This document shows, one piece after another, positions 1-64,000 of a stretch of DNA of 64,000 nt. The notes under the pieces were generated by a model, which made no database searches, was not told where the DNA came from, and saw nothing but the letters and a program-made list of their open reading frames with translations. The translations under genes were made by a program, and so were the position numbers. The DNA lies in assembly GCA_963744145.1 (NCBI GenBank), contig CAVUSO010000001.1:3840001-3904000 (forward strand), written 5' to 3'. Every line of letters begins with the position of its first letter. The first letter of the stretch is position 1. This DNA is from an uncultured cyanobacterium. Its GTDB lineage: Bacteria > Cyanobacteriota > Cyanobacteriia > Cyanobacteriales > CAWUOF01.

Positions 1-3000
1 TTCTAGTTGGTTGAATGTTTGCACCTCAGTTGAGTTTTCTGATTGCTCATATACCCATTCCAATTCCAGATATTTTTGTAAAGTTAGGAATAATTGTTTG
101 ATTTCTACAGGTTTAGATAAAAAATCATTACAACCTGCTTTGATTGCTAGGTTTTGGTCAGCTAAAGAAACGCTAGCTGAACAAGCAATCATCGGAATCT
201 TTTCTGAATAGGATTGACGAATTTTTCGGGCAAATTCATAACCATCCATCACGGGCATACCGATATCAGTAATGATAAAATCTGGTGAAAAAGATGAGAT
301 TCTGGCTAATCCTTCGACACCATTTTCTGCTTCCGCAACTGTAAACCCAAGCGGTTCTAATAGATTGACAATTACCGCTCGATTTTCCCAGCGATCGTCT
401 ACCACTAAAATCTGTTTTTTCTCCCCCTTATAGCTAATAATATTACCCGCTCCAATGGTTTTTTCTTGTACCCATTCATCATGCAATGGTAATTCCACTT
501 CAAAAAAGAATTTACTACCTATTCCCAGTTTACTTTCAACTTGAATTTGTCCTCCCATTAACTTCACAATTTGCTGACTAATCGCTAGTCCTAATCCTGT
601 CCCTTCTGCTTGACGCTGGCGATCGCCTACTTGCTCAAATGCTCGGAATAATTTTTGGAGATCTTGGTTACTAATCCCGACTCCTGTATCGATAACTGAA
701 AAACGCAAACGAGTAGAAGACAATAGTCTCTGAGACTTACCTTGATGGTTTACGGACTGTACCCTAAGTTTACCCTGATGGTAGAGAAGTTCCGGTGGAA
801 CCTCTGGACAGAGTGGAGTGGAAGGGTGGAGTCGTAGAGCGGAGTCGAAGTGGTCAAAGGGGTCAAAGGGGTCAAAGAGTTGATGATTATTTGAGTCTAA
901 TTGTTCAACTTTTAGGATAACACTACCTCGATCAGTAAATTTAATGGCATTACCCAACAGATTAATTAATACTTGTCGCAAACGTTTTTCATCAGCAATA
1001 ATACCCCTAGGTAAATTGGGATCTGGTTCGTAGCTGAAATCAATATTTTTCTGTTGAGCGCGGATTTGGGAGATTTCTACAACTCCCTGTAATAGAGAAG
1101 GTAAATGGATATTATTGTAAGCGAGTTCAAGTTTACGAGCTTCAATTTTGGAGATGTCGAGAATATCATTAATTAAGGTGAGTAGGTGAGAGCCGCACTG
1201 GTGAATGACGTTAATTTCCTGAAGTTGTTTCTCGGGGAGAATTTTAGAGCGTCCGAGAATTTGAGCATAGCCCAAGATCCCATTCAGGGGTGTACGTAAT
1301 TCATGGCTCATATTAGCCAGAAACTCACTTTTTGCTTGATTAGCATTATCAGCTTTTTTCTTGGCTTCTTCTAGTTCAATTTCTGCTCTTTTGCGTTCTG
1401 TGATTTCATCTTGAAGTTGACTATTTTGGCGATCGAGTTCTGCTTCTGCTAGTTGTCTACTTTCTTCACTTAGTACAAACAACCAACAACCAATACCCAT
1501 CAATACCACCAGTGGGACATACAACTCGAGTAAGAAAAAAATCGAGACGGGGGAACCACTAAAGGATTTGTGGTAGTAACTTAAACCAAATACTATGGCA
1601 GTAACACTAGACAACAGCAAGAAAAACTCTGCAAACTTAGTCAACCTCGATCCCAATAAGGGATGGATCTTATCTGAAAAATTTCTCTGGATTAGCTCTT
1701 GTAAGAGTTGATCTAAAGTCTGATGATCAGGTTTACAGCGATCGTGGCAGCGAGCATCCAGACTGCAACAGAGGGAACAGATCGGACCTACATACATCGG
1801 ACAGTAAGCAGTATCTGGGATCTCATAATCTTGTTCACATACGCAACAAGTGATTAAATCTTTGCCATCAAAGGTAGTGGCTTGATGATTTTTTCTAGCA
1901 ATATAATATTTACCTTTAGTCGCGATCGCTATGATTGGGGAGAGGACAAAGGCAATTCCTAGAGCCAAAAAGGGGGCGTAAGCTTGAGGATAAGGTCCAA
2001 AAATCCCTACAAAAGCCAGGATCGAAATGATTGAAGCAATCACCATTGACCCAAAACCCACAGGATTAAAATTATACAGGTATGCCCGCTTAAACTCGAT
2101 ATAACTGGGACTCAAACCAAGAGGTTTATTAATTACTAAATCAGCTACTAATGCTCCCACCCAAGCGATCGCGACGTTAGAATACAGCCCCAATACGGTT
2201 TCTAGGGTTTCAAATACTCCCATTTCCATCAAGAGCAGGGCGATCGCGACATTAAATACTAAATATACTACCCGTCCTGGATGACTATGGGTGAGACGAG
2301 AGAAAAAGTTAGACCAAGCTAGGGAACCCGCATAAGCATTGGTGACATTGATTTTAATTTGGGAAATAATTACAAATAGGGTCCCGATCGTTAGCACTAA
2401 TTCATGGTTGCTAAACAGATCAGCAAATCCCCCCAAATACATCATGATCGGTTGTTTAGCGTTGGCGATCGTCAAACCGTGATGAATTGCCAAAGTAGCC
2501 AAAAATGCCCCACCGAGCTGCTTGGCTCCACCAATGATGATCCAACCTGGGCCAGCCAAAATTACTGCTAACCACCATTGCCAATGATTATCCTGACGTT
2601 TTTCTGGTAAAAATCTGAGGTAGTCTACCTGTTCTCCCAACTGAGCAATTAAGGAAAATGAGACTGTTGCTGCGGTGCCAAACAGTAGGGGATTAAAGCC
2701 CGAACTTCCACTCACTGTTCCCGCAAAATGAACCCAATTACTAATTGCATCTGGTTCTTTGTAGACAATACTTATATAGGGAGCAATCATTAAGAGTAGC
2801 CAAATTCCCTGACTCCACAATTGCAATTTACTAATCAGAGTAATCCCGTAGAATACCAAGGGAATAATCAGCAAAGAACAGAGCAAATAACCCCAAACTA
2901 AGGGCAAATGGAAATATAATTGTAGTGCTTGCGCCATAATTGCCGCTTCTAGGGCAAAGAAAATGAAGGTAAATGACGCATAGATTAAAGATGTGATGGT

Positions 3001-3369
3001 CGAACCAATATAACCAAATCCTGCTCCTCTGGTGAGTAAGTCTATATCAATGTTGTACTTGGCCGCGTAGTAAACAATCGGTAGCCCAGTAATAAATATA
3101 ATTATCCCCACCAAAATAATCGCCCAAAAGGAGTTAGTAAAACCATAATTGATTACTAACGAACCACCGATCGCTTCCAATGCTAGGAACGAGATCCCCC
3201 CCAAGGCAGTATTGACCACAAAGAATTCTGACCATTTGCGAAAGGACTTTGGTGCATAGCGGAGCGAATAATCTTCTAAGGTTTCATTTGCTACCCATGT
3301 ATTATACTCCCGTCGTTCTTTAACTACTGATTTAACAACGCTACTAACTACATTGCTTTGGGATTTCAT
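1..3369 (-). CDS. Hybrid sensor histidine kinase/response regulator with N-terminal permease-like (NCS1-type) membrane domain; runs off the window at the 3' end
   Basis: Absent from the ORF track; segments translated by hand share one frame from the ATG at 3369 (MKSQSNVV...RREYNTWVANETLEDYSLRYAP). Many TM segments, Cys cluster CCVC..CSLCCSLDARCHDRC, H-box [16 protein letters not shown]-box [22 protein letters not shown], receiver ILVVDD. Confidence 0.9.
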   Translation of the reverse strand, partial: MKSQSNVVSSVVKSVVKERREYNTWVANETLEDYSLRYAPKSFRKWSEFFVVNTALGGISFLALEAIGGSLVINYGFTNSFWAIILVGIIIFITGLPIVYYAAKYNIDIDLLTRGAGFGYIGSTITSLIYASFTFIFFALEAAIMAQALQLYFHLPLVWGYLLCSLLIIPLVFYGITLISKLQLWSQGIWLLLMIAPYISIVYKEPDAISNWVHFAGTVSGSSGFNPLLFGTAATVSFSLIAQLGEQVDYLRFLPEKRQDNHWQWWLAVILAGPGWIIIGGAKQLGGAFLATLAIHHGLTIANAKQPIMMYLGGFADLFSNHELVLTIGTLFVIISQIKINVTNAYAGSLAWSNFFSRLTHSHPGRVVYLVFNVAIALLLMEMGVFETLETVLGLYSNVAIAWVGALVADLVINKPLGLSPSYIEFKRAYLYNFNPVGFGSMVIASIISILAFVGIFGPYPQAYAPFLALGIAFVLSPIIAIATKGKYYIARKNHQATTFDGKDLITCCVCEQDYEIPDTAYCPMYVGPICSLCCSLDARCHDRCKPDHQTLDQLLQELIQRNFSDKIHPLLGSRLTKFAEFFLLLSSVTAIVFGLSYYHKSFSGSPVSIFFLLELYVPLVVLMGIGCWLFVLSEESRQLAEAELDRQNSQLQDEITERKRAEIELEEAKKKADNANQAKSEFLANMSHELRTPLNGILGYAQILGRSKILPEKQLQEINVIHQCGSHLLTLINDILDISKIEARKLELAYNNIHLPSLLQGVVEISQIRAQQKNIDFSYEPDPNLPRGIIADEKRLRQVLINLLGNAIKFTDRGSVILKVEQLDSNNHQLFDPFDPFDHFDSALRLHPSTPLCPEVPPELLYHQGKLRVQSVNHQGKSQRLLSSTRLRFSVIDTGVGISNQDLQKLFRAFEQVGDRQRQAEGTGLGLAISQQIVKLMGGQIQVESKLGIGSKFFFEVELPLHDEWVQEKTIGAGNIISYKGEKKQILVVDDRWENRAVIVNLLEPLGFTVAEAENGVEGLARISSFSPDFIITDIGMPVMDGYEFARKIRQSYSEKIPMIACSASVSLADQNLAIKAGCNDFLSKPVEIKQLFLTLQKYLELEWVYEQSENSTEVQTFNQLE

Positions 3370-3699
3370 AATTTTGTGATTTTAAGATGGCGATAAATGT
3401 AGTTTTTATAACAATCAAAGGTTAAAACCGTTACTGAGCAGTTCCGGTTCTTTCATATCAAGACTCGGAAATTATAGCACTAAGCCTGTACTTATAGGAA
3501 AGTTTACCCACATATATATCTTATACAACCTTATTTAGTACAATATTTTTGTGATGTAGAAGACAATTTAATTGACTATGATCCAGATCACTCGGAATAC
3601 CGATATGAATTACACCGATCAGCTATTGTTCAAAGGCATTGACTACGGTAGCATAATTATGATATTTTGATGAAAAATAGCTGGTTGATTAAGTTTATT

Positions 3700-3990
3700 A
3701 ATAATATCAACCAAGTTTTGGATAAATTGGACAAATTTAACGTCTTAATCCTGGAAGTTGCTAATAAAATAGAAATGCTTCTAACAAATAAAAAAAATCT
3801 TCCTATCTTGAAGGTAATCCTGGTACCTAGGTTTGCTATTAAACTACCAGCAAATAAATTTTCTAGCGGTAATATTTCCATAAATGACATGGCAAATAAG
3901 CTCATCAACTGTCCTTGTTGATCATGATTATCTACCCAAGTTGAAAAAACTGTATTTTTAGATACTATTTGCCTAATTAAGCCAAACCTA
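3700..3990 (-). pseudogene. Degenerate fragment of the MFS transporter C-terminus (paralogue of 6085-7353)
   Basis: MMSLFAMSFMEILPLENLFAGSL aligns with LMSLFTMSFMGMMPIGSLFFGSL; DNA 3930-3990 resembles 6316-6375. Confidence 0.7.
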
Positions 3991-4049
3991 ATCCCTCTTT
4001 TGTTAAACTGCGGTAAAATCTTAATTGTCCTTTGGCAATCCTCAGAAAA

Positions 4050-4649
4050 ATGTCTAGATTACCTCTATCTGTAGGTGCGATCGCGCCTAAGTTTATTTTA
4101 CCTCATCATCATTTTCAAGATGTTAAGTATACATATTTTACGGGTAAACCTTTAGTGTTGCTTTTCTCCGGAACAGATCAATATGATGCAGCTATTGAAC
4201 AAATTTGCTTATGGAGAGATTTATATTCTGAAATTGAAGCATTAGGTGGTAATGTCGCTAGTATTACTATTGATTCGATAGAGTCTTGATGCGAAATTAT
4301 GAATCGATACGAAGATTTAAAAGTGATTTGCTATGATAGCGATCGCGGTGGTTATTTTCGACCTCATCGGGACAATACTACTCCTGGAACTGCTCATCGA
4401 AAATTTGCCATGAGTATTAATTTGAATGTGGGAGAATACGAAGGAGGATATTTAAGATTTCCTGAATATGGACTCCATTTATATAAACCAGAAACAGGTA
4501 GTGCAGTAATCTTTTCTTGCTCTCTCTTACATGAAGTTACTGATATTACATCGGGTAGAAGTTTTGCGCTGACAGCGTTTATTTATAGCGATCAGGAAGA
4601 CAGTTTACGTGCCAAAAATGTTAATACTATTATCCTTTTCATGAGATGA
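4050..4649 (+). pseudogene. Internally deleted copy of the redoxin/2OG-Fe(II) oxygenase gene
   Basis: Near-identical to the N- and C-terminal parts of 4899-6041; CGA>TGA stop at 4287-4289 and about 500 bp missing at about 4297. Confidence 0.9.
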
Positions 4650-4898
4650 CAGGGAGAAACTAGAGCAGAGTCCAATTTTGGCGATCGTCCCAAGCTAATC
4701 GATCGCGACTATTTACAAAAATTTACCTAAAATATCTTTAATCTACCTAAAAACTGCGCTAAAATAACTCGGCTTGGCACAAAAAAAAAACTCCGTGCTG
4801 ATTTTAATAGCACTAAAGTCCTGAATCCAAACTTTCTTTAATTAGTTCAATCTCCTCAACAAATTTTCTGCCAAAATTCGCTGTCCTTTTACAACAAT

Positions 4899-6041
4899 AT
4901 GCAAACCTTATCTAGATTACCCCTATCGACAGGTGCGATCGCACCTAAGTTTATTGTGACTAATCATCATGAGCAAAATGTTAAGTATACATACTTTACG
5001 GGTAAACCTTTAGTATTGCTTTTCTCTGGAACAGATCAACGTGACGCAACCATTGAGCAACTTTGCTTATGGAGAGATTTATATGCTGAAATCGAAGCAT
5101 TAGGTGGTAATGTTGCTAGTATTACGATGGATTCGGTAGAGTCTCGATGCGAAATCGCGAAAAAGCACAATATTCCGTTTTTTTTAATGACAGATAGTCA
5201 AGCAGAAGTAAGTGGAGCTTTTGGTGTTTGTGAACCTACTACTATCAATGGACAAAAAGGACTCATATTTCATCGGGAAATATTTCTGATTGATTATAAC
5301 TGGAGAATTCTAAAAATTTATGATCAAGTAGATCCCCAATCTGATGCTTTACAAATAATTGCGGAGCTGAAAAAGTTAGTTTCGATCGAACCACCACGTC
5401 AAATTTTGTTACAAGCACCGGTCTTGTTAATTCCCCATGTTTTAGATGAAGACTTTTGTCGCAAGCTAATTAACATTTGGGAACATAACGGTAACTCTGA
5501 TTCTGGTTTTATGATGCAAATCGGTGATAAAACTGTCGGAATGTATGACTACAGTCATAAAATTAGAAATGATCATGTTCTTGAGGAGATCGAAGAAAGT
5601 CAACATGTAAGAAACTGTATTTCTGAGCGAGTTTCCCGAGAAATATGGAAAGCATTTAACTATAATATGAATCGATGCGAAGATTATAAAGTGGTTTGCT
5701 ACGATAGCGATCGCGGTGGTTATTTTCGACCTCATCGGGACAATACTACCCCCGGAACTGCTCATCGAAAGTTTGCTATGACTATTAATTTGAATGTGGG
5801 AGAATACGAAGGAGGATATTTAAGATTTCCTGAATATGGACCCCATTTATATAAACCAGAAACAGGTAGTGCAGTAATCTTTTCTTGCTCTCTCTTACAT
5901 GAAGTTACTGATATTACATCGGGTAGACGTTTTGCACTTACATCATTTCTTTATAGCGATCGGGAAGAAAGTTTACGGATAGAAAATGAGCATACGATTA
6001 TACCTGATGTGAGCAGAGAAAAGAATAGTCCTAATTCTTAG
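4899..6041 (+). CDS. AhpC/TSA (redoxin)-like domain fused to a 2OG-Fe(II) oxygenase
   Basis: Thioredoxin-fold N-terminus (GAIAPKF..GKPLVLLF); HRD...H facial triad (PHRDN, LLHEV) and the 2OG-binding Arg (GRRF). Confidence 0.85.
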   Translation: MQTLSRLPLSTGAIAPKFIVTNHHEQNVKYTYFTGKPLVLLFSGTDQRDATIEQLCLWRDLYAEIEALGGNVASITMDSVESRCEIAKKHNIPFFLMTDSQAEVSGAFGVCEPTTINGQKGLIFHREIFLIDYNWRILKIYDQVDPQSDALQIIAELKKLVSIEPPRQILLQAPVLLIPHVLDEDFCRKLINIWEHNGNSDSGFMMQIGDKTVGMYDYSHKIRNDHVLEEIEESQHVRNCISERVSREIWKAFNYNMNRCEDYKVVCYDSDRGGYFRPHRDNTTPGTAHRKFAMTINLNVGEYEGGYLRFPEYGPHLYKPETGSAVIFSCSLLHEVTDITSGRRFALTSFLYSDREESLRIENEHTIIPDVSREKNSPNS

Positions 6042-6084
6042 TAGACAAATAGTATTTTGATTGTTGATCGGGGCAAACTGAACT

Positions 6085-7353
6085 TTATTGTTCATATAAA
6101 CCAAGCTTGGTATAAACCGGACGAATAAAATGTCTTAATTGTGGTAGCTGTTGGTAAAACAGGAAAGAGCCTAATAGACAGAATAATCCCCCTATTCTGA
6201 GGGTATTGGGGGCACCGATATGATTAGCTAAACTCCCAAAAAATAAACTTCCGATCGGCATCATTCCCATAAAGGACATGGTAAACAAACTCATTAAACG
6301 TCCTCGTTTATCCTCATCTACCAAAGTTTGTAAAACCGTATTACTGGATGCTATTTGCATGATTGAGCCAAACCCAACTAGCAACAATACTAACTCCGAT
6401 AACCAAAAAGTTTGAGAAAGTGAAAAAATAATTAGACCAGTGCCCAAAATAGCTGGGGCAAAAGTAATAATCTTAACTAATCCTAATACACTCGGTCTCA
6501 AACTTAAATAAATTCCACCGATTAATGCTCCGATTCCTGATGCTGACATTAAAAACCCAAGAGTATCCGCACCACCATGAAGAATATCTTTGGCAAAAAT
6601 AGGTATTAAAGTAGTATAAGGCATTCCCACAAAACTGACAAAAGCCAACAGCATTAAAATAGAGCGAATGGGGGGAAAACTAAAAGCATAAACAAATCCT
6701 TCTTTTAATTTTTCCCAGGGATTAGTATTGGTAATAGTTATTTTGCTGGGTTTAATATTCATCATTAAAAGCGCAATGATCACCGCAATATAGCTAATCC
6801 CGTCAATCAAAAAACACATCCCTGTTCCTACCGCAGCAATTAAAACACCACCGATCGCCGGTCCGATTAATCTAGCTCCGTTAAACATTGAAGAATTCAA
6901 AGCGATCGCATTACCCAAGTATTCTTTTTTCTCTACCATTTGGGTTAGAAATGACTGACGTGCTGGGATATCAAAAGCACTAACTACTCCTTGAAAGATA
7001 CTCAAGCAAATAATCTGCCAAATTTGGATTGTACCTGTTAATGCCAAAACTGCCAATGCTAAGGATTGGAGCATGGACAGAACTTGAGTAATGACAATAA
7101 TATGATGACGATTGACGCGATCGGCTAAGATCCCACCCATAGGAGATAACAGAAAACTGGGGATTTGTCCAGAAAATCCGACTAAACCTAACCATAACGG
7201 GGAATTAGTCAAATGATAAACTAGCCAAACCGTAGCGATGTTAGTCATCCAAGTACCAATGACCGAAATTCCTTGTCCGATAAAGAAAAGACGTAAATTT
7301 CGGGAATCAAATGTTCTGAGAATTGGCTGTAATTTAAAGATATATGTAGCCAT
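6085..7353 (-). CDS. MFS transporter (about 12 TM)
   Basis: Hydrophobic helices, motif GGILADRVNR. Confidence 0.9.
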   Translation of the reverse strand: MATYIFKLQPILRTFDSRNLRLFFIGQGISVIGTWMTNIATVWLVYHLTNSPLWLGLVGFSGQIPSFLLSPMGGILADRVNRHHIIVITQVLSMLQSLALAVLALTGTIQIWQIICLSIFQGVVSAFDIPARQSFLTQMVEKKEYLGNAIALNSSMFNGARLIGPAIGGVLIAAVGTGMCFLIDGISYIAVIIALLMMNIKPSKITITNTNPWEKLKEGFVYAFSFPPIRSILMLLAFVSFVGMPYTTLIPIFAKDILHGGADTLGFLMSASGIGALIGGIYLSLRPSVLGLVKIITFAPAILGTGLIIFSLSQTFWLSELVLLLVGFGSIMQIASSNTVLQTLVDEDKRGRLMSLFTMSFMGMMPIGSLFFGSLANHIGAPNTLRIGGLFCLLGSFLFYQQLPQLRHFIRPVYTKLGLYEQ

Positions 7354-7363
7354 GGGTCGGTAG

Positions 7364-7585
7364 TTATATTCTATCCCTTCTCACAATGAATGAATCATCA
7401 TGATCATGGGAAATTTTCAAAGCTTGAGCTGCTTGAAATGCAGATTTGGGATCTGGATATGGACCGGACCAGAAATATTCTTTAATTAGGGTATCTGTTC
7501 CGGACAGAGAACCATAGGTGAGATAATAAACGCTGTAAAGTTCCCTGGTATTATTAGGCATGGTTTTAGTGAGCATAATTCGCAT
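7364..7585 (-). CDS. Small hypothetical protein
   Basis: Co-directional ORF filling the gap between the HlyD and MFS genes. Confidence 0.4.
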   Translation of the reverse strand: MRIMLTKTMPNNTRELYSVYYLTYGSLSGTDTLIKEYFWSGPYPDPKSAFQAAQALKISHDHDDSFIVRRDRI

Positions 7586-7646
7586 TTTCCCAATCAGATC
7601 TAAAATTAAAGTTTCCTTTTTATTTTATTACCTAATTGGTACATTG

Positions 7647-9206
7647 CTATTTAAGCTCTACATTCACAATGGCTGACATCCCTGGGGTAATACGTTCTTC
7701 GTATCCTTTAATACTGGCAGCATCAAAAACAATTTTGACTGGAATGCGTTGCACGACTTTAGTAAAATTACCAGTAGCATTATCTGGAGGTAATAAAGCA
7801 AACTGAGCCCCAGATGCAGGAGATAAACTATCAATATGTCCTAAGAAAGTTTGCTGGGGGAAAGCATCAATCTTAATTTCTACTGGTTGTCCTACTTTCA
7901 TTTTGGCTAATTGGGTTTCTTTAAAATTAGCCACCACCCAATCATCATTACCAACAAGTGCCATTAATGGAGTCCCCGTTTGGACTTGTTGTCCGACTTC
8001 TACAGTTTTGCGACCAATGCGCCCAGCGATCGGAGCCACAATATTAGTATAAGATAATTGCAGTTGGGCATCTTTCAGTGCAGCTTCCGCTTGGGCGATC
8101 GCTGAATTAGCTGCTTGGTAATTAGCACGATTAACTTGAGTTTGTTGTCCTTTAGCAGTCGCTTGTTCCACTCCTCCTTTGGCTGAAGCTAGTTTAGCTT
8201 GAGCTGAAGCAACTCCTTCTTGCGCTTGAGCTAGTTTAGCTTGAGCTGAAGCAACTCCTTGTTTGGCTTGAGCAACTTCAGCGATGGCTTTAGTGACATT
8301 TTCTTGAGCTGCTGATACCCGCGCTTTTGCTTGTTGAATACCTTGGAGAGCAGCATTTTTTTGCGCTTCACTTACTTCGTAGCTAGCTTTAGCCCCATCA
8401 AGTTGTTGACGAGAAATTGCACCAGACTCATATAAACTGTTATAGCGATCGTAATTAGCTTTAGTATTTTCTAAATTCGCTTCTACTTGGGCTAACTGAG
8501 CTTCGGCCGCCGGAACCCCCGATTCTGCTTCTTGCAGCGCCGCTTGGGCCGCTGGTACTCCTGATTCTGCTTGCGCCACCACAGCTTGGGCCGCAGGAAT
8601 ACCTGATTCCGCTTCCTGAACTGTGGCAATTGCTGTAGAAATCGCCGCTTGGGCCGCACCTACATCCCCTTGAGCTTGAGTATTACTAGCTTGGGCAGTT
8701 TCTGAAGCTAGGGCAATGTTAGATTGGGCTGCATTTGCTTGTCTACTTGCAGCTTCTAGTGCTGCTTGGGATTGCTGTAATTTTACTTGATAGTCTCGCG
8801 GATCAAGTTTAACCAACAAGTCTCCTGGTTTAACTATCTGGTTATCCTTGACTAATACATCGCTCACTGTGCCATTAATTCGGGTGCTGATCTGATGAAT
8901 ATGTCCGACTACAGTAGCGTTGTCAGTTTCTTGGTGCCTAGAACTATATTGCCAATAGTTGTATCCGTAATATCCCAGAGTTGCTAGTACACCTGCTCCT
9001 AACAATCCTAAAATTAAACGCTTTGGCTCTTTTTTCGGTGGTACTGGTGATTGTCTGACTAGCAGTTCTTCTGCTTCCAGATTAACTTCAGTGATGTTCT
9101 TGGATGCACTTTGTGGTTCCACCGTGAAGACCACTGCTTGGTCAATCGGTTTTTCCTCTAGAGCGATCGCTCTGTGTCCGTTTAGTGATACCTTGTGGTT
9201 TTCCAT
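7647..9206 (-). CDS. HlyD/EmrA-family efflux membrane fusion protein
   Basis: Single TM, ETDNATV, long Ala/Gln coiled coil, FALLPPDNATGNFTKVVQRIPV. Confidence 0.93.
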   Translation of the reverse strand: MENHKVSLNGHRAIALEEKPIDQAVVFTVEPQSASKNITEVNLEAEELLVRQSPVPPKKEPKRLILGLLGAGVLATLGYYGYNYWQYSSRHQETDNATVVGHIHQISTRINGTVSDVLVKDNQIVKPGDLLVKLDPRDYQVKLQQSQAALEAASRQANAAQSNIALASETAQASNTQAQGDVGAAQAAISTAIATVQEAESGIPAAQAVVAQAESGVPAAQAALQEAESGVPAAEAQLAQVEANLENTKANYDRYNSLYESGAISRQQLDGAKASYEVSEAQKNAALQGIQQAKARVSAAQENVTKAIAEVAQAKQGVASAQAKLAQAQEGVASAQAKLASAKGGVEQATAKGQQTQVNRANYQAANSAIAQAEAALKDAQLQLSYTNIVAPIAGRIGRKTVEVGQQVQTGTPLMALVGNDDWVVANFKETQLAKMKVGQPVEIKIDAFPQQTFLGHIDSLSPASGAQFALLPPDNATGNFTKVVQRIPVKIVFDAASIKGYEERITPGMSAIVNVELK

Positions 9207-9361
9207 TACCTTGATCTCCTGGCTAATTAAAAATTTATTTAGGGGCTTAGTTCATGTAAATTAAGGATTCGTTTATTTCGTATCCGTAATATCATGGTAT
9301 GCCAGGAAATGATCTGACTACTTCACCCGATGGGATGAACTGAAATATAGTAAGGTAGCAA

Positions 9362-9829
9362 TTAGGCTAAATTAGCGATCATTAGGTCAATAAGTTGTGA
9401 AAGTCGCTCACGTTCAGCCAGAGGAATACCTTGCATCGCTTGTTCTCGCAATTCAATCGCGATCGGGGGCAAAATATTTTGCAGCTCTTTACCAGATTCA
9501 GTGAGCCAAATGCGCCAGATCCGGCGATCGCGTCCGTCCCTTTCTCTGTAGATCAGTCCACGTTCTTCCATTCGATCTAAAACTCCAGTTAAGGTTCCAC
9601 CTACTTGTTGGAGTTTTTCACCAATACTACAAGTCGCTAACCCATCTTCTTCCCAGAGACAGCATAGCACGATCCAATGAAATGGGGTCAGACCATAAGG
9701 CTCTAACCGCTCAGAGAATTTACGACTCGAAAGCTGGGATAATAATTTGATCCGATAGCCTAAGCTATAGGGTGCTAGAATCGTATCCCATGTGGCCAAA
9801 TGGTTAGAAACAACTGAATTAGAAATCAT
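9362..9829 (-). CDS. MarR-family transcriptional regulator
   Basis: TLTGVLDRMEERGLIYRERDGRDRRIWRIWLT winged helix. Confidence 0.93.
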   Translation of the reverse strand: MISNSVVSNHLATWDTILAPYSLGYRIKLLSQLSSRKFSERLEPYGLTPFHWIVLCCLWEEDGLATCSIGEKLQQVGGTLTGVLDRMEERGLIYRERDGRDRRIWRIWLTESGKELQNILPPIAIELREQAMQGIPLAERERLSQLIDLMIANLA

Positions 9830-9902
9830 ACAAATTTACTTAGGGTGCGTAGTATTAGTATACCACCTTTTTTTAGGTGATCAGTATAATGTTTAAAAAT
9901 GG

Positions 9903-10550
9903 TTAGTCGGTAAGAGACAAGAGAGATACTTCCAGTTTATTCGCAATTCCTGCGATCCAGTTTTCATCTTGCTGAGTATAACTGCGGGGAGCATTAGCAC
10001 CTAAAATCATTGCTCCTTGATGACCAATAGGTTGACAGATCACACCTTGAGTATTTTCGGGTAAATAGTTAAATTCGATTTTGCCAGGATAAATTTTGAG
10101 ATCAACTAGATAGACTGGTTTTTGTTGATCTAATACTCGCTGTAAAATTTGACCTGGTTGGACATGGGCGTTAGGTCCCAAAATGCCCCGTCTTAAGAGG
10201 ACTTTTCCTTGATAATATATGACCAGCGATCGGGTGACTGTATTAGTTAGTAATAAATGGGAAGCCCAAGCTAGTTCGGTTTTCAGATTATCGGGTAATT
10301 CTGATGCTAGTTCAAATCCTTCTGCTCCAATTAAATTTACTATATCGGGCGATCGGGGTTGGACTCGTTGCCATAATAACCCAACTAAAATTAATACAGC
10401 ACTTAAAATCACCCCTAGTACATCGGAGCGAGATTGGGAGTTGGTTAGCTGAGGTGTGAAGGTGCGATTGATCAGTAATAGCACCCCTGCTAACCCACCA
10501 ACTACTATGGGGAGCAGTCGGAGAATTTGATTTGGATCTGATTTAGTCAT
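9903..10550 (-). CDS. Cofactor assembly of complex C subunit B (CCB2/CCB4 family)
   Basis: Two TM segments, SQSRSDVLG, GAF-like C-terminus YLPENTQGVICQPIG. Confidence 0.8.
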   Translation of the reverse strand: MTKSDPNQILRLLPIVVGGLAGVLLLINRTFTPQLTNSQSRSDVLGVILSAVLILVGLLWQRVQPRSPDIVNLIGAEGFELASELPDNLKTELAWASHLLLTNTVTRSLVIYYQGKVLLRRGILGPNAHVQPGQILQRVLDQQKPVYLVDLKIYPGKIEFNYLPENTQGVICQPIGHQGAMILGANAPRSYTQQDENWIAGIANKLEVSLLSLTD

Positions 10551-10665
10551 GTTTATTGTTGCGATAAGGGCGCTGAAGCGCAACTACATACCTAAAAATA
10601 ATATATTTTCTTCTCTAACTGAACTGTATTTTATTATGGCGATCGCACCAATCTACCAACAAGCT

Positions 10666-11145
10666 TTAGTCATGCTCAAGATGCTGACCCGGAAAAAACT
10701 TAAAATCTAATATCTGCTCTAATTCATAAGGACATTTAGTTGGAAAAATCTCATAACTTAAGGATGTTTCTTGCACAGCCAAGTCTACTCCATCTTCAAA
10801 AGCTTTTTCTTTAGTTTCAGATAAATAAGGTTTCAAACTAGGATTTTCTTCAAGTATTTCAAGAATCCTGCGTCGCTGTTCTCGGATTGTACCAATCCAA
10901 CTGTTAGAACGGTGCGAAACCTGAAATTCCCATTTGAGCAAATGTCCTAATAAAATTCCTAAACGACTTCTTAATTTTTGGCGCTCTTGCTTACCCAAAG
11001 AATTAATCTCCTCCACTAAATTAGGAATATCTAAACTATTCCATGTGCCATTTTGTAAAAATCTAGCTTGTTCAATAGTCCAAACATAGAAATCAGTTTC
11101 GTATAGTTCAGAAGTTTTAGATACCTCTATTTTAATTTGGGTCAT
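10666..11145 (-). CDS. DUF29 family protein
   Basis: LYETDFYVW...HLLKWEFQ...ENPSLKPYL...FPTKCPY. Confidence 0.9.
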   Translation of the reverse strand: MTQIKIEVSKTSELYETDFYVWTIEQARFLQNGTWNSLDIPNLVEEINSLGKQERQKLRSRLGILLGHLLKWEFQVSHRSNSWIGTIREQRRRILEILEENPSLKPYLSETKEKAFEDGVDLAVQETSLSYEIFPTKCPYELEQILDFKFFPGQHLEHD

Positions 11146-11376
11146 ATTGATCGCCTTTTTTAGATTTATTATGACTTAACTTAACACTTGAAAACTTTTG
11201 ATGAAACTACCATTATCAATTATTAAGTAGTTGGACATCAATAAACTAGCGCGATCGCCAGTTAATGGGAAAGATCCACTTCCCTGATCCTTAAACTTAA
11301 TGAAACTCAAAATATTTTTGGGTCAATCTGCGTTCAGAATGGTTTGAAAGAGTAACAGTGATGACAGTAAAAATTT

Positions 11377-13348
11377 ATGTCAGAGTCCACCATTGAATCG
11401 ATCCTGCAAGAAAAACGTCTATTCCCTCCCTCGGCTGAATTTTCCCAATCAGCCCACATCAAAAGTTTGGAGCAATACCACCAACTATGCGATCGCGCTA
11501 AAGCAGATCCCCAAGCATTTTGGGCTGAACTCGCTACCCAAGAGTTAGATTGGTTTCAAAAATGGGATCAAGTCCTCGACTGGCAACCACCTCATGCGAA
11601 ATGGTTTGTTGGTGGTAAACTGAATATTTCTTATAATTGCCTGGATCGACATCTAAAAACTTGGCGCAGAAATAAAGCTGCTTTAATTTGGGAAGGAGAA
11701 CCAGGAGATTCCCAGACTCTCACCTACGCTCAATTACATCGGGAAGTTTGTCAATTTGCTAATGTTTTAAAACAATTAGGAGTTCAAAAAGGCGATCGCG
11801 TGGGTATATATATGCCGATGATACCTGAAGCCGCGATCGCGATGCTGGCTTGTGCCCGGATTGGTGCTACTCATACAGTAGTTTTTGGGGGATTCAGCGC
11901 TGAAGCACTTAGCGATCGCTTAGTTGATGGACAAGTAAAGCTGGTCATCACCGCAGATGGTGGATACCGTAAGGATGCGATCGTTCCTCTGAAAGAGCAA
12001 GTAGACAAAGCTTTAGCTCACAGTACCGTCACCACCGTAAAAGATGTCCTAGTGGTACGTCGGACTAAACAGACAATTCACATGGAACCAGGACGTGATC
12101 ATTGGTGGGATGATTTACGTCAAGGTGTATCCGCTGATTGTCCCCCGGAACCGATGGATAGTGAAGACCTATTATTTATTCTCTATACCTCTGGTAGTAC
12201 CGGTAGACCCAAAGGTGTAGTCCATACTACTGGTGGCTACAATCTTTATAGCCATATCACCACTAAATGGATTTTTGATCTTCAAGATACTGATGTTTAT
12301 TGGTGTACTGCTGATGTCGGTTGGATTACAGGACATAGTTACATCGTTTATGGTCCGCTTTCCAACGGTGCTACCACCGTGATGTATGAAGGTGCCCCCC
12401 GTAATTCTAATCCCGGTTGTATGTGGGATGTAATTGAAAAATATGGCGTTAACGTCTTTTATACTGCACCAACTGCAATTCGCTCATTTATTAAAATGGG
12501 GGAACACCATCCCAAATCGCGCAATCTCTCATCTTTGCGCTTATTGGGAACTGTTGGTGAACCAATTAATCCAGAAACTTGGATGTGGTATTATCGAGTA
12601 ATTGGTGGTGAAAAATGTCCGATTGTTGATACTTGGTGGCAAACTGAAACTGGTGGGATTATGGTAACACCTTTACCAGGAGCGATTGCGACTAAACCTG
12701 GTTCTGCTACTCTACCATTCCCAGGTATTTTAGTTGATGTGGTTGATTTAGATGGCGATCCGGTTAAAGATAATGAAGGCGGTTATTTAGCGGTAAAATC
12801 TCCTTGGATCAGGGATGATGCGAACTGTCTATGGCGATCCAGAACGTTTCCGGACTACCTATTGGGAACATATTCCCCCCAAAGATGGGCAATATACCTA
12901 TTTTGCTGGAGATGGCGCTCGACGGGATGAAGATGGTTATTTTTGGGTGATGGGACGTGTTGATGATGTAATTAATGTCGCTGGTCATCGTTTAGGTTCA
13001 ATGGAAATTGAATCAGCTTTAGTATCTCACCCTGCGGTAGCTGAAGCGGCTGTGGTCGGTAAACCAGATGACGTGAAAGGGGAAGATATTTTTGCTTTTG
13101 TGATTTTAGAAGAAAAATATCATGCCAGTGAAGAATTGCAAAAAGAACTGAAAAAACACGTAGTCAACGAAATCGGGGCGATCGCACGTCCCGGAGAAAT
13201 TCGGTTTACTGATGCTTTACCGAAAACCCGCTCAGGTAAAATAATGAGACGTTTATTGCGATCGCTTGCTGCTGGTCAAGAAATTGCCGGGGATACCTCT
13301 ACCTTAGAAGACCGAACTGTATTAGACAAACTGCGGGAAGAGGTTTAA
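11377..13348 (+). pseudogene. acs: Acetyl-CoA synthetase split by a +1 frameshift (real lesion or sequence error)
   Basis: [21 protein letters not shown], then [12 protein letters not shown] in a second frame; expected PWP/SGMMRT reads TGG-ATCA-GGG-ATG at 12805-12817. Confidence 0.88.
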
Positions 13349-13367
13349 TCTCAGATCAATTGATCCC

Positions 13368-13402
13368 AGTCCCCCTCTTTCATCAGGGGGACTAAGGGGG
13401 AG
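13368..13402. repeat. GC-rich hairpin repeat (CCCCC..GGGGGACTAAGGGGG), possibly acting as a terminator
   Basis: agtccccct...agggggact stem downstream of acs. Confidence 0.5.
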
Positions 13403-13580
13403 CAATCAATTAACTACACCAAATCAAATCAGATTATGGACAATAGCAAAACTGTCTATGATCTAGACCCTAATGGAGAAAAAACCAGTCTAATCAGTAA
13501 ATCTATCCCTACATCTTGCGTTCGTTGAAAGAAAAAGTGATAGGGTAAAGATTAATTTTCTCCCTTTGTCAGGTTTGGCC

Positions 13581-14351
13581 ATGCAAATCAAATCCCCAAA
13601 TCATCTGTTATCAATTCAACTTCCAATTTGGATTAGTCTCGGAATAATCCTTGGATGGTCACAATTGACGCTAGCTTTACCGCAAATAACCGAGTTAAAG
13701 GAAATCAAGATTGCTCAAGATTCAACTGCTGAACCTAGTCAAAAATCTGACAGTCAAGAAGTATTTTTTGAAATGAAGGGACATAAAATTAATCAGTGCA
13801 GACAGACAGGAAATACCACGACAAGAGAATGTAGAGAGATCGGCAGTGGCTATAAAATGGGGTTAAGAATTGGTAATGAACTCTATAGTCGCGGCAAAGT
13901 TGAGAATGCAGGAGAAATTTTTTACGAATTAGTTAAACAATATCCGAAAGAATCTGAAGCTCGCTATAAATTAGCAACGATTTATTACCGTTTGGGTCAA
14001 GCTGACGAAGCAATTAAGCAGTATCAGGAAACCATTCAGCTTAACCCAGAGCATGCTAAAGCTCGGAATGATTTAGCTGTGGTGATGGCCAATCAAGGTA
14101 ATCTTGGTGACGCAATTACTCTTTGGCGTGAAGCGATTAAAATTAATAGTGACTATGCAGAAGCTTTGAGCAATTTGGGACATGGTTTGTTACAACAAGA
14201 AGAACAGCAAGATCCATCGAAGCATGATCATACAATCAGAGATGAAGCGATCGCTGATCTCAAAAAAGCCTATGATATCTTTACTAAACAAGGCAGAAAG
14301 CAACCCGCTAATACTGTAGCTGAATATTTGCAACAGTTGGGTGTTCAGTAA
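13581..14351 (+). CDS. Exported tetratricopeptide repeat protein
   Basis: Signal-peptide-like N-terminus; TPRs such as EARYKLATIYYRLGQADEAIKQYQETIQLNP. Confidence 0.85.
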   Translation: MQIKSPNHLLSIQLPIWISLGIILGWSQLTLALPQITELKEIKIAQDSTAEPSQKSDSQEVFFEMKGHKINQCRQTGNTTTRECREIGSGYKMGLRIGNELYSRGKVENAGEIFYELVKQYPKESEARYKLATIYYRLGQADEAIKQYQETIQLNPEHAKARNDLAVVMANQGNLGDAITLWREAIKINSDYAEALSNLGHGLLQQEEQQDPSKHDHTIRDEAIADLKKAYDIFTKQGRKQPANTVAEYLQQLGVQ

Positions 14352-14360
14352 CTGGTAAAA

Positions 14361-14981
14361 TTAAGTAGCCACTAGCTGATTGAGCTGCACTTCACATTGC
14401 TGGAAAATATAGTTGACAGCCGCAAACAACTTATCTATTTCCTGGATCAAGAAGCGGTTATTGTTTCTCATAAAAACCGCTTTTTCCAGTTTGCCAAACT
14501 CCCAATCTTTACCATTAGAAACGATTCCAAATATGACAATCTGTAACTGATCATTAAGTCGCTGTGCTGCGACCATTTCCGCTAGACACTGTGCCCATCC
14601 TTCGTCAAATTTGTCTTGCTTGGCTTCAACTAATAAAAAATAAGGCTGTTCAAAGACAATTTTTCCCAAAGGCGATCGCTTGGCTAAGATATACTCAGGA
14701 AAACCGGAAAGATTCTGGTCATAAGTTAAGGATTGATGACTCCACAACACAAAATTGCTGCGATAGCACTTCCAAACTTCTTTCAGAACGGGATAAATCA
14801 AGTTTTCGCAAATGGCAAATTCTGAGTTATCAACTACCCCATCTTGCATTACTGTTGCTAAATCTTCTCGGAAATAATCTGGAATCCTAAACTGAGTTTC
14901 CTTCATGAAATTAGCTTCAGTATAGACAATCTGAAACTCTTTCAAAACTGCACTAATAGTTTTGTAATTACTGAAAGCCAT
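14361..14981 (-). CDS. Conserved cyanobacterial hypothetical protein with PD-(D/E)XK-like motif
   Basis: LLVEAK..F.EGWAQCLAEMVAAQ, GIVSNGKDWEFGKL. Confidence 0.7.
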   Translation of the reverse strand: MAFSNYKTISAVLKEFQIVYTEANFMKETQFRIPDYFREDLATVMQDGVVDNSEFAICENLIYPVLKEVWKCYRSNFVLWSHQSLTYDQNLSGFPEYILAKRSPLGKIVFEQPYFLLVEAKQDKFDEGWAQCLAEMVAAQRLNDQLQIVIFGIVSNGKDWEFGKLEKAVFMRNNNRFLIQEIDKLFAAVNYIFQQCEVQLNQLVAT

Positions 14982-14993
14982 ATGGAAGTACGT

Positions 14994-15716
14994 TTACAGT
15001 CCTCCAAACCATTCATAACCCCGATCTTCCCAATAACCTTTTTTCTTAGTTAATTTACTAACTAACTTAATTTTAGTTACCCATTTACTTTGTTTATATC
15101 CTAACTTGATCGGAGCAGCTAAACGCAAAGGAGCGCCATTTTCAATTGGTAAAGGAGCGCCATTTTTTTGATAAACCATTAAAGTTTGAGGATGTAAAGC
15201 CGAATCAATATCCCAGCTTTCATAATAACCATCAGCCGAATAAAAATAAACGTAACGCGCTGCTGGTTTGGGTTGAACTAAGCTGATGATATCTCGCAAG
15301 CGCACTCCTCCCCATTGGACGATCGCTGACCAACCTTCTACACAAATATGACGAATCACCATCGAAGTTAAGGGCATTTTTTGCAGGTCAGACAAACTCA
15401 AATTCACCTCATGATCAACTTCCCCATAAACTTTTAACTTAAATGTGAGTGGATCAATAATCGGACTATCATTAAAACTATTGATAATCAAAGCATTTGG
15501 TTCGATCGCAGTAACGGGAAATTCCGGTACAGGTTTTTGCGGATTAAATATTAAAGATTCTACCTTTTCATTAATCGGTTCAAATGTTTTACTTACCAAA
15601 TTATCAAGGGGAGCAGAGCGACAAGCACCCAAAATCAGCCCCATGCTAGTCAGTCCAGATAACTGGAGAAATCGACGACGTAGCAAATAACGGGGAGGAA
15701 CTTCAATTAAACTCAT
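14994..15716 (-). CDS. Molybdopterin-dependent oxidoreductase (sulfite oxidase / MsrP-like), Tat-exported
   Basis: RRRFL Tat motif, HICVEGWS Moco cysteine, NGAPLRL, GYKQSKW, GYWEDRGY. Confidence 0.9.
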   Translation of the reverse strand: MSLIEVPPRYLLRRRFLQLSGLTSMGLILGACRSAPLDNLVSKTFEPINEKVESLIFNPQKPVPEFPVTAIEPNALIINSFNDSPIIDPLTFKLKVYGEVDHEVNLSLSDLQKMPLTSMVIRHICVEGWSAIVQWGGVRLRDIISLVQPKPAARYVYFYSADGYYESWDIDSALHPQTLMVYQKNGAPLPIENGAPLRLAAPIKLGYKQSKWVTKIKLVSKLTKKKGYWEDRGYEWFGGL

Positions 15717-15726
15717 ATTATCCTGG

Positions 15727-16335
15727 TTACCAAAAAATCGACTTAATCATCCGCATTCCCCCGACATTAAAGCCAAATCGGGAGTGAAATACAGCAAAAA
15801 TTATTACAGTTGGGACAGTAATAAAATGCACAACTCTCAATGCTTGCCAACTACCAAATATCCCGACAATCCAAGGAAATTGAGCTGGTTTATACATCCC
15901 AATCCCAGTGAGTAAAGCTAGGAGCAAAACTGGCAGAATCGCTGTATAAATTAATCTATGTAGGGAATAATTTTTGCGTTTGGGGTTTTGGCTAGCTTTT
16001 AAAGCTTTTAAATCACCTCCACTCACAAATCGATTTTTCCAACGACGAGTAATCAACACATATAATCCATACCAGATCAGATTGAGAGCAAATAGCCACA
16101 TCGCCGCAAAATGCCAATGTCTACCACCACCCAACCAACCACCTAGTAAAAATATCGGTGGAAAATGCCAACCTCCACGTCCACCAAAAACTGGATTAGC
16201 GTTGTAAATTTGCAGTCCACTGGTAATCATTAACAAGAGACTAATAATATTCAGCCAGTGAAATATTTTTGCTGGCAGAGTCTGAGTTGGTTTACGTCCA
16301 GACTGGGGTTTTGGCGCAGAGTCAGATACAGTCAC
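15727..16335 (-). CDS. Membrane cytochrome b (Ni-hydrogenase cyt b / YdhU-like), partner of the molybdoenzyme
   Basis: IFHWLN, SGLQIYNA, WHFAAMW, VHF histidines in 4 TM segments. Confidence 0.88.
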   Translation of the reverse strand: MTVSDSAPKPQSGRKPTQTLPAKIFHWLNIISLLLMITSGLQIYNANPVFGGRGGWHFPPIFLLGGWLGGGRHWHFAAMWLFALNLIWYGLYVLITRRWKNRFVSGGDLKALKASQNPKRKNYSLHRLIYTAILPVLLLALLTGIGMYKPAQFPWIVGIFGSWQALRVVHFITVPTVIIFAVFHSRFGFNVGGMRMIKSIFW

Positions 16336-16572
16336 AATTAGTAACCCGCAGAAATTTAGAGGATTAAGCCAAACTAGAAACTAGAATTTTGACTAAAATT
16401 ATAGCACTAAACCCACCCCTAAATCGGGATGGGTTGGCAGTGAGATGATTATTTCTCAAAATTGAGGCAACTAATTGTTTTTGCTGGCATCATCAAGCAT
16501 CGTGCCCGATTGATCAATTATGCTCAGACAAAATCTTGATTAATGCTTCTTAGTTTTTATTGGGTACATTAA

Positions 16573-16935
16573 CTAGGGTTTAGTAGGTGTAGCACTAGGA
16601 CTGGACATAGCGCCAGGGGACATCGCACCACTAGGAGTGCCCTTCATGCCCTCATCCTTCTTCATCTTGCCCTCGTCCTTCTTGAGTTCTTTCTCATCCT
16701 TCTTTATCTTGCCCTCGTCCTTCTTGAGTTCTTTATCATCTTTTTTCATGGCATCGGGTTTACCCATCGCATCGGGTTTACCCATGGCATCTGGTTTAGG
16801 AGGAGCCCCTGCAGGAGCAACAGGAGGAGCTGGGGGCTTAGTGTCAGCTGCTGGTTTATCACCACCACCACCGCAAGAAGCCAAACCTAAAGTCAGAGCT
16901 AGACCAGTAATCAATAAAAGTGGTTTCCAGTTCAT
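16573..16935 (-). CDS. Methionine/lysine-rich low-complexity lipoprotein (MXKDX pentapeptide-like)
   Basis: Lipobox LASC; repeats KPDAMG, MKKDD, MKKDE. Confidence 0.8.
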   Translation of the reverse strand: MNWKPLLLITGLALTLGLASCGGGGDKPAADTKPPAPPVAPAGAPPKPDAMGKPDAMGKPDAMKKDDKELKKDEGKIKKDEKELKKDEGKMKKDEGMKGTPSGAMSPGAMSSPSATPTKP

Positions 16936-17028
16936 ATCATTCCTCACCCGTTTTTTTGAGTATTTCTACTTTGTTAAGGATTGTATCACCATGTCAGAGT
17001 AATTCTTTCATGGTGTTTCTTCATTTAG

Positions 17029-17055
17029 TACGAATAGGTTGATATTTTGGATTCA
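17029..17055 (-). promoter_or_regulatory. Putative ECF-sigma promoter TGAATCC-N16-CGTA for the Met-rich gene operon
   Basis: Minus strand tgaatcc aaaatatcaacctatt cgta about 90 bp upstream of the lipoprotein start; resembles the ATCC/CGxA pattern of SigK-type promoters. Confidence 0.5.
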
Positions 17056-17270
17056 CTTGCCCAAAAAAATTTTTGCCATTAGTGGTCAAAAGCTTAACCC
17101 AGAGAGAGTTAGGGAAATTTTCCACCACGACCACTACCACCAGGGCAAACATCCAATTAGTTAACTCAACCGTATTGAATATGAAATGCTTTTTTGCCAA
17201 AGCTGATCTCTTGTACCATGACTGGAATTGATTTCTACTTAATGGGAGTGGGTCTATTCTCTCTCTACCT

Positions 17271-17858
17271 ATGAACATTGAATCTCTCAATGATAGGCCA
17301 GCCGATCTCTTACTCCAGACTGATGCAGAGTTATTCTGTGCCTTAAAGGCTGGCCAATCGGCGGCCTTGGGAATTTTGTACGATCGCTATGCCAGTCTCG
17401 TGTATCGATTAGCTTTGAGGGTCTTGACTAATCATCAAGAAGCAGAAGACCTGACCCAAGAGATTTTCTTAACTCTGTGGCGTAGTAATACCTACAATCC
17501 AGATCGTGGATCTCTGGGCAGCTTTTTAACCACGCTAACTCGTTCTCGGGCGATCGATAAACTACGTTCTCGTGGTACTAACCGAAAATTCATCCAGCGT
17601 TGGCGGGATATGAACGTAGAAACTCCCCCACCAACTCCATTTGAGGAGGCTTCTTTAAGCCAACGCTCCCATTATGTTCGCGCCGCTCTAGCCCAGTTGC
17701 CCGAACATCAAAGACAGGTATTAGAAATGGCCTACTATGAGGGCCTGAGCCAATCAGAAATTTCTAAGCGATTAAATACACCTCTGGGAACAATTAAAAC
17801 CTGGGCTCGCCAAGGTTTATTAAAGCTCAGAAAACACTTACAGGACTTTATTGAATAG
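17271..17858 (+). CDS. ECF RNA polymerase sigma factor (SigK-like)
   Basis: EAEDLTQEIFL region 2; YYEGLSQSEISKRLNTPLGTIKT region 4. Confidence 0.92.
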   Translation: MNIESLNDRPADLLLQTDAELFCALKAGQSAALGILYDRYASLVYRLALRVLTNHQEAEDLTQEIFLTLWRSNTYNPDRGSLGSFLTTLTRSRAIDKLRSRGTNRKFIQRWRDMNVETPPPTPFEEASLSQRSHYVRAALAQLPEHQRQVLEMAYYEGLSQSEISKRLNTPLGTIKTWARQGLLKLRKHLQDFIE

Positions 17859-17864
17859 TTCATT

Positions 17865-18602
17865 ATGTCTGGGTCAGAACTTCCTCAAGGATTAGAAGAA
17901 TTAATTGCAGGTTATGTCCTCGGTAATCTCAGTTCTGAAGAAGCTGAGGAATTCAGGCAACTACTTGCAGCACATCCTGAACTCAGTACAGAGATAACTC
18001 TCTTGCAGGAAGTGCTGGGACTTATGCCTTATGCTTTACCCCAAGTAGCTCCTCCCCAGCATATCCGTGTTGCTGTTCTCGAAGCGGTTGATGATGTTGT
18101 GGGCGAAAACTATTCACCTCTTCGTCGTCGTTGGCCCTGGAAGAGAATTACTGCAAGTATTGCCGCAATTTTGGTGCTAGCGCTTAGTTTAGATAATTAT
18201 TTTCTGCGCCGACAACTGCGAATCATGCAGGTGCAAACTTTGCCCCAGAAAGATGTGATTTCCATGCTCAAAAATGCCAATACTCATTTAATCTCTCTCA
18301 AAGGGATGGATATGGCATCTGCGGCTTCTGGTAGTATTGTAATTACACCTGGGGAACAAGAAGCGGTTTTAGTGGTGCAAAATCTACCAGTTTTGCCGGA
18401 AGGTCAGTTTTATCAGCTTTGGGCGGTAGTTAATGGTGAAAAAATCTCTTGGGGTCAATTTAATACCAGTTCTCAAGGAACGGTTTTAATTAAACTTTCC
18501 ATTCCCCCTGTAACCGATGCAGCTCAATTAGTTTTTACAGTCGAAGTTTCTCCCGCACCTTGGCAACCAGATGGAGGAATGGTCATGACCAGTCAATTGT
18601 AA
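17865..18602 (+). CDS. Anti-sigma factor (RskA-like)
   Basis: LIAGYVLGNLS, one TM segment, YQLWAV, FTVE in the C-terminal domain; directly follows the ECF sigma. Confidence 0.9.
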   Translation: MSGSELPQGLEELIAGYVLGNLSSEEAEEFRQLLAAHPELSTEITLLQEVLGLMPYALPQVAPPQHIRVAVLEAVDDVVGENYSPLRRRWPWKRITASIAAILVLALSLDNYFLRRQLRIMQVQTLPQKDVISMLKNANTHLISLKGMDMASAASGSIVITPGEQEAVLVVQNLPVLPEGQFYQLWAVVNGEKISWGQFNTSSQGTVLIKLSIPPVTDAAQLVFTVEVSPAPWQPDGGMVMTSQL

Positions 18603-18615
18603 TGGGATTGAGAAT

Positions 18616-21348
18616 TTATTGATGAATAAAATTATCAATTAGTCTGAGAATGGCTTTATCTTCAAACTCTTGGGATAGCTCTAAAATTAGATGGCAAAAT
18701 TCACTATATTTTGGATCAAGTAATTTGATGCGATTGGCTTCCTGCTCCACTTGCTCAATATCACCCAAACTTGCTGCTTCTTGTAAAATCTTTAGCTCTT
18801 CATAAGCAGGAGCGATAATTTTTTTGTTAGCTTTTGATGGCTGTTGGTTTTCGATCCAATCCATCGCCACAATCCATTCTAATCCCAGTAAATCTTTGAC
18901 TTTCTCTAATAGCTGTAATAGGTTAATTGGTTTGGCAATAAATTCATTACTACCTGTTAAAAGCGATTGTTCTTGGTAATGGGAAAATACCCGTGCAGAT
19001 AAAGCAATTATGGGGATTTCTTTTAATTTTGGTGTCAGTCTGATTTGTCGGATCATTTCTAACCCATTCATTGATGGCATCGCTAAATCGGTGATAATTA
19101 AATCTGGATTGGCGATCGCTGCTTGTGCTAATCCCTCATTTCCATTCTTAGCTTCGATTAATTCAAATCCGATTGGTTTGAGCATTTGTGATAAAAGAAC
19201 CAGAGTTTCTTCTTGATCATCTACGACTAATATTTTCACTTCTTCTTTACCAGTAAAACCAATAATTGCTTCTGGTTTGAGAATTTTAATCGCTTCTAAC
19301 TCTGATTTGGGTAGTTCCAAATTTAACTCAAATGCAAAAATACTGCCCACATTCACCTGGGAATAAACTTCCAATTTAGATCCCATCATTTGCACAATTC
19401 TCTGACTAATAGAAAGTCCTAATCCGGTTCCTTCCATTTTCCGTTTGTTATCTCCTACCTGTTCAAATGGTAAAAAGATTTTTTCGATCTGTTCGGTAGT
19501 CATACCTACCCCAGTGTCTTCAATTTGAAACCTAATTTTTGCCATGATTTGTCCAAGTTCATTTTTCTGATGTACTCCTACTAAGATCACTTTGAAAGTT
19601 ACTGATCCCACATCGGTAAATTTAATCGCATTACCTAATAAGTTGATTAATACTTGTCGTAATCGCTTTTCATCAGTTCGGACATATTCTGGTAAAGAAG
19701 AAGAAAATTTATAGTGTAATAAAATATCTTTTTGCTCTGCTTTAATGCGACAAATCTCCGCAACACTCACCAGGAAATTAGCCAAGTATAAGTCAGTTTG
19801 ACAAAGTTCTAATTTTTGGGCTTCTATTTTCGCAATATCTAAAAGATCGTTAATGATATTTAACAAATGTGTCCCACTTTGATAAATAATATTGATGCCT
19901 TTTTTATCTGTTTGACTGATAGTTTGAGAGCGTTCCAGGATTTGAGCATAGCCTAAAATTCCATTGAGCGGTGTTCTCAATTCATGACTCATTAATGCGA
20001 GAAAATCACTTTTAGCTTGGTTAGCTGTATCTGCTGCTTTTTTGGCTATTTCTAATTCTGCGGTGCGTTCCCTAACTTTAATTTCTAGATTTTGGGAATA
20101 TTCTGCTAATTCTTGATTGGCTCTCTCTAATTGTTGATTGGCTTTTTTAAGTTGGAATTGATTATAGTAATTACTGGTTAAAATAGCCGAAAGATTAATC
20201 GCGATGATCGGAGAAAAAACTGGAATAACCCAACCTGTAAGAAAGAAAATGTAACTAATTAGCCAAACTAAGATGCTGGTGACAACAATACTGATAATTG
20301 GACTGATTAACAACGTACTAGTGGGGAAAAATTTCCGTTTTAATATACTCCAAGTTACCACTGTACTGCTGATTGACCACCATAAAATCCAACCTTGATT
20401 ATTCCATTTAGACCAGGGTTGGAGCTGATGACGACCATCTAAAGCCGCACTGAGAATCTGACTGGTCAGATTAGCATGAATAATTACACCAGAAGTCAAA
20501 ATGTTCTGATAGGGGATATAGAAAAGATCATTGAGACTAGGTGCTGTTACCCCAATTAAAACTATCCGATCGCGTAGGAAATTGGGGGGAATGCGGTTAT
20601 TTAAAACATCGGTCATGGATAAATTAAGAAAATTATTGAGATCACCGCGATAGTTCAACAAGATTTGGTATCCTCCCCGATCTTTAGCTACATAACCACC
20701 TTCATCTCCTTTTAATGGGAAAAAAATCGCCCGACCCAAACTAATTTTTTGCTGCACCCGATCGACTAATTTGCCTTCTATTCCTTTAGTTTTTAGATAC
20801 ATTAAGGACAGTTTTACCCCTAATCCTTGTTTGGGAGAAGATGCTCCTAGCGAGATTAAAGCTCGACGGACTTTAGTATCAGGATCAAGCAGAAGATCAA
20901 TCATTCCCACTTGTTTTTGTTTGGCTAAAATCGGTGCTGGTGCGATCGCTTCTGGTGTGACTTTTTCAATCCCAATTAGATTTGGGGTGGACTGATAAAG
21001 TTGGACTAGCTCTTGATATCCAGGTTCTACGGGTAAGTCGCGGTATAAATCTAACCCAATTGCGATTGGTTGTTGTACTTTAATTTTTTTAATTAACTGG
21101 GTTAAAATTTGATCGGACATTGGCCATTGTCCCACTCCTTTCACATCAGCTTCTCCGATCGTCACAATCACAATCCGTGGATCGATCGGTTCTGTGGGAC
21201 GTAGGCTAAAAAATTGGTCAATGGTATTCCATTCTAATAATTGCAGCACTCCTGTGAGGTTACTCAAAATTGTTGCTGCTCCCACAGTTACAGCAATAAC
21301 AAAAACACCTCCCCATTGTTGGAGCCATTTCTTGATTTCAATTGACAC
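18616..21348 (-). CDS. CHASE2-domain hybrid sensor histidine kinase/response regulator
   Basis: [20 protein letters not shown] (CHASE2); [10 protein letters not shown]; receiver domain. Confidence 0.92.
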
Positions 21349-21760
21349 AATATAATTATTTGCTGAAGAACTTGATCGACGATATCTTTCAGTTTTACTT
21401 ATTTTGACAAATTCCGTCTACTATTTTAGCACAGCACTTAGCGTGGGAAATGGCCAAAGTCAAATATTAACTTATTCTGACTCGATTGTCACTTGTTAGT
21501 AGTAGGGACTTCAGTCCCTTAACGTTCAACCAGCAGAGGGAAGATAGCCATTACTACAAACAGAGATTTTCAGATTTACATAAATTAATCAAAAAACTGG
21601 TTTCGGGAAAAAATTATCAGTTGGTTATCTAGATATATCACAAACAATCCTCGGAGTGAGTCAGTCACGCAGGTATTATTTTGCTCAGAAACTATTTAAC
21701 TGAAAAGGACAGTTATAATTTATAATTATGATCAATACTTAGTTAGTACGGATTAAAAGA

Positions 21761-23077
21761 GTGACTTTCAAAATTGGTTTGCTGGGATTAGGAACAGTAG
21801 GGACAGGAACGGCAGAAATTTTGCTAGACTTAGTTGGACGTCATCCCCTCTTGTCAGAATTAGAAATCTACCGGGTAGGAGTGCGATCGCTAGATAAACC
21901 TCGCACTGTCAAATTACCTGAGCAAATCATCACAACAGATCTAGAAGCAATTGTCACTGATCCAAATGTGGATATTGTGGTGGAAGTAATCGGTGGATTG
22001 GAACCAGCTCGATCGCTAATCTTGAAAGCAATTGCGAATGGAAAACATATCGTAACAGCAAATAAAGCAGTGATCGCTCGTTATGGTGCAGAAATCTTTA
22101 CAATGGCTAATCAAGTGGGGGTTTATGTACTTCTAGAAGCCGCAGTTGGTGGTGGAATTCCCATCATTCAACCCCTGAAACAGTCTTTAGGTGTGAATCG
22201 GATTCAATCAGTGACTGGAATTGTTAACGGTACAACTAATTATATCCTGACGCGGATGCAAACTGAAGGTGCTGATTTTGATGTCGTTCTCGCAGATGCT
22301 CAAAAATTAGGTTATGCAGAAGCTGACCCCACCGCAGATGTCGATGGTTTAGATGCAGCTGATAAATTAGCGATTCTCGCTAGTTTAGCTTTTAATGGTC
22401 GGATCAAACTAGAGGAGGTTTACTGTGAAGGAATTCGTCAAGTTAGTGCCGCTGATATTGCTTATGCTGATAAATTAGATTTTGTGATTAAACTGCTCGC
22501 GATCGCTAAACGGGAACCTACTACAACAGGTGAAAATTTAGACAGGTTACAGTTAAGAGTTCATCCCACTTTAGTACCAAAAAATCATCCCCTCGCCAGT
22601 ATCAATGGTGTTTATAATGCTATTTTAGTCTCAGGAGAACCAATTGGAGATGTCATGTTCTATGGTCGTGGTGCTGGTGCTGGTCCAACAGCTAGTGCGA
22701 TCGTATCAGATATTTTAAGTATTACCGCAGTTTTAAAAACTAGCACGAGTGAACCACAACTAGAAAAACGTCACCCTCTCCTATCTTGTAGTCATCAACA
22801 CTACTGTGCGATCGCTCCAATTTCTGAACAGGTCAGTCGATTTTATGTCCGTTTTCTCACTCAGGATACTCCAGGGGTAATTGGTAAATTAGGCACCTGT
22901 TTTGGCGATCGGGGTGTTAGTTTGGAATCCTTAGTCCAAACTGGAATTCGGGGTAATTTTGCTGAAATCGTGGTAGTAACTCACGACGTTCTTGAATCTA
23001 ATTTCCGACAAGCATTAGCAGAAATTCAGACACTAGAAACTGTTGATAGTATTCCCAGTGTATTGCGGGTTCTCTAA
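21761..23077 (+). CDS. hom: Homoserine dehydrogenase with ACT domain
   Basis: GLGTVG, TANKA, EAAVGGGIP, GYAEADPTADVDG, GRGAGAGPTASA. Confidence 0.96.
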   Translation: MTFKIGLLGLGTVGTGTAEILLDLVGRHPLLSELEIYRVGVRSLDKPRTVKLPEQIITTDLEAIVTDPNVDIVVEVIGGLEPARSLILKAIANGKHIVTANKAVIARYGAEIFTMANQVGVYVLLEAAVGGGIPIIQPLKQSLGVNRIQSVTGIVNGTTNYILTRMQTEGADFDVVLADAQKLGYAEADPTADVDGLDAADKLAILASLAFNGRIKLEEVYCEGIRQVSAADIAYADKLDFVIKLLAIAKREPTTTGENLDRLQLRVHPTLVPKNHPLASINGVYNAILVSGEPIGDVMFYGRGAGAGPTASAIVSDILSITAVLKTSTSEPQLEKRHPLLSCSHQHYCAIAPISEQVSRFYVRFLTQDTPGVIGKLGTCFGDRGVSLESLVQTGIRGNFAEIVVVTHDVLESNFRQALAEIQTLETVDSIPSVLRVL

Positions 23078-23302
23078 AATTATTGCTAATCACTACTCTT
23101 GTCATCAAACACAAGGGTAGTAGTTTTAGTTTTTCTTTGGGAAGAGCGATCGCCAATTTCTCCTTTGAGGATTAGTCATTGTCTAAATCTCTCGATCGCA
23201 AGTCACAAGATTTTATCCGCTCATTTGATAGTTGTCAATCGGGTTTTTATAAAAAAGTTGATCCGCTAGAACAACGCCATATCAATATTTTCATGCTGCA
23301 TC

Positions 23303-23384
23303 ATATAAATTTATACGCTCACCTATATAAATTTATATGCTCACCTATATAAATTTATACGCGGGGCTATAGAATTTTCTATAT
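23303..23384. repeat. 22-bp tandem repeat (3 copies plus one diverged) with palindromic core TATAAATTTATA
   Basis: atataaatttatacgctcacct units starting at 23303, 23325, 23347; variant atagaattttctata at 23369. Confidence 0.85.
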
Positions 23385-23450
23385 TTTCTTTGCTGGTATT
23401 ATACAGCGGATTCGGTGGCTGATGAAGTACAGTAAGATTTGGTATGAATG

Positions 23451-23474
23451 GTGGGACAGGCATCTTGCCTGTCC
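23451..23474. repeat. REP-like palindrome GTGGGACAGGCATCTTGCCTGTCC
   Basis: Same family at about 58966, 59005, 61346 and 61408. Confidence 0.8.
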
Positions 23475-23730
23475 GAGATTGTGAGTGATCTGTGTTGGTT
23501 GGGCAGGTTTATGATAGTTATCTGTTTGGATCAGAATTGATTGGTGAACCTGCCCCTTGTAGAAAACGAGCTAAACGCACTACTAATTGAGCATCTACAA
23601 GAAACTTCATTGGGCAATTTTATAAATCTTTTCACCTGAGTTAACCGAGTAGCAAATAGTAACGCTGCCAAAATTGCATAATCGTTCCCACTCTTCACGA
23701 AGAAAGGTTAGTTAAGCAGGCGCAGATAAT

Positions 23731-24354
23731 ATGAAAACTAACCTCATTAATCAGGAATTGACCGGAACGATCGCCACTTTCCCTCAGCATCAATACCAGC
23801 CTAACACTTGGGAAACAGAAAGGCTATTCCTCCGACCCTTTACCGCCAAAGATTTTGCCGATCTTTACCGATTTTACAGCCATCGAGAAGTGATGCGTTT
23901 TATCGGCAAAGGTGCGAGAACCGAATCAGAAACTCTTGCTGAATTAATCAGTTTCATCACCCATTGGGAACAGCACTATTTCGGCAATTTTGCGATCATT
24001 CACAAAGCCTCTGGGAAATTGATGGGTCGCACTGGACTTTATCTTAGTGATCGATGCAAAGAGGCTCAGTTTGGCTACGTTTTGGATAAATCTTATTGGG
24101 GTAAAGGTCTTGGTTTGGAGGCCGCGAAAGCCAGTTTAGACTATGGTTTTAAGGTACTAGAGTTTGAGCAGATTGTCGCCTTTGCGATGCCAGAAAATTT
24201 TGTATCTCGGAAGATTTTATCTCAGAAATTGGGGATGCACTGCATCACAGATAATTTCATCTATTCTGGCATCCAATATGCTTATTATAGCATTGGGCGA
24301 GTCGAATACTTGACAAGTTCTTCTTGGCGTGTTAGGGCTTACCAACCTTCCTAA
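23731..24354 (+). CDS. GNAT N-acetyltransferase (RimJ/RimL-like)
   Basis: ETERLFLRPF, GYVLDKSYWGKGLG, PENFVSRKIL. Confidence 0.9.
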   Translation: MKTNLINQELTGTIATFPQHQYQPNTWETERLFLRPFTAKDFADLYRFYSHREVMRFIGKGARTESETLAELISFITHWEQHYFGNFAIIHKASGKLMGRTGLYLSDRCKEAQFGYVLDKSYWGKGLGLEAAKASLDYGFKVLEFEQIVAFAMPENFVSRKILSQKLGMHCITDNFIYSGIQYAYYSIGRVEYLTSSSWRVRAYQPS

Positions 24355-24599
24355 GCAGTCAGGAAAGGTGGAGTGGCGATCGCCTCATTTCTGGGCCTCA
24401 TAGCAGCGCGATCGCACCATCCCCAACTTCCCCAAAACAATTTTCCAGCTAAACTGCATAAACTCCCTAACTCCCCACGAGAAAGATATATAGGAGTTAC
24501 ACAAGGATTACAAACTATCGGAGGTAGGTTGTATAAATTAGTTCACTGCGATCGATATAACTTTAGTTACTCAAAGATGACTTGGGAGTAGTCACTAGA

Positions 24600-26120
24600 A
24601 TGGCAGACCTAATTGAGCGATTTTCGACTTTTCAAGGAATGGCAGACCTAATTGAGCGATTTTCGACTTTTCAAGAAGTCAATCCCCATCGTCGCCAAGT
24701 GCAGGATTCTAAGCTAAGACAAAATTTGCATTGCTTGCTAGAACAGTATCCAGAACTCAATGATGAAACAGCGTTGCTGAGATATTTCTGCAATGCTGCT
24801 GAGAATAACTCGGATTCATTAGCACGTTGTCATCTACTTGCTTATGTAGATTCTGCTTGCTATTCAGCAGCGATCGCAACTTACCAAATCTTCCGCACAC
24901 CGGATCTCACTTTGGAAGACTATCTGCAAATTGCCAGAGATAAAATTGCTCCCTGTCTTATTCAATTATGCGCTCAGTACGATCCCAGTCAAAGCCAAAT
25001 CACAACTTATGCTTCTCCGTTCCTCCGCAGTGCTATTATGAGCGAACTGCGTTGCCACCAAGAAATAGAAAGGCGGAGTGATTGGTCGCTGTTGCGAAAT
25101 TTCTCGAAGACTAAGCGGAAAAAAGTTTTAGATAAATTTGGAATCAAAGAGCCAAAATTATCTAATTGTTTGCTAATTTGGCAAGGCTTTTCAGAAGTTT
25201 ATGCCCCAGTTAAAGCACGGAGAAATCCGAAATTACCACCGCCAACTGAGAAACAATGGCAGGCGATCGCCCAATTTGGCAACGAACAGCAATTACCGCA
25301 CTCAGTTAAACCCTTCACCGTGCAGGACAGCCAAGAATTGTTAGGAATTTGCGTTAATGCGCTGCGAGAACCTAGTAGAATTAATTTGTATTCACTCAAT
25401 GAAGACAACCGAGATTTAGAACTAGAGATCACTAAAAAATCCCAGCAGCAAGTATGGTACAGAGAACAACAAACGGCTGAATCTGAGCAATACCAACAGG
25501 TGAAAATAGAATTAGCCAGCGCGATCGCCTCCCTCCCTGCTGATGCCCGAAAAATGTTAATCTTAGAACATGGCTTCATCGGATTTAACCAAAGTTACAT
25601 CGGTCAAGAGTTCGGCATCCAGCAATATCAGGTTTCTCGAAATTTAACTGGCTACAAACGCCGTCTCTTAGAAGTTTTGGTGCAGTGGAGTCAAAGACAA
25701 CTAGGTGTTAATTTGAGTTTAGAAACTGTCAAACGCCTATCAATTTATCTCGATGAGTGGCTGATTTGGTATTGCCAAAATACTATTCTGTACAGGTTTT
25801 TGGAAGCCGTTTTGAGGCTGCATCCTGCCCTTAAGTTGGAAATTAAGTTGTTGTATCGCTATTATGGGATGAGTTTACCAGGAAAAGCAGATGAAAGAGC
25901 GATCGAGATCGCCTGGGAATTTAACCTGGCACAAACTGAGTTGCAGGAAAAGTTAATGCAAGTTAAAACAACTTTGCAAGAACAGTTACACCAATGGCTA
26001 CAGCAAACTCTTGCACTCAAACCCTGTTCTCTAAGAGTGATGAATAATTCCTCAGCATTGTTAGTAGAACAGTTTTTAGCCAACGCGCCTTATGCCCTTT
26101 TAATCAGCGAACGGAGGTAA
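24600..26120 (+). CDS. Divergent sigma-70-family-like protein of the cyanobacterial sigma/DUF1822/CHAT cassette
   Basis: DLIERFSTF, HLLAYVDSAC, YDPSQS.ITTYA, SDWSLLR; region-4-like HTH FNQSYIGQEFGIQQYQVSR. Confidence 0.75.
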   Translation: MADLIERFSTFQGMADLIERFSTFQEVNPHRRQVQDSKLRQNLHCLLEQYPELNDETALLRYFCNAAENNSDSLARCHLLAYVDSACYSAAIATYQIFRTPDLTLEDYLQIARDKIAPCLIQLCAQYDPSQSQITTYASPFLRSAIMSELRCHQEIERRSDWSLLRNFSKTKRKKVLDKFGIKEPKLSNCLLIWQGFSEVYAPVKARRNPKLPPPTEKQWQAIAQFGNEQQLPHSVKPFTVQDSQELLGICVNALREPSRINLYSLNEDNRDLELEITKKSQQQVWYREQQTAESEQYQQVKIELASAIASLPADARKMLILEHGFIGFNQSYIGQEFGIQQYQVSRNLTGYKRRLLEVLVQWSQRQLGVNLSLETVKRLSIYLDEWLIWYCQNTILYRFLEAVLRLHPALKLEIKLLYRYYGMSLPGKADERAIEIAWEFNLAQTELQEKLMQVKTTLQEQLHQWLQQTLALKPCSLRVMNNSSALLVEQFLANAPYALLISERR

Positions 26121-27301
26121 TGAAAATGGTATTCAATTTAGAACAATTAAGCCTAGCCTGTCCCCATCATCTCTGGCTAGAGTTTTCGGAAAAAGAACAG
26201 GAAAAAGCTGTTTCTGTAAGACTGGATTACTCCCATGATGCAGCAAGTCATCGCGCTTTCTTAAATCGGCTGACTCTGGCAGTTTTGTTACCTGTATTGC
26301 AAGCAGAATCTGAAGCATTTACCCAAATTACATCCCCGGAAAATATTTGGGAATTTGTGACAGGTTTTGCCATCAGTTTGGGTAAAAATCGCTTGGTAAT
26401 TATTGCAAGTGAAACCATTGATACTGATGAATTTTCTGTGCCTCAAGAATGGGTAGATATTCCTGAATGGGCGGCTGATTATTATTTGGCTGTGCAGGTG
26501 AATTTAGAGGATGGATGGTTGCGGGTGTGGGGGTTTACAACCCATCGAAAACTGAAAAATGAAGGTAGGTATGATCGGGGCGATCGCACCTATTCTCTCA
26601 ATGGAGAAGATCTGTTTGAGCATCTCAATACTTTGTGGGTTTCTCTGAAACTTTGTCAAGGAGAAAAAGCGTTGATTGAACCTTTACCCGTCTTATCTTC
26701 TAACCAAATAGAGATGCTATTGGTAGAATTAGGTAAACCTTCTCTTTATTCCCCACGTTTGAAAATACCTTTTGCACAGTGGGGTGCGCTATTAGCTGCT
26801 GATAATTCAAGGCAAGAATTGTATCAGCGACGGTTGGAAAATGTGCCTAATATTGTGCAATTGGGTAAAAATATTTTCCCTGATTGGTGGCTAATGTTTG
26901 ATGAGTTAGTGCAAGCGTGTAACCTCAATCTTTCCTTTGCTAGAAGTGGAGCGCGATCGGGGGATAATGAAGAGCGTACTCCGGGAATTAGTCGGGGACG
27001 AGTGATTGATTTGGGGATTCAATTGGCGGGTAATTCTATGGCGCTAATTGTGCATTTCACTAAGGAATCAGAGAATAAACATAACATTTTGTTACAGGTA
27101 AATCCGGGTGGGGGTCAAACTTATTTACCGCCAGATGTGGAATTGATTGTATTAGATGATACGGGTGATGTGTTTTTGGAAGCGCGATCGCGCAGTGCTG
27201 ATAATTGGATTCAATTGGAGTTTCGGGGTGAGCCTGGGGAGCGGTTTAGTGTTAAGGTGGCTTTAGGGGATGCTAGTATTATGGAATATTTTGCAATCTA
27301 A
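26120..27301 (+). CDS. DUF1822 family protein
   Basis: VPQEWVDIPEWAADYYLAVQV, WGFTTH, SRSADNWIQLEFRGEPGERFSVKV. Confidence 0.88.
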   Translation: MKMVFNLEQLSLACPHHLWLEFSEKEQEKAVSVRLDYSHDAASHRAFLNRLTLAVLLPVLQAESEAFTQITSPENIWEFVTGFAISLGKNRLVIIASETIDTDEFSVPQEWVDIPEWAADYYLAVQVNLEDGWLRVWGFTTHRKLKNEGRYDRGDRTYSLNGEDLFEHLNTLWVSLKLCQGEKALIEPLPVLSSNQIEMLLVELGKPSLYSPRLKIPFAQWGALLAADNSRQELYQRRLENVPNIVQLGKNIFPDWWLMFDELVQACNLNLSFARSGARSGDNEERTPGISRGRVIDLGIQLAGNSMALIVHFTKESENKHNILLQVNPGGGQTYLPPDVELIVLDDTGDVFLEARSRSADNWIQLEFRGEPGERFSVKVALGDASIMEYFAI

Positions 27302-27319
27302 CCTAACCAGGAGAAAACA

Positions 27320-30319
27320 ATGAGAAAGTTAGTGATGCTGATTTTTGAAGAAAAGGGAGACTTGGAAAGAGTAGGTTTTTCGGTAACGTTACGACTAGGG
27401 GACGAGGGGCAAACTTTGCCTACTCAGCAAACTGGATCTTTACCGTCAAACCCGGAACTGGTTGAGTCTTACAACAGTTGGAAAGAAACTTATGATGGCT
27501 GCTTTATTAGGGTAAATGGTAGTAGATTAGAACAGCCAGCAAAACAAATAACTAACTTCTCAATTCCAGAGGTTGAGATAAAATCTGAGAATTTGAGGCA
27601 ACAATTTAATGACTGGTTACAATCGCAGCAATTGAATAATGTTAGGCAAGAATTAGTTGCCCTAGTTGCCAATTTACAAGAAAATGATGAAGTGCGGTTG
27701 ATTATCCAAACTTCAAATACACAGCTACAGAAACTTCCCTGGCATCTTTGGGATATATTGAGAGGTTGCCCTAAAGCTGAAATTAGTGTCAGTCCGCACA
27801 ATTTCAGTCCGCGGCCCAGTGTTAGAAAAAGAACATCAGCCAAATTTGCTAATAATCAAGTTAATATTTTGGCAATTTTGGGCAATGATAAGGAAATTAA
27901 TGTTGAAGAAGATCGAAGAATATTAAATTCTATTCCGGGTGCTAAAGTTAAGTTTTTAGTTAAACCCGAGCAACGAGACATCGACAATGAACTCAGGGAA
28001 AAGTCTTGGGATATTCTATTTTTTGCGGGACATAGCCGCACGGAGGGAGAAAAAGGAATCATATATATTAATTCGACTGAGAGTTTAACTATCGGTAACT
28101 TAAATTATGCGTTAGAAGAGGCAATTAGAAACGGTTTACAAATAGCAATTTTTAACTCTTGTGATAGTTTAGGGTTAGCTAAAGATTTAGCTGATTTGAA
28201 TCTCCCTCACATGATTATCATGCGAGAACAGGTTCCTGATAAAGTGGCACAGGAATTTTTGAAATATTTTCTGGGTTTTTTTTCACAGGGTCAGTCATTT
28301 TATTTAGCGGTTAAGAAAGCACGGGAAAAATTGCAGAGTTTGGAAAATCAGTTTCCCTGTGCTTCTTGGTTGCCTGTTATCTACCAAAAAAATCCTACTA
28401 AGATACCCCCTACTTGGAAAGAGTTACGGAGAATAGATAAAAAATCAGCTTTTTGTCTGAGCGCGTTATGTTTGGCAGAGGCAGCGGCAGCTTTTCTGGT
28501 ATCGGTAAGTCTTGTCCCATCTCCTGTGAATACTAATCACATTCTGATCTTAGTTTTAGGTGGATTAATCTTTGCCCAATCTCCTCCTGCGATCAAAGGC
28601 AAAAATTTACTAATTATTGCTGTAATTACTTTACCAATTATTTTTTTATGGCGGAGTTTGCAAGGTGGTTTTGGTTTGGAAATTGTGATCGGTATAGCAG
28701 CTTTAGCTGGATTAGGTGTGATCGCGATGGCATTGCATAATGTCAGGATGATTTCCCCATTTTTCAGACGAATTTTCATCGCTTTCAGCCGTCGATTCAT
28801 CCCCTGGATTAGCAACGCCTTGCGGTTTGGAGTTAGATTACAGGTTTTAGTATTGCTGAGCTTGGGCATCGCAATGTTGGATAGTAATCCTCCCTTTAAT
28901 CTTCACTTTAGTTTGGGTGACAAACCCCTTTTTTATAATGGCACGGATGTGACAGCAAAAAAGCTGCTAGATACCGGGGTGTTTGTTTATAATGGCACGG
29001 ATGTGACAGCAAAAAAGCTGCTAGGTATCTGGGAGTTTGCCCTGCTGGGAAATGGCCTGGGACATTATGAATGTGCTAGGGATGCCTTCGACAATTATCT
29101 AAAGCAAAATCCAAATGACCCAGAGGCTTTAATTTATAAGAATAATGCGATCGCCCGTCTTTCTGGTCGTCCACCTCTTCGCATTGCCGTCAGCGTTCCC
29201 ATTGGCAGTAACCCGGACGTTGCTGCTGAGATTTTACGAGGTGTTGCTCAGGCTCAGGCTCAAATTAATAATGATGCAAACGGCATTAATGGTGCCAAGT
29301 TAGAAATCAAACTTGCTGACGATCGCAACAATCGCGCCCTTGCAGCAAGTATCGCGCATACTTTTGTTCATGATCCCCAGGTTCTTGCCGTTATTGGACA
29401 CAATGCAAGTAACGCTTCTCAGGCGGCTGCTCCCATCTATAACAGGAATCACCTGGTGATGATCACTCCCACAAGCTTTGCAAGCGCAGTAACTAATAGC
29501 GACTGGCCTTATATTTTTCAAACTACTCCTACAGCTGAGAAATATACCAAAAGATTAGTCAATTATATTGTCAAAACTGATAATATTAAGAAAGCCGTAT
29601 TTTGTTTTGACTCTAACGCGCAAGATAATAACGATTTCAAAAAGGCGCTCTCTAAATCCTTAATCGAACTTGCTAACACAAGTGAATGCGATGTTAGGTC
29701 ACAATCATTCAATGCGGATGATGCAATTCAGGAAGCTAATGATAGAAATGCACAAGCCTTGATCGTCAATCCTTTTATAGACGAGATTGATAAAACCGCA
29801 AAGCTATTTAATGCCAACACCAATAACGATCCTCCCTTGCATCTGTATGGGTCGTCCACATTCAATACCTTTAAGACCTTAAGTATGGGAGCAGCAATCG
29901 AAAACCTTGTCATTCCAGTCGCATGGTATCCAGATTTTTATACAAAGACTAAGTTTGTTGAGGAGGCCACAAACCTATGGGGAACATCCTCTATCAATTG
30001 GCGTACCGCCATGAGTTATGATGCAGCCGAAGCAATCATTACAGCTTTACTGCAAATCCCATCTAGATCCGATATCAAAGACATTCGATCCGATATCAAA
30101 GAGACTCTATTAAAAAAAGACTTTTCAGTAGAAGGAGCAGAAGGGACAGCTCGACCAGTGAAATTTGATAGCAAAGGTGGCCGCAGCTGCGATCTTCCTA
30201 TTTTATTACTCCAAGTGAAACAGAAAGACCCCTCAAACCCCAAGACAGAATATGGTTTTGTACGGTTGGACGTTCCTGATCCAGAGGATAAATCGACGGT
30301 TGAATGCGATAAAAATTAG
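27320..30319 (+). CDS. CHAT (caspase-like) protease domain + TM segments + LivK-type periplasmic binding domain
   Basis: LPWHLWD, DILFFAGHS (His), IFNSCD (Cys); TM block; NPNDPEALIY, EILRGVAQAQ, VLAVIGHNAS, NWRTAMSYDA. Confidence 0.88.
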   Translation: MRKLVMLIFEEKGDLERVGFSVTLRLGDEGQTLPTQQTGSLPSNPELVESYNSWKETYDGCFIRVNGSRLEQPAKQITNFSIPEVEIKSENLRQQFNDWLQSQQLNNVRQELVALVANLQENDEVRLIIQTSNTQLQKLPWHLWDILRGCPKAEISVSPHNFSPRPSVRKRTSAKFANNQVNILAILGNDKEINVEEDRRILNSIPGAKVKFLVKPEQRDIDNELREKSWDILFFAGHSRTEGEKGIIYINSTESLTIGNLNYALEEAIRNGLQIAIFNSCDSLGLAKDLADLNLPHMIIMREQVPDKVAQEFLKYFLGFFSQGQSFYLAVKKAREKLQSLENQFPCASWLPVIYQKNPTKIPPTWKELRRIDKKSAFCLSALCLAEAAAAFLVSVSLVPSPVNTNHILILVLGGLIFAQSPPAIKGKNLLIIAVITLPIIFLWRSLQGGFGLEIVIGIAALAGLGVIAMALHNVRMISPFFRRIFIAFSRRFIPWISNALRFGVRLQVLVLLSLGIAMLDSNPPFNLHFSLGDKPLFYNGTDVTAKKLLDTGVFVYNGTDVTAKKLLGIWEFALLGNGLGHYECARDAFDNYLKQNPNDPEALIYKNNAIARLSGRPPLRIAVSVPIGSNPDVAAEILRGVAQAQAQINNDANGINGAKLEIKLADDRNNRALAASIAHTFVHDPQVLAVIGHNASNASQAAAPIYNRNHLVMITPTSFASAVTNSDWPYIFQTTPTAEKYTKRLVNYIVKTDNIKKAVFCFDSNAQDNNDFKKALSKSLIELANTSECDVRSQSFNADDAIQEANDRNAQALIVNPFIDEIDKTAKLFNANTNNDPPLHLYGSSTFNTFKTLSMGAAIENLVIPVAWYPDFYTKTKFVEEATNLWGTSSINWRTAMSYDAAEAIITALLQIPSRSDIKDIRSDIKETLLKKDFSVEGAEGTARPVKFDSKGGRSCDLPILLLQVKQKDPSNPKTEYGFVRLDVPDPEDKSTVECDKN
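28729..28819 (+). mobile_element. 91-bp MITE-like element (left end of a composite cassette), translated in frame within the CHAT gene
   Basis: Terminal inverted repeats GGCATTGC...GCAACGCC; 76/91 ungapped identity to the reverse complement of 30269-30359. Confidence 0.8.
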
Positions 30320-30998
30320 TCCGAAAAATTGGAAAATCATACTGCCATTATGCAACGCCCTATTTCGACGTATTTACAATTCTCTGTCTCAGCAAAATAA
30401 AACTACAGTTTTAATCTTATCTTTATTAATTCCAGCAGGGTTTTGCATCTGGTGGTTTATGCCGCCTGATAGTTGGTGGTTTATGTCGCCTGATAGTTTT
30501 GCGAAAGTGTCCAATGTTCCCTCCGGATCTTTTTTTTATGGAGGAAGTACCGCTTGGGCACCAATTAGTCACGTTGTAAATTCTGTGATTGAAAATATAT
30601 GGCCTCAGTTTAAATTGAGTTATAAACAACCTAATACTGACGCTCCTGAATCAAGTACTGGGATTAAAATGCTTTTAGATAATCAGTTAGCATTTTCTCA
30701 GTCTTCTCGCCCTGTGAAAGATGAAGAATATAAAGCTGCTAAACACAAGGTATTTACCCTCAAAGAAGTAACGATCACTATTGATGGAATAGCGTTTATA
30801 GTTAAACCGAATTTAAATATTACTGGTTTAAATTTAGCTCAGATTAAAGATATTTATACTGGCAAAATTACCAACTGGAGTCAAGTCGGCGGTCCGAACC
30901 AAACAATTATCCCTTACTCTCTTCATAGTGGAAGTGAAACCATAGATTTTTTGATAGAAAACATTTTAAAAAACGAGAAGCTGGGCGAGCAGGTTTGA
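30252..30998 (+). pseudogene. Truncated PstS-like (PBP2) binding domain with TM anchor; probable displaced C-terminus of the CHAT gene
   Basis: FAKVSNVPSGSFFYGGSTAWAP, FSQSSRP, IYTGKITNWSQVGGP; stops part-way through the domain. Confidence 0.75.
30269..30359 (-). mobile_element. 91-bp MITE-like element (right end of the composite cassette)
   Basis: Inverted copy of 28729-28819, ending in GCAACGCC. Confidence 0.8.
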
Positions 30999-31018
30999 TC
31001 GCTTAACATGAAACAAAA

Positions 31019-31309
31019 ATAAGCGCATCTTTTCTGGAACTTTCTAACTACCAAGTAGAAGCTTCAACACAATAAGAAGCTATCGAAAAATTGAACGAAA
31101 TCTTACATATTCGTTTGGAAAAACTAGAGATTATTCCAGTAGAAATTGAATGGCAACCCGCTCAAAAACCGGAGAATCCTTGGGTAAAATTTGCAGGCGT
31201 TTTTCAAGACAATCCCGACTTCACTGAGATTGCAGAAAGTCTTAGAAAAGAGCGTTTAGCTAACGATGATGCAATTAGCGATCGCCACTTTCACGCCCAA
31301 ATAATATAA
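31019..31309 (+). pseudogene. HicB-like antitoxin remnant
   Basis: LELSNYQVEASTQ*EAIEKL...NPWVKFAGVFQDNPDF with an in-frame TAA at 31073. Confidence 0.6.
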
Positions 31310-31318
31310 GGAAATGAA

Positions 31319-32284
31319 TTAAATTGACAAAAGTTCAAGAGAACGCAAAAATTGGCAAATCTGCCTCGCCACATCGATCGCAACCGCCCGCTGTGCCTCG
31401 CGTGTACCCGAACCCAAATGCGGACTCAAATGCAACTTATTACTCCTCCTAGCAAACTCTATCAAAGGTGAATCCTTTGGTAAAGGTTCATTAACAAAAA
31501 CATCCAAAGCAGCACCCGCAATTCGATTAGATTCCAACGCCTTCAACAAATCTGCCTCATTCACAATTCCACCGCGAGCACAATTGATAATAAAAGCAGT
31601 TGGTTTCATCGTATCTATAGCTGCTGCATTAATTAAATTCCTCGTTTCCTCTGTCAAAGGAATGTGTAAAGTAATAATATCAGATTTTTTCAGCAGTTCA
31701 TCTAAACTCGATAAAGTATAACCCCTTTCGCTAGCTAAATTCGCTACCTTTTCAGGATTACGATTGTAAGCGATAATCTCCATTCCAAACGCTTGCGCTC
31801 TTTCTGCCACCTTTTGACCGATATTGCCTAACCCAATAATTCCCAGGGTTTTTCCATAAAGTTCTGTTCCCCATGAACTGCGAGGACCATTCCAGTTTCC
31901 ATTTAATAGTTCTTCTTGTGGCGCGATAATAGGTCGAGCTAAATCTAACATCAGACAGAAAACTAATTCAGCCGTAGCAATACCATTAGCATTAGAATTA
32001 AACACCCTAATCCCTAACCGTTCGGCAGTTTCAAGATCAACATTATCTGTCCCTGTCTGCGCCAATCCTATAACTCGCAATCTTCCGCTCCTTCCCCTCT
32101 CCAACACGGTTGCATTGTTTAAATGATCTATCCCCGATCGCAAAACCACAGCATCACATTGAGGAATTTCTTCTAAAAGTTCTTCCAAGGACAAACCAAT
32201 CCTTATCTCTACTACGGCAAACTTTTCTAACTCGGTAATCCCCTCTGGGTGGATTTCGCTGATGACCAAAACTTTTTTCTGCAT
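31319..32284 (-). CDS. D-2-hydroxyacid dehydrogenase (SerA-like, no ACT domain)
   Basis: GTELYGKTLGIIGLGNIG, INCARGG, AALDVFVNEP, SPHLGSGTREAQ. Confidence 0.88.
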   Translation of the reverse strand: MQKKVLVISEIHPEGITELEKFAVVEIRIGLSLEELLEEIPQCDAVVLRSGIDHLNNATVLERGRSGRLRVIGLAQTGTDNVDLETAERLGIRVFNSNANGIATAELVFCLMLDLARPIIAPQEELLNGNWNGPRSSWGTELYGKTLGIIGLGNIGQKVAERAQAFGMEIIAYNRNPEKVANLASERGYTLSSLDELLKKSDIITLHIPLTEETRNLINAAAIDTMKPTAFIINCARGGIVNEADLLKALESNRIAGAALDVFVNEPLPKDSPLIEFARRSNKLHLSPHLGSGTREAQRAVAIDVARQICQFLRSLELLSI

Positions 32285-32434
32285 AACCTGATTAAAAATT
32301 CTGAGAATAGGTAAAGACACTAAACACTATTAGATAAAACTCGCTTAAGAGGCTGGGACTGATTATAGCATTAATTGCTTCCAAGATGATTTTGAAACTG
32401 AAGTAATGCGTTTTGAGATGTTTTGACAATGCCT

Positions 32435-32710
32435 CTAATTTTCATGACACTGTTTTTCTTTTAATTTTGGTTTTGGTTGGATAACAGATTGGTTGCTATT
32501 GGATGGGGAAAGGTCGATTTTACGTTCTGTCGGTTGAGTTAGTTTTGCCATAAATACAGCAATAGCAACGATAATAAAGATGGCAAATAATCCTAGCTGA
32601 GGTTGAGAGAAATCTTTTCTAAAATCGCAGGACAAACATTGATAAACATCTTGGCTGTGTTGGACTAGGCTTTTTTTACCAAAATTGGGACATTCTGATG
32701 ATTTTGACAT
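32435..32710 (-). CDS. Small membrane protein with degenerate Zn-ribbon (CPNF...CLSC)
   Basis: Zn-ribbon-like N-terminus and one TM segment. Confidence 0.5.
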   Translation of the reverse strand: MSKSSECPNFGKKSLVQHSQDVYQCLSCDFRKDFSQPQLGLFAIFIIVAIAVFMAKLTQPTERKIDLSPSNSNQSVIQPKPKLKEKQCHEN

Positions 32711-33062
32711 AAGTTGATATTTTCCTAATTTGCTGTTGAGGTTTTTTGTACTAAACACTAATTACTTTTTTTGAGGCGGTAGATAATTAGGGTTTTAAGA
32801 AGGTTTTGACTGCCATTAGGTACAAGAACTCGAAAAAAAATATCCAAAAACTTGGTATTTTTTAATTAACTTCTGCCTACCATTTACTACCTACCACCTT
32901 CCTTCTATGAAAAGGGATTTTTCGTTTGATTTTTCTGTGAGCGATTAATCCTAGTTTTTTAAGTTAAAAACCAGAAAAGTAGATAGATACAGAATTTCAA
33001 ACTCTTACCCTGTGAGAGTTTGTGTTTGCGCGTGAGTTGAATTCATACCTTGACTCAAACTC

Positions 33063-33266
33063 CTAATCCCGTTCAAAAGACAAGGGTTCATGGTGTGTTC
33101 GATTGTAGTCTGCTAAACAGTGATAGATTTCGATAAACATAGACTGAAAATCATTAAGCTCGTCATCTTCCATACGGTTCCCCTGGAGTTCAAGTTTTTG
33201 TCTAATGATTTGAGCCTCTAAGATAATAGAATAAACGATGTAGGCTGCTTTTGTTTTGCTTAACAT
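33063..33266 (-). CDS. Small hypothetical protein
   Basis: ATG preceded by an AAGGGAG ribosome-binding-like sequence; divergent from the ankyrin gene. Confidence 0.55.
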   Translation of the reverse strand: MLSKTKAAYIVYSIILEAQIIRQKLELQGNRMEDDELNDFQSMFIEIYHCLADYNRTHHEPLSFERD

Positions 33267-33462
33267 TGAAATCTCCCTTTAAGTTAAGAATTTAAAACTG
33301 AACCACATTTGATAAGAAAATGATAACGCATTAGATTTGGTTTGAATTGCTCATTTTTTATTCAGTTTACTGAAAATTCAGTTTACTGAATTTTTTTAAC
33401 GAATATTTAGAAAACTGAAAATGATCTTCTTGAGTAATGCGATGCTATAATAAGGAACGTAA

Positions 33463-34899
33463 ATGCTTGTATGGAAGGAAATTATTATGTCTTGGGTCGA
33501 AAAATTTAATGAGTCGCATATTAAAGCCTTTTATATAACCTTGAAAGGTATGCCCAAAATAGTATTGAATGAGTGGAGCCAAGCAAGAAATATGGATGAC
33601 TTGAGGGAACGGGTATCAGAAAAGGTAAAGAAAAATATGAAAGAGGAAACTATCAACCAGCACAAGACAACAATTAAAGAAAAACTCAATGATTACATTA
33701 AAAAATATTTGCTGACCGAAGAAGAAAGGTCAGAAGTAGAACAAGTAAAAAGTGAAGTTAGAAAAAACAGAAGAAGAACAAATTTAATCCTGAACACACC
33801 AACAGAGCTACTTGGGTTTATTGGTAAGTATCAATCAGTGTTTAATGCTCTTAGAGAAGGAGATCCTGGTTGTCTAACTCCATCTATCACATACGAACTA
33901 CATATAATCATTAAATCTACGTTGACAATTGTAGAGAAAATTAGTTTTCTAAGCAGACTAATTGAGACAAATCCAGAGATTATTAATCAAACCGATGAGG
34001 ACGGATGCACGCCACTCTTTACTGCTGTGGCAATGAATCAACCAGAAATTGTCGATTTTTTAGTAGGACAAGAAAATATTAAAATAGATATATCTAATTA
34101 TTACGGATGGACACCATTTCATAAAGCGGCGAATATCGGTTCTCTAGAAATAGCTCAAATATTGGTAGAATCTGGAACGATGATAGATAGACTTACTCGA
34201 ATGAATGCAAATGCTGTTTATGAAGCGGCTTACGGTTGTGATGACATAAATGTAGTTAAATATCTTGTAGAAAAACAGGGATTAGATATCAATATATCTA
34301 CCATAGATCAATTTACACCTCTGACTACAGCTATCTGGCGACAAAATTATCAAATTGCTAAATATTTAATTGAATCAGATAGACTAACAAGCATTAATGT
34401 CAGAGATATTAGAGATGAGAATGCTCTTTATAAAGCTATTTCACAAGGATGTTTTGATTTGGCTCAAATTCTTCACGAAAAAGGTGCAGAGTTCCATCGT
34501 CCTAGACTTTTATCATCCCGATCTATCACTAATGTAAATCCTCAAAAAACTTCATTTTTTGAAGCTGTGGAAAGAGATGATTTTAGGACAGCCAAGCAAC
34601 TTATTGAAGGAGAAACTGATCAAAACAAAAAAGAGCAAATGGTTAATCAAGTGAAACACCCTTATCAGCGAACATTATTATCTATTGCCGCCCAAAATGG
34701 CAATCAAGACTTGGTTAAACTTTTAGTTGAAAACGGAGCAAATGTATTCGCTAGAAATAATCATGGCAGAACACCTAAAGAGATGGTATTAATCCCAAAT
34801 AATGAAGAAGTTTACAGGTATTTAGACGAACAAGAACAGATCGTGAACCCCAATCCCAGTGAAGATGAACTTCGCCATCGCTATGGTGAGGCAACATAA
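33463..34899 (+). CDS. Ankyrin-repeat protein with putative N-terminal HTH-like domain
   Basis: GCTPLFTAV, GWTPFHKAA, FTPLTTAI, RTLLSIAAQNG, GANVFARNNHGRTP. Confidence 0.88.
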   Translation: MLVWKEIIMSWVEKFNESHIKAFYITLKGMPKIVLNEWSQARNMDDLRERVSEKVKKNMKEETINQHKTTIKEKLNDYIKKYLLTEEERSEVEQVKSEVRKNRRRTNLILNTPTELLGFIGKYQSVFNALREGDPGCLTPSITYELHIIIKSTLTIVEKISFLSRLIETNPEIINQTDEDGCTPLFTAVAMNQPEIVDFLVGQENIKIDISNYYGWTPFHKAANIGSLEIAQILVESGTMIDRLTRMNANAVYEAAYGCDDINVVKYLVEKQGLDINISTIDQFTPLTTAIWRQNYQIAKYLIESDRLTSINVRDIRDENALYKAISQGCFDLAQILHEKGAEFHRPRLLSSRSITNVNPQKTSFFEAVERDDFRTAKQLIEGETDQNKKEQMVNQVKHPYQRTLLSIAAQNGNQDLVKLLVENGANVFARNNHGRTPKEMVLIPNNEEVYRYLDEQEQIVNPNPSEDELRHRYGEAT

Positions 34900-35287
34900 T
34901 ATTTAAAGCTGATAAGTACCTGAAATAAAAATAAACGGTGCTATGTGACGAAATGTTAAGCGCCGGACACTCTTGATATTGCTTTACTTTGATGGTAATG
35001 ACATAGTGCAGTTTATGTCTGTCTGACTACTTAGCTCTCTTTTATAATTTTGGATGGAAACATTGATTTTTTTCAGGGCTGCAACAAATAACAAAAGAGA
35101 GTTTTATCTTTTTTATAAAACTGAAAAATTTTACTGCATATTTTTCAATTTTATAAACTTTTATTATTTTCAACAATTTTCGAGATAACTTTCAGCGAAA
35201 TGGATTTTTCCAAAAGCAAAAAATATGCTATAAAGGTATTGGGAAATATTTTTTGTACGCAATCAGTCATAATTTATTGGACTAAAT

Positions 35288-37126
35288 ATGAACAATTATA
35301 TGGTAAAGATTAACCGTAAGTCGGAGAGTTACAAAAAGGAAATTATTGTTTCAGGTGCACAAATAATTTTGAATATTTTGGGGCAAAAAGGTATTAAGCA
35401 TATTTTTGGCGTTCCGGGTAGAGAGTCAGAAGGAATTTTATTTAACGAATATCAAGATATCAACCTAGTTTTAACAGCTGTCGAAAATACTGCTGGATTT
35501 GCGGCTTATGCTTACACTCAAGTTACAGGGAAAACTCAGGTAGTATTTACTACTATTGGACCTGGTGTAGCAAATATGGCTAATGTCATCTACTCAACTT
35601 GTAGCGATCGTATTCCTGTGATCTTTATTTGTGTACAGGTAGAAACAGATAGAATTTTCCATAACCATACACATCAGTGTATAGACGCTGTAGCAATGTA
35701 TCGTCCTATTACTAAGTATGCTCATGAAATCGCAAATGTTGAGGAGATAAAAAATTGTTTGGAAACTGCTTTTGAGAAAACGCAAGAAGAACCTAAAGGA
35801 CCTGCACTCATTAGTGTTCCTATTGATATGCTCAAAGCTAAAATAGACCTTTTAAAAGCGCAGAAAAAAGTAGTATTAATAAGACCAATTCAAGGCAATA
35901 ATCGCCCGTCATCTATGCCAAATATGGATATAAAAAAAATTCAAAATGTAAAAGGTATTCCAGAATACATCCAAAGCTCTAATTACACTGCTCAAAAATT
36001 AATTGATATCAACAAAGCAGCCAAACTAATATCTAGTTGTCAACAACCTTTGTTATATGTAGCCAATGAAATAATTCGCTCAAATTCTGTCGATGAAGTA
36101 CAAGAGCTTTGTAATGAGTATAATATTCCGGCAATATTTGCATACGATACTAAGGGAGTTTTACCGAGTAATCACGAACTTAATTACTTTACTTGTAGTA
36201 GCTACGCTGAAGGAATATTAGGACTTAATCCTAATAGATATATTTTTCCAAAAGAAGTAGATTGTATAGTATCACTTGGTTATGATTACAAAGATGATGT
36301 ATTTCCCGAAAAGCATTTTAGATATGGAGAAGGGGGAAACCATAGATTACTAATTAATTTATCTGGTTTTATGCCCGATAAAATTGTTACAGAATTTGAC
36401 TTTCATATCAATGGAAATATAAACACTAACTTAAGGGAGCTTTTGAAATGTTTAAAGCAAAAACCAGCTAAGTTTAATCCTCCTTATAATATTAGCCCAT
36501 TGAGAGAGGCTATGAGCCAGAAGATAAAATCTACTAATTTAGAGACACCACCAGGAAAAATCAATATTGTTGAGGTAATCAAAAGCATTAATAAGCATTC
36601 AGCCGTTTTGGTTTCTGATGTTGGTACTTTCAGACATTACGCTGTGTTATTCAGCGAGATTTTAAAACCAAATTACTTCCTAACATCTGCTGGTAGTTCA
36701 TCTTTTGGTACAGGATTACCTTTCGGATTCGGGGCGGCTCTTGCTCATAAAAATGAGAAGATTATTGTCTTGGCTGGGGATGGTGGATTTAATTCTAGCA
36801 TAGGAGATTTAAGAACACTGAAAAAGTATAATACGGATATAGTGATTATTGTTCTGAATAACAATAAGAATGGTTTAATCAATATCTACCAGCAAAAGGG
36901 GCACAATGGTAAAATTAATAAAGATGCAGTAGATCACTCTAATGCCGATTTTGTAGCAATTGCAAAAGGATATGGATGTGAAGGTGCAAGAGTTTGTTGT
37001 TCCTATGAACTCGATTGTGCTATTAAAGATGCTTTTGATAAGGGTGGACCTTGGGTGATTGAAGTCCCTATTTATTACCCTGAAGAAGATATTAAAAGAT
37101 TAACCTGTAGCCAGAATTTAGGTTGA
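35288..37126 (+). CDS. ceaS: ThDP-dependent enzyme, N2-(2-carboxyethyl)arginine synthase (CeaS)-like
   Basis: GDGG..NN ThDP motif plus motifs I recall from Streptomyces CeaS: FGVPGRE..ILF.E, THQCID, HELNY, GYDY, FRHY.VLF, FLTSAG.SSFG, NGLI..YQ..GH. Confidence 0.8.
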   Translation: MNNYMVKINRKSESYKKEIIVSGAQIILNILGQKGIKHIFGVPGRESEGILFNEYQDINLVLTAVENTAGFAAYAYTQVTGKTQVVFTTIGPGVANMANVIYSTCSDRIPVIFICVQVETDRIFHNHTHQCIDAVAMYRPITKYAHEIANVEEIKNCLETAFEKTQEEPKGPALISVPIDMLKAKIDLLKAQKKVVLIRPIQGNNRPSSMPNMDIKKIQNVKGIPEYIQSSNYTAQKLIDINKAAKLISSCQQPLLYVANEIIRSNSVDEVQELCNEYNIPAIFAYDTKGVLPSNHELNYFTCSSYAEGILGLNPNRYIFPKEVDCIVSLGYDYKDDVFPEKHFRYGEGGNHRLLINLSGFMPDKIVTEFDFHINGNINTNLRELLKCLKQKPAKFNPPYNISPLREAMSQKIKSTNLETPPGKINIVEVIKSINKHSAVLVSDVGTFRHYAVLFSEILKPNYFLTSAGSSSFGTGLPFGFGAALAHKNEKIIVLAGDGGFNSSIGDLRTLKKYNTDIVIIVLNNNKNGLINIYQQKGHNGKINKDAVDHSNADFVAIAKGYGCEGARVCCSYELDCAIKDAFDKGGPWVIEVPIYYPEEDIKRLTCSQNLG

Positions 37127-37195
37127 TAGGTTAATCTAATATGAGATTGATCCGGATCTCGATACTGTTGGCGAAATATTTCTTAACACTAGGAC

Positions 37196-37414
37196 TAATA
37201 CCAATTCTCTAAATGCCGACTACAGATAGGGCCTCTAATATATAGGCTCGTCCCGTCTTTTCCTGAACCAGTTTTTTCCACTACGAGCAATTTCTTCAGC
37301 TCGGCATCACTTTCCTTGATGTCTAGGTGATAAACTCCTGCCATATTTTTCCTTCAACTCTACTCAAATTATACTCTACACTATCTGTAGTCGGAATTAC
37401 AAGAATTGGGATAA
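37196..37414 (-). mobile_element. Internally deleted IS630-family element with both terminal inverted repeats
   Basis: 34-bp imperfect IRs sharing CCAATTCT and CCGACTACAGATAG; encodes transposase N-terminus MAGVYHLDIKESDAELKKLL from 37343. Confidence 0.75.
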
Positions 37415-37514
37415 CAGCTCAACTCAGATTAAGTGCAATTTCATAGGCTATTGGGATGAACTGGATTGAGTTAGAATAAAATATCTAATATTAAATCAAA
37501 CTTAAATAAAATCT

Positions 37515-38450
37515 ATGCCAATCCAACCACCGTCTTCCACTATTTCCCCAACTGAACTACCACTACAACCACTACTACCAACCATGTATGATCTCCCTAG
37601 TGAGGACCCGGAGGAACCTGGTTTGCCCGATGAATTTCATTCGTTACAACCCCCATTACTGAGTCATACAATTCGTTTACAGGATTATCCCAAAGAGCGA
37701 ATTTTTACCGGCTCTGATTTAAACATCTATTACGATGTCAATCACACTCTTTGGCACAAACGTCCCGACTGGTTTCTGGTAATTGATGTACCCAGACTCT
37801 ATGAAGGTAGAGATTTACGTGATAGTTATGTAATCTGGCAAGAAAAAGTCAATCCGGTAGTGGTGATTGAATTACTATCTCCTGGAACGGAAAAAGAAGA
37901 CCTAGGAGAAAGAGCAGAAAGGGAGGAAGAAGAGGGTGAAAATGGTCAAGAAATACGGAGAGAAAATCTACCCCAAAAAGCTGAAATTCCACCGACCAAG
38001 TGGGAAGTTTATGAACAGATTTTACAAATACCTTATTATCTAGTATATAGTCGTCGTCGCGATCGGCTACGTCTATTTAAGTTAGAGAAAGGTAGATATC
38101 AAGAACAAGCATTAAACCCAACACAACAAGGATTTTGGCTGACAGATTTAAAAATTGGGATCGGGATCTGGTTAGGGGAATATGAAGGAATAAATCGACC
38201 CTGGTTACGCTGGTATGATGAAACTGGGAATTGGTTACCGACAGCAACAGAATTAGCCCATCAAGCTGAAATTCGGATTGAACAAATTAGCATCGAAGTG
38301 AACCAAGCTAAAATTGAAATTGAACGAGCTCACTCTGAGGTTAAACAAGAACGACAAAAACGGCAAGAATTATTACAAAAATTAAGTACCCTATCTCCTG
38401 AACAGCTCATTGCTTTAGGAATTAATCTAGGAGATTTTCACGACCAATAA
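37515..38450 (+). CDS. Uma2-family endonuclease (DUF820)
   Basis: LPTMYDLPSEDPEEPGLPDEFH, RPDWF, VIELLSPGT. Confidence 0.92.
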   Translation: MPIQPPSSTISPTELPLQPLLPTMYDLPSEDPEEPGLPDEFHSLQPPLLSHTIRLQDYPKERIFTGSDLNIYYDVNHTLWHKRPDWFLVIDVPRLYEGRDLRDSYVIWQEKVNPVVVIELLSPGTEKEDLGERAEREEEEGENGQEIRRENLPQKAEIPPTKWEVYEQILQIPYYLVYSRRRDRLRLFKLEKGRYQEQALNPTQQGFWLTDLKIGIGIWLGEYEGINRPWLRWYDETGNWLPTATELAHQAEIRIEQISIEVNQAKIEIERAHSEVKQERQKRQELLQKLSTLSPEQLIALGINLGDFHDQ

Positions 38451-38586
38451 ATTGTAAATTATTTTCACGCCGATCGTCAAACCTACTCAGCAAGAAAACA
38501 AATCTTTAGCTGAAGCTTAAAGTTGCGTCTTGTTCGGGTTGATCTATAATTTTGTAGAGACGATGCCCGCGCACTTTTCTACAAAA

Positions 38587-38934
38587 TTAAATCTGGCTCA
38601 TAACTTCAGACTTTAACTGAGATGGAGATAAATCTTTCTCATTAATAAATTCATTAAATAGTTCAAAAAATCTATCCAGTGCATCTCTTTCATCTTCGGA
38701 ATAAAATAGAATTATTCGACTCCAATGTTGAGTAGAAGATTGATTAAATTTGCTTTCAATCCACTCCTGAAACTGCTCAAATTCTTGTTCTTCTTGACTA
38801 ACAGGAATATTAACTTGACGTAAAGCAAAAGTATAACCATCTAAAAAGGTCTGAAATTGACTAAGAGCAGCTTTCCCTAAATATAAAGCTGGTCTTTGTT
38901 TAATTTTATCAATCAATTCGTAAAAGCTAATCAT
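38587..38934 (-). CDS. Hypothetical protein (possible orphan immunity protein)
   Basis: IKQRPALYLG...FQEWI...WSRIILF...ALDRFFELF family pattern. Confidence 0.65.
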   Translation of the reverse strand: MISFYELIDKIKQRPALYLGKAALSQFQTFLDGYTFALRQVNIPVSQEEQEFEQFQEWIESKFNQSSTQHWSRIILFYSEDERDALDRFFELFNEFINEKDLSPSQLKSEVMSQI

Positions 38935-38952
38935 AATTTTACCTCAATTGTT

Positions 38953-39161
38953 AGAACATGGGAGTGCCTAGTTTTTCTAATTGAGAGCGAATTGTTCCAA
39001 ATGCCATTGTTGCCGAATCATTAAAGGGCAAAGATATAAATTGAGATAGAGTATAGGTTGTTATTAGCTGTAGTCAGACTTTGAGCAAGCACTTGGATAA
39101 TATGCAGCTTTTGGGTGAGTGAAAGCTGCATGAGATGTACGTCAAGCTCTTGGATTAGCAT
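38953..39161 (-). pseudogene. Fused remnants of a VapB-like antitoxin and a VapC PIN toxin
   Basis: MLIQELDVHLMQLSLTQKLHIIQVLAQSL followed in another frame by LPFNDSATMAFGTIRSQLEKLGTP. Confidence 0.55.
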
Positions 39162-39162
39162 A

Positions 39163-39541
39163 TTGACACTCCCACGCCCAAAGGCAGTGGGATTCTTGAA
39201 TCAACGACCGCACTTAACCAACCCCAATTGCTTAGAATTAGCCAGAGGTGCAATCTCATCAAGCGTAGAAATTCCGCCGTGCCCCGGCGTATTTTTTACT
39301 AACAACATTTTGATTAGTTGTAGATTATCAATGGGCAATCGGATCGTTAGATCCTAAAATTACGCCGTGCGACGCTTGCCGCAATTTTCAGCGTTGCCAT
39401 CGATTGATATTAATAAGCGCGTATTTTCTTAGGAAAATACGCGCTTATTAATAGAATTTAATAATTTTTACGGCTCCTAAGCCAACAGCTGTCCGATTCA
39501 TCCCGACCCCTGAAAGGGGTGGGCTTTCTCGGTAACTACTT
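39163..39541 (-). mobile_element. Non-autonomous IS200/IS605-derived element with no tnpA or tnpB ORF
   Basis: TTAC immediately 5' of the left end; left-end hairpin CCCACCCCTTTCAGGGGTCGGG; right-end hairpin CCCACTGCCTTTGGGCGTGGG followed by AGTGTCAA terminus. Confidence 0.8.
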
Positions 39542-39567
39542 GTAAGTGCCTTACTAGCGAACGTGAC

Positions 39568-39597
39568 TGTAGGGGCGTATGGCCATACGCCCCTACA
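39568..39597. repeat. Perfect REP-like palindrome TGTAGGGGCGTATGGCCATACGCCCCTACA
   Basis: Seen directly; GTAGGGGCG arm recurs at 56392. Confidence 0.85.
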
Positions 39598-39606
39598 TGG
39601 ACATAT

Positions 39607-39897
39607 TTATTCTTCATTTAAAATTTTCGGAACTTGGAAATAATCACCGTCAGGTGCTGGTGCATTATTCAGAATCCCTGCTCGATCAGGATAAGGTTGC
39701 AGCAAATCTGGTCTAGTGATATTACTCAGATCGATCGCTCTAGTAGTGGGTTCGACATTTTCTGTATCTAATTCACTTAACTGAGTAAAATATTCCAAAA
39801 TACTACCCAGTTGGTCAGTAAATTGTTTTTCTTCTTCCGAAGTCAAATGTAACCGGGCCAGATGAGCGACTTTACGAACTTGATCAATTTCCAACAT
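39607..39897 (-). CDS. gatC: Asp/Glu-tRNA amidotransferase subunit C
   Basis: VRKVAHLARL, LDTENVEPT, YFQVPKI. Confidence 0.96.
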   Translation of the reverse strand: MLEIDQVRKVAHLARLHLTSEEEKQFTDQLGSILEYFTQLSELDTENVEPTTRAIDLSNITRPDLLQPYPDRAGILNNAPAPDGDYFQVPKILNEE

Positions 39898-39965
39898 CAG
39901 AATTTTCAGTAAAGTTGATTAATTGTTGCCAAGGATGAGGGGCTGAAAATTTTGCCCCTATCTAA

Positions 39966-40487
39966 TTAGAAAAACACATCTGCCGTTGAGCGTCCAGTAG
40001 TTTTGAGCCAATTTTGAGCTTCAATGTAATTGTTGGGTGCTAACCGGATCGCTCGCATCCAGTAATCCGCAGCTTGACCATACATCGATTCTGCTTCTTC
40101 GGCTTGCCCTTCGGCTGTGAATTTATCACCTTGAAAGTGATAGATTACAGCAATATTATTGAGAGCTTGGGGCATTCGCGGATTAAGCTCGATCGCTTGG
40201 TGATAGTATTCGAGGGCTTGAGCATGGTCACCATTACTGGTATGGATTAACCCAATATTATAAAGGATATAGCTCCGATCATTAGGATCTTCCTCTAGGG
40301 TTAAAGCTTCATAATAGTTTTCTAGGGCTTCAGCATATTCACCCTCTGCTTGAGCAGACATTCCATCTCTATAGTAGACAAAAGCTTCTTTGGCTTTTTT
40401 GTTAGCAGGCAGAATTTTGAGCAGAATATCTGCCATTACGGTAAAGCTTTTGTCAATAAAGTTATCGTTACGTTGAGTTCTTGGCAT
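39966..40487 (-). CDS. ycf3: Photosystem I assembly protein Ycf3
   Basis: [27 protein letters not shown]. Confidence 0.98.
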
Positions 40488-40563
40488 AGGGAGACGCGAT
40501 AGTCGAACCGAGGGTTTAAACTGATCTACCTAACTTTACCGTCAATTGGTAAGTTTACCGCAC

Positions 40564-40581
40564 TATGTTAAGTAATGTAAC
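40564..40581 (-). promoter_or_regulatory. HLR1-like (RpaB) site GTTACATT-AC-TTAACATA
   Basis: One mismatch to the (G/T)TTACA(T/A)(T/A)-N2 direct-repeat consensus, in the ycf3/ycf46 divergent region. Confidence 0.55.
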
Positions 40582-40609
40582 AATATTGCCATCAAAGAGG
40601 TTTAGCATC

Positions 40610-40638
40610 TTGACATCCAGAAGAAAAGACTCTATGGT
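40610..40638 (+). promoter_or_regulatory. Sigma70-type promoter TTGACA-N17-TATGGT
   Basis: Perfect -35 with 17-bp spacing, about 35 bp upstream of 40674. Confidence 0.6.
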
Positions 40639-40673
40639 AAAAGTCATACCCGGGTAAGCCAATTCAGAGTCAT

Positions 40674-41018
40674 ATGCAAGATAAGCAAAAAGTTACGTTA
40701 TATCTGCCGCCAGAACTGCATCGCCGACTCAAAATCCGAGCTGCGGTTGACTCAGAACCAATGTCTGTCATTGCCGAACGTGCGCTGAACTTCTATATGG
40801 AACATCCAGAAATAGTAGATGAAGCGAACACCGAGTACGGTAGAACCCATCGGGTTTACAATTGTCCGGAATGCGAAAGTGCAGTGGTAATGCGAGACGG
40901 AGAAATAGTTTCTCTAAGACATCAGCCTAGTGTTTTAGCCCAGACAGAGGGGCTTCCTGTAGAAAAAGTACATTCGAGTACGGATCAACAGGGAGAGGAA
41001 GCCTTAGTTCCTTGCTAA
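40674..41018 (+). CDS. Conserved RHH-like / CxxC protein upstream of ycf46
   Basis: KQKVTLYLPPELHRRLKIRAAV, VYNCPEC. Confidence 0.8.
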   Translation: MQDKQKVTLYLPPELHRRLKIRAAVDSEPMSVIAERALNFYMEHPEIVDEANTEYGRTHRVYNCPECESAVVMRDGEIVSLRHQPSVLAQTEGLPVEKVHSSTDQQGEEALVPC

Positions 41019-41125
41019 AGTTTCGACCCTTGTAAAAAAGCGATCGCGCTTATGTGTTCAGCACTAAAGGCTGGGGGCATAAAGATCAGGCAAAGTTTGC
41101 ACCCGTTCTAATTAGGTTAATGGTC

Positions 41126-42634
41126 ATGAAAGAAGAGCTCAACATCTTAATTCAAGCTCAATATCCAATGATCTACCTGGTAACCTCCGAAGAAGAGCGA
41201 GCCGAGCAGGCAATTGCAATAATTGCTCAGATCAAGCCCCAGCGAAGAGTTTTTATATGGACAGTCACCCATGGGATTGTGGAGTTTGGTCAACCGCGGA
41301 ATGTGACCCAACATAACACCGTATCGCCAGAAGCAGCGATCGAGTGGGTGATCAGACAGCGCGAACCAGGAATATTTATATTTAAGGATTTACATCCCTT
41401 TATTGATTCACCAGCCACCACCAGATGGTTAAGAGATGCGATCGCCAGTTTTAAAGGGATGCAGAAAGCAATTTTGCTGATGTCCCCCTTACAACAAATT
41501 CCGATCGAATTGGAAAAAGAAGTAATCGTTCTCGATTTTCCGCTCCCCACGATGGCAGAACTAAATCAAGTGCTCAACCAGCAGTTAGAAAGCATCAAAA
41601 CCCGAAGAATAAACACAGAGACGCGGGAAAAACTGCTCAAAGCCGCATTAGGGTTAACCAGAGATGAAGCGGAAAAAGTTTATCGTAAAGCCCAATGTAG
41701 TGCTGGACGTTTAACCGAAGCCGAAGTAGATATAGTGCTATCGGAGAAAAAACAACTAATCCGGCGGAATGGGATTTTAGAATATATCGAGGAAGATGAA
41801 ACCATCGATTCAATTGGGGGATTGGAAGAGTTAAAACGCTGGCTGAAACAACGTTCCAATGCTTTTACTGAAAGAGCGCGAGAATATGGTTTACCGCAAC
41901 CGAAAGGAATGTTAATCTTAGGTGTGCCAGGCTGTGGTAAGTCCTTAATTGCCAAAACAACAGCCCGTCTCTGGGGTCTACCACTATTAAGGTTAGACAT
42001 GGGGCGCGTCTATGATGGGTCGATGGTAGGTCGCTCTGAAGCTAACTTACGCAACGCTCTGAAAACCGCCGAATCGATCTCACCAGCGATTTTATTCATC
42101 GATGAATTAGATAAAGCCTTTGCGGGAACTAGCGGTTCAGCAGACTCGGATGGTGGAACATCCAGCCGGATCTTTGGTTCATTTCTCACCTGGATGCAAG
42201 AAAAAACCTCTCCTGTATTTGTGATGGCTACAGCTAATCGGGTGGAACGGTTACCAGGAGAATTTTTACGGAAAGGTCGTTTTGATGAACTGTTTTTTGT
42301 AGATTTACCCACTAAGGAAGAACGTCAGGAAATCTTTAAGATTCACCTCTCCAAGAGAAGAAGAGAGATAGAACGTTTCGATATCGAGCAATTAGCTATA
42401 GTTTCCGAAGGTTTTTCTGGGGCAGAAATCGAGCAAGCGTTAATCGCCGCGATGTATGACGCTTTTGCCCAAGATCGGGAATTTACCCAATTAGATATTA
42501 TTGCCGCGATTAAGTCAACCCTGCCGCTGTCAAAGACAATGACAGAACAAGTAACCGCCCTGCGAGATTGGGCGCGGCAAAGGGCCAGACCCGCAGCCTC
42601 CGCGATCGCTGAATATCAGCGAATGGAGTTCTAA
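41126..42634 (+). CDS. ycf46: AAA+ ATPase Ycf46
   Basis: GVPGCGKS, LFIDELDK, FLTWMQEK, RKGRFDE. Confidence 0.93.
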   Translation: MKEELNILIQAQYPMIYLVTSEEERAEQAIAIIAQIKPQRRVFIWTVTHGIVEFGQPRNVTQHNTVSPEAAIEWVIRQREPGIFIFKDLHPFIDSPATTRWLRDAIASFKGMQKAILLMSPLQQIPIELEKEVIVLDFPLPTMAELNQVLNQQLESIKTRRINTETREKLLKAALGLTRDEAEKVYRKAQCSAGRLTEAEVDIVLSEKKQLIRRNGILEYIEEDETIDSIGGLEELKRWLKQRSNAFTERAREYGLPQPKGMLILGVPGCGKSLIAKTTARLWGLPLLRLDMGRVYDGSMVGRSEANLRNALKTAESISPAILFIDELDKAFAGTSGSADSDGGTSSRIFGSFLTWMQEKTSPVFVMATANRVERLPGEFLRKGRFDELFFVDLPTKEERQEIFKIHLSKRRREIERFDIEQLAIVSEGFSGAEIEQALIAAMYDAFAQDREFTQLDIIAAIKSTLPLSKTMTEQVTALRDWARQRARPAASAIAEYQRMEF

Positions 42635-42786
42635 AAGCTTTCTCCTGCTCCCAACAGGAGGAAAGGCTAGCAAGTCAAAATTGCTAGCAGAATGAAAAAA
42701 GCCGCTCTCTTCCCTTAAATCAAGCGGCTTGCTGAAAAAACCAAAACGTTGTTGTTTCTCTCTATTTTCTACAGGAGTAAATCCCC

Positions 42787-43140
42787 ATGTCTCACTTTAG
42801 CACTTTACGCACCAAAATCACCGACGCCGAAATCCTCAAAGCTTCTCTCCGCGACCTGGGTATCAACGTGAAAACAGAAGCAGATGTTCGTGGCTACAAT
42901 GGTCAGCGTGTTCGTTCCGATATCGTTGCGATCTTAGATGGCGAATATGATTTAGGCTGGTCTCGCAATAGCGATGGTTCCTTCGATCTAATTGCTGACC
43001 TCTGGGGTGTTGCCAAAAAACACAATCAAACTGAACTAATTAATTCCATCAATCAAAAATACGCAGTCAACAAGACTTTGGCAGAAGTCCGTCGTCCTGG
43101 TTTACAAAATGCCAACGTCAAATTGGTTCTCCAAAATTAA
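42787..43140 (+). CDS. ycf35: Ycf35 / DUF1257 protein
   Basis: MSHFSTLRTKI, VRGYNGQ, FDLIADLW. Confidence 0.9.
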   Translation: MSHFSTLRTKITDAEILKASLRDLGINVKTEADVRGYNGQRVRSDIVAILDGEYDLGWSRNSDGSFDLIADLWGVAKKHNQTELINSINQKYAVNKTLAEVRRPGLQNANVKLVLQN

Positions 43141-43164
43141 TCTTTCTGCGCGTTCCCAAGCTCG

Positions 43165-43197
43165 CGGGTTAACCAAATACGGGTTAACCCGTTTTTT
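43165..43197 (+). terminator. Intrinsic terminator
   Basis: cgggttaacc-loop-ggttaacccg followed by tttttt. Confidence 0.75.
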
Positions 43198-43253
43198 ATT
43201 GAGATTTTGGAGCAGAACTCCATTTATGATTGATTGTGTATTAATTAATTATT

Positions 43254-44111
43254 ATGAAGAATTTTACACCGACACAAGAGCAAAAAATTCGCGCCTTGCT
43301 CAGAGATTGTGGCCAACAAGCCGAGCAGTTTGCTAGTCAAAAATTTCAGATTTACACCAAGGGTCCTGATGATTTTGTGACTAGTGTAGATCGCTTGTTA
43401 GATCGTCAACTCACTGCGGGATTTGCAGATTTGTTTCCTGAAGATGGGACAATTACGGAAGAAAATGAATCATCGCGTTTGGCTTTCCATGCTGGTTATG
43501 ACCGATTATGGTGTATTGATCCGCTAGATGGCACAGATGATTTTATTCAGGGTAAACCTGATTATTCCGTGATGGTTGGTTTACTTTGTGGGCGTCAACC
43601 AGTAGCAGGTTGGCTCTATGCTCCTGTCCAAAATCAGCTTTATTATGGTGGTCGTGACTGGGGATTGTTCCAAACTCAAGCCGATGAACCATCAACAGTT
43701 TTAGTACCAGTACAACCAATTTCACCTTCTCGGTCTTTTTGTCCGGTGATGTTGGGATATAAAGATCAACAAAATTTTGGCTCAGCGATCGCTGAGGTGA
43801 TTCCTGGAGCCCAGTTTTATAGTATTGGGAGCTTTGGATTAAAAGTAATTGAAGTGATTATGGGTCGGGTTGGTCTGTATCTATATCTCAATGGTCGGGT
43901 AAAACTGTGGGATACGGTGGGACCATTAGCCCTAGCCCTAGCGGCTGGTTTAACTTGTTGTGATTTAGATGGTAAACCACTTAGTTTTGAAAATGATGCG
44001 ATTAATCCTGTAACTTTAGCTCATGAGCAATCAATTGTGATTGGGTGGCCAGAATATGTGGCTGAGTTACGCCCAAAAATTCAACCAGCGATCGCCAACA
44101 TGAGATCATAG
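43254..44111 (+). CDS. Inositol monophosphatase / CysQ-family protein
   Basis: WCIDPLDGTDDF, KLWDTVGP. Confidence 0.9.
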   Translation: MKNFTPTQEQKIRALLRDCGQQAEQFASQKFQIYTKGPDDFVTSVDRLLDRQLTAGFADLFPEDGTITEENESSRLAFHAGYDRLWCIDPLDGTDDFIQGKPDYSVMVGLLCGRQPVAGWLYAPVQNQLYYGGRDWGLFQTQADEPSTVLVPVQPISPSRSFCPVMLGYKDQQNFGSAIAEVIPGAQFYSIGSFGLKVIEVIMGRVGLYLYLNGRVKLWDTVGPLALALAAGLTCCDLDGKPLSFENDAINPVTLAHEQSIVIGWPEYVAELRPKIQPAIANMRS

Positions 44112-44197
44112 AAACAGCCCGACAGAAAAATACCAGAGATTGGTTAAGCGGCTGTCGGTAAACTGGTGTTGGTAAACACAATGATTAGAGATTTTTT

Positions 44198-45787
44198 ATG
44201 AATGCTACTGCGCTCTGGGAACGCTATCAAGATTGGCTGTACTATCACCAAGGGCTAGGATTTTATGTAGATATTAGTCGGATGCGTTTTGACGATAATT
44301 ATTTTTCGGCTCTGTCAGTAAAATTTGCCCAGGCTTTTCGGAATATGTCAGCTTTGGAAGCAGGTGCGATCGCTAATCCAGATGAAAATCGGATGGTTGG
44401 TCATTATTGGTTACGCAACCCTGATTTAGCTCCCAATTCCGAATATAAACAAGAGATTGTGGAAACTCTCCATCAAATTGAAGATTTTGCCCAGAAAGTT
44501 CATCAGGGAGTAATTCGTCCACCTCATGCAACCAAGTTTACTGATATCCTGTCAATTGGGATTGGTGGTTCAGCTTTAGGACCAGAATTTGTCGCTGAAG
44601 CGATCGCCCCGGAAAATCCACCTTTAGCGATTCATTTTTTGGATAATACTGATCCGGCTGGGATTGACCGAGTTTTACATCAGATTCAAGATCGATTGTC
44701 TAGCACCATTGTATTAGTAATTTCTAAATCAGGAGGGACTCCAGAAACTCGCAATGGCATGATTGAAGTGCAAACTGCTTATCGCGATCGCCACTTAGAT
44801 TTTGCCAAACACGCAGTAGCAATTACAGGGATTAACAGCAATTTAGATCAACTAGCTAAATCTAATGGGTGGATTGCTACTTTTCCGATGCACGACTGGG
44901 TTGGGGGTAGAACATCCGAACTTTCTGCGGTGGGATTATTACCAGCTGCATTGCAAGGAATTGATATTCGGGCCATGTTAGCAGGTGCGAAGGAAATGGA
45001 TGATGTGACTCGCTTACAGCAAATTAAAGGTAATCCAGCCGCTCTGTTAGCTTTAGCTTGGTATTCAGGATGTAACGGACGTGGCGACAAGGATATGGTA
45101 ATTTTACCTTACAAAGATAGTTTACTCCTTTTTAGTCGCTATCTCCAACAATTAGTAATGGAATCCCTGGGCAAAGAAAAAGATTTAGATGGCAAGATCG
45201 TACATCAAGGTATTGCTGTTTATGGGAATAAAGGTTCAACGGATCAACACGCTTATGTCCAACAATTGCGTGAGGGTGTTCCCAATTTCTTTATGACTTT
45301 TATTGAAGTTTTAGAAGATCGTCAAGGTCCTTCAACCGAAGTAGAACCAGGGATTACCTCCGGAGATTATCTATCGGGATTATTACAAGGTACAAGAGCA
45401 GCACTTTATGAAAATCAACGGGATTCCATCACAGTTACTATTCCCCAAGTTAATCCACGGACAATAGGTGCTTTAATTGCTCTTTATGAACGAGCAGTTG
45501 GTTTATACGGTTTTCTAGTTAATATTAATGCTTATCATCAACCTGGGGTAGAAGCAGGTAAAAAAGCAGCAGCAGCAGTTTTAGAATGGCAAAAACGCAT
45601 TCTTCAAGTTCTGCAACAAGCAGGAAAACCTCTGACTATAAAGGAATTGGCTGAACAAGCAGGAGCTCCTGAACAAATTGAGGTTATTTACAAAATCTTG
45701 CGACATTTATCTGCTAATAAACGCAGTGTGATTTTAACGGGTGATTTAGGACAACCTGCTAGTTTAATTGTTAACCTATTGCGATAG
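44198..45787 (+). CDS. pgi: Glucose-6-phosphate isomerase
   Basis: [42 protein letters not shown]. Confidence 0.97.
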
Positions 45788-46005
45788 GTAAATGATTGAT
45801 CATGGGTAATTAATATTACCCATTGATCAAAAAATTGGTAATGGGTGCCGATGGTGGGAGCATTGCATCTGAAGCCATTGGATGATTGAGGATTAGGGGA
45901 CTCGCATTCCCTACTACAAACTTATTAAACATCAAGCTGATCAATCTCAAATTGCTATACTTAAATTAAGCATCTCGTCATTCCTGTTGTGGATCGCTAA
46001 GAACT

Positions 46006-46824
46006 ATGGTCCAAAGTCTTGACCCTACTATATTACCCCCTCCTTTTCCCGATCATACCCAATTACCTGAATCCGACGGCACCTTCGTGAAAAACTTTCA
46101 AGAACATCCCCAATGTATCTTGCTGACTGACTCTTTGGAAACTACACTGCAAAATCTTCATCCAGATGGTCAATATGCGATCGGACAAGATAGTGGGATT
46201 TATTGGAGAGAAACAGATCCTCCGGAACGGGGAGCGGAAGCACCGGATTGGTTCTATGTTCCTAACGTTCCACCCCTATTAGACGGTCAAGTTCGTCGTT
46301 CTTATGTATTATGGCGCGAATATAGTGTGCCCTTAATTGCGATCGAATTAGCGAGTGGAAATGGTGCAGAAGAACGAGACAATACTCCCCTATCTCGTTC
46401 TTCTGAAAGGAGCAATCAGAAACCCGGTAAGTTTTGGGTATATGAGCAGATTATTCGGATTCCTTACTATGCCATATATATCATCAAAACCAGGGAATTA
46501 GAAGTTTATAACTGGGTGAATATTCACTATCACCGTTTGCAACCAAATGAGCGCGGACATTACCCGATTGATCGGATGGGAGTAGAATTAGGTGTGTGGG
46601 AAGGTAGCTATCAAAATCAGACTAATCACTGGTTACGTTGGTGGGATAGTCAAGGTAATCTGTTGCTCACTGGTAGTGAACAGGCTAAACTGGAACGTCT
46701 TCATACTGAACAGGAACGTCAACGGGCTGATGCTGAAACAGTACGGGCTGATCGAGAACAGCAACAGAAAGAACGATTAGCTGCTTATTTGCGATCGCAA
46801 GGAATCGATCCGGATTTAATTTGA
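46006..46824 (+). CDS. Uma2-family endonuclease (DUF820)
   Basis: PDHTQLPESDGTFVKNFQEHPQ, APDWFYVP. Confidence 0.92.
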   Translation: MVQSLDPTILPPPFPDHTQLPESDGTFVKNFQEHPQCILLTDSLETTLQNLHPDGQYAIGQDSGIYWRETDPPERGAEAPDWFYVPNVPPLLDGQVRRSYVLWREYSVPLIAIELASGNGAEERDNTPLSRSSERSNQKPGKFWVYEQIIRIPYYAIYIIKTRELEVYNWVNIHYHRLQPNERGHYPIDRMGVELGVWEGSYQNQTNHWLRWWDSQGNLLLTGSEQAKLERLHTEQERQRADAETVRADREQQQKERLAAYLRSQGIDPDLI

Positions 46825-46940
46825 GCTAACGCGACCTACAATAATATTTGTTTCTTTGGTGGTAATGTTCATGGGTAATATTAATTACCCATGAACATTA
46901 AATAGATATTAGCCACTCTATTTACCAGCTCTACCTGTTG

Positions 46941-48950
46941 CTATCTTTTAGCTTCGTCAAACTGACGTTGTTCAGTTAAGCTGATCGCTTTTTCCTGATA
47001 AACAGCAAGATTAAACCAGAAGGTTGTCCCCACACCGATTTCACTGATAATATGGACTGAACTGTGATGTTTTTCGACAATATTTTTCACGATCGATAAA
47101 CCCAATCCTGTTCCTTCTAAAGTATGCACTCGGTTTTCGACTCGGAAAAAGCGATCGAAAATAGCTTCTTGATCTTCTGGTGCAATTCCAATCCCCGTAT
47201 CTGCAACTTCAATTCGGACTAAGTTCGGTTGCGCGATCGCTGGTGCTGATAAAGAATCAGTAGAATTACTTTCCTGTCCATCTGAGATTGGTGGGGATTC
47301 TAACAAATAAGCTCGGATTGTTACCTTTCCACCTGGGGGAGTAAATTTAAGTGCATTACCGACTAAATTCATTAACACTTGCAACAATAAATCATAATGA
47401 CCCCAAACCGTAGGTAAATTTGGAGAAATTTCTTGGCTTAATTCAATTCCCTTATCTTTAGCATTTAATTGATAAGTCCGCAATGTTTGCTCAATTGGTT
47501 GAACCAAATCGACCGCATCAAAATAATAAACTCGACAGGATTCTAGACGGGATAAATCTAAAACATCATTCACTAAGCGAGTCAGACGATCGGTTTCGCG
47601 ATTTGCAGTTTCTAAAAACTCTTTACGTTCATTTTCACTGAGTTCTTCACCATATTCATGCAAAGTTTCTATAAAAGATTTAATATTAAATAAAGGTGTC
47701 CTTAATTCATGGGATACATTGCTAATAAACTGACTTTTTGCCTCATTTAGTTCCACCTCACGGGTAATATCTTGGACGGTCATTCCAATTCCTTTCACAT
47801 TTTCTCGATATTGATCAAATACAGTGGTTAAAAGAATCCTAACTGTCCGGTTTATCGGTGCAGAAAGCGTAATTCTGTATTCTCCTCCTTCTCGAGGTGC
47901 AAGACTATCCCGGAGTACATCTCCTGATGCCATTTTATATAGGGGTCTTGTCAATTCTACTTGTACTGTTTGGGGCAAATGATATAATACATTCTCCCCT
48001 ACTACTTCTTTCCCTTCCCAATTAAAAAGTCGTCTGGCTGTGGGATTAACTAAAACTATGTGCATATTGGTATCAAGCAAGACTGCACCATCAGCAATAG
48101 TCGAAACTAAGGTTTCCAATTTAGCTTTTTCTGCTGTTAATTCTTCAATATTTTGTTCTTCGTAACTTTCTAATCTTTGGGCCATTTCATTAAAACTAAA
48201 AATTAATTCCCCCAGTTCTCCTCCTAAAGGTAAGTCTATGCGTTGTTTAAAGTTACCAGTAGCGATATTTTTGACACCAACGAGTAATTCTTTAATTGGT
48301 TGAGTAATCATTAAAGCATTAGAAACCGCACCTAAAATTACCATTACCCAAATCGAAACAAAAACGGCAATAGTCACATCTCGAGTTAAATGAGATGAGG
48401 TTACTACGGTCGGATTAGGGTTAATTCCGATCGCCAGAATACCTAGATATTTACTTTCATGTACAAGGGGGATAAAAACATCTGTAACTTCTCCATCTGG
48501 TGTGAGATGTTGTCGTACCATTGGCAATTCTGAATAGATCCCAAAATTTTCAGGTACTTGAATTCTGCGTCGAATGGTCAGAGAGTTTTGCACTTCTGAT
48601 TCCGAAAAAGGTATTCCTAAAAAAATATTTCCATCTTCATCAGCATAAAGGATATAACGCACGCTGGAAGTGGTACTGTAAAACTGATGAGAAAAACGAG
48701 CAACCTCAGTCCGATTTCCTTGGGCAATTAAGGGGGCAACATTAGCCGCCAGTAAAAGTCCCAGGTCACGACCAAAGCGAGTATCACTTAAACGAGCATC
48801 CTGCTGGATCGTATTTACTGCCCAAAATGTCAGTCCGCTCATTACTAAAGATACTACCAGAGTTGCTGCCGCCATCAGTCTGGTTTGCAGGGTAAACTCA
48901 GACCACCAACGGGCAATTATTTCTTTAAGAGTGGTGAGAATGGTTAACAA
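46941..48950 (-). CDS. nblS: Sensor histidine kinase NblS/Hik33
   Basis: [58 protein letters not shown]. Confidence 0.96.
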   Translation of the reverse strand: MLTILTTLKEIIARWWSEFTLQTRLMAAATLVVSLVMSGLTFWAVNTIQQDARLSDTRFGRDLGLLLAANVAPLIAQGNRTEVARFSHQFYSTTSSVRYILYADEDGNIFLGIPFSESEVQNSLTIRRRIQVPENFGIYSELPMVRQHLTPDGEVTDVFIPLVHESKYLGILAIGINPNPTVVTSSHLTRDVTIAVFVSIWVMVILGAVSNALMITQPIKELLVGVKNIATGNFKQRIDLPLGGELGELIFSFNEMAQRLESYEEQNIEELTAEKAKLETLVSTIADGAVLLDTNMHIVLVNPTARRLFNWEGKEVVGENVLYHLPQTVQVELTRPLYKMASGDVLRDSLAPREGGEYRITLSAPINRTVRILLTTVFDQYRENVKGIGMTVQDITREVELNEAKSQFISNVSHELRTPLFNIKSFIETLHEYGEELSENERKEFLETANRETDRLTRLVNDVLDLSRLESCRVYYFDAVDLVQPIEQTLRTYQLNAKDKGIELSQEISPNLPTVWGHYDLLLQVLMNLVGNALKFTPPGGKVTIRAYLLESPPISDGQESNSTDSLSAPAIAQPNLVRIEVADTGIGIAPEDQEAIFDRFFRVENRVHTLEGTGLGLSIVKNIVEKHHSSVHIISEIGVGTTFWFNLAVYQEKAISLTEQRQFDEAKR

Positions 48951-49026
48951 GGTTTTATATCCGCTAATTTTTATTATTCTATTGTGACATATATGTCTCT
49001 TAAGTAGTTAGTCCATTACCAATTTG

Positions 49027-51003
49027 CTAAACGGGGATTTGAATCACAAACTCACATCCTTCCCCTGGTGAAGAAATACAGGTTAGCTTTCCTTGATGTT
49101 TATCTTCGATGATTTGTCGTGAAATCGATAATCCTAATCCCGTTCCTTTACCTACTTCTTTGGTGGTAAATAAATAATCAAATATTTTTCCCTGTAATTC
49201 TTTGGAAATCCCCATCCCATTATCCTTAATCCTAATTTCTACCCAATTCTCATCGGTTAATAACTTAGTCTCAATTATAATTTGATTAGGTTCTTTTTCG
49301 ATTTCTTCAAAACTTTTAGCATTGTTTGAGTCATCTAAAGCATCGATACCATTAGCAATAATATTAATAAATACTTGATTTAATTGTCCGGGAAAACATT
49401 TAACTTTTGGCAGAAGACCATAATTTTTAATAATTGCGATCGCTGGGCGATTTTCATTAGCTTTTAATCGATGTTTTAAAATCATCATTGTACTTTCGAG
49501 TCCTTCATGAATATCAAAAGGGATTTTCTCATCTAAATCTGCTCTAAAAAAAGTCCGGAGACTCTTACTAATATCACGAATTCGGTCTGTGCCAATTTTT
49601 AATGAATTAATGATATTCGGTAAATCTATCATTAAAAAATCTACATCGATATTTTCTGCATTTGCTTCAATTTCTGCATCGGTATTGCCAAACTTTTTTT
49701 GATAAATTTGTAAGTGGTTAATTAGTTGATTAACATATTCTTGAGCATGGTCAATATTAATCACAATGAAATTTACTGGATTATTAATTTCATGGGCAAT
49801 TCCTGCTAACAATTGACCGATACTTGCCATTTTTTCACTTTGCATTAGTTGCATTTGGGTTTGCTGAAGTTCGTGAAAAGATTTTTGTAATTCCTCATTA
49901 TAATCTTGTAATTTTTCCTTAGCTTCAGCTAAGTTGTTATTTTGTTCATGAAGATTTCGTTCGATTCGACCTAAAAATAAGTAAAATAAAATCACTAAAA
50001 TTAACCCAATAACTAGAGAAGCTATAGATACGATTAAGATATATTGCTGGCTAGATTTGATTGTGTTAGTAATATCTTTTAACGCAATCACATTACCAAT
50101 TTGATGATTATTAATATCCATTAAAGGTAAAATAATTACTTGATTGATTTTACCATTAATATCAATTTCATCAATCATTTTATCTTGATTGCGAACAAAG
50201 AGCTGTCGTAAATTTTCAGGAATTACAGATATAGTTTTATCAATAACCACAAAATTAGCAAACTCATCCCAAACAGATTTGTTCCATTTTTGGCGATCGA
50301 GTAATTGCCGATCGACTACAACAACTAAATCCAGATCAAGAATTTGATTAATAGTATTGATTAAATCTGCAAAATCAATTCCAAACTCTAAATAGCCAAT
50401 TAATTTACTTTTCCAAGGACCGACAAATAAATCACTATCTGCTCTTTGAGCGTAGTCACTACGCCAAGGATAAATAGTGCGAATTACTAGACTTCCATTT
50501 TGTCTTAGTTCTAAACCAGCACTGGGTTTTCCAGTTTGTTCTGCTTGTTTCAAAGTTGCTCTGTTAATTAAATTTGATTTCTGATCAGTATGTAATCTAA
50601 TTAAGTTGATTAGATTAGGTTGGTAAAAAGAAAAGTGACTAATTTTTTTCTGTTGCTTTAATCTTTTATATAAAGGTTTTGCTCTGGTTATTAAGGTTTT
50701 TACATCTTTTGATTTTAAAGCATTGGTTAATATTGGATCACGGATAATGATATCCATAGCAGTATTCATAGTATCAATACTATCTTCAATCTCATGCTTT
50801 ACTAAAAAATTAACTTTTTGATTTGTCTCTTGTTTATCTTGAAAAATTCTTTCTTTCTCATTTTTAAAAAAAGCCAAAATAAATATACTTTGAATAATGC
50901 TAATTGCTAGGATTAAAGGTAATAAAATACGCAGTCTAATTCTTGGTTTTTTTGATATCTCTAAGAGAGGCTTTTTACGATTATTCGGATGAATGCTCAT
51001 CAT
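49027..51003 (-). CDS. Membrane sensor histidine kinase with Cache-like periplasmic domain
   Basis: Two TM segments, SEKMASIGQLLAGIAHEINNP, FTTKEVGKGTGLGL. Confidence 0.9.
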   Translation of the reverse strand: MMSIHPNNRKKPLLEISKKPRIRLRILLPLILAISIIQSIFILAFFKNEKERIFQDKQETNQKVNFLVKHEIEDSIDTMNTAMDIIIRDPILTNALKSKDVKTLITRAKPLYKRLKQQKKISHFSFYQPNLINLIRLHTDQKSNLINRATLKQAEQTGKPSAGLELRQNGSLVIRTIYPWRSDYAQRADSDLFVGPWKSKLIGYLEFGIDFADLINTINQILDLDLVVVVDRQLLDRQKWNKSVWDEFANFVVIDKTISVIPENLRQLFVRNQDKMIDEIDINGKINQVIILPLMDINNHQIGNVIALKDITNTIKSSQQYILIVSIASLVIGLILVILFYLFLGRIERNLHEQNNNLAEAKEKLQDYNEELQKSFHELQQTQMQLMQSEKMASIGQLLAGIAHEINNPVNFIVINIDHAQEYVNQLINHLQIYQKKFGNTDAEIEANAENIDVDFLMIDLPNIINSLKIGTDRIRDISKSLRTFFRADLDEKIPFDIHEGLESTMMILKHRLKANENRPAIAIIKNYGLLPKVKCFPGQLNQVFINIIANGIDALDDSNNAKSFEEIEKEPNQIIIETKLLTDENWVEIRIKDNGMGISKELQGKIFDYLFTTKEVGKGTGLGLSISRQIIEDKHQGKLTCISSPGEGCEFVIQIPV

Positions 51004-51110
51004 ATTTTCACTAATCCCAAGCAGTTGCTTGATTAATTAATAAATCTGATCAATTTACTAGCAGGGTTAAGCTAAGTAACTATGCTTAGTTATTTAGCTA
51101 TTTTTCGAGA

Positions 51111-52403
51111 TTAGATTTTTTGATAAAGATTCAGACGATAACCAATATCATGGCGATAATATGCACCGTCAAAGTGAATAAATTGAACAGCATTATAGGT
51201 ATTGACGATCGCTTCATCAAAACTATCTCCAAACCCGGTTACTCCCAAAACCCGTCCCCCATCAGTGAGGACAGATTCACCTGCTAGTTTAGTACCAGCG
51301 TGAAAGACGATCGCTCCTTGTGTCTGAGCTTGTTCAATTCCAGTAATCACATCACCTTTTTGATAAGAACCAGGATAACCATCCGCAGCGATCACCACAC
51401 ATACCGATGCACCTGATTTCCATTGCAGGGGAGGTAATTCTCCTAATCTTTGTTCGATACAAGCTAACATCAACTCTTCTAAAGGTGTTTCTAATAAAGG
51501 GAGAATTGCTTGAGTTTCTGGATCACCAAAACGACAGTTAAACTCTAAAACTTTAATTTCTCCTGTGGATAAAATCATCAATCCAGCATAGATTACACCC
51601 CGATAATCAATCCCGATATTTTGCAAACCCTGAAGTGTAGGTTGCAAGATTTCTTGATTAATCTTTTCACTTAATTCCGGAGTAATGATTGGTGCTGGAG
51701 CATAAGCTCCCATCCCTCCGGTATTTGGTCCTGTATCTCCTGCTCCGATCGCTTTATGATCTTGAGCTGGTAATAAAGGAATAATGGTCTTCCCATCAGT
51801 TAAAGCTAAGAGAGAAACTTCTTGACCAGTTAAAAATTCTTCAATGACAATACATTCACCCGAAGGACCAAATAAACCATTAAAAGAAGCTTCGATCGCT
51901 GCTTGAGCTTCCCCATAATCAGCTGCAATTGTAACTCCTTTACCAGCAGCTAATCCATCAGCTTTAATCACAACAGGTGTAGGTTGTGTTGCTAAATAAT
52001 CCAAAGCGGAGGTTAATTCTTCCTCCATAAACACCGCACTTTTCGCGGTGGGAATTCCCATTTCTTTCATTAAAGATTTAGCCCAAGATTTACTAGCTTC
52101 AATCTGAGCGCCCGCTTGATTAGGTCCAAACACCTTCAGGTTTAAGTGCTGAAGATAATCAGTCATACCCATTGCTAGGGGTACTTCTGGACCAATTACC
52201 ACGAAAGCAATCTGATTTTGCTGGGCAAATTCGCCAATTGCTTGGAAATCATACACCGTGAAGGGCAGATTTTCACAACGTTCTAAAGTTGCAGTACCTC
52301 CATTTCCTGGAGTGACATATACCTTTTCAATTGACTGAGATTGGAGCAGTTTCCATGCTAGGGTATGTTCGCGTCCCCCATTACCAACAACCAAAACTTT
52401 CAC
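51111..52403 (-). CDS. purD: Phosphoribosylamine-glycine ligase
   Basis: GNGGREH, KADGLAAGKGV, NTGGMGAY, EFNCRFGDPE. Confidence 0.98.
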   Translation of the reverse strand: MKVLVVGNGGREHTLAWKLLQSQSIEKVYVTPGNGGTATLERCENLPFTVYDFQAIGEFAQQNQIAFVVIGPEVPLAMGMTDYLQHLNLKVFGPNQAGAQIEASKSWAKSLMKEMGIPTAKSAVFMEEELTSALDYLATQPTPVVIKADGLAAGKGVTIAADYGEAQAAIEASFNGLFGPSGECIVIEEFLTGQEVSLLALTDGKTIIPLLPAQDHKAIGAGDTGPNTGGMGAYAPAPIITPELSEKINQEILQPTLQGLQNIGIDYRGVIYAGLMILSTGEIKVLEFNCRFGDPETQAILPLLETPLEELMLACIEQRLGELPPLQWKSGASVCVVIAADGYPGSYQKGDVITGIEQAQTQGAIVFHAGTKLAGESVLTDGGRVLGVTGFGDSFDEAIVNTYNAVQFIHFDGAYYRHDIGYRLNLYQKI

Positions 52404-52458
52404 AAAATCCTCTCTGATACTCTTAATTCAGATCATCTTAGACAATCCCAATATAGCA

Positions 52459-53217
52459 CTAGCAATTCCACAAGCCTTCTTGTTCTAAATCTTCAATCAT
52501 CTGGAGAGCCCGGGGATCACCTAATCGCAATAGAGAGGATTTAGCATCTTCACGCACACCTAGATCTTCATCTTCCACTAAAGCTTCAATCAGTGCATCA
52601 ACTGCGGTAGCATAGACTACATTCGATGGCAATTCGCGACATAATTGTCCTAAAGACCAAGCGCAGTTACTACGCACAGCTGCTAGTGCATCTCGACGTA
52701 ATCCTTCAATTAAAGCCGGAACAGTGGCAATAATCGCTTCGTAACCAACTACGGATATCTGTCCCAGAGCGCTCGCAGCCCATAAACGTACAGCCCCAAT
52801 GTCTGTTTTTAGTGTATCAATTAAAGGAGTCAGAACTCGGCGATCGCGACAGTTTCCTAAAGCCCAAACTACTCCTTTACGGACATAACCATTCCAGTCC
52901 GAATTTAATTGGGTAATTAATCGATCTATAGCTGTCGGACTAGGATTGCGTCCCAACCCATAAGCAGCACTGACGCGGAGTAAGGGACAAGGGTCGGTCA
53001 ATAAATTGATTAAATGGGGAATGGCTCGTTCGTCTTGCAGGTCACAGAAAGCTCGCGCTGCTAACATCCGTTGTTGAACTATTGGTGATGTCAACAATGC
53101 TAACATTTCTTCTGGATCGGGTGGAACCACCTCTAAATCAGGATCAACCGACTCAAATTCGTCCAGGGAATTGATCTCTTCTGGATCAACAGCAAATAGA
53201 TCGTCTTCTTCATCCAT
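52459..53217 (-). CDS. nblB: HEAT-repeat (PBS lyase) protein NblB
   Basis: RMLAARAFC, DWNGYVRKGVVWALG HEAT repeats. Confidence 0.8.
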   Translation of the reverse strand: MDEEDDLFAVDPEEINSLDEFESVDPDLEVVPPDPEEMLALLTSPIVQQRMLAARAFCDLQDERAIPHLINLLTDPCPLLRVSAAYGLGRNPSPTAIDRLITQLNSDWNGYVRKGVVWALGNCRDRRVLTPLIDTLKTDIGAVRLWAASALGQISVVGYEAIIATVPALIEGLRRDALAAVRSNCAWSLGQLCRELPSNVVYATAVDALIEALVEDEDLGVREDAKSSLLRLGDPRALQMIEDLEQEGLWNC

Positions 53218-53241
53218 AAGTCGTAATTTTAACACTATTAT

Positions 53242-53748
53242 TTACAAAGATTTGCTCATTAACAGGGAGACAGAGCAAAAACCCATTTTCTGATAAAGAG
53301 CCAATGCGGGTGGATTGTTTAGAAAAACTTGTAATCCGAGTTGGCGATCGCCCCGAGCTTTAGCCCAATTTTGAGCATAAGTTAATAAAGCGGAAGCTAT
53401 TCCTCTTCTGCGATGTGCTGGAGCAACATAGAGCAAAAAAATATGTGCATGGCGATCGCCAGAGATCTGATCAATCGCATTTCCCAACCACAAACAAGCT
53501 ACTGGATGACCAGCAGGACTAGCAGCAAAGGGGAATTCAGGATTTGGCTCTGCTTTTAAGTCTACTAAATCAACCCACCACAAAGGAGTTTGATTAGAAA
53601 AATACTGCTCAACTGTATTGGTCAGATGGGAAAAATCTTGTTCTGGAGCCAAACATCGATAAGTTTGATGCAAGAATTTCACCAGCAAAGCTCGATCTAT
53701 CCCTGATCCAGCACGTAATTTATAACCCGGTATCAGCAATTGAGACAC
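53242..53748 (-). CDS. GNAT N-acetyltransferase
   Basis: LYVAPAHRRRGIA, ALYQKMGF. Confidence 0.9.
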   Translation of the reverse strand: MSQLLIPGYKLRAGSGIDRALLVKFLHQTYRCLAPEQDFSHLTNTVEQYFSNQTPLWWVDLVDLKAEPNPEFPFAASPAGHPVACLWLGNAIDQISGDRHAHIFLLYVAPAHRRRGIASALLTYAQNWAKARGDRQLGLQVFLNNPPALALYQKMGFCSVSLLMSKSL

Positions 53749-53775
53749 AAAAGCAACCTATTTTTCCGTCCAAAA

Positions 53776-53970
53776 TCAGGATAACTGATCAGCTATTCTA
53801 GTTTCAGTCCAGGGGACTTGTGCTTGCTTACCTGGAGGACTAACCTCTTCGATCGGTGCTGGTTGAGCCATATCTGTCGGTAGAAAAATCCGGGCACTGA
53901 CGACGACCAGAGCGAATAAAAATACTAAAACTACCAACAATGGTGCAATGTATTCTCGAAAAATGGCCAT
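53776..53970 (-). CDS. Small conserved cyanobacterial membrane protein
   Basis: FREYIAPLL..TM..ARIFLPTDMAQPAPI. Confidence 0.7.
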   Translation of the reverse strand: MAIFREYIAPLLVVLVFLFALVVVSARIFLPTDMAQPAPIEEVSPPGKQAQVPWTETRIADQLS

Positions 53971-54041
53971 AATTAGAGATTATTTTCCGACAAAATTTTT
54001 ATTGATTCCTTTTTTATCATATATCCCACCTCTTTTTTTGG

Positions 54042-54734
54042 TTAAATTGCCAACTCTGATAATCGCTGGACAAATTCTTGATGTTTTCTTGTCTTCAATC
54101 CCTGTTGCAATCCAGCTATCACTTCAGCTAATTTCCCCTCTAATAAAGCTGATACCGCTAACCATAAACCAGGGAAAATTTCACTACAAATCACTCCATC
54201 TGCATTCGGTTCTACCAGTATATATTCGCCTTGGTTTAATCTAAACCAGTCAAATTTTTGGTTATAAACTCGCCATACCAAATATTCTTGTACCCGGTGG
54301 CGACGGTAAACTTTTAACTTATCATGTAAATCATAAGAGGCACTACTAGCTGCTATTTCAACAATTAATTCTGGCGCACCTTCTACATAGTCATCATCGC
54401 TAATTCTAGACTGTCCACCTACATCTATTCGCAGCATTGCATCTGGTTGTGGTTCGTTATCTTCATCCAGACGAACGGTGGTATTATCTAGTAAATCAAC
54501 TCCAGGGGTTTCGATCCAGTAAGCTCCTAACCAAGCCATAATCGCAGCATGAGGTTGACCATGACGTTTAGCTCTTACTGCTGATGCCATATATACCACT
54601 CCTTCAATTAATTCTGCTTTTTTAAGCTGGGACATAGCTTCATAACGTCGTTCAAATTCATGGCACGTTAATCTGTCCCCACTTTCTAAGGGTAGTATTT
54701 CCAAGACTGGCTGGTTAAGTGTTTTGGTTGACAT
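54042..54734 (-). CDS. Uma2-family endonuclease
   Basis: PLESGDRL, KAELIEGVVYM, EPQPD, PELIVEIAASS. Confidence 0.92.
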   Translation of the reverse strand: MSTKTLNQPVLEILPLESGDRLTCHEFERRYEAMSQLKKAELIEGVVYMASAVRAKRHGQPHAAIMAWLGAYWIETPGVDLLDNTTVRLDEDNEPQPDAMLRIDVGGQSRISDDDYVEGAPELIVEIAASSASYDLHDKLKVYRRHRVQEYLVWRVYNQKFDWFRLNQGEYILVEPNADGVICSEIFPGLWLAVSALLEGKLAEVIAGLQQGLKTRKHQEFVQRLSELAI

Positions 54735-54927
54735 TTTGTTTTGATCATGAAGCTATTATAGAATAAGATCTATTTTATCATCATCTGCACTATTGGGTCG
54801 GGACTGCCCGAAATTTCGCTGATGTTGGGACTGTTTCGTTACCTAGCATCGGATTAGATGAGGGAGTTACTGTTAAAATTGTGGGCGATCGCGGGTTTGA
54901 ATCCTTAAAATTTATTCGGTTAATGCC

Positions 54928-56076
54928 ATGATGATCTCCCATATAGCTCTGAAAAATTGGCGCAATTTTCAGTCAGTAAATGTTGATTTACGCGATCGCG
55001 TCTTTTTAATTGGTTCTAATGCTTGCGGTAAGTCAAACTTTCTCGATTCATTGCGCTTTTTGCGGGATCTAGCCAAGGTAGGAGGTGGATTGCAGAAAGC
55101 TGTGAGCGATCGAGGTGGTGTATCAAAAATTCGCAGTCTTTATGCAAGGCAATATTCAGATGTAGAAATAGAAATTCAGCTTTCAGAAGCTAATGATAAA
55201 CAGCCATTATGGACATATAAGCTGGGAATTAAACAGAGAAAAGGTGGAAAAAATGAGCCGATTGTTGCATCTGAAGAAGTTTGGCAGGGCGATCGGCAAA
55301 TTGTCGATCGCCCTACTCTAGAAGATAAAAATGATGAGCTACGTCTCACCCAGACTTATTTAGAGCAAATTAATGCCAATGCAGAATTTAGAGAAATTGC
55401 TAAATTTTTAGAGTCGATTTTATATTTACATTTAATTCCTCAGTTAGTTCGCCATCCCGAAGCTTTTGCTATCCCTGGAATTTCGGAAGATCCTTTTGGG
55501 AGAACTTTTTTAGAACGAGTTGCTAAAACTCCTGAAAAAACTAGAAGAGCGCGATTAAAAAAAATTGAAGATGCTTTAAAGTTGGCTATTCCACAATTTA
55601 AAACCCTAACAGATACCAAAGATGAAATGGGAGTTCCCCATTTGGAAGCTATTTACGAACATTGGCGACCAGGAGCGGGAAAACAACGGGAAGACCAATT
55701 TTCTGACGGAACATTACGGTTAATTGGTTTACTGTGGGCACTGTTAGAAACTGATTCATTATTATTACTAGAAGAACCAGAACTTTCCTTAAATGCGACC
55801 ATAGTTAGTAATCTACCATCTCTGATTTATCGTCTTCAGCGTCCGAAAAAGCGACAGGTTATTCTGAGTACCCATAGTGCTGATTTGCTCTCAGACAAAG
55901 GTATTGGTGGTGAAGAAGTGCTGCTAATGACACCCTCTCCTGAAGGAACTGAGGTAAAACTTGCTTCAAGTAATGAACAACTCAAAAGGCTATTAGAAGG
56001 AGGTTTAAGCATAGCTGATGCTGCATTACCTCATACAGTTCCACCCGATATCGAACAACTCATTTCATTCAAATGA
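54928..56076 (+). CDS. ABC/AAA_21-type ATPase
   Basis: GSNACGKSN Walker A, FSDGTLR signature, LLLLEEPE Walker B, STHS. Confidence 0.9.
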   Translation: MMISHIALKNWRNFQSVNVDLRDRVFLIGSNACGKSNFLDSLRFLRDLAKVGGGLQKAVSDRGGVSKIRSLYARQYSDVEIEIQLSEANDKQPLWTYKLGIKQRKGGKNEPIVASEEVWQGDRQIVDRPTLEDKNDELRLTQTYLEQINANAEFREIAKFLESILYLHLIPQLVRHPEAFAIPGISEDPFGRTFLERVAKTPEKTRRARLKKIEDALKLAIPQFKTLTDTKDEMGVPHLEAIYEHWRPGAGKQREDQFSDGTLRLIGLLWALLETDSLLLLEEPELSLNATIVSNLPSLIYRLQRPKKRQVILSTHSADLLSDKGIGGEEVLLMTPSPEGTEVKLASSNEQLKRLLEGGLSIADAALPHTVPPDIEQLISFK

Positions 56077-56365
56077 CAGATATTCCCATCAATTTTGTCA
56101 ATCAAAGTTGGCAAGTTGCATCAGCACAGACCAATTCCCCCAGTTTAGAACGAGCTATGAATGCACTTATAAATTTTCAACCAACTTGGGAAACTTGACC
56201 AAAAAAGAGAATTATGCTATCATCAACTATTAATTAACTTACGATCGATTCTCCCTAAAAATGTCCCAAACAATATTGGCATTACGATCGGATCAGATTA
56301 GAAAATTTATGTTAAAATTGTGGGCGATCGCGGGATTGAGAGTTTGAATATGATTCGATCATAGC

Positions 56366-56702
56366 TATAATTCAATCCGGTTCAGTTACTTGTAGGGGCG
56401 TTCGCGTAGCGTGCCGGAGGCATAGCATTCGGGCGACAATTGAGCGATCAAACGAGTAATATTATATCCGAATGCTTCGCCCTTATTTGCCGATATCCCT
56501 CAAAATATCCTTAACTGAACTGTATTGTAGTTGATCTGTTGGCTGCATAGATGGTAAGGGCAAAGCATTTCGGTCATATTATCCTTCCCTTCGACTACGC
56601 CCTTCGACTCCGCTCAGGGTAAACTCAGGGTAAACGTTTAAGCCATCATTTATTCGCCGAAATGCTTTGCCCCTACGGTTAACTGAACCGGATTGAAATA
56701 TA
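56366..56702. mobile_element. MITE-like element with 18-bp perfect terminal IRs and nested REP / short dispersed repeats
   Basis: TTCAATCCGGTTCAGTTA (56371) and TAACTGAACCGGATTGAA (56680); internal stems and a nested CCTTCGACTCCGCTCAGGGTAAAC. Confidence 0.75.
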
Positions 56703-56821
56703 ATAAATACCTGATTAATATTTTTTCTGTTGCGATCGCACTTCAGCTATCCCACAAAATGCGATCGGTAAGTTCCTCTCGGTGACTACTTGTAATTAGG
56801 TGGGCATAGCCCACCCCATGT

Positions 56822-57742
56822 TTACACAGCCCCTAACACACTTGCTAACAAAGCTTTTTGAGCGTGCATCCGGTTTTCTGCTTGATCCCAAACTCGGGAC
56901 TGGGCACCTTCAATCACACTATCGGTAATCTCCTCACCACGGTGTGCTGGTAAACAATGTAGTACGATCACATCAGGTTCAGCTTGAGCTAGTAACTGTT
57001 CATTGAGCTGATAAGGTTGAAAGATCGGTATTCGAGTAGAGGATTCGTCTTCTTGTCCCATACTAGCCCAGACGTTAGTATAGAGAATATGAGCACCTTT
57101 AGCGCCGATCGCTGGATCATTGGTAATCGTAACTTCAGTTTGCTGATTAGCGATCGCCCGAGCTTGGGTAGTAATCTCTAGATTTGGTTCAAATTCTTTT
57201 GGTGTGGCAATTCTCACATTCATTCCCACCATAGCACAGCCTAACATGAGGGAATTAGCCATATTATTGCCATCACCAAAATAAGTTAAAGTTAAACCTT
57301 TCAACTTACCAAAGCATTCTTGAATTGTTTGTAAATCTGCTAATACTTGACAGGGATGTTCTAAATCTGTTAAAGCATTGATGACTGGAATTTTCGCATA
57401 TTGAGCAAAATTTTCTAGCTCTTGCTGCTTAAAAGTGCGAATTGCCATCACATCAAGATAGCGATCTAAAACTCTAGCTGTATCTGCTACTGGTTCACCA
57501 CGACTGACTTGAGTAACATTAGGATTAAGATCAATAACTTGTCCTCCTAATTGGTACATCGCGACCGTAAAACTGACCCGAGTTCTGGTGGAAGCTTTAG
57601 AAAATAGTAGTCCTAGAACTTTCCGACATTGGGGGTTAATTTTCCCTGCTTTCATCTCGATCGATAAATCCAGGAGATCGCTAATTTCCTGGTTACTGAG
57701 GTCTGCTAGACTTAAAAGATCTCGTCCTTTTAATGCCCCCAT
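56822..57742 (-). CDS. argF: Ornithine carbamoyltransferase
   Basis: STRTR, HPCQ, SMG, HCLP, AENR. Confidence 0.96.
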   Translation of the reverse strand: MGALKGRDLLSLADLSNQEISDLLDLSIEMKAGKINPQCRKVLGLLFSKASTRTRVSFTVAMYQLGGQVIDLNPNVTQVSRGEPVADTARVLDRYLDVMAIRTFKQQELENFAQYAKIPVINALTDLEHPCQVLADLQTIQECFGKLKGLTLTYFGDGNNMANSLMLGCAMVGMNVRIATPKEFEPNLEITTQARAIANQQTEVTITNDPAIGAKGAHILYTNVWASMGQEDESSTRIPIFQPYQLNEQLLAQAEPDVIVLHCLPAHRGEEITDSVIEGAQSRVWDQAENRMHAQKALLASVLGAV

Positions 57743-57855
57743 GAGTCTCCTTTCTGTTAACTAATTTACTACTTTTAATTCAGCCTACTACTGTAGAAAT
57801 ACATTTAACCAATTTTCTGTGTACAATCGCACAAAATCTCCGTCAAAATTGGTGG

Positions 57856-58917
57856 TTAAACCAGACTTAAATATGACGGACAAAAATCAGCAAGATTGTC
57901 TGCTGGGAGATTAGCTAGATTAGCGATCGCCAGATCTATTAATTGACAACCTTCTGTGACTGTTTCCATTCTGGCTAATTGATCTCGTAAATCTCCTGCA
58001 TTGGGAAAACCTTTCGCATACCAAGTCATGTGTTTCCGAGCTTGTTTAACTCCGCGATCGCCTTTATATAAATGGAGTGCTTGCAAATGTTCCTTAGCAC
58101 ATTCTAATCTTTCGATCGCCGTGGGTGGTGTTTTTTCTATTCCAGTTTTCAAAAAATAATCTACTTCTCCGACTAAAAACGGATAACCTAAAGTACCACG
58201 GGAACACATAACTCCATCAGCACCAGTTTCTGCTAAACAACGGATCGCTGCTGCAACTGAAAAAATATCGCCATTCCCAATTACTGGAATAGTCAAAATC
58301 TCCTTAACTTTTTTAATCCATTCCCATTTAGCATTACCATGATAACCTTGAGCGCGAGTCCGACCATGAACTGTGATCATTTGCGCTCCCGCATCTTCCA
58401 TTCTTTTCGCAAATTCCAGAATTGTAATTTCTTGATCTGACCAACCAATCCTGGTTTTTACTGTCACAGGAACATCCACTGCTTTGACTACAGCTCTCAC
58501 AATTGCTTCTGCTGTTTCTGGTTCTCTTAATAAAGAAGAACCACCCCCATTTTTAGTAATTTTATTAACTGGACAACCCATATTAATATCAACTGTATCT
58601 GCACCTTCCTTAACTGCCATAATAGCTGCTTCTGCTAAAAATTCTGGACGACAGTCAAACAGTTGAATACTAATCGGTCTTTCTTGAGGATCTACTTCCA
58701 TAATTTGGGGTAATTCCCGGGCATAATGCAATCCCGTTGCGTTTACCATTTCGGTATACATCATTGATTCTGGTGCATAACGACGTACCAGACGACGAAA
58801 TACTAGATCAGTTACACCGGATAAAGGTGATTGTAATACGCGACTTTTTACCTCAAAATTGCCAATTTTCAGGGGAGTTGCTAATCGTTGTTGTAATTCT
58901 GGTGAAATTGTCATCAT
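57856..58917 (-). CDS. dusB: tRNA-dihydrouridine synthase B
   Basis: DINMGCP, VHGRT, IGNGDI. Confidence 0.93.
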   Translation of the reverse strand: MMTISPELQQRLATPLKIGNFEVKSRVLQSPLSGVTDLVFRRLVRRYAPESMMYTEMVNATGLHYARELPQIMEVDPQERPISIQLFDCRPEFLAEAAIMAVKEGADTVDINMGCPVNKITKNGGGSSLLREPETAEAIVRAVVKAVDVPVTVKTRIGWSDQEITILEFAKRMEDAGAQMITVHGRTRAQGYHGNAKWEWIKKVKEILTIPVIGNGDIFSVAAAIRCLAETGADGVMCSRGTLGYPFLVGEVDYFLKTGIEKTPPTAIERLECAKEHLQALHLYKGDRGVKQARKHMTWYAKGFPNAGDLRDQLARMETVTEGCQLIDLAIANLANLPADNLADFCPSYLSLV

Positions 58918-58965
58918 GAGATTGCGGTCATATCCTTATTAATTGCTAGCTATCTAAAATAACTA

Positions 58966-59028
58966 GGACAGACAAGATGTCTGTCCCACCAGAGTAATTT
59001 CTTGGTGGGACAGGCATCTTGCCTGTCC
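58966..59028. repeat. Inverted pair of GGACAG REP-like palindromes
   Basis: ggacagacaagatgtctgtcccacc ... ggtgggacaggcatcttgcctgtcc. Confidence 0.8.
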
Positions 59029-59099
59029 ATAGGTCCACAGGTTAATTCTTTCCATAGGATTGATCAACAATCTAGGTTAGAATAAAAATTTTAGCAAAT

Positions 59100-60053
59100 A
59101 TGAATGAATTAGAACCAACAATTATTCCAGTTGCCCCACCCGACTTTAGATCGGGATTTGTGGGAATTATTGGTCGTCCCAATGTCGGTAAATCAACTTT
59201 AATGAATCAATTGGTGGGACAAAAAATTGCCATTACCTCACCTGTCGCACAAACTACCCGAAATCGACTACGAGGAATTTTGACCACACCAACAGCACAG
59301 GTGATTTTTGTTGATACTCCTGGAATCCATAAACCTCACCATCAATTAGGGAAATTGTTGGTGCATAATGCTCAAAGAGCAATTGAATCGGTAGATGTCG
59401 TCTTATTTGTGGTTGATGGTACAGTCGAATCAGGTGGGGGCGATCGCTATATTGTCGATCTCCTTAGTCACACCGAAACTCCAGTAATTTTAGGTGTCAA
59501 TAAGATTGATCTTCGCGCTCAACTAGAAGAAGATCCTCATTATGCTGCTCAAGTTATTGATATTAGTTATCACCAGTTAGCTTTACCTTATAATTGGCAA
59601 ATTATCAAATTTTCAGCAGTGACAGGAGCAGGATTAGACCAACTTCAACAAACCTTGTGCGATCGCTTAGAAGTAGGTCCTTATTATTATCCTCCTGATT
59701 TAGTTACTGATCAACCAGAACGTTTTATTATGGGAGAACTAATTCGCGAGCAGATTTTACATTTAACTCGTGAAGAAATTCCTCATTCCGTAGCAGTAGT
59801 GATTGATCGTGTTGATGAAGATATCAAAATCACTAGAATTTTAGCGACTATTAATGTGGAAAGGGACTCCCAAAAAGGAATTTTGATTGGTAAGGGAGGT
59901 AATATGTTAAAAGCGATCGGGACAGCAGCGCGGGAACAAATTCAAAAGTTAATTGACGGTAAAGTCTATTTAGAACTATTTGTCAAAGTTCAACCTCAAT
60001 GGAGACAATCCCGGATGCGGTTAGCAGATTTAGGATATACTATTGATGATTAA
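59100..60053 (+). CDS. era: GTPase Era
   Basis: GRPNVGKST, QTTR, DTPG, NKID, KH domain. Confidence 0.97.
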   Translation: MNELEPTIIPVAPPDFRSGFVGIIGRPNVGKSTLMNQLVGQKIAITSPVAQTTRNRLRGILTTPTAQVIFVDTPGIHKPHHQLGKLLVHNAQRAIESVDVVLFVVDGTVESGGGDRYIVDLLSHTETPVILGVNKIDLRAQLEEDPHYAAQVIDISYHQLALPYNWQIIKFSAVTGAGLDQLQQTLCDRLEVGPYYYPPDLVTDQPERFIMGELIREQILHLTREEIPHSVAVVIDRVDEDIKITRILATINVERDSQKGILIGKGGNMLKAIGTAAREQIQKLIDGKVYLELFVKVQPQWRQSRMRLADLGYTIDD

Positions 60054-60065
60054 TATCGAGGGGAA

Positions 60066-61157
60066 TTACATTTGCTTTAAAACTTCCCAAATTGCATGGG
60101 GTGGTACTTGATCAGTAACCGTTGCAGCACCAATCTGGGTTGGTAAAACAAACCGAATTTTACCACTTTTCACTTTTTTATCTGTTTCTAAGGTATCAAT
60201 AATTTTTTCAATATTTAACCCAGGAGGTAACTTAGTAGGTAATCCAGCTTTTTGGAGTAAATTGAGTTGACGATTTGGTAATTCTTGCGGACAAAAATTC
60301 AACTTCACCGCTAAATTTGCAGCTCCAACCATTCCGATCGCGACTGCTTCACCGTGATTTACTAATTTATAACCACTGACACTTTCGACAGCATGACCAA
60401 TAGTATGACCATAATTCAGTAAAGCTCTTAATCCAGCTTCTTTTTCATCTTTACCTACTACAACTGCTTTAACTTGACAAGACTTGGTAATAATTGTATG
60501 CAAAAAGTCGAGACTGAGATAACGCAATTGATCAAGCTGGGGAACTGCTTCCATTTGAGCAAATAATTCCTGATCCCAAATTATCCCATATTTAATCACT
60601 TCCGCGATCGCTGCCCGAAACTCTCGCATCGGTAGAGTTTGCAATACTTGGGGATCAATTAATACCAACTTAGGTTGATGAAAAGCACCGATTAAATTTT
60701 TACCTTGAGGATGATTAACACCAGTTTTCCCACCAATTGCCGCATCTACCATCGCTAAGAGGGAGGTAGGAACTTGGACGACATTAATCCCGCGTAACCA
60801 AGTTGCCGCAGCAAAACCAGTCATATCACCAATTACACCCCCCCCTAATGCTACCATAGTGGAGGATCGCTCCAAGCGTTTTTCCAGAGCTAGATCGTAA
60901 ATTTTTTGGACAGCTCTCAGAGTTTTATATTGTTCTCCTGCGGCTAAATTGAGATTACTAACTTCAAAACCAGCTGCTTTGAGAGACGCGATCGCAGTTT
61001 CTCCATAATGACGAAAAATGGTCGGATTAGAAACAACTAAGACTTTTTTCCCTAAATTTAACGGTTGCATCAACTCACCCAACTGGTTTAGACTACCAGC
61101 GGCGATCATAATATCATAAGATTGTAGGGGCAGTTCAACTCGAATTACTGATTTCAT
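60066..61157 (-). CDS. aroB: 3-dehydroquinate synthase
   Basis: [35 protein letters not shown]. Confidence 0.97.
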
Positions 61158-61239
61158 CTTGAAGACCTATTGGACTGTATTTTAACCACTCGAATGGTTT
61201 AATAATTATTGAAGTGCTTTCTAGTAGGAGATTTTGGGA

Positions 61240-61335
61240 ATGGCTGGACTCATCGCTTATTTTGTCATTTTGGGTAGCTTTATCATCTTAGCCGCAGCGC
61301 TGATGTTTAGTTTCCGAGCGATCAAATTGATTTAA
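61240..61335 (+). CDS. petL: Cytochrome b6f subunit 6 (PetL)
   Basis: 31 aa MAGLIAYFVILGSFIILAAALMFSFRAIKLI, AGGAG RBS, divergent from aroB; not in the ORF track. Confidence 0.88.
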   Translation: MAGLIAYFVILGSFIILAAALMFSFRAIKLI

Positions 61336-61345
61336 ATCAATTGAG

Positions 61346-61432
61346 CGGACAGGCAAGGACAGGCAAGGACAGGCAAGATGCCCGTCCTACAGCAAAAAAG
61401 ACTCTTGTGGGACAGACATCTTGTCTGTCCCA
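61346..61432. repeat. Inverted pair of GGACAG REP-like palindromes with a triplicated GGACAGGCAA arm
   Basis: Seen directly between the convergent petL and radical SAM genes. Confidence 0.8.
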
Positions 61433-61457
61433 ATTATTTTGGCCAGATGTCTAGTTA

Positions 61458-63041
61458 CTACCTACTTGCGACATTTACTACTGCTGGGATGGAGAGCTGT
61501 TCTTTTGCTTGTGATGCTTCAAACTCAGCGATCTGAGCTTCAATTTGATCATGAATAATCTGGCGATATTCGAGAAAATGCTCGTTATGGGCACAAACCG
61601 TTAGGTAATGATCCCATACGCCAGGATTATTTTTGATGATACTATATAGGTGATGCCAAAATTTCCATCTGGTACTACGTTTAACACCTTGACGCCAACA
61701 GATCAATAGTAGTGCGCGTAGATCTATCCAGCTTGGCCATTTGGATGGTGCTTTACATACGGGTGCGCCTAAAATGAGAAAATGACGATAGACTCGATCT
61801 AAATATTTTTCAGGCTCATATAAAGTCCAAAATGATCGACTGTATTCCCGACCAATATCTGCTAGAGGACGAGTGGGGAGAAAGTTCATTAAGGAACCTT
61901 GATCAATTTTAGCATCTTTCCGTAGTAAACGCCCTTCTTTTTCTAACCGATGCCAAAGTGCTGTATTAGGGAGAGCTTGCAATATCCCAAATAAAGCAGT
62001 TGGAATAGCAGTTTGTTCAACAAATTCTACAATCCGATCGCCTGCACCGATTTTTTCACCATCAAAACCAATAATAAATCCAGCCATTACTCGTAATCCT
62101 GTCCGCGTAATTTTTTCGACTGCATCTTTTAAGGGATTACGGTTGTTTTGAAATTTTTTCGTTACTTGTAAACTCTCTTCATCAGGAGTTTCTATTCCTA
62201 GAAATACGGCGTTAAAATTACATTCTACCATCAATTGCATCAGTTCTAAATCTTCAGCTAGATCCACCGATGCTTCGGTATTAAAAACAAAAGGATATTG
62301 ACGTTCAGCTTGCCAAACTTTTAACTCTTTTAACAATAATTTCACATTCCGTTTATTGCCAATAAAGTTATCATCTACCATAAAAACAGTGCGTCTCCAG
62401 CCTTTTTGGTAGAGTGATTCTAATTCTGCTAAAAGTTGTGTGGGGGTTTTGGTACGTGGTTTGCGTCCATAAAGAACAATAATATCGCAGAATTCACACT
62501 GGAATGGACAACCTCGGGAAAATTGGATTGACATCGAATCATAAGCATCTAATTCTAATAAATCAAACCGAGGTACTGGAGTATAAGTGACATCAGGTTT
62601 TTCTCCATTAGAGCGAAAAATTCCGGTTGATTCACCTCTTGCGATCGCTTCGACAAACATGGGTAAGGTGATTTCTCCTTCATCTAAAATCAGAAAATCC
62701 ACACCTACTTCTTGACATTCATGGGGTAAAGCAGTTGGATAGGGACCACCGACTGCTACTTTTTTACCACGTCGTTTTGCTTCCTGAATTTGAGTTAGCA
62801 AATCTTCTTTTTGGACAATCATTGCTGATAGAATTACTATTTCTGCCCATTCCCATTCCCTTTCACTGACTGGTCTAATATTCCGATCAACTAGCTGAAA
62901 TTCCCAGGTTTGGGGTAATATTGCTGCTACTGTAATTAAACCTAAAGGGGGAAGTAATACTTTCCGATTGACTAATTCCAAAATTTTTTCATAGGACCAA
63001 AAGCTTTTAGGAAATAAGGGGTAAATCAATAACACACGCAT
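61458..63041 (-). CDS. B12-binding radical SAM protein (HpnP-like / DUF4070)
   Basis: PPLGLITVAA, SRGCPFQCEFC, VDDNFIGN, GIETP. Confidence 0.88.
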   Translation of the reverse strand: MRVLLIYPLFPKSFWSYEKILELVNRKVLLPPLGLITVAAILPQTWEFQLVDRNIRPVSEREWEWAEIVILSAMIVQKEDLLTQIQEAKRRGKKVAVGGPYPTALPHECQEVGVDFLILDEGEITLPMFVEAIARGESTGIFRSNGEKPDVTYTPVPRFDLLELDAYDSMSIQFSRGCPFQCEFCDIIVLYGRKPRTKTPTQLLAELESLYQKGWRRTVFMVDDNFIGNKRNVKLLLKELKVWQAERQYPFVFNTEASVDLAEDLELMQLMVECNFNAVFLGIETPDEESLQVTKKFQNNRNPLKDAVEKITRTGLRVMAGFIIGFDGEKIGAGDRIVEFVEQTAIPTALFGILQALPNTALWHRLEKEGRLLRKDAKIDQGSLMNFLPTRPLADIGREYSRSFWTLYEPEKYLDRVYRHFLILGAPVCKAPSKWPSWIDLRALLLICWRQGVKRSTRWKFWHHLYSIIKNNPGVWDHYLTVCAHNEHFLEYRQIIHDQIEAQIAEFEASQAKEQLSIPAVVNVASR

Positions 63042-63108
63042 TGAATGTCAGTCCTTTTACTAGGTATGATTAACTATATTAATTATGACGGCTAAATATC
63101 TTTTCGGT

Positions 63109-64000
63109 TCATTTAGCCCGATCGCTAGTTATTCCTGCAATTCTCAAAGCATCTGTCAGGGTAGAACAGTAAGGATCTAAGCCAAATGTAGTCGGATTGA
63201 CAGCACTTTCGTAGGTGAAATGACGATAGGTCATGCAAAACCTGTCCCAAGGTGCTAGTTGAATTTTTACTCCGATTAACCCAAGTAAATTAATGATCAG
63301 CTCTGCTAAATCTGGTGATAGGGAAATTTGGAAACCAATTTTTTTCTGGAAATACTGACAAGCTTCAGCTACTGCTTGATTAGCAGTTAATGGAGAATTT
63401 CCTAAAACAAATTCGCGATTTTGCCCTGGTTCTGGGGTATTTTTTAATAAACAAAACACTATTTGAGCAATATCATAAGCGTGAATGAAGTGGAAACTAC
63501 CATCAGCTTTAAACCAGCGAATTACATTTAGCCATTTTACTATTTCTGGTAAACCGGAAGAAAGATGGGAGTAAGGTTTGTCCGGATCTCCACCTAAAAC
63601 TAAAGTTGGATAGAGGGTGGTAATTGGGGGTGATTGCTTTAATTTATTTAGCCGTTGTTTAGCATCATATTTAGAACGAATATATTCAGTTCCTAACTGA
63701 GTAGCTTCTTTAAGTAATTTGTTTTTGTGATCAAGAATACTAGCGGTAGAAAAATAGATTACCTGTTCACAAATTTCGGGATTGAGTAGCTGAACTAACC
63801 GAACAGTTTTACTAACATTAACATCAAAAGTTTCCTGAACTCCACCCCAAGCTGTAGCAATCAGCACAGCAGCATCCATGTTTTTCAGGAGGCTAGTATA
63901 TCGTTCAATATAACGCAAATCTCCTTTTAATAGGTTGATTCCAGTTCTCGCTTGGTAGTTGAATTTTAATTTGTCTGGATTTCTCACTAGGAGATAAAGC
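63109..64000 (-). CDS. NAD-dependent epimerase/dehydratase family protein (5' partial)
   Basis: LYLLVRNPDKL, ATAWGG, FSTAS, YIRSK; start lies outside the window. Confidence 0.85.
   Translation of the reverse strand, partial: LYLLVRNPDKLKFNYQARTGINLLKGDLRYIERYTSLLKNMDAAVLIATAWGGVQETFDVNVSKTVRLVQLLNPEICEQVIYFSTASILDHKNKLLKEATQLGTEYIRSKYDAKQRLNKLKQSPPITTLYPTLVLGGDPDKPYSHLSSGLPEIVKWLNVIRWFKADGSFHFIHAYDIAQIVFCLLKNTPEPGQNREFVLGNSPLTANQAVAEACQYFQKKIGFQISLSPDLAELIINLLGLIGVKIQLAPWDRFCMTYRHFTYESAVNPTTFGLDPYCSTLTDALRIAGITSDRAK

Follow-up and report, generated by a model that had tools for sequence, protein, structure and literature searches.

The window, the whole 64,000-nucleotide stretch of cyanobacterial DNA that was analyzed, carries adjacent genes for a sigma factor, a DUF1822 protein and a membrane CHAT protease. 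The question raised by this locus is whether the protease frees the sigma factor by cutting the DUF1822 protein, as the first-pass annotation of the sequence had proposed. The genes and their products are as follows:

24582/24600-26120, + strand, sigma gene ORF, start ATG 24600
24600..26120, + strand, divergent sigma-70 factor of 506 aa with an N-terminal extension, region 2, an insertion of ~100 aa, a region 4 HTH and a C-terminal extension
26120..27301, + strand, DUF1822 gene (393-aa ORF) for a predicted anti-sigma
27320..30319, + strand, CHAT gene (999-aa ORF) for the receptor protease: EACC2-like N-terminal domain (~1-100), CHAT, five hydrophobic segments (28451-28882), TPR, LivK-like PBP6 ectodomain (29177-30100)

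Organization and recurrence of the locus

The sigma and DUF1822 genes share 1 bp (TAATG, at 26120) and an 18-bp gap separates DUF1822 from the CHAT gene, which bears out the earlier description of three tightly coupled genes. The recurrence of the trio in cyanobacteria, also claimed then, holds. In 74 of the 75 loci with enough DNA, the sigma gene immediately precedes DUF1822, and the sole miss (L004) carries an overlapping sigma ORF; the sampled loci are the best 80 of 174, mostly Nostoc, and are therefore not independent. Across the phylum, 38 of the 60 genomes sampled have DUF1822 matches, up to 9 in a single genome. A CHAT gene lies within 2 kb downstream of DUF1822 in 51/66 loci. Pfam adds one TPR-CHAT and two C14 caspases as further partners, bringing the loci with a nearby clan-CD protease to 54/66, and thus three unrelated clan-CD architectures occupy the protease slot. 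In the remaining 12/66 loci, neither a CHAT nor a caspase gene lies within 2 kb. Scans for sigma-70 promoters and terminators gave chance-level results only.

A second sigma-DUF1822 pair is located at 3.97 Mb in the same genome, with 96% identity over 3.8 kb and different neighbors; the GNAT gene at 23731..24354 was duplicated along with it. Neither this duplication nor the chimerism of the receptor was remarked on in the first-pass annotation.

The sigma factor

Relatives share the start codon at 24600, an ATG preceded by GGAG, from which the 506-aa protein is read. The gene contains a perfect in-frame 39-bp duplication (24598-24675). Pfam returned no match for the protein, the TIGR02937 sigma70-ECF model matched with 51.7 bits (cut-off 42.9, E = 7e-14), and residues 85-359 aligned with a sigma factor of the same genome at 94.9% probability. 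A family profile aligns with FliA over regions 2 and 4 alike (E = 2.3e-9), so the protein is more than an HTH. By domain content, these profile matches place the first protein in the sigma-70 family. The divergent sigma-70-like protein with a region-4 HTH seen in the first pass therefore gains a region 2, and the lack of a sigma fold, named there as fatal to the proposal, is not what the profiles find. The protein was rejected as a HetZ ortholog: its similarity to HetZ is confined to the HTH (E = 0.003), and none of the genome's three matches to the HetZ family NF037963 is at the locus.

DUF1822 and its predicted complex with the sigma factor

The second protein is indeed a DUF1822 protein (E = 4e-85), with no other family matched. 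Its model consists of a PD-(D/E)xK-like fold (18-183), helices (194-275), a disordered linker (275-285) and an Ig-like sandwich (288-393). The fold matches of the N-domain are middling, with D212 at Z = 7.3 (rmsd 3.7, 124 aligned), DpnI at Z = 6.9 (3.8, 142) and Hjc at Z = 6.6 (3.2, 111), and Foldseek with the DUF1822 model gave no clear match. The acidic catalytic motif of PD-(D/E)xK nucleases is absent from the window-type N-domain; this subgroup (40/110 representatives) has alanine or hydrophobic residues at those positions, and another subgroup (41/110, selected by that motif) has D...E-C-R. The protein is thus predicted to be a nuclease-like fold without the catalytic motif, joined by an arginine-bearing linker to an Ig-like domain, rather than the TPR protein (TRADD-N plus TPRs in the supplement) described in Kaur et al. 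2021 (PMC8195603). TRADD-N is not among the fold matches listed for the model, which does not exclude it. The genome holds 10 DUF1822 N-domain genes, and several of the paralogs entirely lack the Ig domain.

Modeling of the sigma:DUF1822 complex, which the first-pass annotation had suggested, predicts an interaction. The complex scored 0.87 (three runs) and the best of 3 controls scored 0.00; the score mark is reached by 116/157 solved and 2/215 mismatched pairs, a rough guide here with our own alignments. The runs have at least 86% of contacts in common and a partner pLDDT of at least 79. Predicted contacts involve sigma residues 99-164, 172-236 and 336-388 and DUF1822 residues 3-215, and the contact surface covers sigma regions 2 and 4. 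The anti-sigma role first assigned to DUF1822 thereby gains computational support as a prediction, and DUF1822 very probably binds the sigma factor as an inhibitor. In the first step of the proposed mechanism, the two proteins, made together through the translational coupling seen in the sequence, would bind, and the N-terminal half of DUF1822 would mask region 2 of the sigma factor, its insertion and the recognition helix of region 4 to block promoter recognition.

A candidate cleavage site in the DUF1822 linker

By analogy to PatU3 R117 of Anabaena, the candidate CHAT cut site is:

26936..26974, + strand, DUF1822 linker FARSGARSGDNEE with R275 (26942-26944) and R279 (26954-26956)

The pLDDT of residues 275-285 is below 50. 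Column 279 is arginine in 30/48 sequences, and R[SG] is present in 33/51 anchored linkers compared to 11.7% of random windows; this count drops 18 of 69 representatives that had no anchor, and 3 of the remaining 51 are visibly mis-anchored. CHAT probably cuts DUF1822 in this linker, with R279 or R275 as the candidate residue. Cleavage would cut off the Ig-like domain, possibly the protease-docking part of the protein. The linker arginine lies ~60 residues past the predicted sigma interface and not within it, so sigma release needs an extra step; the cut by itself would leave the interface in place. The cut anti-sigma may then be degraded, as is stated for the PatU3 fragments, and the sigma factor freed.

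The receptor protease and its predicted chimeric build

Pfam assigns CHAT to residues 111-350, a weak TPR to 574-606 and Peripla_BP_6 to 620-927 (E = 1.4e-26), the last with no more than a distant resemblance to Leu/Ile/Val-binding proteins (best E = 1e-13). The intact CHAT dyad reported in the first pass is confirmed as His238 of AGHS (28031-28033) and Cys281 of NSCD (28160-28162), both invariant in 41/41 dereplicated relatives. A conserved ~100-aa region precedes CHAT in 41 representatives and is EACC2-like by description. Searched by sequence on its own, the CHAT region matched no relative of solved structure. The predicted layout of CHAT, membrane helices and extracytoplasmic binding domain also stands: five segments identified by hydropathy only (378-396, 407-425, 429-447, 455-473 and 503-521) precede Peripla_BP_6, and their odd number means that PBP6 stays outside. 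CHAT-TM-TPR-PBP6 is a common architecture. The C-terminal domains, for which the first pass had proposed a census, are variable, with PBP6 here and CHASE2, NACHT, NB-ARC, TIR, kinase, trypsin+COP23, nSTAND1-WD40, PstS, iSTAND or a Zn ribbon in relatives and paralogs. In the second step, binding of a small molecule to PBP6, on the outer side of the inner membrane, would turn on the cytoplasmic CHAT, probably via dimerization and possibly with self-cleavage. Ligand gating in this chimeric copy is a slightly favored reading.

The chimerism is predicted from the sequence features around the joints:

28550..28728, + strand, membrane segments, DNA 80% identical to the part of a Ser/Thr kinase gene at another place in the genome (C1:677101-678471) that encodes the C-terminal anchor
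28729..28819, + strand, MITE-like element of 91 bp (ends GGCRTTGC...GCAACGCC) that the receptor gene reads through in frame
30269..30359, - strand, second, inverted MITE copy (84% alike), over the receptor's last codons and stop
30252..30998, + strand, truncated TM+PstS-like ORF

The receptor has ~140 residues extra versus single-pass relatives, and positions 30360-30935 are 78% identical to the sensor half of a CHAT paralog (C1:3947180-3949399). The ends of the 91-bp repeat recur in ~25 MITE-like copies, of which many have short direct repeats. The 1.63-kb unit lacks a flanking duplication, and simple composite transposition is therefore not demonstrated. An attC-like shuffling site was rejected, as the repeat has GTT first and AAC last and shuffled sequences fold as well as the window copies. 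The MITE copies at both joints, kinase-derived membrane segments, truncated PstS-like remnant, internal duplications (54 bp and 21 bp) and 96% duplicate of the sigma-DUF1822 pair would all suit a family of switches in which this receptor is a recent, possibly non-signaling product of MITE-associated rearrangement. We consider this quite improbable: the 999-codon frame is open across all joints with the dyad intact, PBP6 is kept outside in a common architecture, and contigs of run X1 (which may be the source sample) span both joints without differences.

A promoter-like motif at the locus

Three copies of a bipartite motif and a candidate target gene lie upstream of the sigma gene:

23675..23702, + strand, TGCATAA-N16-CGAAG before the GNAT gene (PWM scan), putative site for the locus sigma
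23731..24354, + strand, GNAT acetyltransferase, candidate target gene (Pfam Acetyltransf_3, E = 7e-30; duplicated; preceded by the motif in L003 and L017 as well)
24455..24482, + strand, TGCATAA-N16-CGAGA upstream of the sigma gene
24530..24557, + strand, TGTATAA-N16-CGATA, a second copy whose end is 43 bp upstream of the ATG

TGCATAA-N16-CGA occurs upstream of the sigma gene in 10/10 near relatives, 3 of which were not used in defining it, and its chance per region is 0.18%. Of 37 profile matches in 19 loci, 35 are on the operon strand. Four of the genome's 8 upstream matches belong to the locus and its duplicate. Copies of the motif are likewise found ahead of CHAT-type genes (L003:8029; C1:2884098) and of a JAB/ThiF operon. 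Only 2 of 35 further sigma loci have the motif, and 34 distant sigma loci have no common bipartite motif. The sigma gene is present in 15/21 relatives, which added one motif locus (L152) that is not independent because its site is identical to that of L001. We infer that TGCATAA-N16-CGA is the promoter of the locus sigma; the freed factor would transcribe the operon that encodes it, the GNAT gene and further genes of protease or defense type.

The same motif matches can be read with the CHAT gene as regulon output, a defense or cell-death effector, and sigma-DUF1822 as a self-contained pair under other control. The motif before other CHAT-type genes and the JAB/ThiF operon fits this arrangement, as do the near-constant pair that yet lacks a nearby protease in 12/66 loci, the other neighbors of the duplicate and the spread of the same ectodomain over CHAT (43), C14 caspase (52), kinase (4), TIR (3) and AAA_35 (4) among 119 listed relatives (by eye). 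We judge it improbable, since a clan-CD protease is kept close in 54/66 loci, the linker arginine is conserved, and a switch too should have feedback promoters on its pathway genes.

Relation to HetF-PatU3-HetZ

In Anabaena, the CHAT protease HetF cuts PatU3 at R117/S118; PatU3 inhibits sigma-HetZ, cross-links to HetZ insertions and region 4, and its fragments are stated to be degraded after the cut (PMC9457339, PMC13342950). Judged by analogy, this system and not Craspase is the closest tested analog of the locus. The Craspase precedent cited in the first pass stands in that a CHAT protease cuts a sigma inhibitor, but HetF is closer. The HetF system matches the proposed switch in its membrane CHAT protease with outside TPRs, its substrate cut after arginine, and a substrate gene behind an ECF-type sigma with large insertions that the substrate inhibits; in models, an Ig-like domain follows the arginine site in both. 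The arginine is kept in 124/144 PatU sequences, modeled between helices and the C-terminal Ig-like domain. Unlike this locus, hetF is unlinked to its partner genes and HetF has no ligand-binding domain; PatU shows no nuclease-like domain, and the sigma families differ. The genome's own hetZ, patU and hetF-like genes are located elsewhere. The receptor CHAT domain aligns with the HetF-like protein (probability 98%, E = 2e-13), and the receptor scores 27.4 bits against the 1200 cut-off of HetF family NF045509. For a protease-relieved switch like HetF-PatU3-HetZ, comprising sigma-DUF1822 binding, cleavage and release, we regard the case as evenly balanced.

PatU-DUF1822 profile similarity is weak (P = 0.007-0.07; 3/100 block shuffles reach it). 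Reciprocal language-model leads are 0.82 and 0.85, and the C-terminal domains are both Ig-like with 12/50 top entries in common (by eye). When this genome was searched with a DUF1822-C HMM, PatU was absent from the matches at E 5, and deepening the profile to 194 rows brought no higher score. These comparisons argue weakly for homology. More tentative, and rather doubtful, is a scheme in which DUF1822 and PatU are distant homologs and HetF-PatU3-HetZ represents a single domesticated case within a family of arginine-cleavage sigma switches found across cyanobacteria, with many parallel switches per genome, a promoter motif for each, and sensors swapped by small mobile elements. If true, cyanobacteria would own ligand-gated caspase-like receptors wired straight to transcription, and the heterocyst pathway would belong to a wider family.

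Relation to the published trio and to Craspase

The trio was described computationally as EACC2-caspase, ECF sigma and DUF1822 by Kaur, Iyer, Burroughs and Aravind in 2021 (PMC8195603), a report the first-pass annotation missed. The first-pass statement that no functional characterization was known agrees with the literature searches, although the triad and an autoproteolysis model have been in print since then. The neighborhoods have the same three genes, a constant N-terminal domain plus caspase, a variable C terminus including small-molecule-binding domains behind TM helices, and a proposed transcriptional output. By sequence, the locus fits them, with its dyad-bearing CHAT, variable C-terminal domain and adjacent sigma and DUF1822 genes. 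The 2021 account is computational only and favors autopeptidase activation; its available sections name no anti-sigma role, cut site or promoter.

Close to that account (section 9 of PMC8195603), the sensor could trigger autoprocessing of EACC2-CHAT while an uncut DUF1822 adaptor tethers sigma by its N half and the receptor by its Ig domain, so that sigma-DUF1822 is released or remodeled. The receptor's own N-terminal linker has a conserved arginine (R69, 25/41 in the column; 22/27 within 12 residues of a QxTN motif), and the Ig domain is fused to CHAT in L018 and encoded alone directly before CHAT in L016-L018. This reading is unlikely, as it leaves unexplained the conserved arginine of the disordered DUF1822 linker and the differently built TPR-CHAT and C14 partners. 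Self-cleavage and the protease-relieved switch can coexist.

In Craspase (Csx29-Csx30-CASP-sigma), a CHAT protease cuts a sigma inhibitor to allow transcription (Strecker 2022, PMC10028731; bioRxiv 10.1101/2023.06.23.546230); unlike the receptor, it is described there as a soluble TPR-CHAT switched on by RNA via Cas7-11. Membership in type III-E was rejected: DUF1822 has no Csx30 family match, the sigma factor has no match to NF041236 (type III-E sigma) at E 0.1, and no Cas genes were seen among the ORFs inspected at 18-38 kb of the window.

The literature searched, which took in few of the subscription journals, contained no experimental study of the trio and no DUF1822 function; of two papers that name DUF1822, one does so in passing in a table. 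EACC2 led to Kaur 2021 alone among the 20 listed of 36 matches, and a CHAT anti-sigma caspase in cyanobacteria to a CRISPR preprint only; nothing relevant linked a PatU homolog to immunoglobulin folds, anti-sigma factors or HetF in that literature. The trio itself is known, and the predicted sigma:DUF1822 interface, DUF1822 fold, candidate cut site, promoter-like motif and receptor chimerism are new here. With the interface, cut site (R279/R275) and promoter now predicted, the guilt-by-association note of 2021 becomes a directly testable hypothesis that, if right, accounts for a large group of orphan CHAT receptors in cyanobacteria. An E. coli host with Anabaena RNA polymerase exists (PMC13342950).

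A published kind of sigma-DUF1822-CHAT trio

The first-pass annotation described three coupled genes, and the sequence and ORFs bear this out:

24600–26120, + strand, sigma-like factor (506 aa)
26120–27301, + strand, DUF1822 protein (393 aa)
27320–30319, + strand, CHAT receptor (999 aa)

Its protein assignments also held. The first protein is sigma-like and passes the sigma70-ECF cut-off, the second is a DUF1822 protein, and the third is a CHAT protein with a His238/Cys281 dyad, five hydrophobic segments, TPR and a PBP6 domain. The sigma family profile (36 rows) matches FliA in both region 2 and region 4, and the family layout consists of an N-terminal extension and an insertion of ~100 residues between these regions, with a further C-terminal extension in the window's clade. 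Membership of the HetZ, HetF or Craspase families was rejected for the trio proteins. An ordinary sigma/anti-sigma pair lies 6 kb upstream of the trio (17271–21348), where an ECF-like sigma gene and an RskA-type anti-sigma gene (17865–18602) are accompanied by a hybrid histidine kinase on the opposite strand.

The trio is of a kind already known from computational description. Kaur et al. (2021, PMC8195603) reported EACC2+caspase genes whose C-termini vary and whose neighbors are in most cases genes for an ECF sigma factor and DUF1822. Their proposal is activation through autopeptidase activity, with transcription as the last step. Literature searches found no experimental study of the trio, in agreement with the annotation's remark that no functional characterisation was known. 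There is about an even chance that the trio is a protease-relieved anti-sigma switch working like HetF-PatU3-HetZ of Anabaena, in which the CHAT protease HetF cuts PatU3, an inhibitor of the sigma factor HetZ, after R117. New beyond the published trio are a predicted interface, a candidate cut site and a candidate promoter, and because these are now predicted the trio is directly testable.

DUF1822 is predicted to bind the sigma factor

The AlphaFold model of DUF1822 (pLDDT 84) consists of an α/β domain (18–183), helices, a disordered stretch (275–285) and an Ig-like sandwich (288–393); no TPR fold was seen in it. Matches of the α/β domain to PD-(D/E)xK nucleases are middling. The acidic nuclease-type motif is absent from the window's DUF1822 subgroup and appears as D...E-C-R in another subgroup, which was picked by the presence of that motif.

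Modelling of the sigma:DUF1822 complex, the check proposed for an anti-sigma role, gave a score of 0.87 compared to 0.00 for the best control; among reference pairs, 116 of 157 solved ones and 2 of 215 mismatched ones came up to this mark. Contact agreement between runs was at least 86% and partner pLDDT at least 79. The predicted contacts place DUF1822 residues 3–215 on sigma residues 99–164, 172–236 and 336–388, corresponding to region 2, the insertion and the region 4 helix. This predicted geometry is that expected of an anti-sigma factor and supports binding.

A conserved linker arginine resembles the PatU3 cleavage site

The disordered linker of DUF1822 is variable apart from one Arg, often in the context F-R-S/G or G-x-R-S, which makes R279 or R275 the candidate cut site. 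Arg occupies column 279 in 30 of 48 sequences. R[SG] occurs in 33 of 51 anchored representatives (3 of the 51 mis-anchored; 18 of 69 without the anchor omitted) compared to 11.7% of random windows. The window's genome carries hetZ, patU and a hetF-like gene elsewhere, and a 258-aa PatU3 in locus L116 reads T114-N-F-R117-S-P. Among PatU sequences, 124 of 144 retain Arg in this column; the PatU of the window's genome (L093:2715–3797) has S-T-A-Y-R-E-P where most have P-x-R-S, a shifted HetF site.

The PatU model has a C-terminal Ig-like domain with a run of strands matching that of DUF1822. A language-model atlas links DUF1822 and PatU in both directions at lead level (0.82, 0.85), and profile comparison aligns the same strands (LP...L.L...R...L.V/IEL/QL...P/G..Y/F..EV/KV) weakly (P 0.007–0.07), with a score equalled by 3 of 100 shuffles. 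The DUF1822-PatU3 resemblance is taken as a strong analogy and a possible homology.

A less likely, Kaur-like alternative has the receptor process itself, with DUF1822 as an uncut adaptor. A conserved Arg near residue 69 of the receptor speaks for such self-cleavage. In the PatU3-like switch, release of sigma would need degradation after the cut because the predicted interface with sigma does not reach the candidate Arg.

A promoter-like motif precedes the sigma gene

Alignment of upstream DNA revealed the motif TGCATAA-N16-CGA(T/G/C/A)A, whose spacer is variable. All 10 of 10 near relatives have it in front of the sigma gene, including three loci (L002–L004) outside the defining alignment, at a chance expectation of 0.18% per 450 bp. 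The window has two copies before the sigma gene and one before the GNAT gene. In the 19 loci scanned, 35 of 37 matches are on the operon strand. Many are 50–80 bp before the start of a gene, such as GNAT, a lone gene for the Ig domain, a CHAT gene or genes ahead of a JAB/ThiF gene. A genome scan with the 16-bp spacer gave 8 upstream matches, 4 of them at the window locus and its duplicate, compared to 1–3 for other spacers. One other match stands in front of the gene for a TPR protein whose CHAT-like motifs were read by eye. Further sigma loci rarely carry the motif (2 of 35), which fits a clade-specific promoter. We infer that the motif is read by the window's sigma factor.

A doubled motif stands before the gene for a 180-aa protein in L004:10644–11327, L016:9081–11868, L017 and L018; in L016 the next gene encodes JAB fused to ThiF (ubiquitin-like conjugation system). 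The 2-hydroxyacid dehydrogenase at 31319–32320 of the window has a second copy, with 90% identity, at C1:3,945,964 (C1, contig of the window's own genome); there the motif lies 49 bp upstream, as matched by the first profile only.

The trio recurs in cyanobacteria with variable receptors

The claimed recurrence was confirmed in the best 80 of 174 loci found, mostly Nostoc. Full-length DUF1822 is present in 76 of these 80, and the sigma gene is directly upstream in 74 of the 75 with enough DNA. Within 2 kb downstream, 51 of 66 loci have a CHAT gene (44 of the window's type, 7 TPR-CHAT); Pfam adds TPR-CHAT in L010 and C14 caspases in L019 and L025 to give a protease in 54 of 66, with no CHAT or caspase within 2 kb downstream in 12 of 66. 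As the proposed neighborhood census bears out, the C-terminal domains of DUF1822-linked CHAT proteins vary widely. PF08852 matches occur in 38 of 60 phylum genomes compared to 0 of 14 controls.

The window's genome has 10 DUF1822 N-domain genes. In those inspected, the preceding gene is sigma-like or a short HTH-like one, TAATG coupling is frequent, and in most cases a CHAT gene follows. An inverted GNAT+sigma+DUF1822 duplicate (96% identity) at C1:3.970–3.974 Mb sits among DUF1822 and CHAT genes in a 36-kb cluster. The cluster at C1:3,944,000–3,981,000 (L081–L083) contains four DUF1822, six CHAT and several sigma/HTH genes, together with a MoxR-vWA-iSTAND set whose members are fused to CHAT.

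A second module type pairs a short HTH-like gene with an Ig-less DUF1822 (184–283 aa):

C1:2,814,861–2,820,142
C1:4,734,541–4,740,952
C1:4,751,640–4,761,582
C1:2,875,127–2,877,561
C1:3,516,575–3,517,777

Several of these Ig-less proteins have D...E-C-R and an Arg linker, Pfam-confirmed TPR-CHAT genes come after two of the modules, and the proteins could be nuclease-like effectors. Stand-alone DUF1822 Ig-domain genes (112–124 aa) and a CHAT-Ig fusion are found at L016–L018:6004–6378, L018:1362–3011, C1:1,196,185 and C1:7,003,014. DNA sequence run X2 contains a form in which sigma and the N-part of DUF1822 are skipped. In 19 of 20 small (1.6–2.2 Mb) genomes of one distant phylum family, the DUF1822 N-domain heads an acidic protein of ~1000 aa (L137–L148) with a D...D-V-R motif and then a helix pair that resembles an anti-sigma domain by eye and has no Pfam match.

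The receptor gene is a chimera

The TPR-PBP6 ectodomain is a plug-in that turns up widely. Counted by eye among 119 relatives listed of 223 found, it accompanies CHAT (43), C14 caspase (52), kinase (4), TIR (3), AAA_35 (4) or none of these (13). The seven such relatives that were aligned have one membrane segment each, and the window receptor has ~140 extra residues compared to them. The extra part consists of segments 80% identical to the anchor of a kinase gene, followed in frame by a 91-bp MITE (small mobile-element-like repeat). A second, inverted MITE overlaps the receptor stop; behind it lies a truncated PstS-like sensor that shares 78% identity with the sensor of a CHAT paralogue. Contigs of one DNA run span both receptor joints without differences. 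The frame of this chimeric gene is intact.

Both MITE copies of the window fall into a subfamily of three, distinguished by its interior, among ~25 MITE-like elements on C1 (87–134 bp, ends GGCGTTGC...GCAACGCC, many of them flanked by short direct repeats). The third copy is in frame in the vWA gene of the C1:3,944,000–3,981,000 cluster and has an 8-bp direct repeat. An intergenic mosaic of dispersed repeats (23172–23557; >100 genome matches) directly adjoins the duplicated segment on its left. In-frame tandem duplications occur at 24598–24675 (39 bp; absent from the duplicate sigma gene), 28929–29036 (54 bp), 30066–30107 (21 bp) and 30450–30497 (24 bp).

Follow-up and report, generated by a model that had tools for sequence, protein, structure and literature searches.

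How did a cyanobacterial receptor gene come to carry an extracellular sensor that is bracketed by two inverted repeats? The question is raised by a 64,000-nucleotide stretch of DNA from an uncultured cyanobacterium (hereafter the window), in which a single 999-aa ORF reads through a CHAT module, a four-helix membrane (4TM) block, a linker encoded by a 91-bp element, a TM anchor and a LivK-type domain, and ends on codons and a stop supplied by a second, inverted copy of the same element. The features on which the analysis rests are listed below by window coordinates, strand and basis of assignment.

24582..26120, + strand: sigma-70-family-like gene, first of a sigma / DUF1822 / CHAT triad (NCBIfam TIGR02937, 51.7 bits, cutoff 42.9)
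26120..27301, + strand: DUF1822 gene (Pfam PF08852, E 4e-85)
27320..30319, + strand: 999-aa mosaic ORF (ORF list; Pfam CHAT at residues 111-350, Peripla_BP_6 at 620-927)
27320..28405, + strand: CHAT module, residues 1 to ~362 (63-69% identical to other CHAT modules)
28406..28728, + strand: 4TM block, residues ~363-470 (homology to the membrane block at the C-terminal end of Ser/Thr kinases encoded by a conserved Nostocales operon)
28718..28725, no strand assigned: HIP1-like octamer GTGATCGC, 7/8, 3 nt left of the junction (window sequence)
28729..28819, + strand: left MITE copy, IS1-family derived (family alignment and ends; profile E 6e-20)
28820..30268, + strand: passenger, a complete TM-anchored LivK-type (Peripla_BP_6) ORF of 483 codons (colinearity with relatives; tblastn)
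28929..29036, + strand: tandem duplication, in frame and 2 x 54 bp long, within the LivK-type module's linker (repeat search, 91% identity)
30269..30359, - strand: right MITE copy, inverted (family alignment; profile E 2.1e-16)
30360..30386, + strand: relic of the 4TM-gene tail, LFRRIYNSL (kinase-tail HMM, DNA-level match)
30384..30998, + strand: TM-anchored PstS-like (PBP_like_2) gene, orphaned (residue 1 of relatives aligns to 30384)

An identical 999-aa protein is present in the protein collection (P0001). Its predicted layout is that of a CHAT-TM-solute-binding receptor, with an N-terminal CHAT domain, an odd number of helices (five) and a Peripla_BP_6 domain. The hydropathy profile places TM1-4 at residues 378-396, 407-425, 429-447 and 455-473 and TM5 at 503-521; the predicted inside loops contain 6, 2 and 6 K+R residues and the outside loops contain 0. 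The relatives of the CHAT module (P0054-P0099 and P0271-P0285) have quite different C-termini, and similarity to them stops near FPCASWLPVI(C/F/Y)Q. No other protein in the collections searched combined CHAT with this 4TM block: residues 366-530 matched only the protein itself among proteins of 549-1749 aa, the shorter proteins being CHAT relatives that lack the block, and an HMM of the kinase tail did not match the other 389 of the 390 proteins searched. The CHAT relatives come from Microcoleus, Tychonema and Planktothrix; relatives of the MITE, the 4TM block and the LivK-type and PstS-like genes are all from Nostocales. Judged by these relatives, the DNA would be that of a filamentous cyanobacterium. 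The sigma-70-family-like gene gave no Pfam match, and a literature search returned no paper on a CHAT domain together with DUF1822.

The 91-bp repeats and their IS1-family partner

An earlier note on this DNA had described inverted 91-bp copies, and an ungapped count bore this out: 28729-28819 and the reverse complement of 30269-30359 are identical at 76/91 positions (blastn within the window, E 9.5e-24). A repeat search of the window returned arms at 28729-28817 and 30271-30359, 89 nt long and 84% complementary. In the alignment, similarity is lost abruptly at both ends of the copies. The outer ends of the unit, GGCATTGC and GGCGTTGC, are intact, and two copies of one element enclose passenger DNA; the right copy is more decayed at its inner end, GACGTTCC. 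The terminal inverted repeats measure ~25 nt and are imperfect, and the hairpin of each copy did not exceed shuffled sequences (z -0.99 and +1.52), although repeats this short and imperfect make for a weak test. The long stop-free frames of the element encode 30-residue peptides only, with no transposase gene. In the left copy frame +1 is open and is read as residues 471-500 of the 999-aa ORF, as the earlier note had it. Blastn found no third convincing copy in the 64-kb window, which thus holds two. A candidate at 9969-10059, inside an ORF, matched the family profile weakly (E 0.01) and was not counted.

We observed that a copy on a Brasilonema plasmid aligns with the window element over its full length and has the same termini, GGCGTTGC...GCAACGCC. 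As a query, it matched 36 plasmid records (41 places), all from Nostocales and 13 of them with at least 80% query cover. Family copies sit end to end at unrelated, largely intergenic sites. Perfect 8-bp target duplications flank 9 of the 14 full-length copies outside the window, at least six of eight bases agree in 11 of the 14, and one further copy has a 10-bp duplication; the flanks of these 14 are AT-rich, with A or T at 10-15 of 16 bases. The family ends, GGCGTTGCATAAT... and ...ATGCAACGCC, are also those of a 755-bp element in two loci (L014 and L015), which encodes DDE_Tnp_IS1 (55.4 bits) and is flanked by an 8-bp duplication. This IS1-family partner, together with the target duplications of related copies, confirms that the repeats are MITEs. 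Frame +1 of the element is free of stops in 10/15 family copies.

The two window copies belong to a diverged subfamily: they are 84% identical to each other and match the plasmid consensus at 63/91 and 57/91 positions. The core pattern of this subfamily (20 bases common to both copies) had 0 matches in 185,579 species genomes, a set from which the source genome is absent. The family profile found 1 copy in 79 chromosomal loci (1.34 Mb) and no MITE in the spacers of their kinase operons. The literature yielded no published name for the 91-bp element (ISfinder was not compared), nor a paper on IS1 family, Nostoc and MITE together.

The passenger gene and the interrupted coding sequence

The earlier note had the MITEs bracketing a LivK-type binding domain. 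They do bracket that module, but it is more than a domain, being an entire TM-anchored gene of a kind that stands alone elsewhere. It is colinear with the stand-alone 465-472-aa proteins of L016, L023, L025 and L030 (34-37% identity) from residue 1 to their C-terminal motif GY(D/G)FV, that is, from the first to nearly the last residue, and TTG at 28820 aligns with the start of these relatives. Its GC3 is 0.383 and that of the flanks 0.27-0.32, a modest gap that lies inside the range of neighbouring genes and is not decisive. Plasmids gave no DNA match to the unit or a donor (best protein match 38%), and no second MITE-gene-MITE unit was found in those searched. A LivK-type gene is a regular operon member beside PstS-like genes in 24/51 of the relatives' loci; the source of the passenger may be very near, or the history of the locus in situ may be more complex.

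Position 28820 is in phase with 27320, and the host ORF runs on through the left MITE. Because this copy has no stop codon in the host frame and adjoins the passenger start in phase, CHAT-4TM would be fused to the LivK-type protein. The right copy contributes the final 16 codons and a TAG stop (30317-30319), with which the fusion would end. The predicted product would consist, in order, of CHAT, the four TM helices, a cytoplasmic loop of 30 residues that is rich in arginine and encoded by the MITE, the TM anchor of the passenger and a periplasmic LivK-type domain, and we infer that it is made and functional.

To the left of the unit, the 4TM block is homologous to kinase ORFs (best blastp E 3.7e-13), and residues 360-470 match 51 of these in 51/79 loci. 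Forty-three of the kinase alignments reach residue 470, and 38/43 leave exactly 15 kinase residues beyond it. The peptide directly after the right copy, LFRRIYNSLS, continues the kinase tail, and the DNA of this tail relic resembles 20 kinase tails at the codon level. A kinase-tail HMM scored 47.6 bits on the left flank alone and 60.7 bits on the left flank, XXX and the right flank joined, which were colinear to profile position 122; on the actual protein through the MITE it scored 46.3 bits and left the MITE peptide unaligned. In a random control, the best of 30,000 stop-free window peptides scored 59.3 bits, and 0/30,000 came up to the 61.7 bits of the real sequence. The HMM, its control and the 20 kinase tails together support the proposal of the earlier note that the outer flanks were formerly one continuous coding sequence. 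Since the flanks, which are contiguous in homologues, were once so here, the 1631-bp MITE-gene-MITE unit between them would be an insertion, and it appears to have hit a 4TM gene in its C-terminal tail. The relatives of that gene are Ser/Thr kinases, with separate PstS-like genes after them.

The joined flanks also run in frame into a TM anchor and a PstS-like domain, again as proposed, with residue 1 of the relatives aligning at 30384. Stand-alone PstS-like relatives start MSQKNETAVLVL; here the start position is CTG, which shares its frame with the tail relic. Homology stops at residues 221-233 of 344-356, the final third being deleted, and Pfam PBP_like_2 is cut at profile position 148/267 in the ORF at 30252/30360-30998. 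With no start codon, a truncated end and upstream translation lost, the PstS-like part is orphaned. Contiguity of the flanks is seen in paralogous kinase genes (~33-47% identity), and an orthologous empty allele was not found in the protein collections searched. The CHAT-TM-PstS architecture that the earlier note had suggested looking for does exist, in that 12/75 long relatives scanned combine CHAT with PBP_like_2 (82 of the 150 listed have at least 430 aa), but not as an orthologous empty site in those collections.

Routes of insertion

We consider it probable that a 1631-bp unit (28729-30359), made of two inverted MITEs and one complete gene, entered a 4TM-type gene within its last ~13 codons. 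Before insertion, that gene, with a cytoplasmic signalling domain followed by the four-helix membrane block, would have run in frame into a membrane-anchored PstS-like protein, which in relatives is a separate downstream gene. The unit would have comprised two inverted 91-bp IS1-family-derived MITEs around the gene of a membrane-anchored LivK-type solute-binding protein, and after its arrival the PstS-like part would no longer be translated from upstream; that part also has no start codon and lacks its last third. A sensor swap by MITE-bounded insertion, as the earlier note had put it, is the best reading of MITE repeats that bracket a LivK-type module between flanks that were once continuous coding sequence.

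How the unit arrived is a separate matter. It may have moved as a composite whose two outer ends were recognised by an IS1-family transposase; given the lack of a target duplication, we put the chances of this at about even. The outer flanks of the whole unit, ATCGCGAT / CTATTTCG, agree by eye at 1/8 positions, the left copy's own flanks at 3/8 and the right copy's at 2/8, and no configuration (each copy, outer, inner or inversion-swapped flanks) gave a convincing duplication. Compared with kinase tails, the junction lacks ~7 nt (roughly x-T-A codons), which indicates that the last step was not textbook transposition. Thus, of the composite cassette described earlier, the two copies with intact outer ends stand, whereas canonical composite transposition finds no support in flanks that share one base in eight. 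The proposed HIP1 (GCGATCGC) target is not supported: HIP1 occurs at 0/14 family flanks, the family duplicates AT-rich 8-mers, and the bases CGCC used for a HIP1 join belong to the conserved end of the element itself. The A-I-A codons homologous to the HIP1-like octamer form a true HIP1 in 3/20 kinase tails.

Three other histories have to be weighed against this insertion. That the repeats never were mobile, and instead go back to an inverted duplication at this locus or to a coding motif conserved in the receptor family, would suit a window with only two copies, one common frame free of stops in both, and hairpins without significance. This is effectively refuted by end-to-end copies at unrelated and mainly intergenic sites, in one chromosomal locus and 36 plasmid records from Nostocales, and by their target duplications and an IS1-family partner with the same ends. 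Nor do residues 366-530 have a protein relative among the lengths searched (549-1749 aa). A very unlikely history dispenses with cassette movement: the LivK-type gene would already have lain between the 4TM and PstS-like genes, and two MITEs would have entered the AT-rich spacers on either side independently, the left one fusing two ORFs by chance. Loci L016, L023 and L030 do have the order kinase-4TM / LivK-type / PstS-like with AT-rich spacers of 24-29 nt, AT-rich 8-mers are the targets of the family, and the MITE frame is frequently open. However, in these loci the 4TM gene runs to completion, with LFRLIYKLLSLIF and a stop, ahead of the LivK-type gene, whereas the 4TM block of the window ends 15 residues early at the left MITE and its missing tail resumes after the right one; furthermore, neither copy has a duplication of its own.

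The remaining alternative, which we regard as somewhat unlikely, keeps the insertion but credits it to recombination or repair, not to a transposase at work on the outer ends of the unit. An excised MITE-gene-MITE fragment could have been captured at a break with the loss of a few bases, or joined by microhomology, or the unit could have hopped a short distance from just downstream of the PstS-like gene, with repair of the donor site deleting the end of that gene. The missing target duplication and the ~7 missing nt are consistent with such a course, and the right MITE end with its flank (...AAC GCC + CTA TTT) resembles the expected target ACA GCC CTA TTT, with GCC in common. The inner flanks share T.CGGTT (6/9 as a 9-bp repeat), which is within chance given the registers tried. 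Many Nostoc loci have a LivK-type gene directly behind their first PstS-like gene, and in the window the PstS-like gene is truncated. Each of these signals is weak, however, with ~0.1-0.5 such chance matches estimated for the registers tried, and the family profile found no MITE remnant at 30998.

Comparison with known systems and implications

Like other IS-derived (type I) MITEs, the window element is short (91 bp), lacks a transposase, and has ~25-nt imperfect repeats whose first bases are identical to those of its IS; its family is alike in making 8-bp AT-rich target duplications and in being spread over many genomes, whereas the window copies, a diverged subfamily, are without duplications. 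PMC6382973 describes an IS1-family composite with 8-bp duplications and MITE pairs that bracket passengers, around class 1 integrons in Acinetobacter and, in the case of MITE-297, around a mer region. There, too, two copies of one MITE surround passenger DNA in composite-transposon fashion. The composites described there carry resistance or integron modules and lie in intergenic or plasmid settings; the window unit, in contrast, holds a single sensor gene inside a coding tail, one of its MITEs is read through into a fusion, and it has no flanking duplication. In-frame repeat insertions are on record for Rickettsia palindromic elements and for MITE ORF fusions in Anabaena PCC 7120 (reviewed in PMC3184786 and PMC10969869). 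In these, as here, a stop-free element becomes a segment of a host protein, and 91 + 8 = 99 bp would preserve the frame if the element simply inserted. Such insertions add a peptide inside one protein, whereas the MITE peptide of the window links two formerly separate genes and would swap the extracellular sensor. Nezha, a cyanobacterial MITE of Anabaena/Nostoc that PMC3184786 describes as using A+T-rich sites and having ends in common with ISNpu3, is ~130-170 bp long against 91 bp here.

Cyanobacterial CHAT-TM-Peripla_BP_6 proteins have the same overall architecture as the 999-aa protein, with both domains in 107/119 of the non-self proteins listed. Those listed are 36-46% identical to it and have one TM helix after CHAT, and both the 4TM block and the MITE peptide are missing from all of them. 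In a Nostocales operon (LysR / Ser-Thr kinase-4TM / TM-anchored LivK-type / TM-anchored PstS-like), which is widespread and apparently undescribed, we find homologues of the 4TM block, the tail, the passenger and the PstS-like gene. The operon keeps these as separate genes headed by the kinase, whereas in the window a CHAT module takes the place of the kinase and the parts are fused.

MITEs that have become part of proteins, genes bracketed by MITE pairs and bacterial receptors built from interchangeable domains were each known before. The window locus unites all three in one event that is legible from sequence, a MITE-bounded sensor gene in the tail of a receptor gene with a MITE as the linker, and the old sensor, left behind as a decaying relic, shows in which order things happened. 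Should the unit prove mobile in experiments, it would offer a concrete and testable mechanism for the exchange of extracellular sensors in one-component receptors. The fusion also ties the Nostocales 4TM-kinase operon to a functional hypothesis, namely that its binding proteins signal through the 4TM block. A bolder idea, to which we give little credence for now, is that the 4TM block serves as a docking platform for membrane-anchored binding proteins with a conserved N-terminal anchor in common (MSQKNET-VLVL), and that cyanobacteria give such platforms, headed by a kinase or a CHAT protease, new sensors by moving whole genes for anchored binding proteins in MITE-bounded form. A complex prediction for the kinase 4TM block and the PstS-like anchor scored zero and carries no weight either way. 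Were the docking idea true, MITE read-through would covalently fuse what had been a non-covalent partner, and the window would show an intermediate on a general path by which receptors diversify. That the LivK-type gene varies in position within the Nostocales operon would be a trace of this path.

Kinase tails and the flanks of the 1631-bp unit

The CHAT protein of the window is encoded across two inverted 91-bp repeats (MITEs) that bracket a LivK-type passenger gene, and a truncated PstS-like frame follows.

Features of the receptor region (window coordinates)
27320–30319, + strand: 999-aa ORF; CHAT at residues 111–350, Peripla_BP_6 at 620–927
28729–28819: left MITE
28820–30268, + strand: passenger LivK-type gene, exactly 483 codons, colinear with stand-alone relatives
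30269–30359: right MITE, inverted
30360–30998, + strand: PstS-like frame; PBP_like_2 match truncated after profile position 148 of 267

Querying genomes with the TM-PstS fragment yielded 79 loci (L016–L094). Residues 360–470 of the window protein, which span its block of four membrane helices (the 4TM block), matched 51 kinase ORFs in 51 of these loci (best 4TM-kinase E value 3.7e-13); no relatives of the 4TM block were found in protein collections. Residue 470 is reached by 43 of the 51 kinase alignments; in 38 of these, exactly 15 residues of the kinase remain beyond the match, a highly conserved tail, (T/S)A-LFRLIYKLLSLIF, that ends at a stop. Right after the right MITE, the window reads LFRRIYNSLS.

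We built a kinase-tail profile from 25 kinase C-termini. The left flank alone scored 47.6 bits, and the real protein through the MITE scored 46.3 bits with the MITE peptide unaligned; the left flank joined through three unknown residues to the right flank reached 60.7 bits, colinear to profile position 122. As a random control, stop-free 14-residue peptides from the six frames of the window were set at the tail position, and none of 30,000 reached the real 61.7 bits (mean 48.1, maximum 59.3). The codons at the flanks likewise agree with kinase tails. Together, the profile scores, the random control, and the codon agreement indicate that the flanks outside 28729 and 30359 formerly made up one coding sequence, the empty site being reconstructed from paralogues, and that the 1631 bp between these positions are an insertion.

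The passenger aligns with stand-alone Nostocales proteins of 465–472 aa at 34–37% identity. The alignment begins at the relatives' residue 1, takes in an N-terminal membrane anchor, an S-x-G-x-K motif, a TPR-like region, and the LivK fold, and closes at a C-terminal GY(D/G)FV motif; the stand-alone relatives terminate 1–9 residues past this motif. Because the colinearity holds from the first residue to the C-terminal motif, the passenger is a complete gene. Its start position, the TTG at 28820, directly follows the left MITE. Its natural end would fall where the right MITE begins, and that MITE supplies 16 further codons and a TAG stop (30317–30319). We also observed three in-frame tandem duplications, at 28929–29036 (2 × 54 bp, LivK-type linker), 30066–30107 (2 × 21 bp, LivK-type domain), and 30450–30497 (2 × 24 bp, PstS-like relic), which point to frequent slippage in the region.

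Among the relatives, the genes form a conserved Nostocales operon of a LysR regulator, a ∼465-aa Ser/Thr kinase, a stand-alone LivK-type gene in some genomes, and one or two PstS-like genes. In 24 of the 51 loci, a LivK-type gene is found no more than 1.5 kb downstream of the kinase; its position varies by genus, directly after the kinase (L016, L023, L030), after the first PstS-like gene (many Nostoc loci), or absent. The closest PstS-like loci (Spirirestis, Tolypothrix, Scytonema, Rivularia, and Calothrix) are 50–54% identical. These PstS-like relatives are stand-alone genes of about 345–355 aa that start MSQKNETAVLVL, and their residue 1 aligns with CTG at 30384; a spacer of 27–50 nt or more separates the kinase-tail stop from the PstS-like ATG. 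The operon was seen in 51 of the loci L016–L094 (e.g., L016 5715–12181, L032 7335–12135), with the LivK-type gene at, for example, 8517–9935 in L016 and 11294–12700 in L035. Its kinase has four membrane helices at the C-terminus, with the almost invariant tail LFRLIYKLLSLIF, and its LivK-type and PstS-like proteins have a common N-terminal anchor, MSQKNET-VLVL, suggesting that signalling depends on the binding proteins and passes through the 4TM block.

The 91-bp repeats and their IS1-family partner

An ungapped count reproduced the 76/91 identity reported in the earlier note between 28729–28819 and the reverse complement of 30269–30359. A repeat search of the window returned the pair as an 89-nt inverted repeat (arms 28729–28817 and 30271–30359, 84% complementary), and within-window blastn matched the copies to each other at E 9.5e-24, with a sharp loss of similarity at both edges. 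Hairpin folding of the left and right copies was not above that of shuffled controls (z −0.99 and +1.52). A weak MITE-profile match within an ORF at 9969–10059 (E 0.01, 11.6 bits) was not counted as a copy.

The view that these repeats are MITEs was borne out by a plasmid family with 8-bp duplications and by an IS1-family element that shares their ends. A Brasilonema plasmid copy, first a weak match, spans both window copies end to end and has the same termini, GGCGTTGC...GCAACGCC. Used as a query, it matched 41 places in 36 plasmid records, among them Nostoc (19, plus one "Nostoc azollae"), Tolypothrix (5), Calothrix (4), and Aulosira (3); at least 80% of the query was covered in 13 records, and most matches lay outside annotated genes. 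We aligned 13 plasmid copies with the window copies and added one chromosomal copy (L087). Perfect 8-bp target duplications flank 9 of the 14 non-window copies, duplications of at least 6/8 flank 11, and one plasmid copy (L002) has a 10-bp duplication; all 14 have AT-rich flanks. Genes annotated as IS1-family transposases end in sequence matching the last 25–28 nt of the MITE, and two records (L014 and L015) contain a 755-bp element with both MITE ends and an ORF matching DDE_Tnp_IS1 (55.4 bits), flanked in L014 by an 8-bp duplication.

Against the plasmid MITE consensus, the window copies show 63/91 and 57/91 identities, and their left end is nearer to the IS left end than that of the plasmid MITEs is; they are a diverged subfamily. 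Ten of 15 family copies lack a stop in the frame used by the CHAT ORF, and one simple insertion adds 91 + 8 = 99 bp, or 33 codons. Public records annotate three copies oddly, as part of a "hypothetical protein" (L003 211–552), as overlapping the 3' end of a peptidylprolyl isomerase gene (L006 380–694), and as a "putative transposase" (L011 2388–2579); these are probably misannotations or additional fusions with ORFs.

Arrival of the unit

Neither window MITE copy has an 8-bp duplication (3/8 and 2/8 identical), nor do the outer flanks of the unit (1/8 identical), and comparison with kinase tails indicates that ∼7 nt of target are missing at the junction. The pair's outer ends are well preserved, whereas the right copy is decayed at its inner end, a pattern that fits use of the outer ends. 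We give transposase-driven movement of the unit as a composite about an even chance. Alternatively, the unit could be an excised fragment captured at a break, or it could have been placed by microhomology joining, consistent with the resemblance of the right MITE end ...AACGCC to the expected target ...ACAGCC. A short hop within the operon is a further alternative, in keeping with the varying position of the LivK-type gene among relatives; a profile search found no copy of the 91-bp family beside the stand-alone LivK-type gene in the operon loci.

The HIP1 site suggested earlier as the target did not hold: the family goes into AT-rich 8-mers, and the CGCC taken for the proposed HIP1 join belongs to the end of the element itself. 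At the A-I-A codons, where the homologous HIP1 position falls, the window reads GTGATCGC (28718–28725, 3 nt left of the junction), and a true HIP1 occurs at these codons in 3 of 20 kinase tails. The 64-kb window contains 63 HIP1 octamers at 39.4% G+C.

The present receptor and the displaced PstS-like gene

Hydropathy places five helices in the present product, at residues 378–396, 407–425, 429–447, 455–473, and 503–521. Because Lys and Arg are confined to the predicted inside loops (6, 2, and 6, the last being the MITE peptide; 0 in outside loops), the LivK-type domain would lie on the outside. The ORF is intact over its 3 kb, whereas the PstS-like gene has lost its start codon and its last ∼120 residues, suggesting that the fusion has been kept by selection. 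The missing PstS-like remainder was not found elsewhere within the window. A small ORF at 30999–31309 (72 aa, no Pfam match), with an in-frame stop within its apparent upstream extension, is possibly another broken gene, at the site of the deletion that shortened the PstS-like gene.

The earlier note had the cassette inserted into a CHAT-TM-PstS receptor. A single-chain receptor with a PstS-like sensor is supported, since the tail relic (LFRRIYNSL) is in frame with the PstS-like gene, but CHAT as its N-terminal domain at that time, rather than a kinase, is only possible. The relic runs directly into SQQNKTTVLIL, which in relatives is (M)SQKNETAVLVL; a deletion from one TCT codon to another would have joined the 4TM and PstS-like genes in frame, probably before the insertion. 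The CHAT module (residues 1 to ∼362) is 63–69% identical to Microcoleus-, Tychonema-, and Planktothrix-type modules with unrelated C-termini and is evidently often swapped. CHAT + PBP_like_2 proteins made up 12 of the 75 long relatives scanned, with one TM helix and at most 44% identity. The closest CHAT relatives end in NACHT/TPR, trypsin+COP23, TIR, CHASE2, or unknown domains; the C-terminus of this clade is highly variable.

Sigma-70-family-like, DUF1822, and CHAT genes are closely packed on a single strand (24582–30319); our literature search found no published link between CHAT and DUF1822, or between an IS1-family MITE and Nostoc. The window also encodes two Uma2-family putative endonucleases, an ankyrin-repeat protein, and an AAA_21 (AbiEii-like) ATPase (37515–38450, 46006–46824, 33463–34899, and 54928–56076).

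Fusion of MITEs in frame with ORFs of the host has been described, among others, for Rickettsia palindromic elements and for MITEs of Anabaena PCC 7120 (PMC3184786, PMC10969869), and Nezha is a named Anabaena/Nostoc MITE of 130–170 bp (PMC3184786). MITE pairs around integrons or a mer region, resembling composite transposons, and IS1-family composites with 8-bp duplications are likewise described (PMC6382973). What is new here is that a whole sensor gene moved into the coding tail of a receptor, with a MITE as the fusion linker and the displaced sensor preserved as a relic.

Follow-up and report, generated by a model that had tools for sequence, protein, structure and literature searches.

A carboxyethylarginine synthase-like enzyme with an upstream HTH-ankyrin partner in an uncultured cyanobacterium without recognisable clavam pathway genes

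Introduction

N2-(2-carboxyethyl)arginine synthase (CeaS or CEAS; EC 2.5.1.66) joins glyceraldehyde-3-phosphate with L-arginine, and its gene is usually clustered with those for beta-lactam synthetase (Bls), Pah and clavaminate synthase (Cas). The true CeaS genes compared here adjoin Bls and Pah in Saccharothrix (L003) and in S. clavuligerus pSCL4, where the neighbours are of the Bls/Pah/Cas/OAT type. The S. clavuligerus enzyme, for which several structures are available (PDB 1UPA, 2IHT, 2IHU and 2IHV, the last a complex with 5-guanidinovalerate), has a three-domain ThDP fold, and the catabolic acetolactate synthases (AlsS) and the large subunits of acetohydroxyacid synthases (AHAS) belong to the same superfamily. 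In PMC13500476, the CeaS residues E57, H120, R36, T80 and Q121 are described as holding the enolate-ThDP intermediate, E57 and H120 are reported to be essential by mutagenesis, and a single mutant statement has D301S in a CeaS relative nearly abolishing condensation with arginine. The numbering of D301 was checked on protein P0130. Among the papers listed in literature searches, none judged by title or abstract dealt with carboxyethylarginine synthase in cyanobacteria.

Here we analyse a 64,000-nt stretch of DNA from an uncultured cyanobacterium (the window; all coordinates are positions within it), in which a gene for a CeaS-like protein lies downstream of a gene for an ankyrin-repeat protein.

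A CeaS-like enzyme distinct from acetolactate synthases

The enzyme and its domain limits are as follows.

35288..37126, + strand: CeaS-like ThDP-dependent enzyme P0001, 612 aa, ATG start, no internal stop
P0001, ~aa 22-185, ~241-400 and ~444-598: Pyr, middle and PP domains

Pfam recognises the three ThDP-enzyme domains in P0001 (PF02776, PF00205 and PF02775), which follow the same order in AlsS and AHAS, and the ThDP/Mg motif is present, with D498 and N525 equivalent to D463 and N490 of CeaS. In the public annotation the gene product is named only 'thiamine pyrophosphate-binding protein'. All seven of the CeaS motifs that the initial annotation had picked out in the ORF were found, facing the matching stretches of CeaS in a HMMER alignment: GRESEGILFNE, THQCID, KGVLPSNHELNY, GYDY, SDVGTFRHYAVLF, FLTSAGSSSFG and NGLINIYQQKGH in P0001 are set against GREAASILFDE, THQCLD, KGVLPVGHELNY, GYDY, SDIGFFRHYGVLF, FLTSAGCSSFG and NGLIELYQNIGH, respectively. 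The predicted structure (mean pLDDT 91.3) shares the CeaS fold with a TM score of 0.91, and the two proteins are ~33-36% identical over almost their full length. Unlike CeaS, P0001 comes from a cyanobacterium, has an HTH-ankyrin partner and carries a disordered insert of 35 residues (~aa 197-231) that is unique to the window protein.

Sequence and structure searches both placed CeaS ahead of the acetolactate synthases. The best solved relative of P0001 is CeaS (1upa; E 5.3e-95, 322 bits), a specific likeness that greatly exceeds chance; second among the solved proteins comes a catabolic acetolactate synthase, with about half that score (166 bits). In Foldseek searches with the P0001 model, CeaS occupies all of the top ten ranks (E ~1e-57), followed by acetolactate synthase (E 1e-43). 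We weighed whether the high score against CeaS might be incidental, P0001 being an ordinary acetolactate/acetohydroxyacid synthase or some other ThDP-dependent carboligase or decarboxylase. The noncommittal public name would be compatible with this, as would the fact that the best NCBIfam names are acetolactate synthase models; however, no AHAS/ALS equivalog, and none of the 25 models listed, attains its cut-off for P0001, the best scores (267.5 bits vs a cut-off of 509, and 262.1 vs 538) being about half of what is demanded and falling short by ~250 bits or more. Moreover, the genome already possesses AHAS-type paralogues, which are 27-29% identical to P0001. Together with the active-site residues and the trees presented below, these data make such an ordinary enzyme highly improbable, and uphold on score, fold, tree and residues the initial view of P0001 as CeaS-like rather than AHAS-like.

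Conservation of the catalytic residues

The active-site residues of P0001 correspond to those of CeaS as follows.

P0001 R45, E66, T89, H129, Q130, D337, R449, H450: CeaS R36, E57, T80, H120, Q121, D301, R414, H415

Using CeaS numbering, the six-residue set R36, E57, T80, H120, Q121 and D301 is complete in P0001, in 11 of the 12 members of the cyanobacterial clade to which it belongs and in all three actinobacterial CeaS rows, and in none of the 16 AHAS-type outgroups. P0001 is also identical to CeaS at N117, T119, C122, Y271, Y296, D297, Y298, D409, R414, H415 and Y561. Where P0001 has the CeaS residues, the AHAS rows have G or E at 36, F120, E122, R297, R301, Q414 and M415, so that the two groups differ at positions 36, 120, 122, 297, 301, 414 and 415. 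On its own, the set is not diagnostic of CeaS activity, since 16 of a further 51 CeaS-like proteins, all uncharacterised, likewise carry it.

Around the active-site residue I496 the cyanobacterial proteins depart from CeaS. E497, present in 3/3 CeaS rows, is replaced by N, G or T in 12/12 cyanobacterial rows, T492 by K in 10/12, F412 by T, and Y440 by T in 8/12; in P0001 itself the changes comprise T492K, E497N, F412T, Y440T, N501Q, I502K and H505G. On this pattern, the acceptor used by P0001 may be other than arginine.

These same residues bear on two alternative chemistries. In one, no amine acceptor would take part, and triose phosphate would be converted, by the same elimination chemistry, to acrylate or another small electrophile through hydrolysis of acryloyl-ThDP. 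CeaS and its relatives do give acrylic acid from D-glyceraldehyde-3-phosphate and DHAP in vitro, as stated in PMC13500476, P0001 retains the full set of residues that serve to form the enolate and release phosphate, and several positions near I496 are unlike CeaS. D301, on the other hand, is retained in 11/12 clade members, and a reaction without a bound amine would leave this conservation unaccounted for, given the near loss of arginine condensation on its mutation in a CeaS relative (same text); the toxicity of acrylate to microbial hosts, a problem named there, also speaks against such a product. We regard such a reaction without an amine acceptor as quite unlikely. A second alternative, which we hold to be unlikely by a slightly lesser degree, is a CeaS-like conjugate addition in which the donor differs or the nucleophile is not an amino acid, leading to an undescribed class of product. 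There are many CeaS-like proteins, forming at least 500 clusters with E values of 1e-30 or better and including several deep clades without known function, and in genome G571 a distance of 90 bp separates the enzyme gene from a gene for aspartate 1-decarboxylase. However, P0001 retains R36, T80 and Q121, the residues that in CeaS hold the enolate derived from the triose (PMC13500476), which favours the same donor, and no neighbour other than the ankyrin gene is conserved across the cyanobacterial enzyme loci.

Phylogeny and distribution

P0001 falls in a clade of 12 cyanobacterial clusters with a support of 100/100. This clade is nested within the starred CeaS-like group, whereas the AHAS proteins, including AlsS, lie outside it and far off in a separate, starred part of the tree. 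The initial annotation had named grouping with generic AHAS or decarboxylases, or a lack of the CeaS active-site residues, as fatal to its proposal; P0001 groups apart from AHAS and has those residues. The exact relationship to CeaS depends on the tree. In a quick tree of 82 rows the cyanobacterial clade is sister to true CeaS (SH-aLRT 94), whereas a careful tree of 45 rows yields a polytomy (82/85) of the cyanobacterial clade, the true-CeaS clade, a clade of eight rows from uncultured bacteria, and P0137. The separation from AHAS along starred branches is common to both trees, and sisterhood to true CeaS is confined to the quick one. Because of this polytomy, and because the residue set is common to 16 of the 51 other CeaS-like proteins, the statement that P0001 works like CeaS is better founded than the statement that it is a CeaS.

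The enzyme gene is very patchily distributed, being found in 0/400, 1/400 and 0/126 other cyanobacterial genomes in three samples, and horizontal spread is the simplest account of this pattern. The cyanobacterial clade also sits on a long stem of its own, which points to spread among cyanobacteria rather than a recent gift from Streptomyces. The initial proposal of horizontal acquisition is thus in keeping with the distribution, while a recent Streptomyces source is contradicted by the stem. Of the 49 plasmid records matching at E 1e-40 or better, most are from Streptomyces and Rhizobium, and an organism tally found no cyanobacterial plasmids among them.

A conserved HTH-ankyrin partner, joined by an oxygenase in Nostoc

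Upstream of the enzyme gene lies the gene for its partner.

33463..34899, + strand: ankyrin-repeat protein P0002, 478 aa, with a putative, divergent N-terminal LuxR/GerE-type helix-turn-helix (HTH)

Aligned relatives suggest that the true start of P0002 is M9, at 33487. Pfam detected no GerE domain in P0002 itself; it did find one in the homologue P0124 and in four of the five further clusters that make up the P0002 family among 5.8 billion proteins, beyond which scores fall from 257 to 136 bits. Across the HTH of these relatives, P0002 can be aligned with five invariant positions, and T63, H67 and I71 of the recognition helix are invariant. The family thus has the GerE-type HTH in common with the LuxR/GerE regulators (PF00196), and yet differs from them in that the HTH is N-terminal and joined to ~330 residues of ankyrin repeats, where LuxR/GerE regulators have a receiver or autoinducer domain. 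No published description of this HTH-ankyrin architecture was met in the literature consulted on other points. As to a possible defence function, PADLOC returned nothing for the enzyme, and the match of P0002 to the candidate model PDC-M72A (E 5e-24) was taken as repeat likeness only.

HTH-ankyrin proteins accompany the enzyme in at least two divergent lineages, and probably in a third, represented by P0014 with P0275, which share a longest contig of 7496 bases. The ankyrin protein encoded at the Nostoc NMS9 locus has 44% identity to P0002 over 330 aa. In three Nostoc strains the genes for the enzyme, a TauD/Cas-family oxygenase of 264 aa and the ankyrin protein lie side by side in this order, as indicated by consecutive accession numbers. 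The oxygenase belongs to a small family in which H105, H246, R256 and R260 are invariant, and represents in the Nostoc module, and there only, the clavaminate synthase/TauD-TfdA Fe(II)/2-oxoglutarate oxygenases (PF02668). It is only remotely like Cas, its weak PDB matches including clavaminate synthases 1 and 3 (E 6e-4 and 1e-3), and it is absent from the window locus. The ankyrin partner is in turn absent from 4/6 cyanobacterial loci and from two whole enzyme-bearing genomes. The enzyme had at first been described as stand-alone, and this applies to the clavam partners; it does not extend to the conserved upstream ankyrin gene, on which the initial annotation was silent, nor to the oxygenase of the three Nostoc strains.

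Absence of the clavam pathway partners

In line with the initial reading that no Bls, Pah or Cas was recognisable nearby, a Pfam search of 19 window ORFs identified no member of the Asn_synthase, arginase or TauD families, and tblastn at 1e-3 gave no match to a TauD remnant in the window. The search was then widened to the whole 7.7-Mb genome, where the initial annotation had pointed to Bls/AsnB-like and Cas homologues as the genes to look for; it holds no Bls, Pah or close Cas homologue, and the matches obtained are weak and generic (25-28% identity). Separately, a weak TauD-family gene was noted at G000:C1:1962068 (L012).

It might nevertheless be supposed that P0001 opens a full beta-lactam pathway of the clavam type, the Bls, amidinohydrolase and clavaminate synthase being encoded elsewhere or too diverged to be recognised. 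The position of the TauD/Cas-family oxygenase between the enzyme and ankyrin genes in the three Nostoc strains, and its weak matches to clavaminate synthases 1 and 3, would fit such a pathway, as would an Asn-synthase-type protein of 500 aa that shares 31% identity with Bls and is encoded on another contig of the enzyme-bearing genome G690. However, the gene for this last protein sits among those for a methyltransferase, RecJ and a UvrD helicase, and 0/6 cyanobacterial enzyme loci have an Asn_synthase or arginase neighbour. In the window's own genome, the best matches to Bls (25% identity over 270 aa, E 3e-8), Pah (27%, E 1e-8) and the Nostoc oxygenase (28%, E 2e-9) all lie far from, and unlinked to, the enzyme locus. 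A complete clavam pathway therefore seems to us very unlikely.

DNA composition and candidate regulatory sites

The following features surround the two genes.

31279..41039, no strand: HIP1-free stretch of 9.76 kb containing the two-gene module (~10 HIP1 expected from the genome mean)
33360..33391, no strand: tandem pair of perfect 15-nt palindromes, ATTCAGTTTACTGAA, lying 72-103 nt upstream of the ankyrin ORF
33406..33421, + strand: box TTTAGAAAACTGAAAA in the ankyrin promoter, whose core AAACTGAAAA recurs in the enzyme promoter
35112..35157, no strand: 18-nt inverted repeat, 94% complementary, with a 10-nt spacer and the AAACTGAAAA core, 131-176 nt upstream of the enzyme ATG
37256..37415, no strand: solo terminal ~160 bp of a ~1.19-kb repeated element, just downstream of the enzyme gene

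The enzyme gene, described as AT-rich in the initial annotation, has a GC content of 0.341 against 0.394 for the genome, a modest outlier at the 5th percentile of 3159 ORFs of at least 250 aa, and a GC3 of 0.248 (16th percentile). HIP1 (GCGATCGC) occurs at 1.01 per kb in the genome and 63 times in the window; none was seen in the gene at first reading, and none is found between 31278 and 41040. Within this HIP1-free stretch the lowest GC, 0.32-0.35, is at 33-37 kb. Only one genome, G403 (850 contigs, 70-78% DNA identity), is from the same family; it matches the window at 28-30.9 kb and 39.6-44 kb and nothing between, a comparison that cannot define an insertion since G403 is too fragmented and distant. 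The sequence at 37256..37415, where the contig depth is raised, is an insertion-sequence remnant, and longer copies of the repeated element number at least 12 across the genome.

The tandem palindromes and the inverted repeat are both candidate operators. Four matches to ATTCAGTTTACTGAA were attained in 0/100 shuffles, and AAACTGAAAA occurs three times in the window (0.6 expected; 4/100 shuffles attain three). A scan of 32700-37600 returned eight promoter-like sites, compared with 20.7 in shuffles, and no terminators, and Rfam gave no match in 30000-41000.

Discussion

On balance, and with a confidence only slightly better than even, we favour the reading that this locus is a regulated, mobile module whose ThDP enzyme is active and uses CeaS chemistry outside beta-lactam pathways, giving an N-(2-carboxyethyl) amino acid from glyceraldehyde-3-phosphate. 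By analogy with CeaS, D-glyceraldehyde-3-phosphate would add to the ThDP ylide, and the enol intermediate would lose phosphate to give acryloyl-ThDP, whose beta-carbon would then be attacked by the amino group of L-arginine or another amino acid; hydrolysis would free the N-(2-carboxyethyl) amino acid. Together with the HTH-ankyrin protein encoded upstream, the enzyme would constitute a small accessory module spreading horizontally among cyanobacteria, with the HTH-ankyrin protein, a putative pathway regulator, most likely controlling transcription of the module. In the genome studied here, the carboxyethyl amino acid may be an end product or a substrate of unlinked enzymes, while in the three Nostoc strains it is probably oxidised further by the TauD/Cas-family oxygenase.

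Engineering of CeaS relatives to produce acrylate is under way (PMC13500476), and divergent natural variants such as those of the cyanobacterial clade would widen the acrylate toolbox. The HTH-ankyrin family merits attention in its own right, as a regulator architecture that is rare in bacteria and counts very few members. Since the clade retains the catalytic residues in the absence of the pathway, in another phylum and with a partner of its own, it seems reasonable to suggest that the CeaS reaction serves at least one further purpose in nature. The cyanobacterial clade points to an undescribed cyanobacterial metabolite that would be easy to look for, with one enzyme, cheap substrates and LC-MS.

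More tentatively, it is possible, though in our judgement doubtful, that the mobile module, consisting of a CeaS-type enzyme and an undescribed HTH-ankyrin regulator with the addition of a Cas-family oxygenase in Nostoc, makes new N-carboxyethylated amino acids, which in Nostoc are also oxidised. If so, its products could be opine-like or clavam-precursor-like and might be used as signals, to trade nitrogen or to antagonise other organisms; the ankyrin domain would respond to the product or to a cue from a partner, and the module would represent the first natural role of CeaS chemistry outside beta-lactam synthesis.

A carboxyethylarginine synthase-like enzyme set apart from acetolactate synthases

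The elements around which the analysis turns are:

33463-34899, plus strand: ankyrin gene (protein P0002), upstream of the enzyme gene
35288-37126, plus strand: intact open reading frame of 612 residues for the enzyme resembling carboxyethylarginine synthase (CeaS)
37256-37415: solo end of a ~1.19-kb multi-copy repeated element, with inverted repeat arms at 37198-37229 and 37381-37412, just downstream of the enzyme gene

Pfam recognises N-terminal, central and C-terminal ThDP-enzyme domains in the window protein, and against all solved structures its top match is Streptomyces clavuligerus CeaS (1upa and five more entries; 322 bits, E 5e-95), the runner-up being a catabolic acetolactate synthase (ALS) at 166 bits. 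The AlphaFold model, built on a 48-sequence alignment, has a mean pLDDT of 91.3, with disorder limited to residues 1-9 and 197-231, the latter an inter-domain linker insert absent from every other clade member. In Foldseek, CeaS chains take ranks 1-10 (E ~1e-57, TM 0.91 to target) and ALS comes next (E 1e-43). The motifs by which the initial annotation recognised CeaS are all present, each facing the corresponding CeaS stretch in the structure-sequence alignment. The rival reading, a plain ALS, could appeal to NCBIfam, in which ALS and acetohydroxyacid synthase (AHAS) models are the only ones to match; each scores about half its cut-off.

A word-indexed search returned eleven clusters (P0004-P0014) at 47-54% identity, their sources, where named, being Nostoc or 'Cyanobacteria bacterium' bins, followed by cluster P0015 at 41% and then, near 35%, by proteins of actinobacteria and uncultured bacteria; an exhaustive representative search was concordant (603 and 423 bits, then at most 343). 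In a quick 82-row tree the 12 cyanobacterial rows group together (support 100), P0015 joins them (97), and this assemblage is sister to the true CeaS clade plus protein P0127 (SH-aLRT 94), all of these groups lying remote from AHAS. A careful 45-row tree also recovers the cyanobacterial clade (100/100), with the window protein as its deepest branch; here it forms one arm of a polytomy (82/85), the others being the CeaS clade, protein P0137 and eight rows of uncultured bacteria that group together. By these trees, the window protein falls in a CeaS-like group apart from AHAS, its placement relative to the CeaS clade being a polytomy in the careful tree.

The active site and its likely acceptor

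As numbering ruler we used P0130, a 573-residue near relative of crystallised CeaS (1054 bits, 1-573 on 1-573), because P8, E10, D260, D301, D424 and T492 of the PMC13500476 numbering are present in it. According to that 2026 engineering paper, E57, H120, R36, T80 and Q121 hold the enolate-ThDP intermediate, mutagenesis found E57 and H120 essential, and D301S nearly lost L-arginine condensation (PMC13500476). In the 82-row alignment all six key residues are found in the window protein (R45, E66, T89, H129, Q130 and D337), which also agrees with CeaS at N117, T119, C122, Y271, Y296, D297, Y298, D409, R414, H415, D463, N490 and Y561. All six occur in 11/12 rows of the cyanobacterial clade, 3/3 of actinobacterial CeaS and none of the 16 AHAS-type outgroups and own-genome paralogues; since 16 of the 51 other CeaS-like rows have them too, the signature marks the CeaS-like group and not CeaS alone. 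With these active-site residues present and no grouping with generic AHAS in the trees, the proposal of a CeaS-like rather than AHAS-type enzyme is upheld.

Departures from CeaS in the window protein and its clade concentrate beside I496, which is listed at the carbanion-protonating position (PMC13327070): E497 is N, G or T in all 12 cyanobacterial rows and T492 is K in 10 of them, while F412 is replaced by T, as is Y440 in 8/12. One negative charge is thus lost and one positive gained near the active site, which gives cause to doubt arginine as the acceptor of the cyanobacterial enzyme. Less probable readings are that another donor or nucleophile is used or, with the residues that hold the enolate intermediate retained, that acrylate is formed by hydrolysis.

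A large CeaS-like clade (P0018-P0033, P0128, P0133, P0135 and P0144; Patescibacteria or Levybacteria where named) keeps R36, E57, T80, H120 and Q121, whereas D301 is replaced by H, R, S or Y; it appears from its residues to be a separate uncharacterised branch with the same chemistry.

Gene neighbourhoods lack clavam partners

In Saccharothrix and on S. clavuligerus pSCL4, true CeaS is followed by beta-lactam synthetase (Bls) and proclavaminate amidinohydrolase (Pah), with OAT close by. By contrast, none of six cyanobacterial loci (the window, L001 of Nostoc NMS9, L002 of a Richelia bin, L013, L014 and L022) has an asparagine-synthase or arginase neighbour, in agreement with the earlier remark that no clavam genes are recognisable nearby. 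A hidden clavam pathway would have its genes elsewhere; a search of the genome, as proposed for Bls- and clavaminate synthase-type homologues, returned only weak, unlinked best matches to Saccharothrix Bls, Saccharothrix Pah and the Nostoc oxygenase. All-against-all comparison of the six loci found just two shared neighbours: the ankyrin gene, common to the window and L001, and a membrane hypothetical, common to the closely related L002 and L014. The description of the enzyme as stand-alone therefore holds for clavam neighbours but not for the ankyrin gene.

Several neighbourhoods have features of their own. In L022 (G571:C60) the gene for aspartate 1-decarboxylase (PanD; 10340-10801, minus strand) lies 90 bp upstream of the CeaS-like gene on the same strand; that CeaS-like copy (P0013 type) is the only one in the clade in which Q replaces both D301 and H415. 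Since beta-alanine-type carboxyethyl-amine units are produced by both enzymes, their proximity may be more than coincidence. In L002 (4885-14848) the CeaS-like gene sits amid an ABC exporter, a secreted hypothetical, a divergent FAD monooxygenase, the membrane hypothetical kept in L014 and a methyltransferase, which may be a small biosynthetic cluster arranged unlike the window. Uma2-family genes lie at 37515-38450 and 46006-46824 in the window (27% mutual identity) and also border the CeaS-like gene of L001 and that of L022, which is no surprise given how very common this family is in cyanobacteria. The window also encodes a 999-aa protein with CHAT protease-like and periplasmic ligand-binding domains (27320-30319); it comes after a gene of the DUF1822 family and one for a 512-aa protein without a Pfam family, the latter bearing N-terminal repeats of MADLIERFSTFQ.

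An ankyrin partner with a putative regulatory role

P0002 shares 44% identity over 330 residues with the ankyrin protein of the NMS9 locus, and its family is tiny (five more clusters at 190-257 bits, the following match at 136). A GerE helix-turn-helix (HTH) occurs in 4/5 of these clusters and in the NMS9 protein; Pfam reports no HTH match in P0002 itself, which aligns over the HTH region of its relatives with L27, L35, T63, H67 and I71 invariant. This alignment suggests M9 as its real start. Enzyme, TauD-family oxygenase and ankyrin protein are adjacent (consecutive accession numbers) in Nostoc sp. DSM 114167, NMS9 and ChiSLP03a, whose copies are >90% alike and were counted as one lineage. 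In a third, divergent lineage, enzyme P0014 and ankyrin protein P0275 share source, contig count and longest contig (7496 bases), and their genes are probably linked. The ankyrin gene is absent from two enzyme-bearing genomes (G690 and G571); in G571 the oxygenase (48% identity) is on another contig than the enzyme.

Both window promoters, ankyrin and enzyme, contain the core AAACTGAAAA, found 3 times in the window against 0.6 expected (4/100 shuffles were equally high), and the ankyrin promoter has two perfect palindromes in tandem; we regard these as candidate operators, nothing more. Among PADLOC models, the candidate defence model PDC-M72A picks up the ankyrin part of P0002 (E 5e-24), probably through repeat likeness. 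The 700-bp gap that precedes the ankyrin gene contains a 67-aa ORF without a family (33063-33266, minus strand), a possible gene.

Sporadic distribution and spread among cyanobacteria

At E 1e-80 or better, the enzyme gene was found in 0/400 other genomes sampled phylum-wide, in 1/400 sampled order-wide (G571) and, with the NMS9 copy as query, in none of 126 other Nostoc-genus genomes. Further copies came from pattern scans, in Nostoc NMS9, in a Richelia bin and on two metagenome contigs; none of the cyanobacterial plasmids in PLSDB has the gene. Contigs of four runs from three studies span the enzyme and ankyrin genes at 90-100% likeness; as the best-matching contigs may represent the source sample, they show only that the locus is no artefact of assembly and is shared by close relatives.

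The AT-richness and lack of HIP1 noted initially are borne out: the enzyme gene has a GC of 0.341 (5th percentile) and the ankyrin gene one of 0.345 (6.5th percentile), and both genes lie inside a 9.76-kb stretch (31279-41039) free of HIP1 (GCGATCGC), against a genome mean of 1.01 per kb. This stretch reaches well past the two low-GC genes, taking in GatC and a Ycf3-like TPR gene. A 231-bp query from the repeated element gave 27 blastn matches in the genome, at least 12 longer copies of the 1.19-kb element (~90% identity) lie elsewhere in it, and contig depth rises at the solo end in aligned sequencing runs; the element is probably an insertion sequence. Together, the low GC, the HIP1-free gap, the solo element end and the clade's long private stem support the horizontal acquisition first proposed, with the genes moving between cyanobacteria and not arriving recently from actinomycetes.

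What is said here of family placement, residues, context and distribution comes from computed results; substrates, product and regulatory role we infer. The literature search found no paper on cyanobacterial CeaS homologues; the supplements of PMC13500476, covering 20 candidate enzymes, might include one. The most economical account, towards which we lean by a little, is of a CeaS-chemistry enzyme detached from beta-lactam synthesis, in a regulator-paired mobile cyanobacterial module. The enzyme would apply CeaS chemistry to triose phosphate and an amine acceptor, uncoupled from beta-lactam synthesis and partnered by its own putative HTH-ankyrin regulator, in a module that may have been handed around among cyanobacteria, with one oxidative tailoring step probably added in Nostoc strains.
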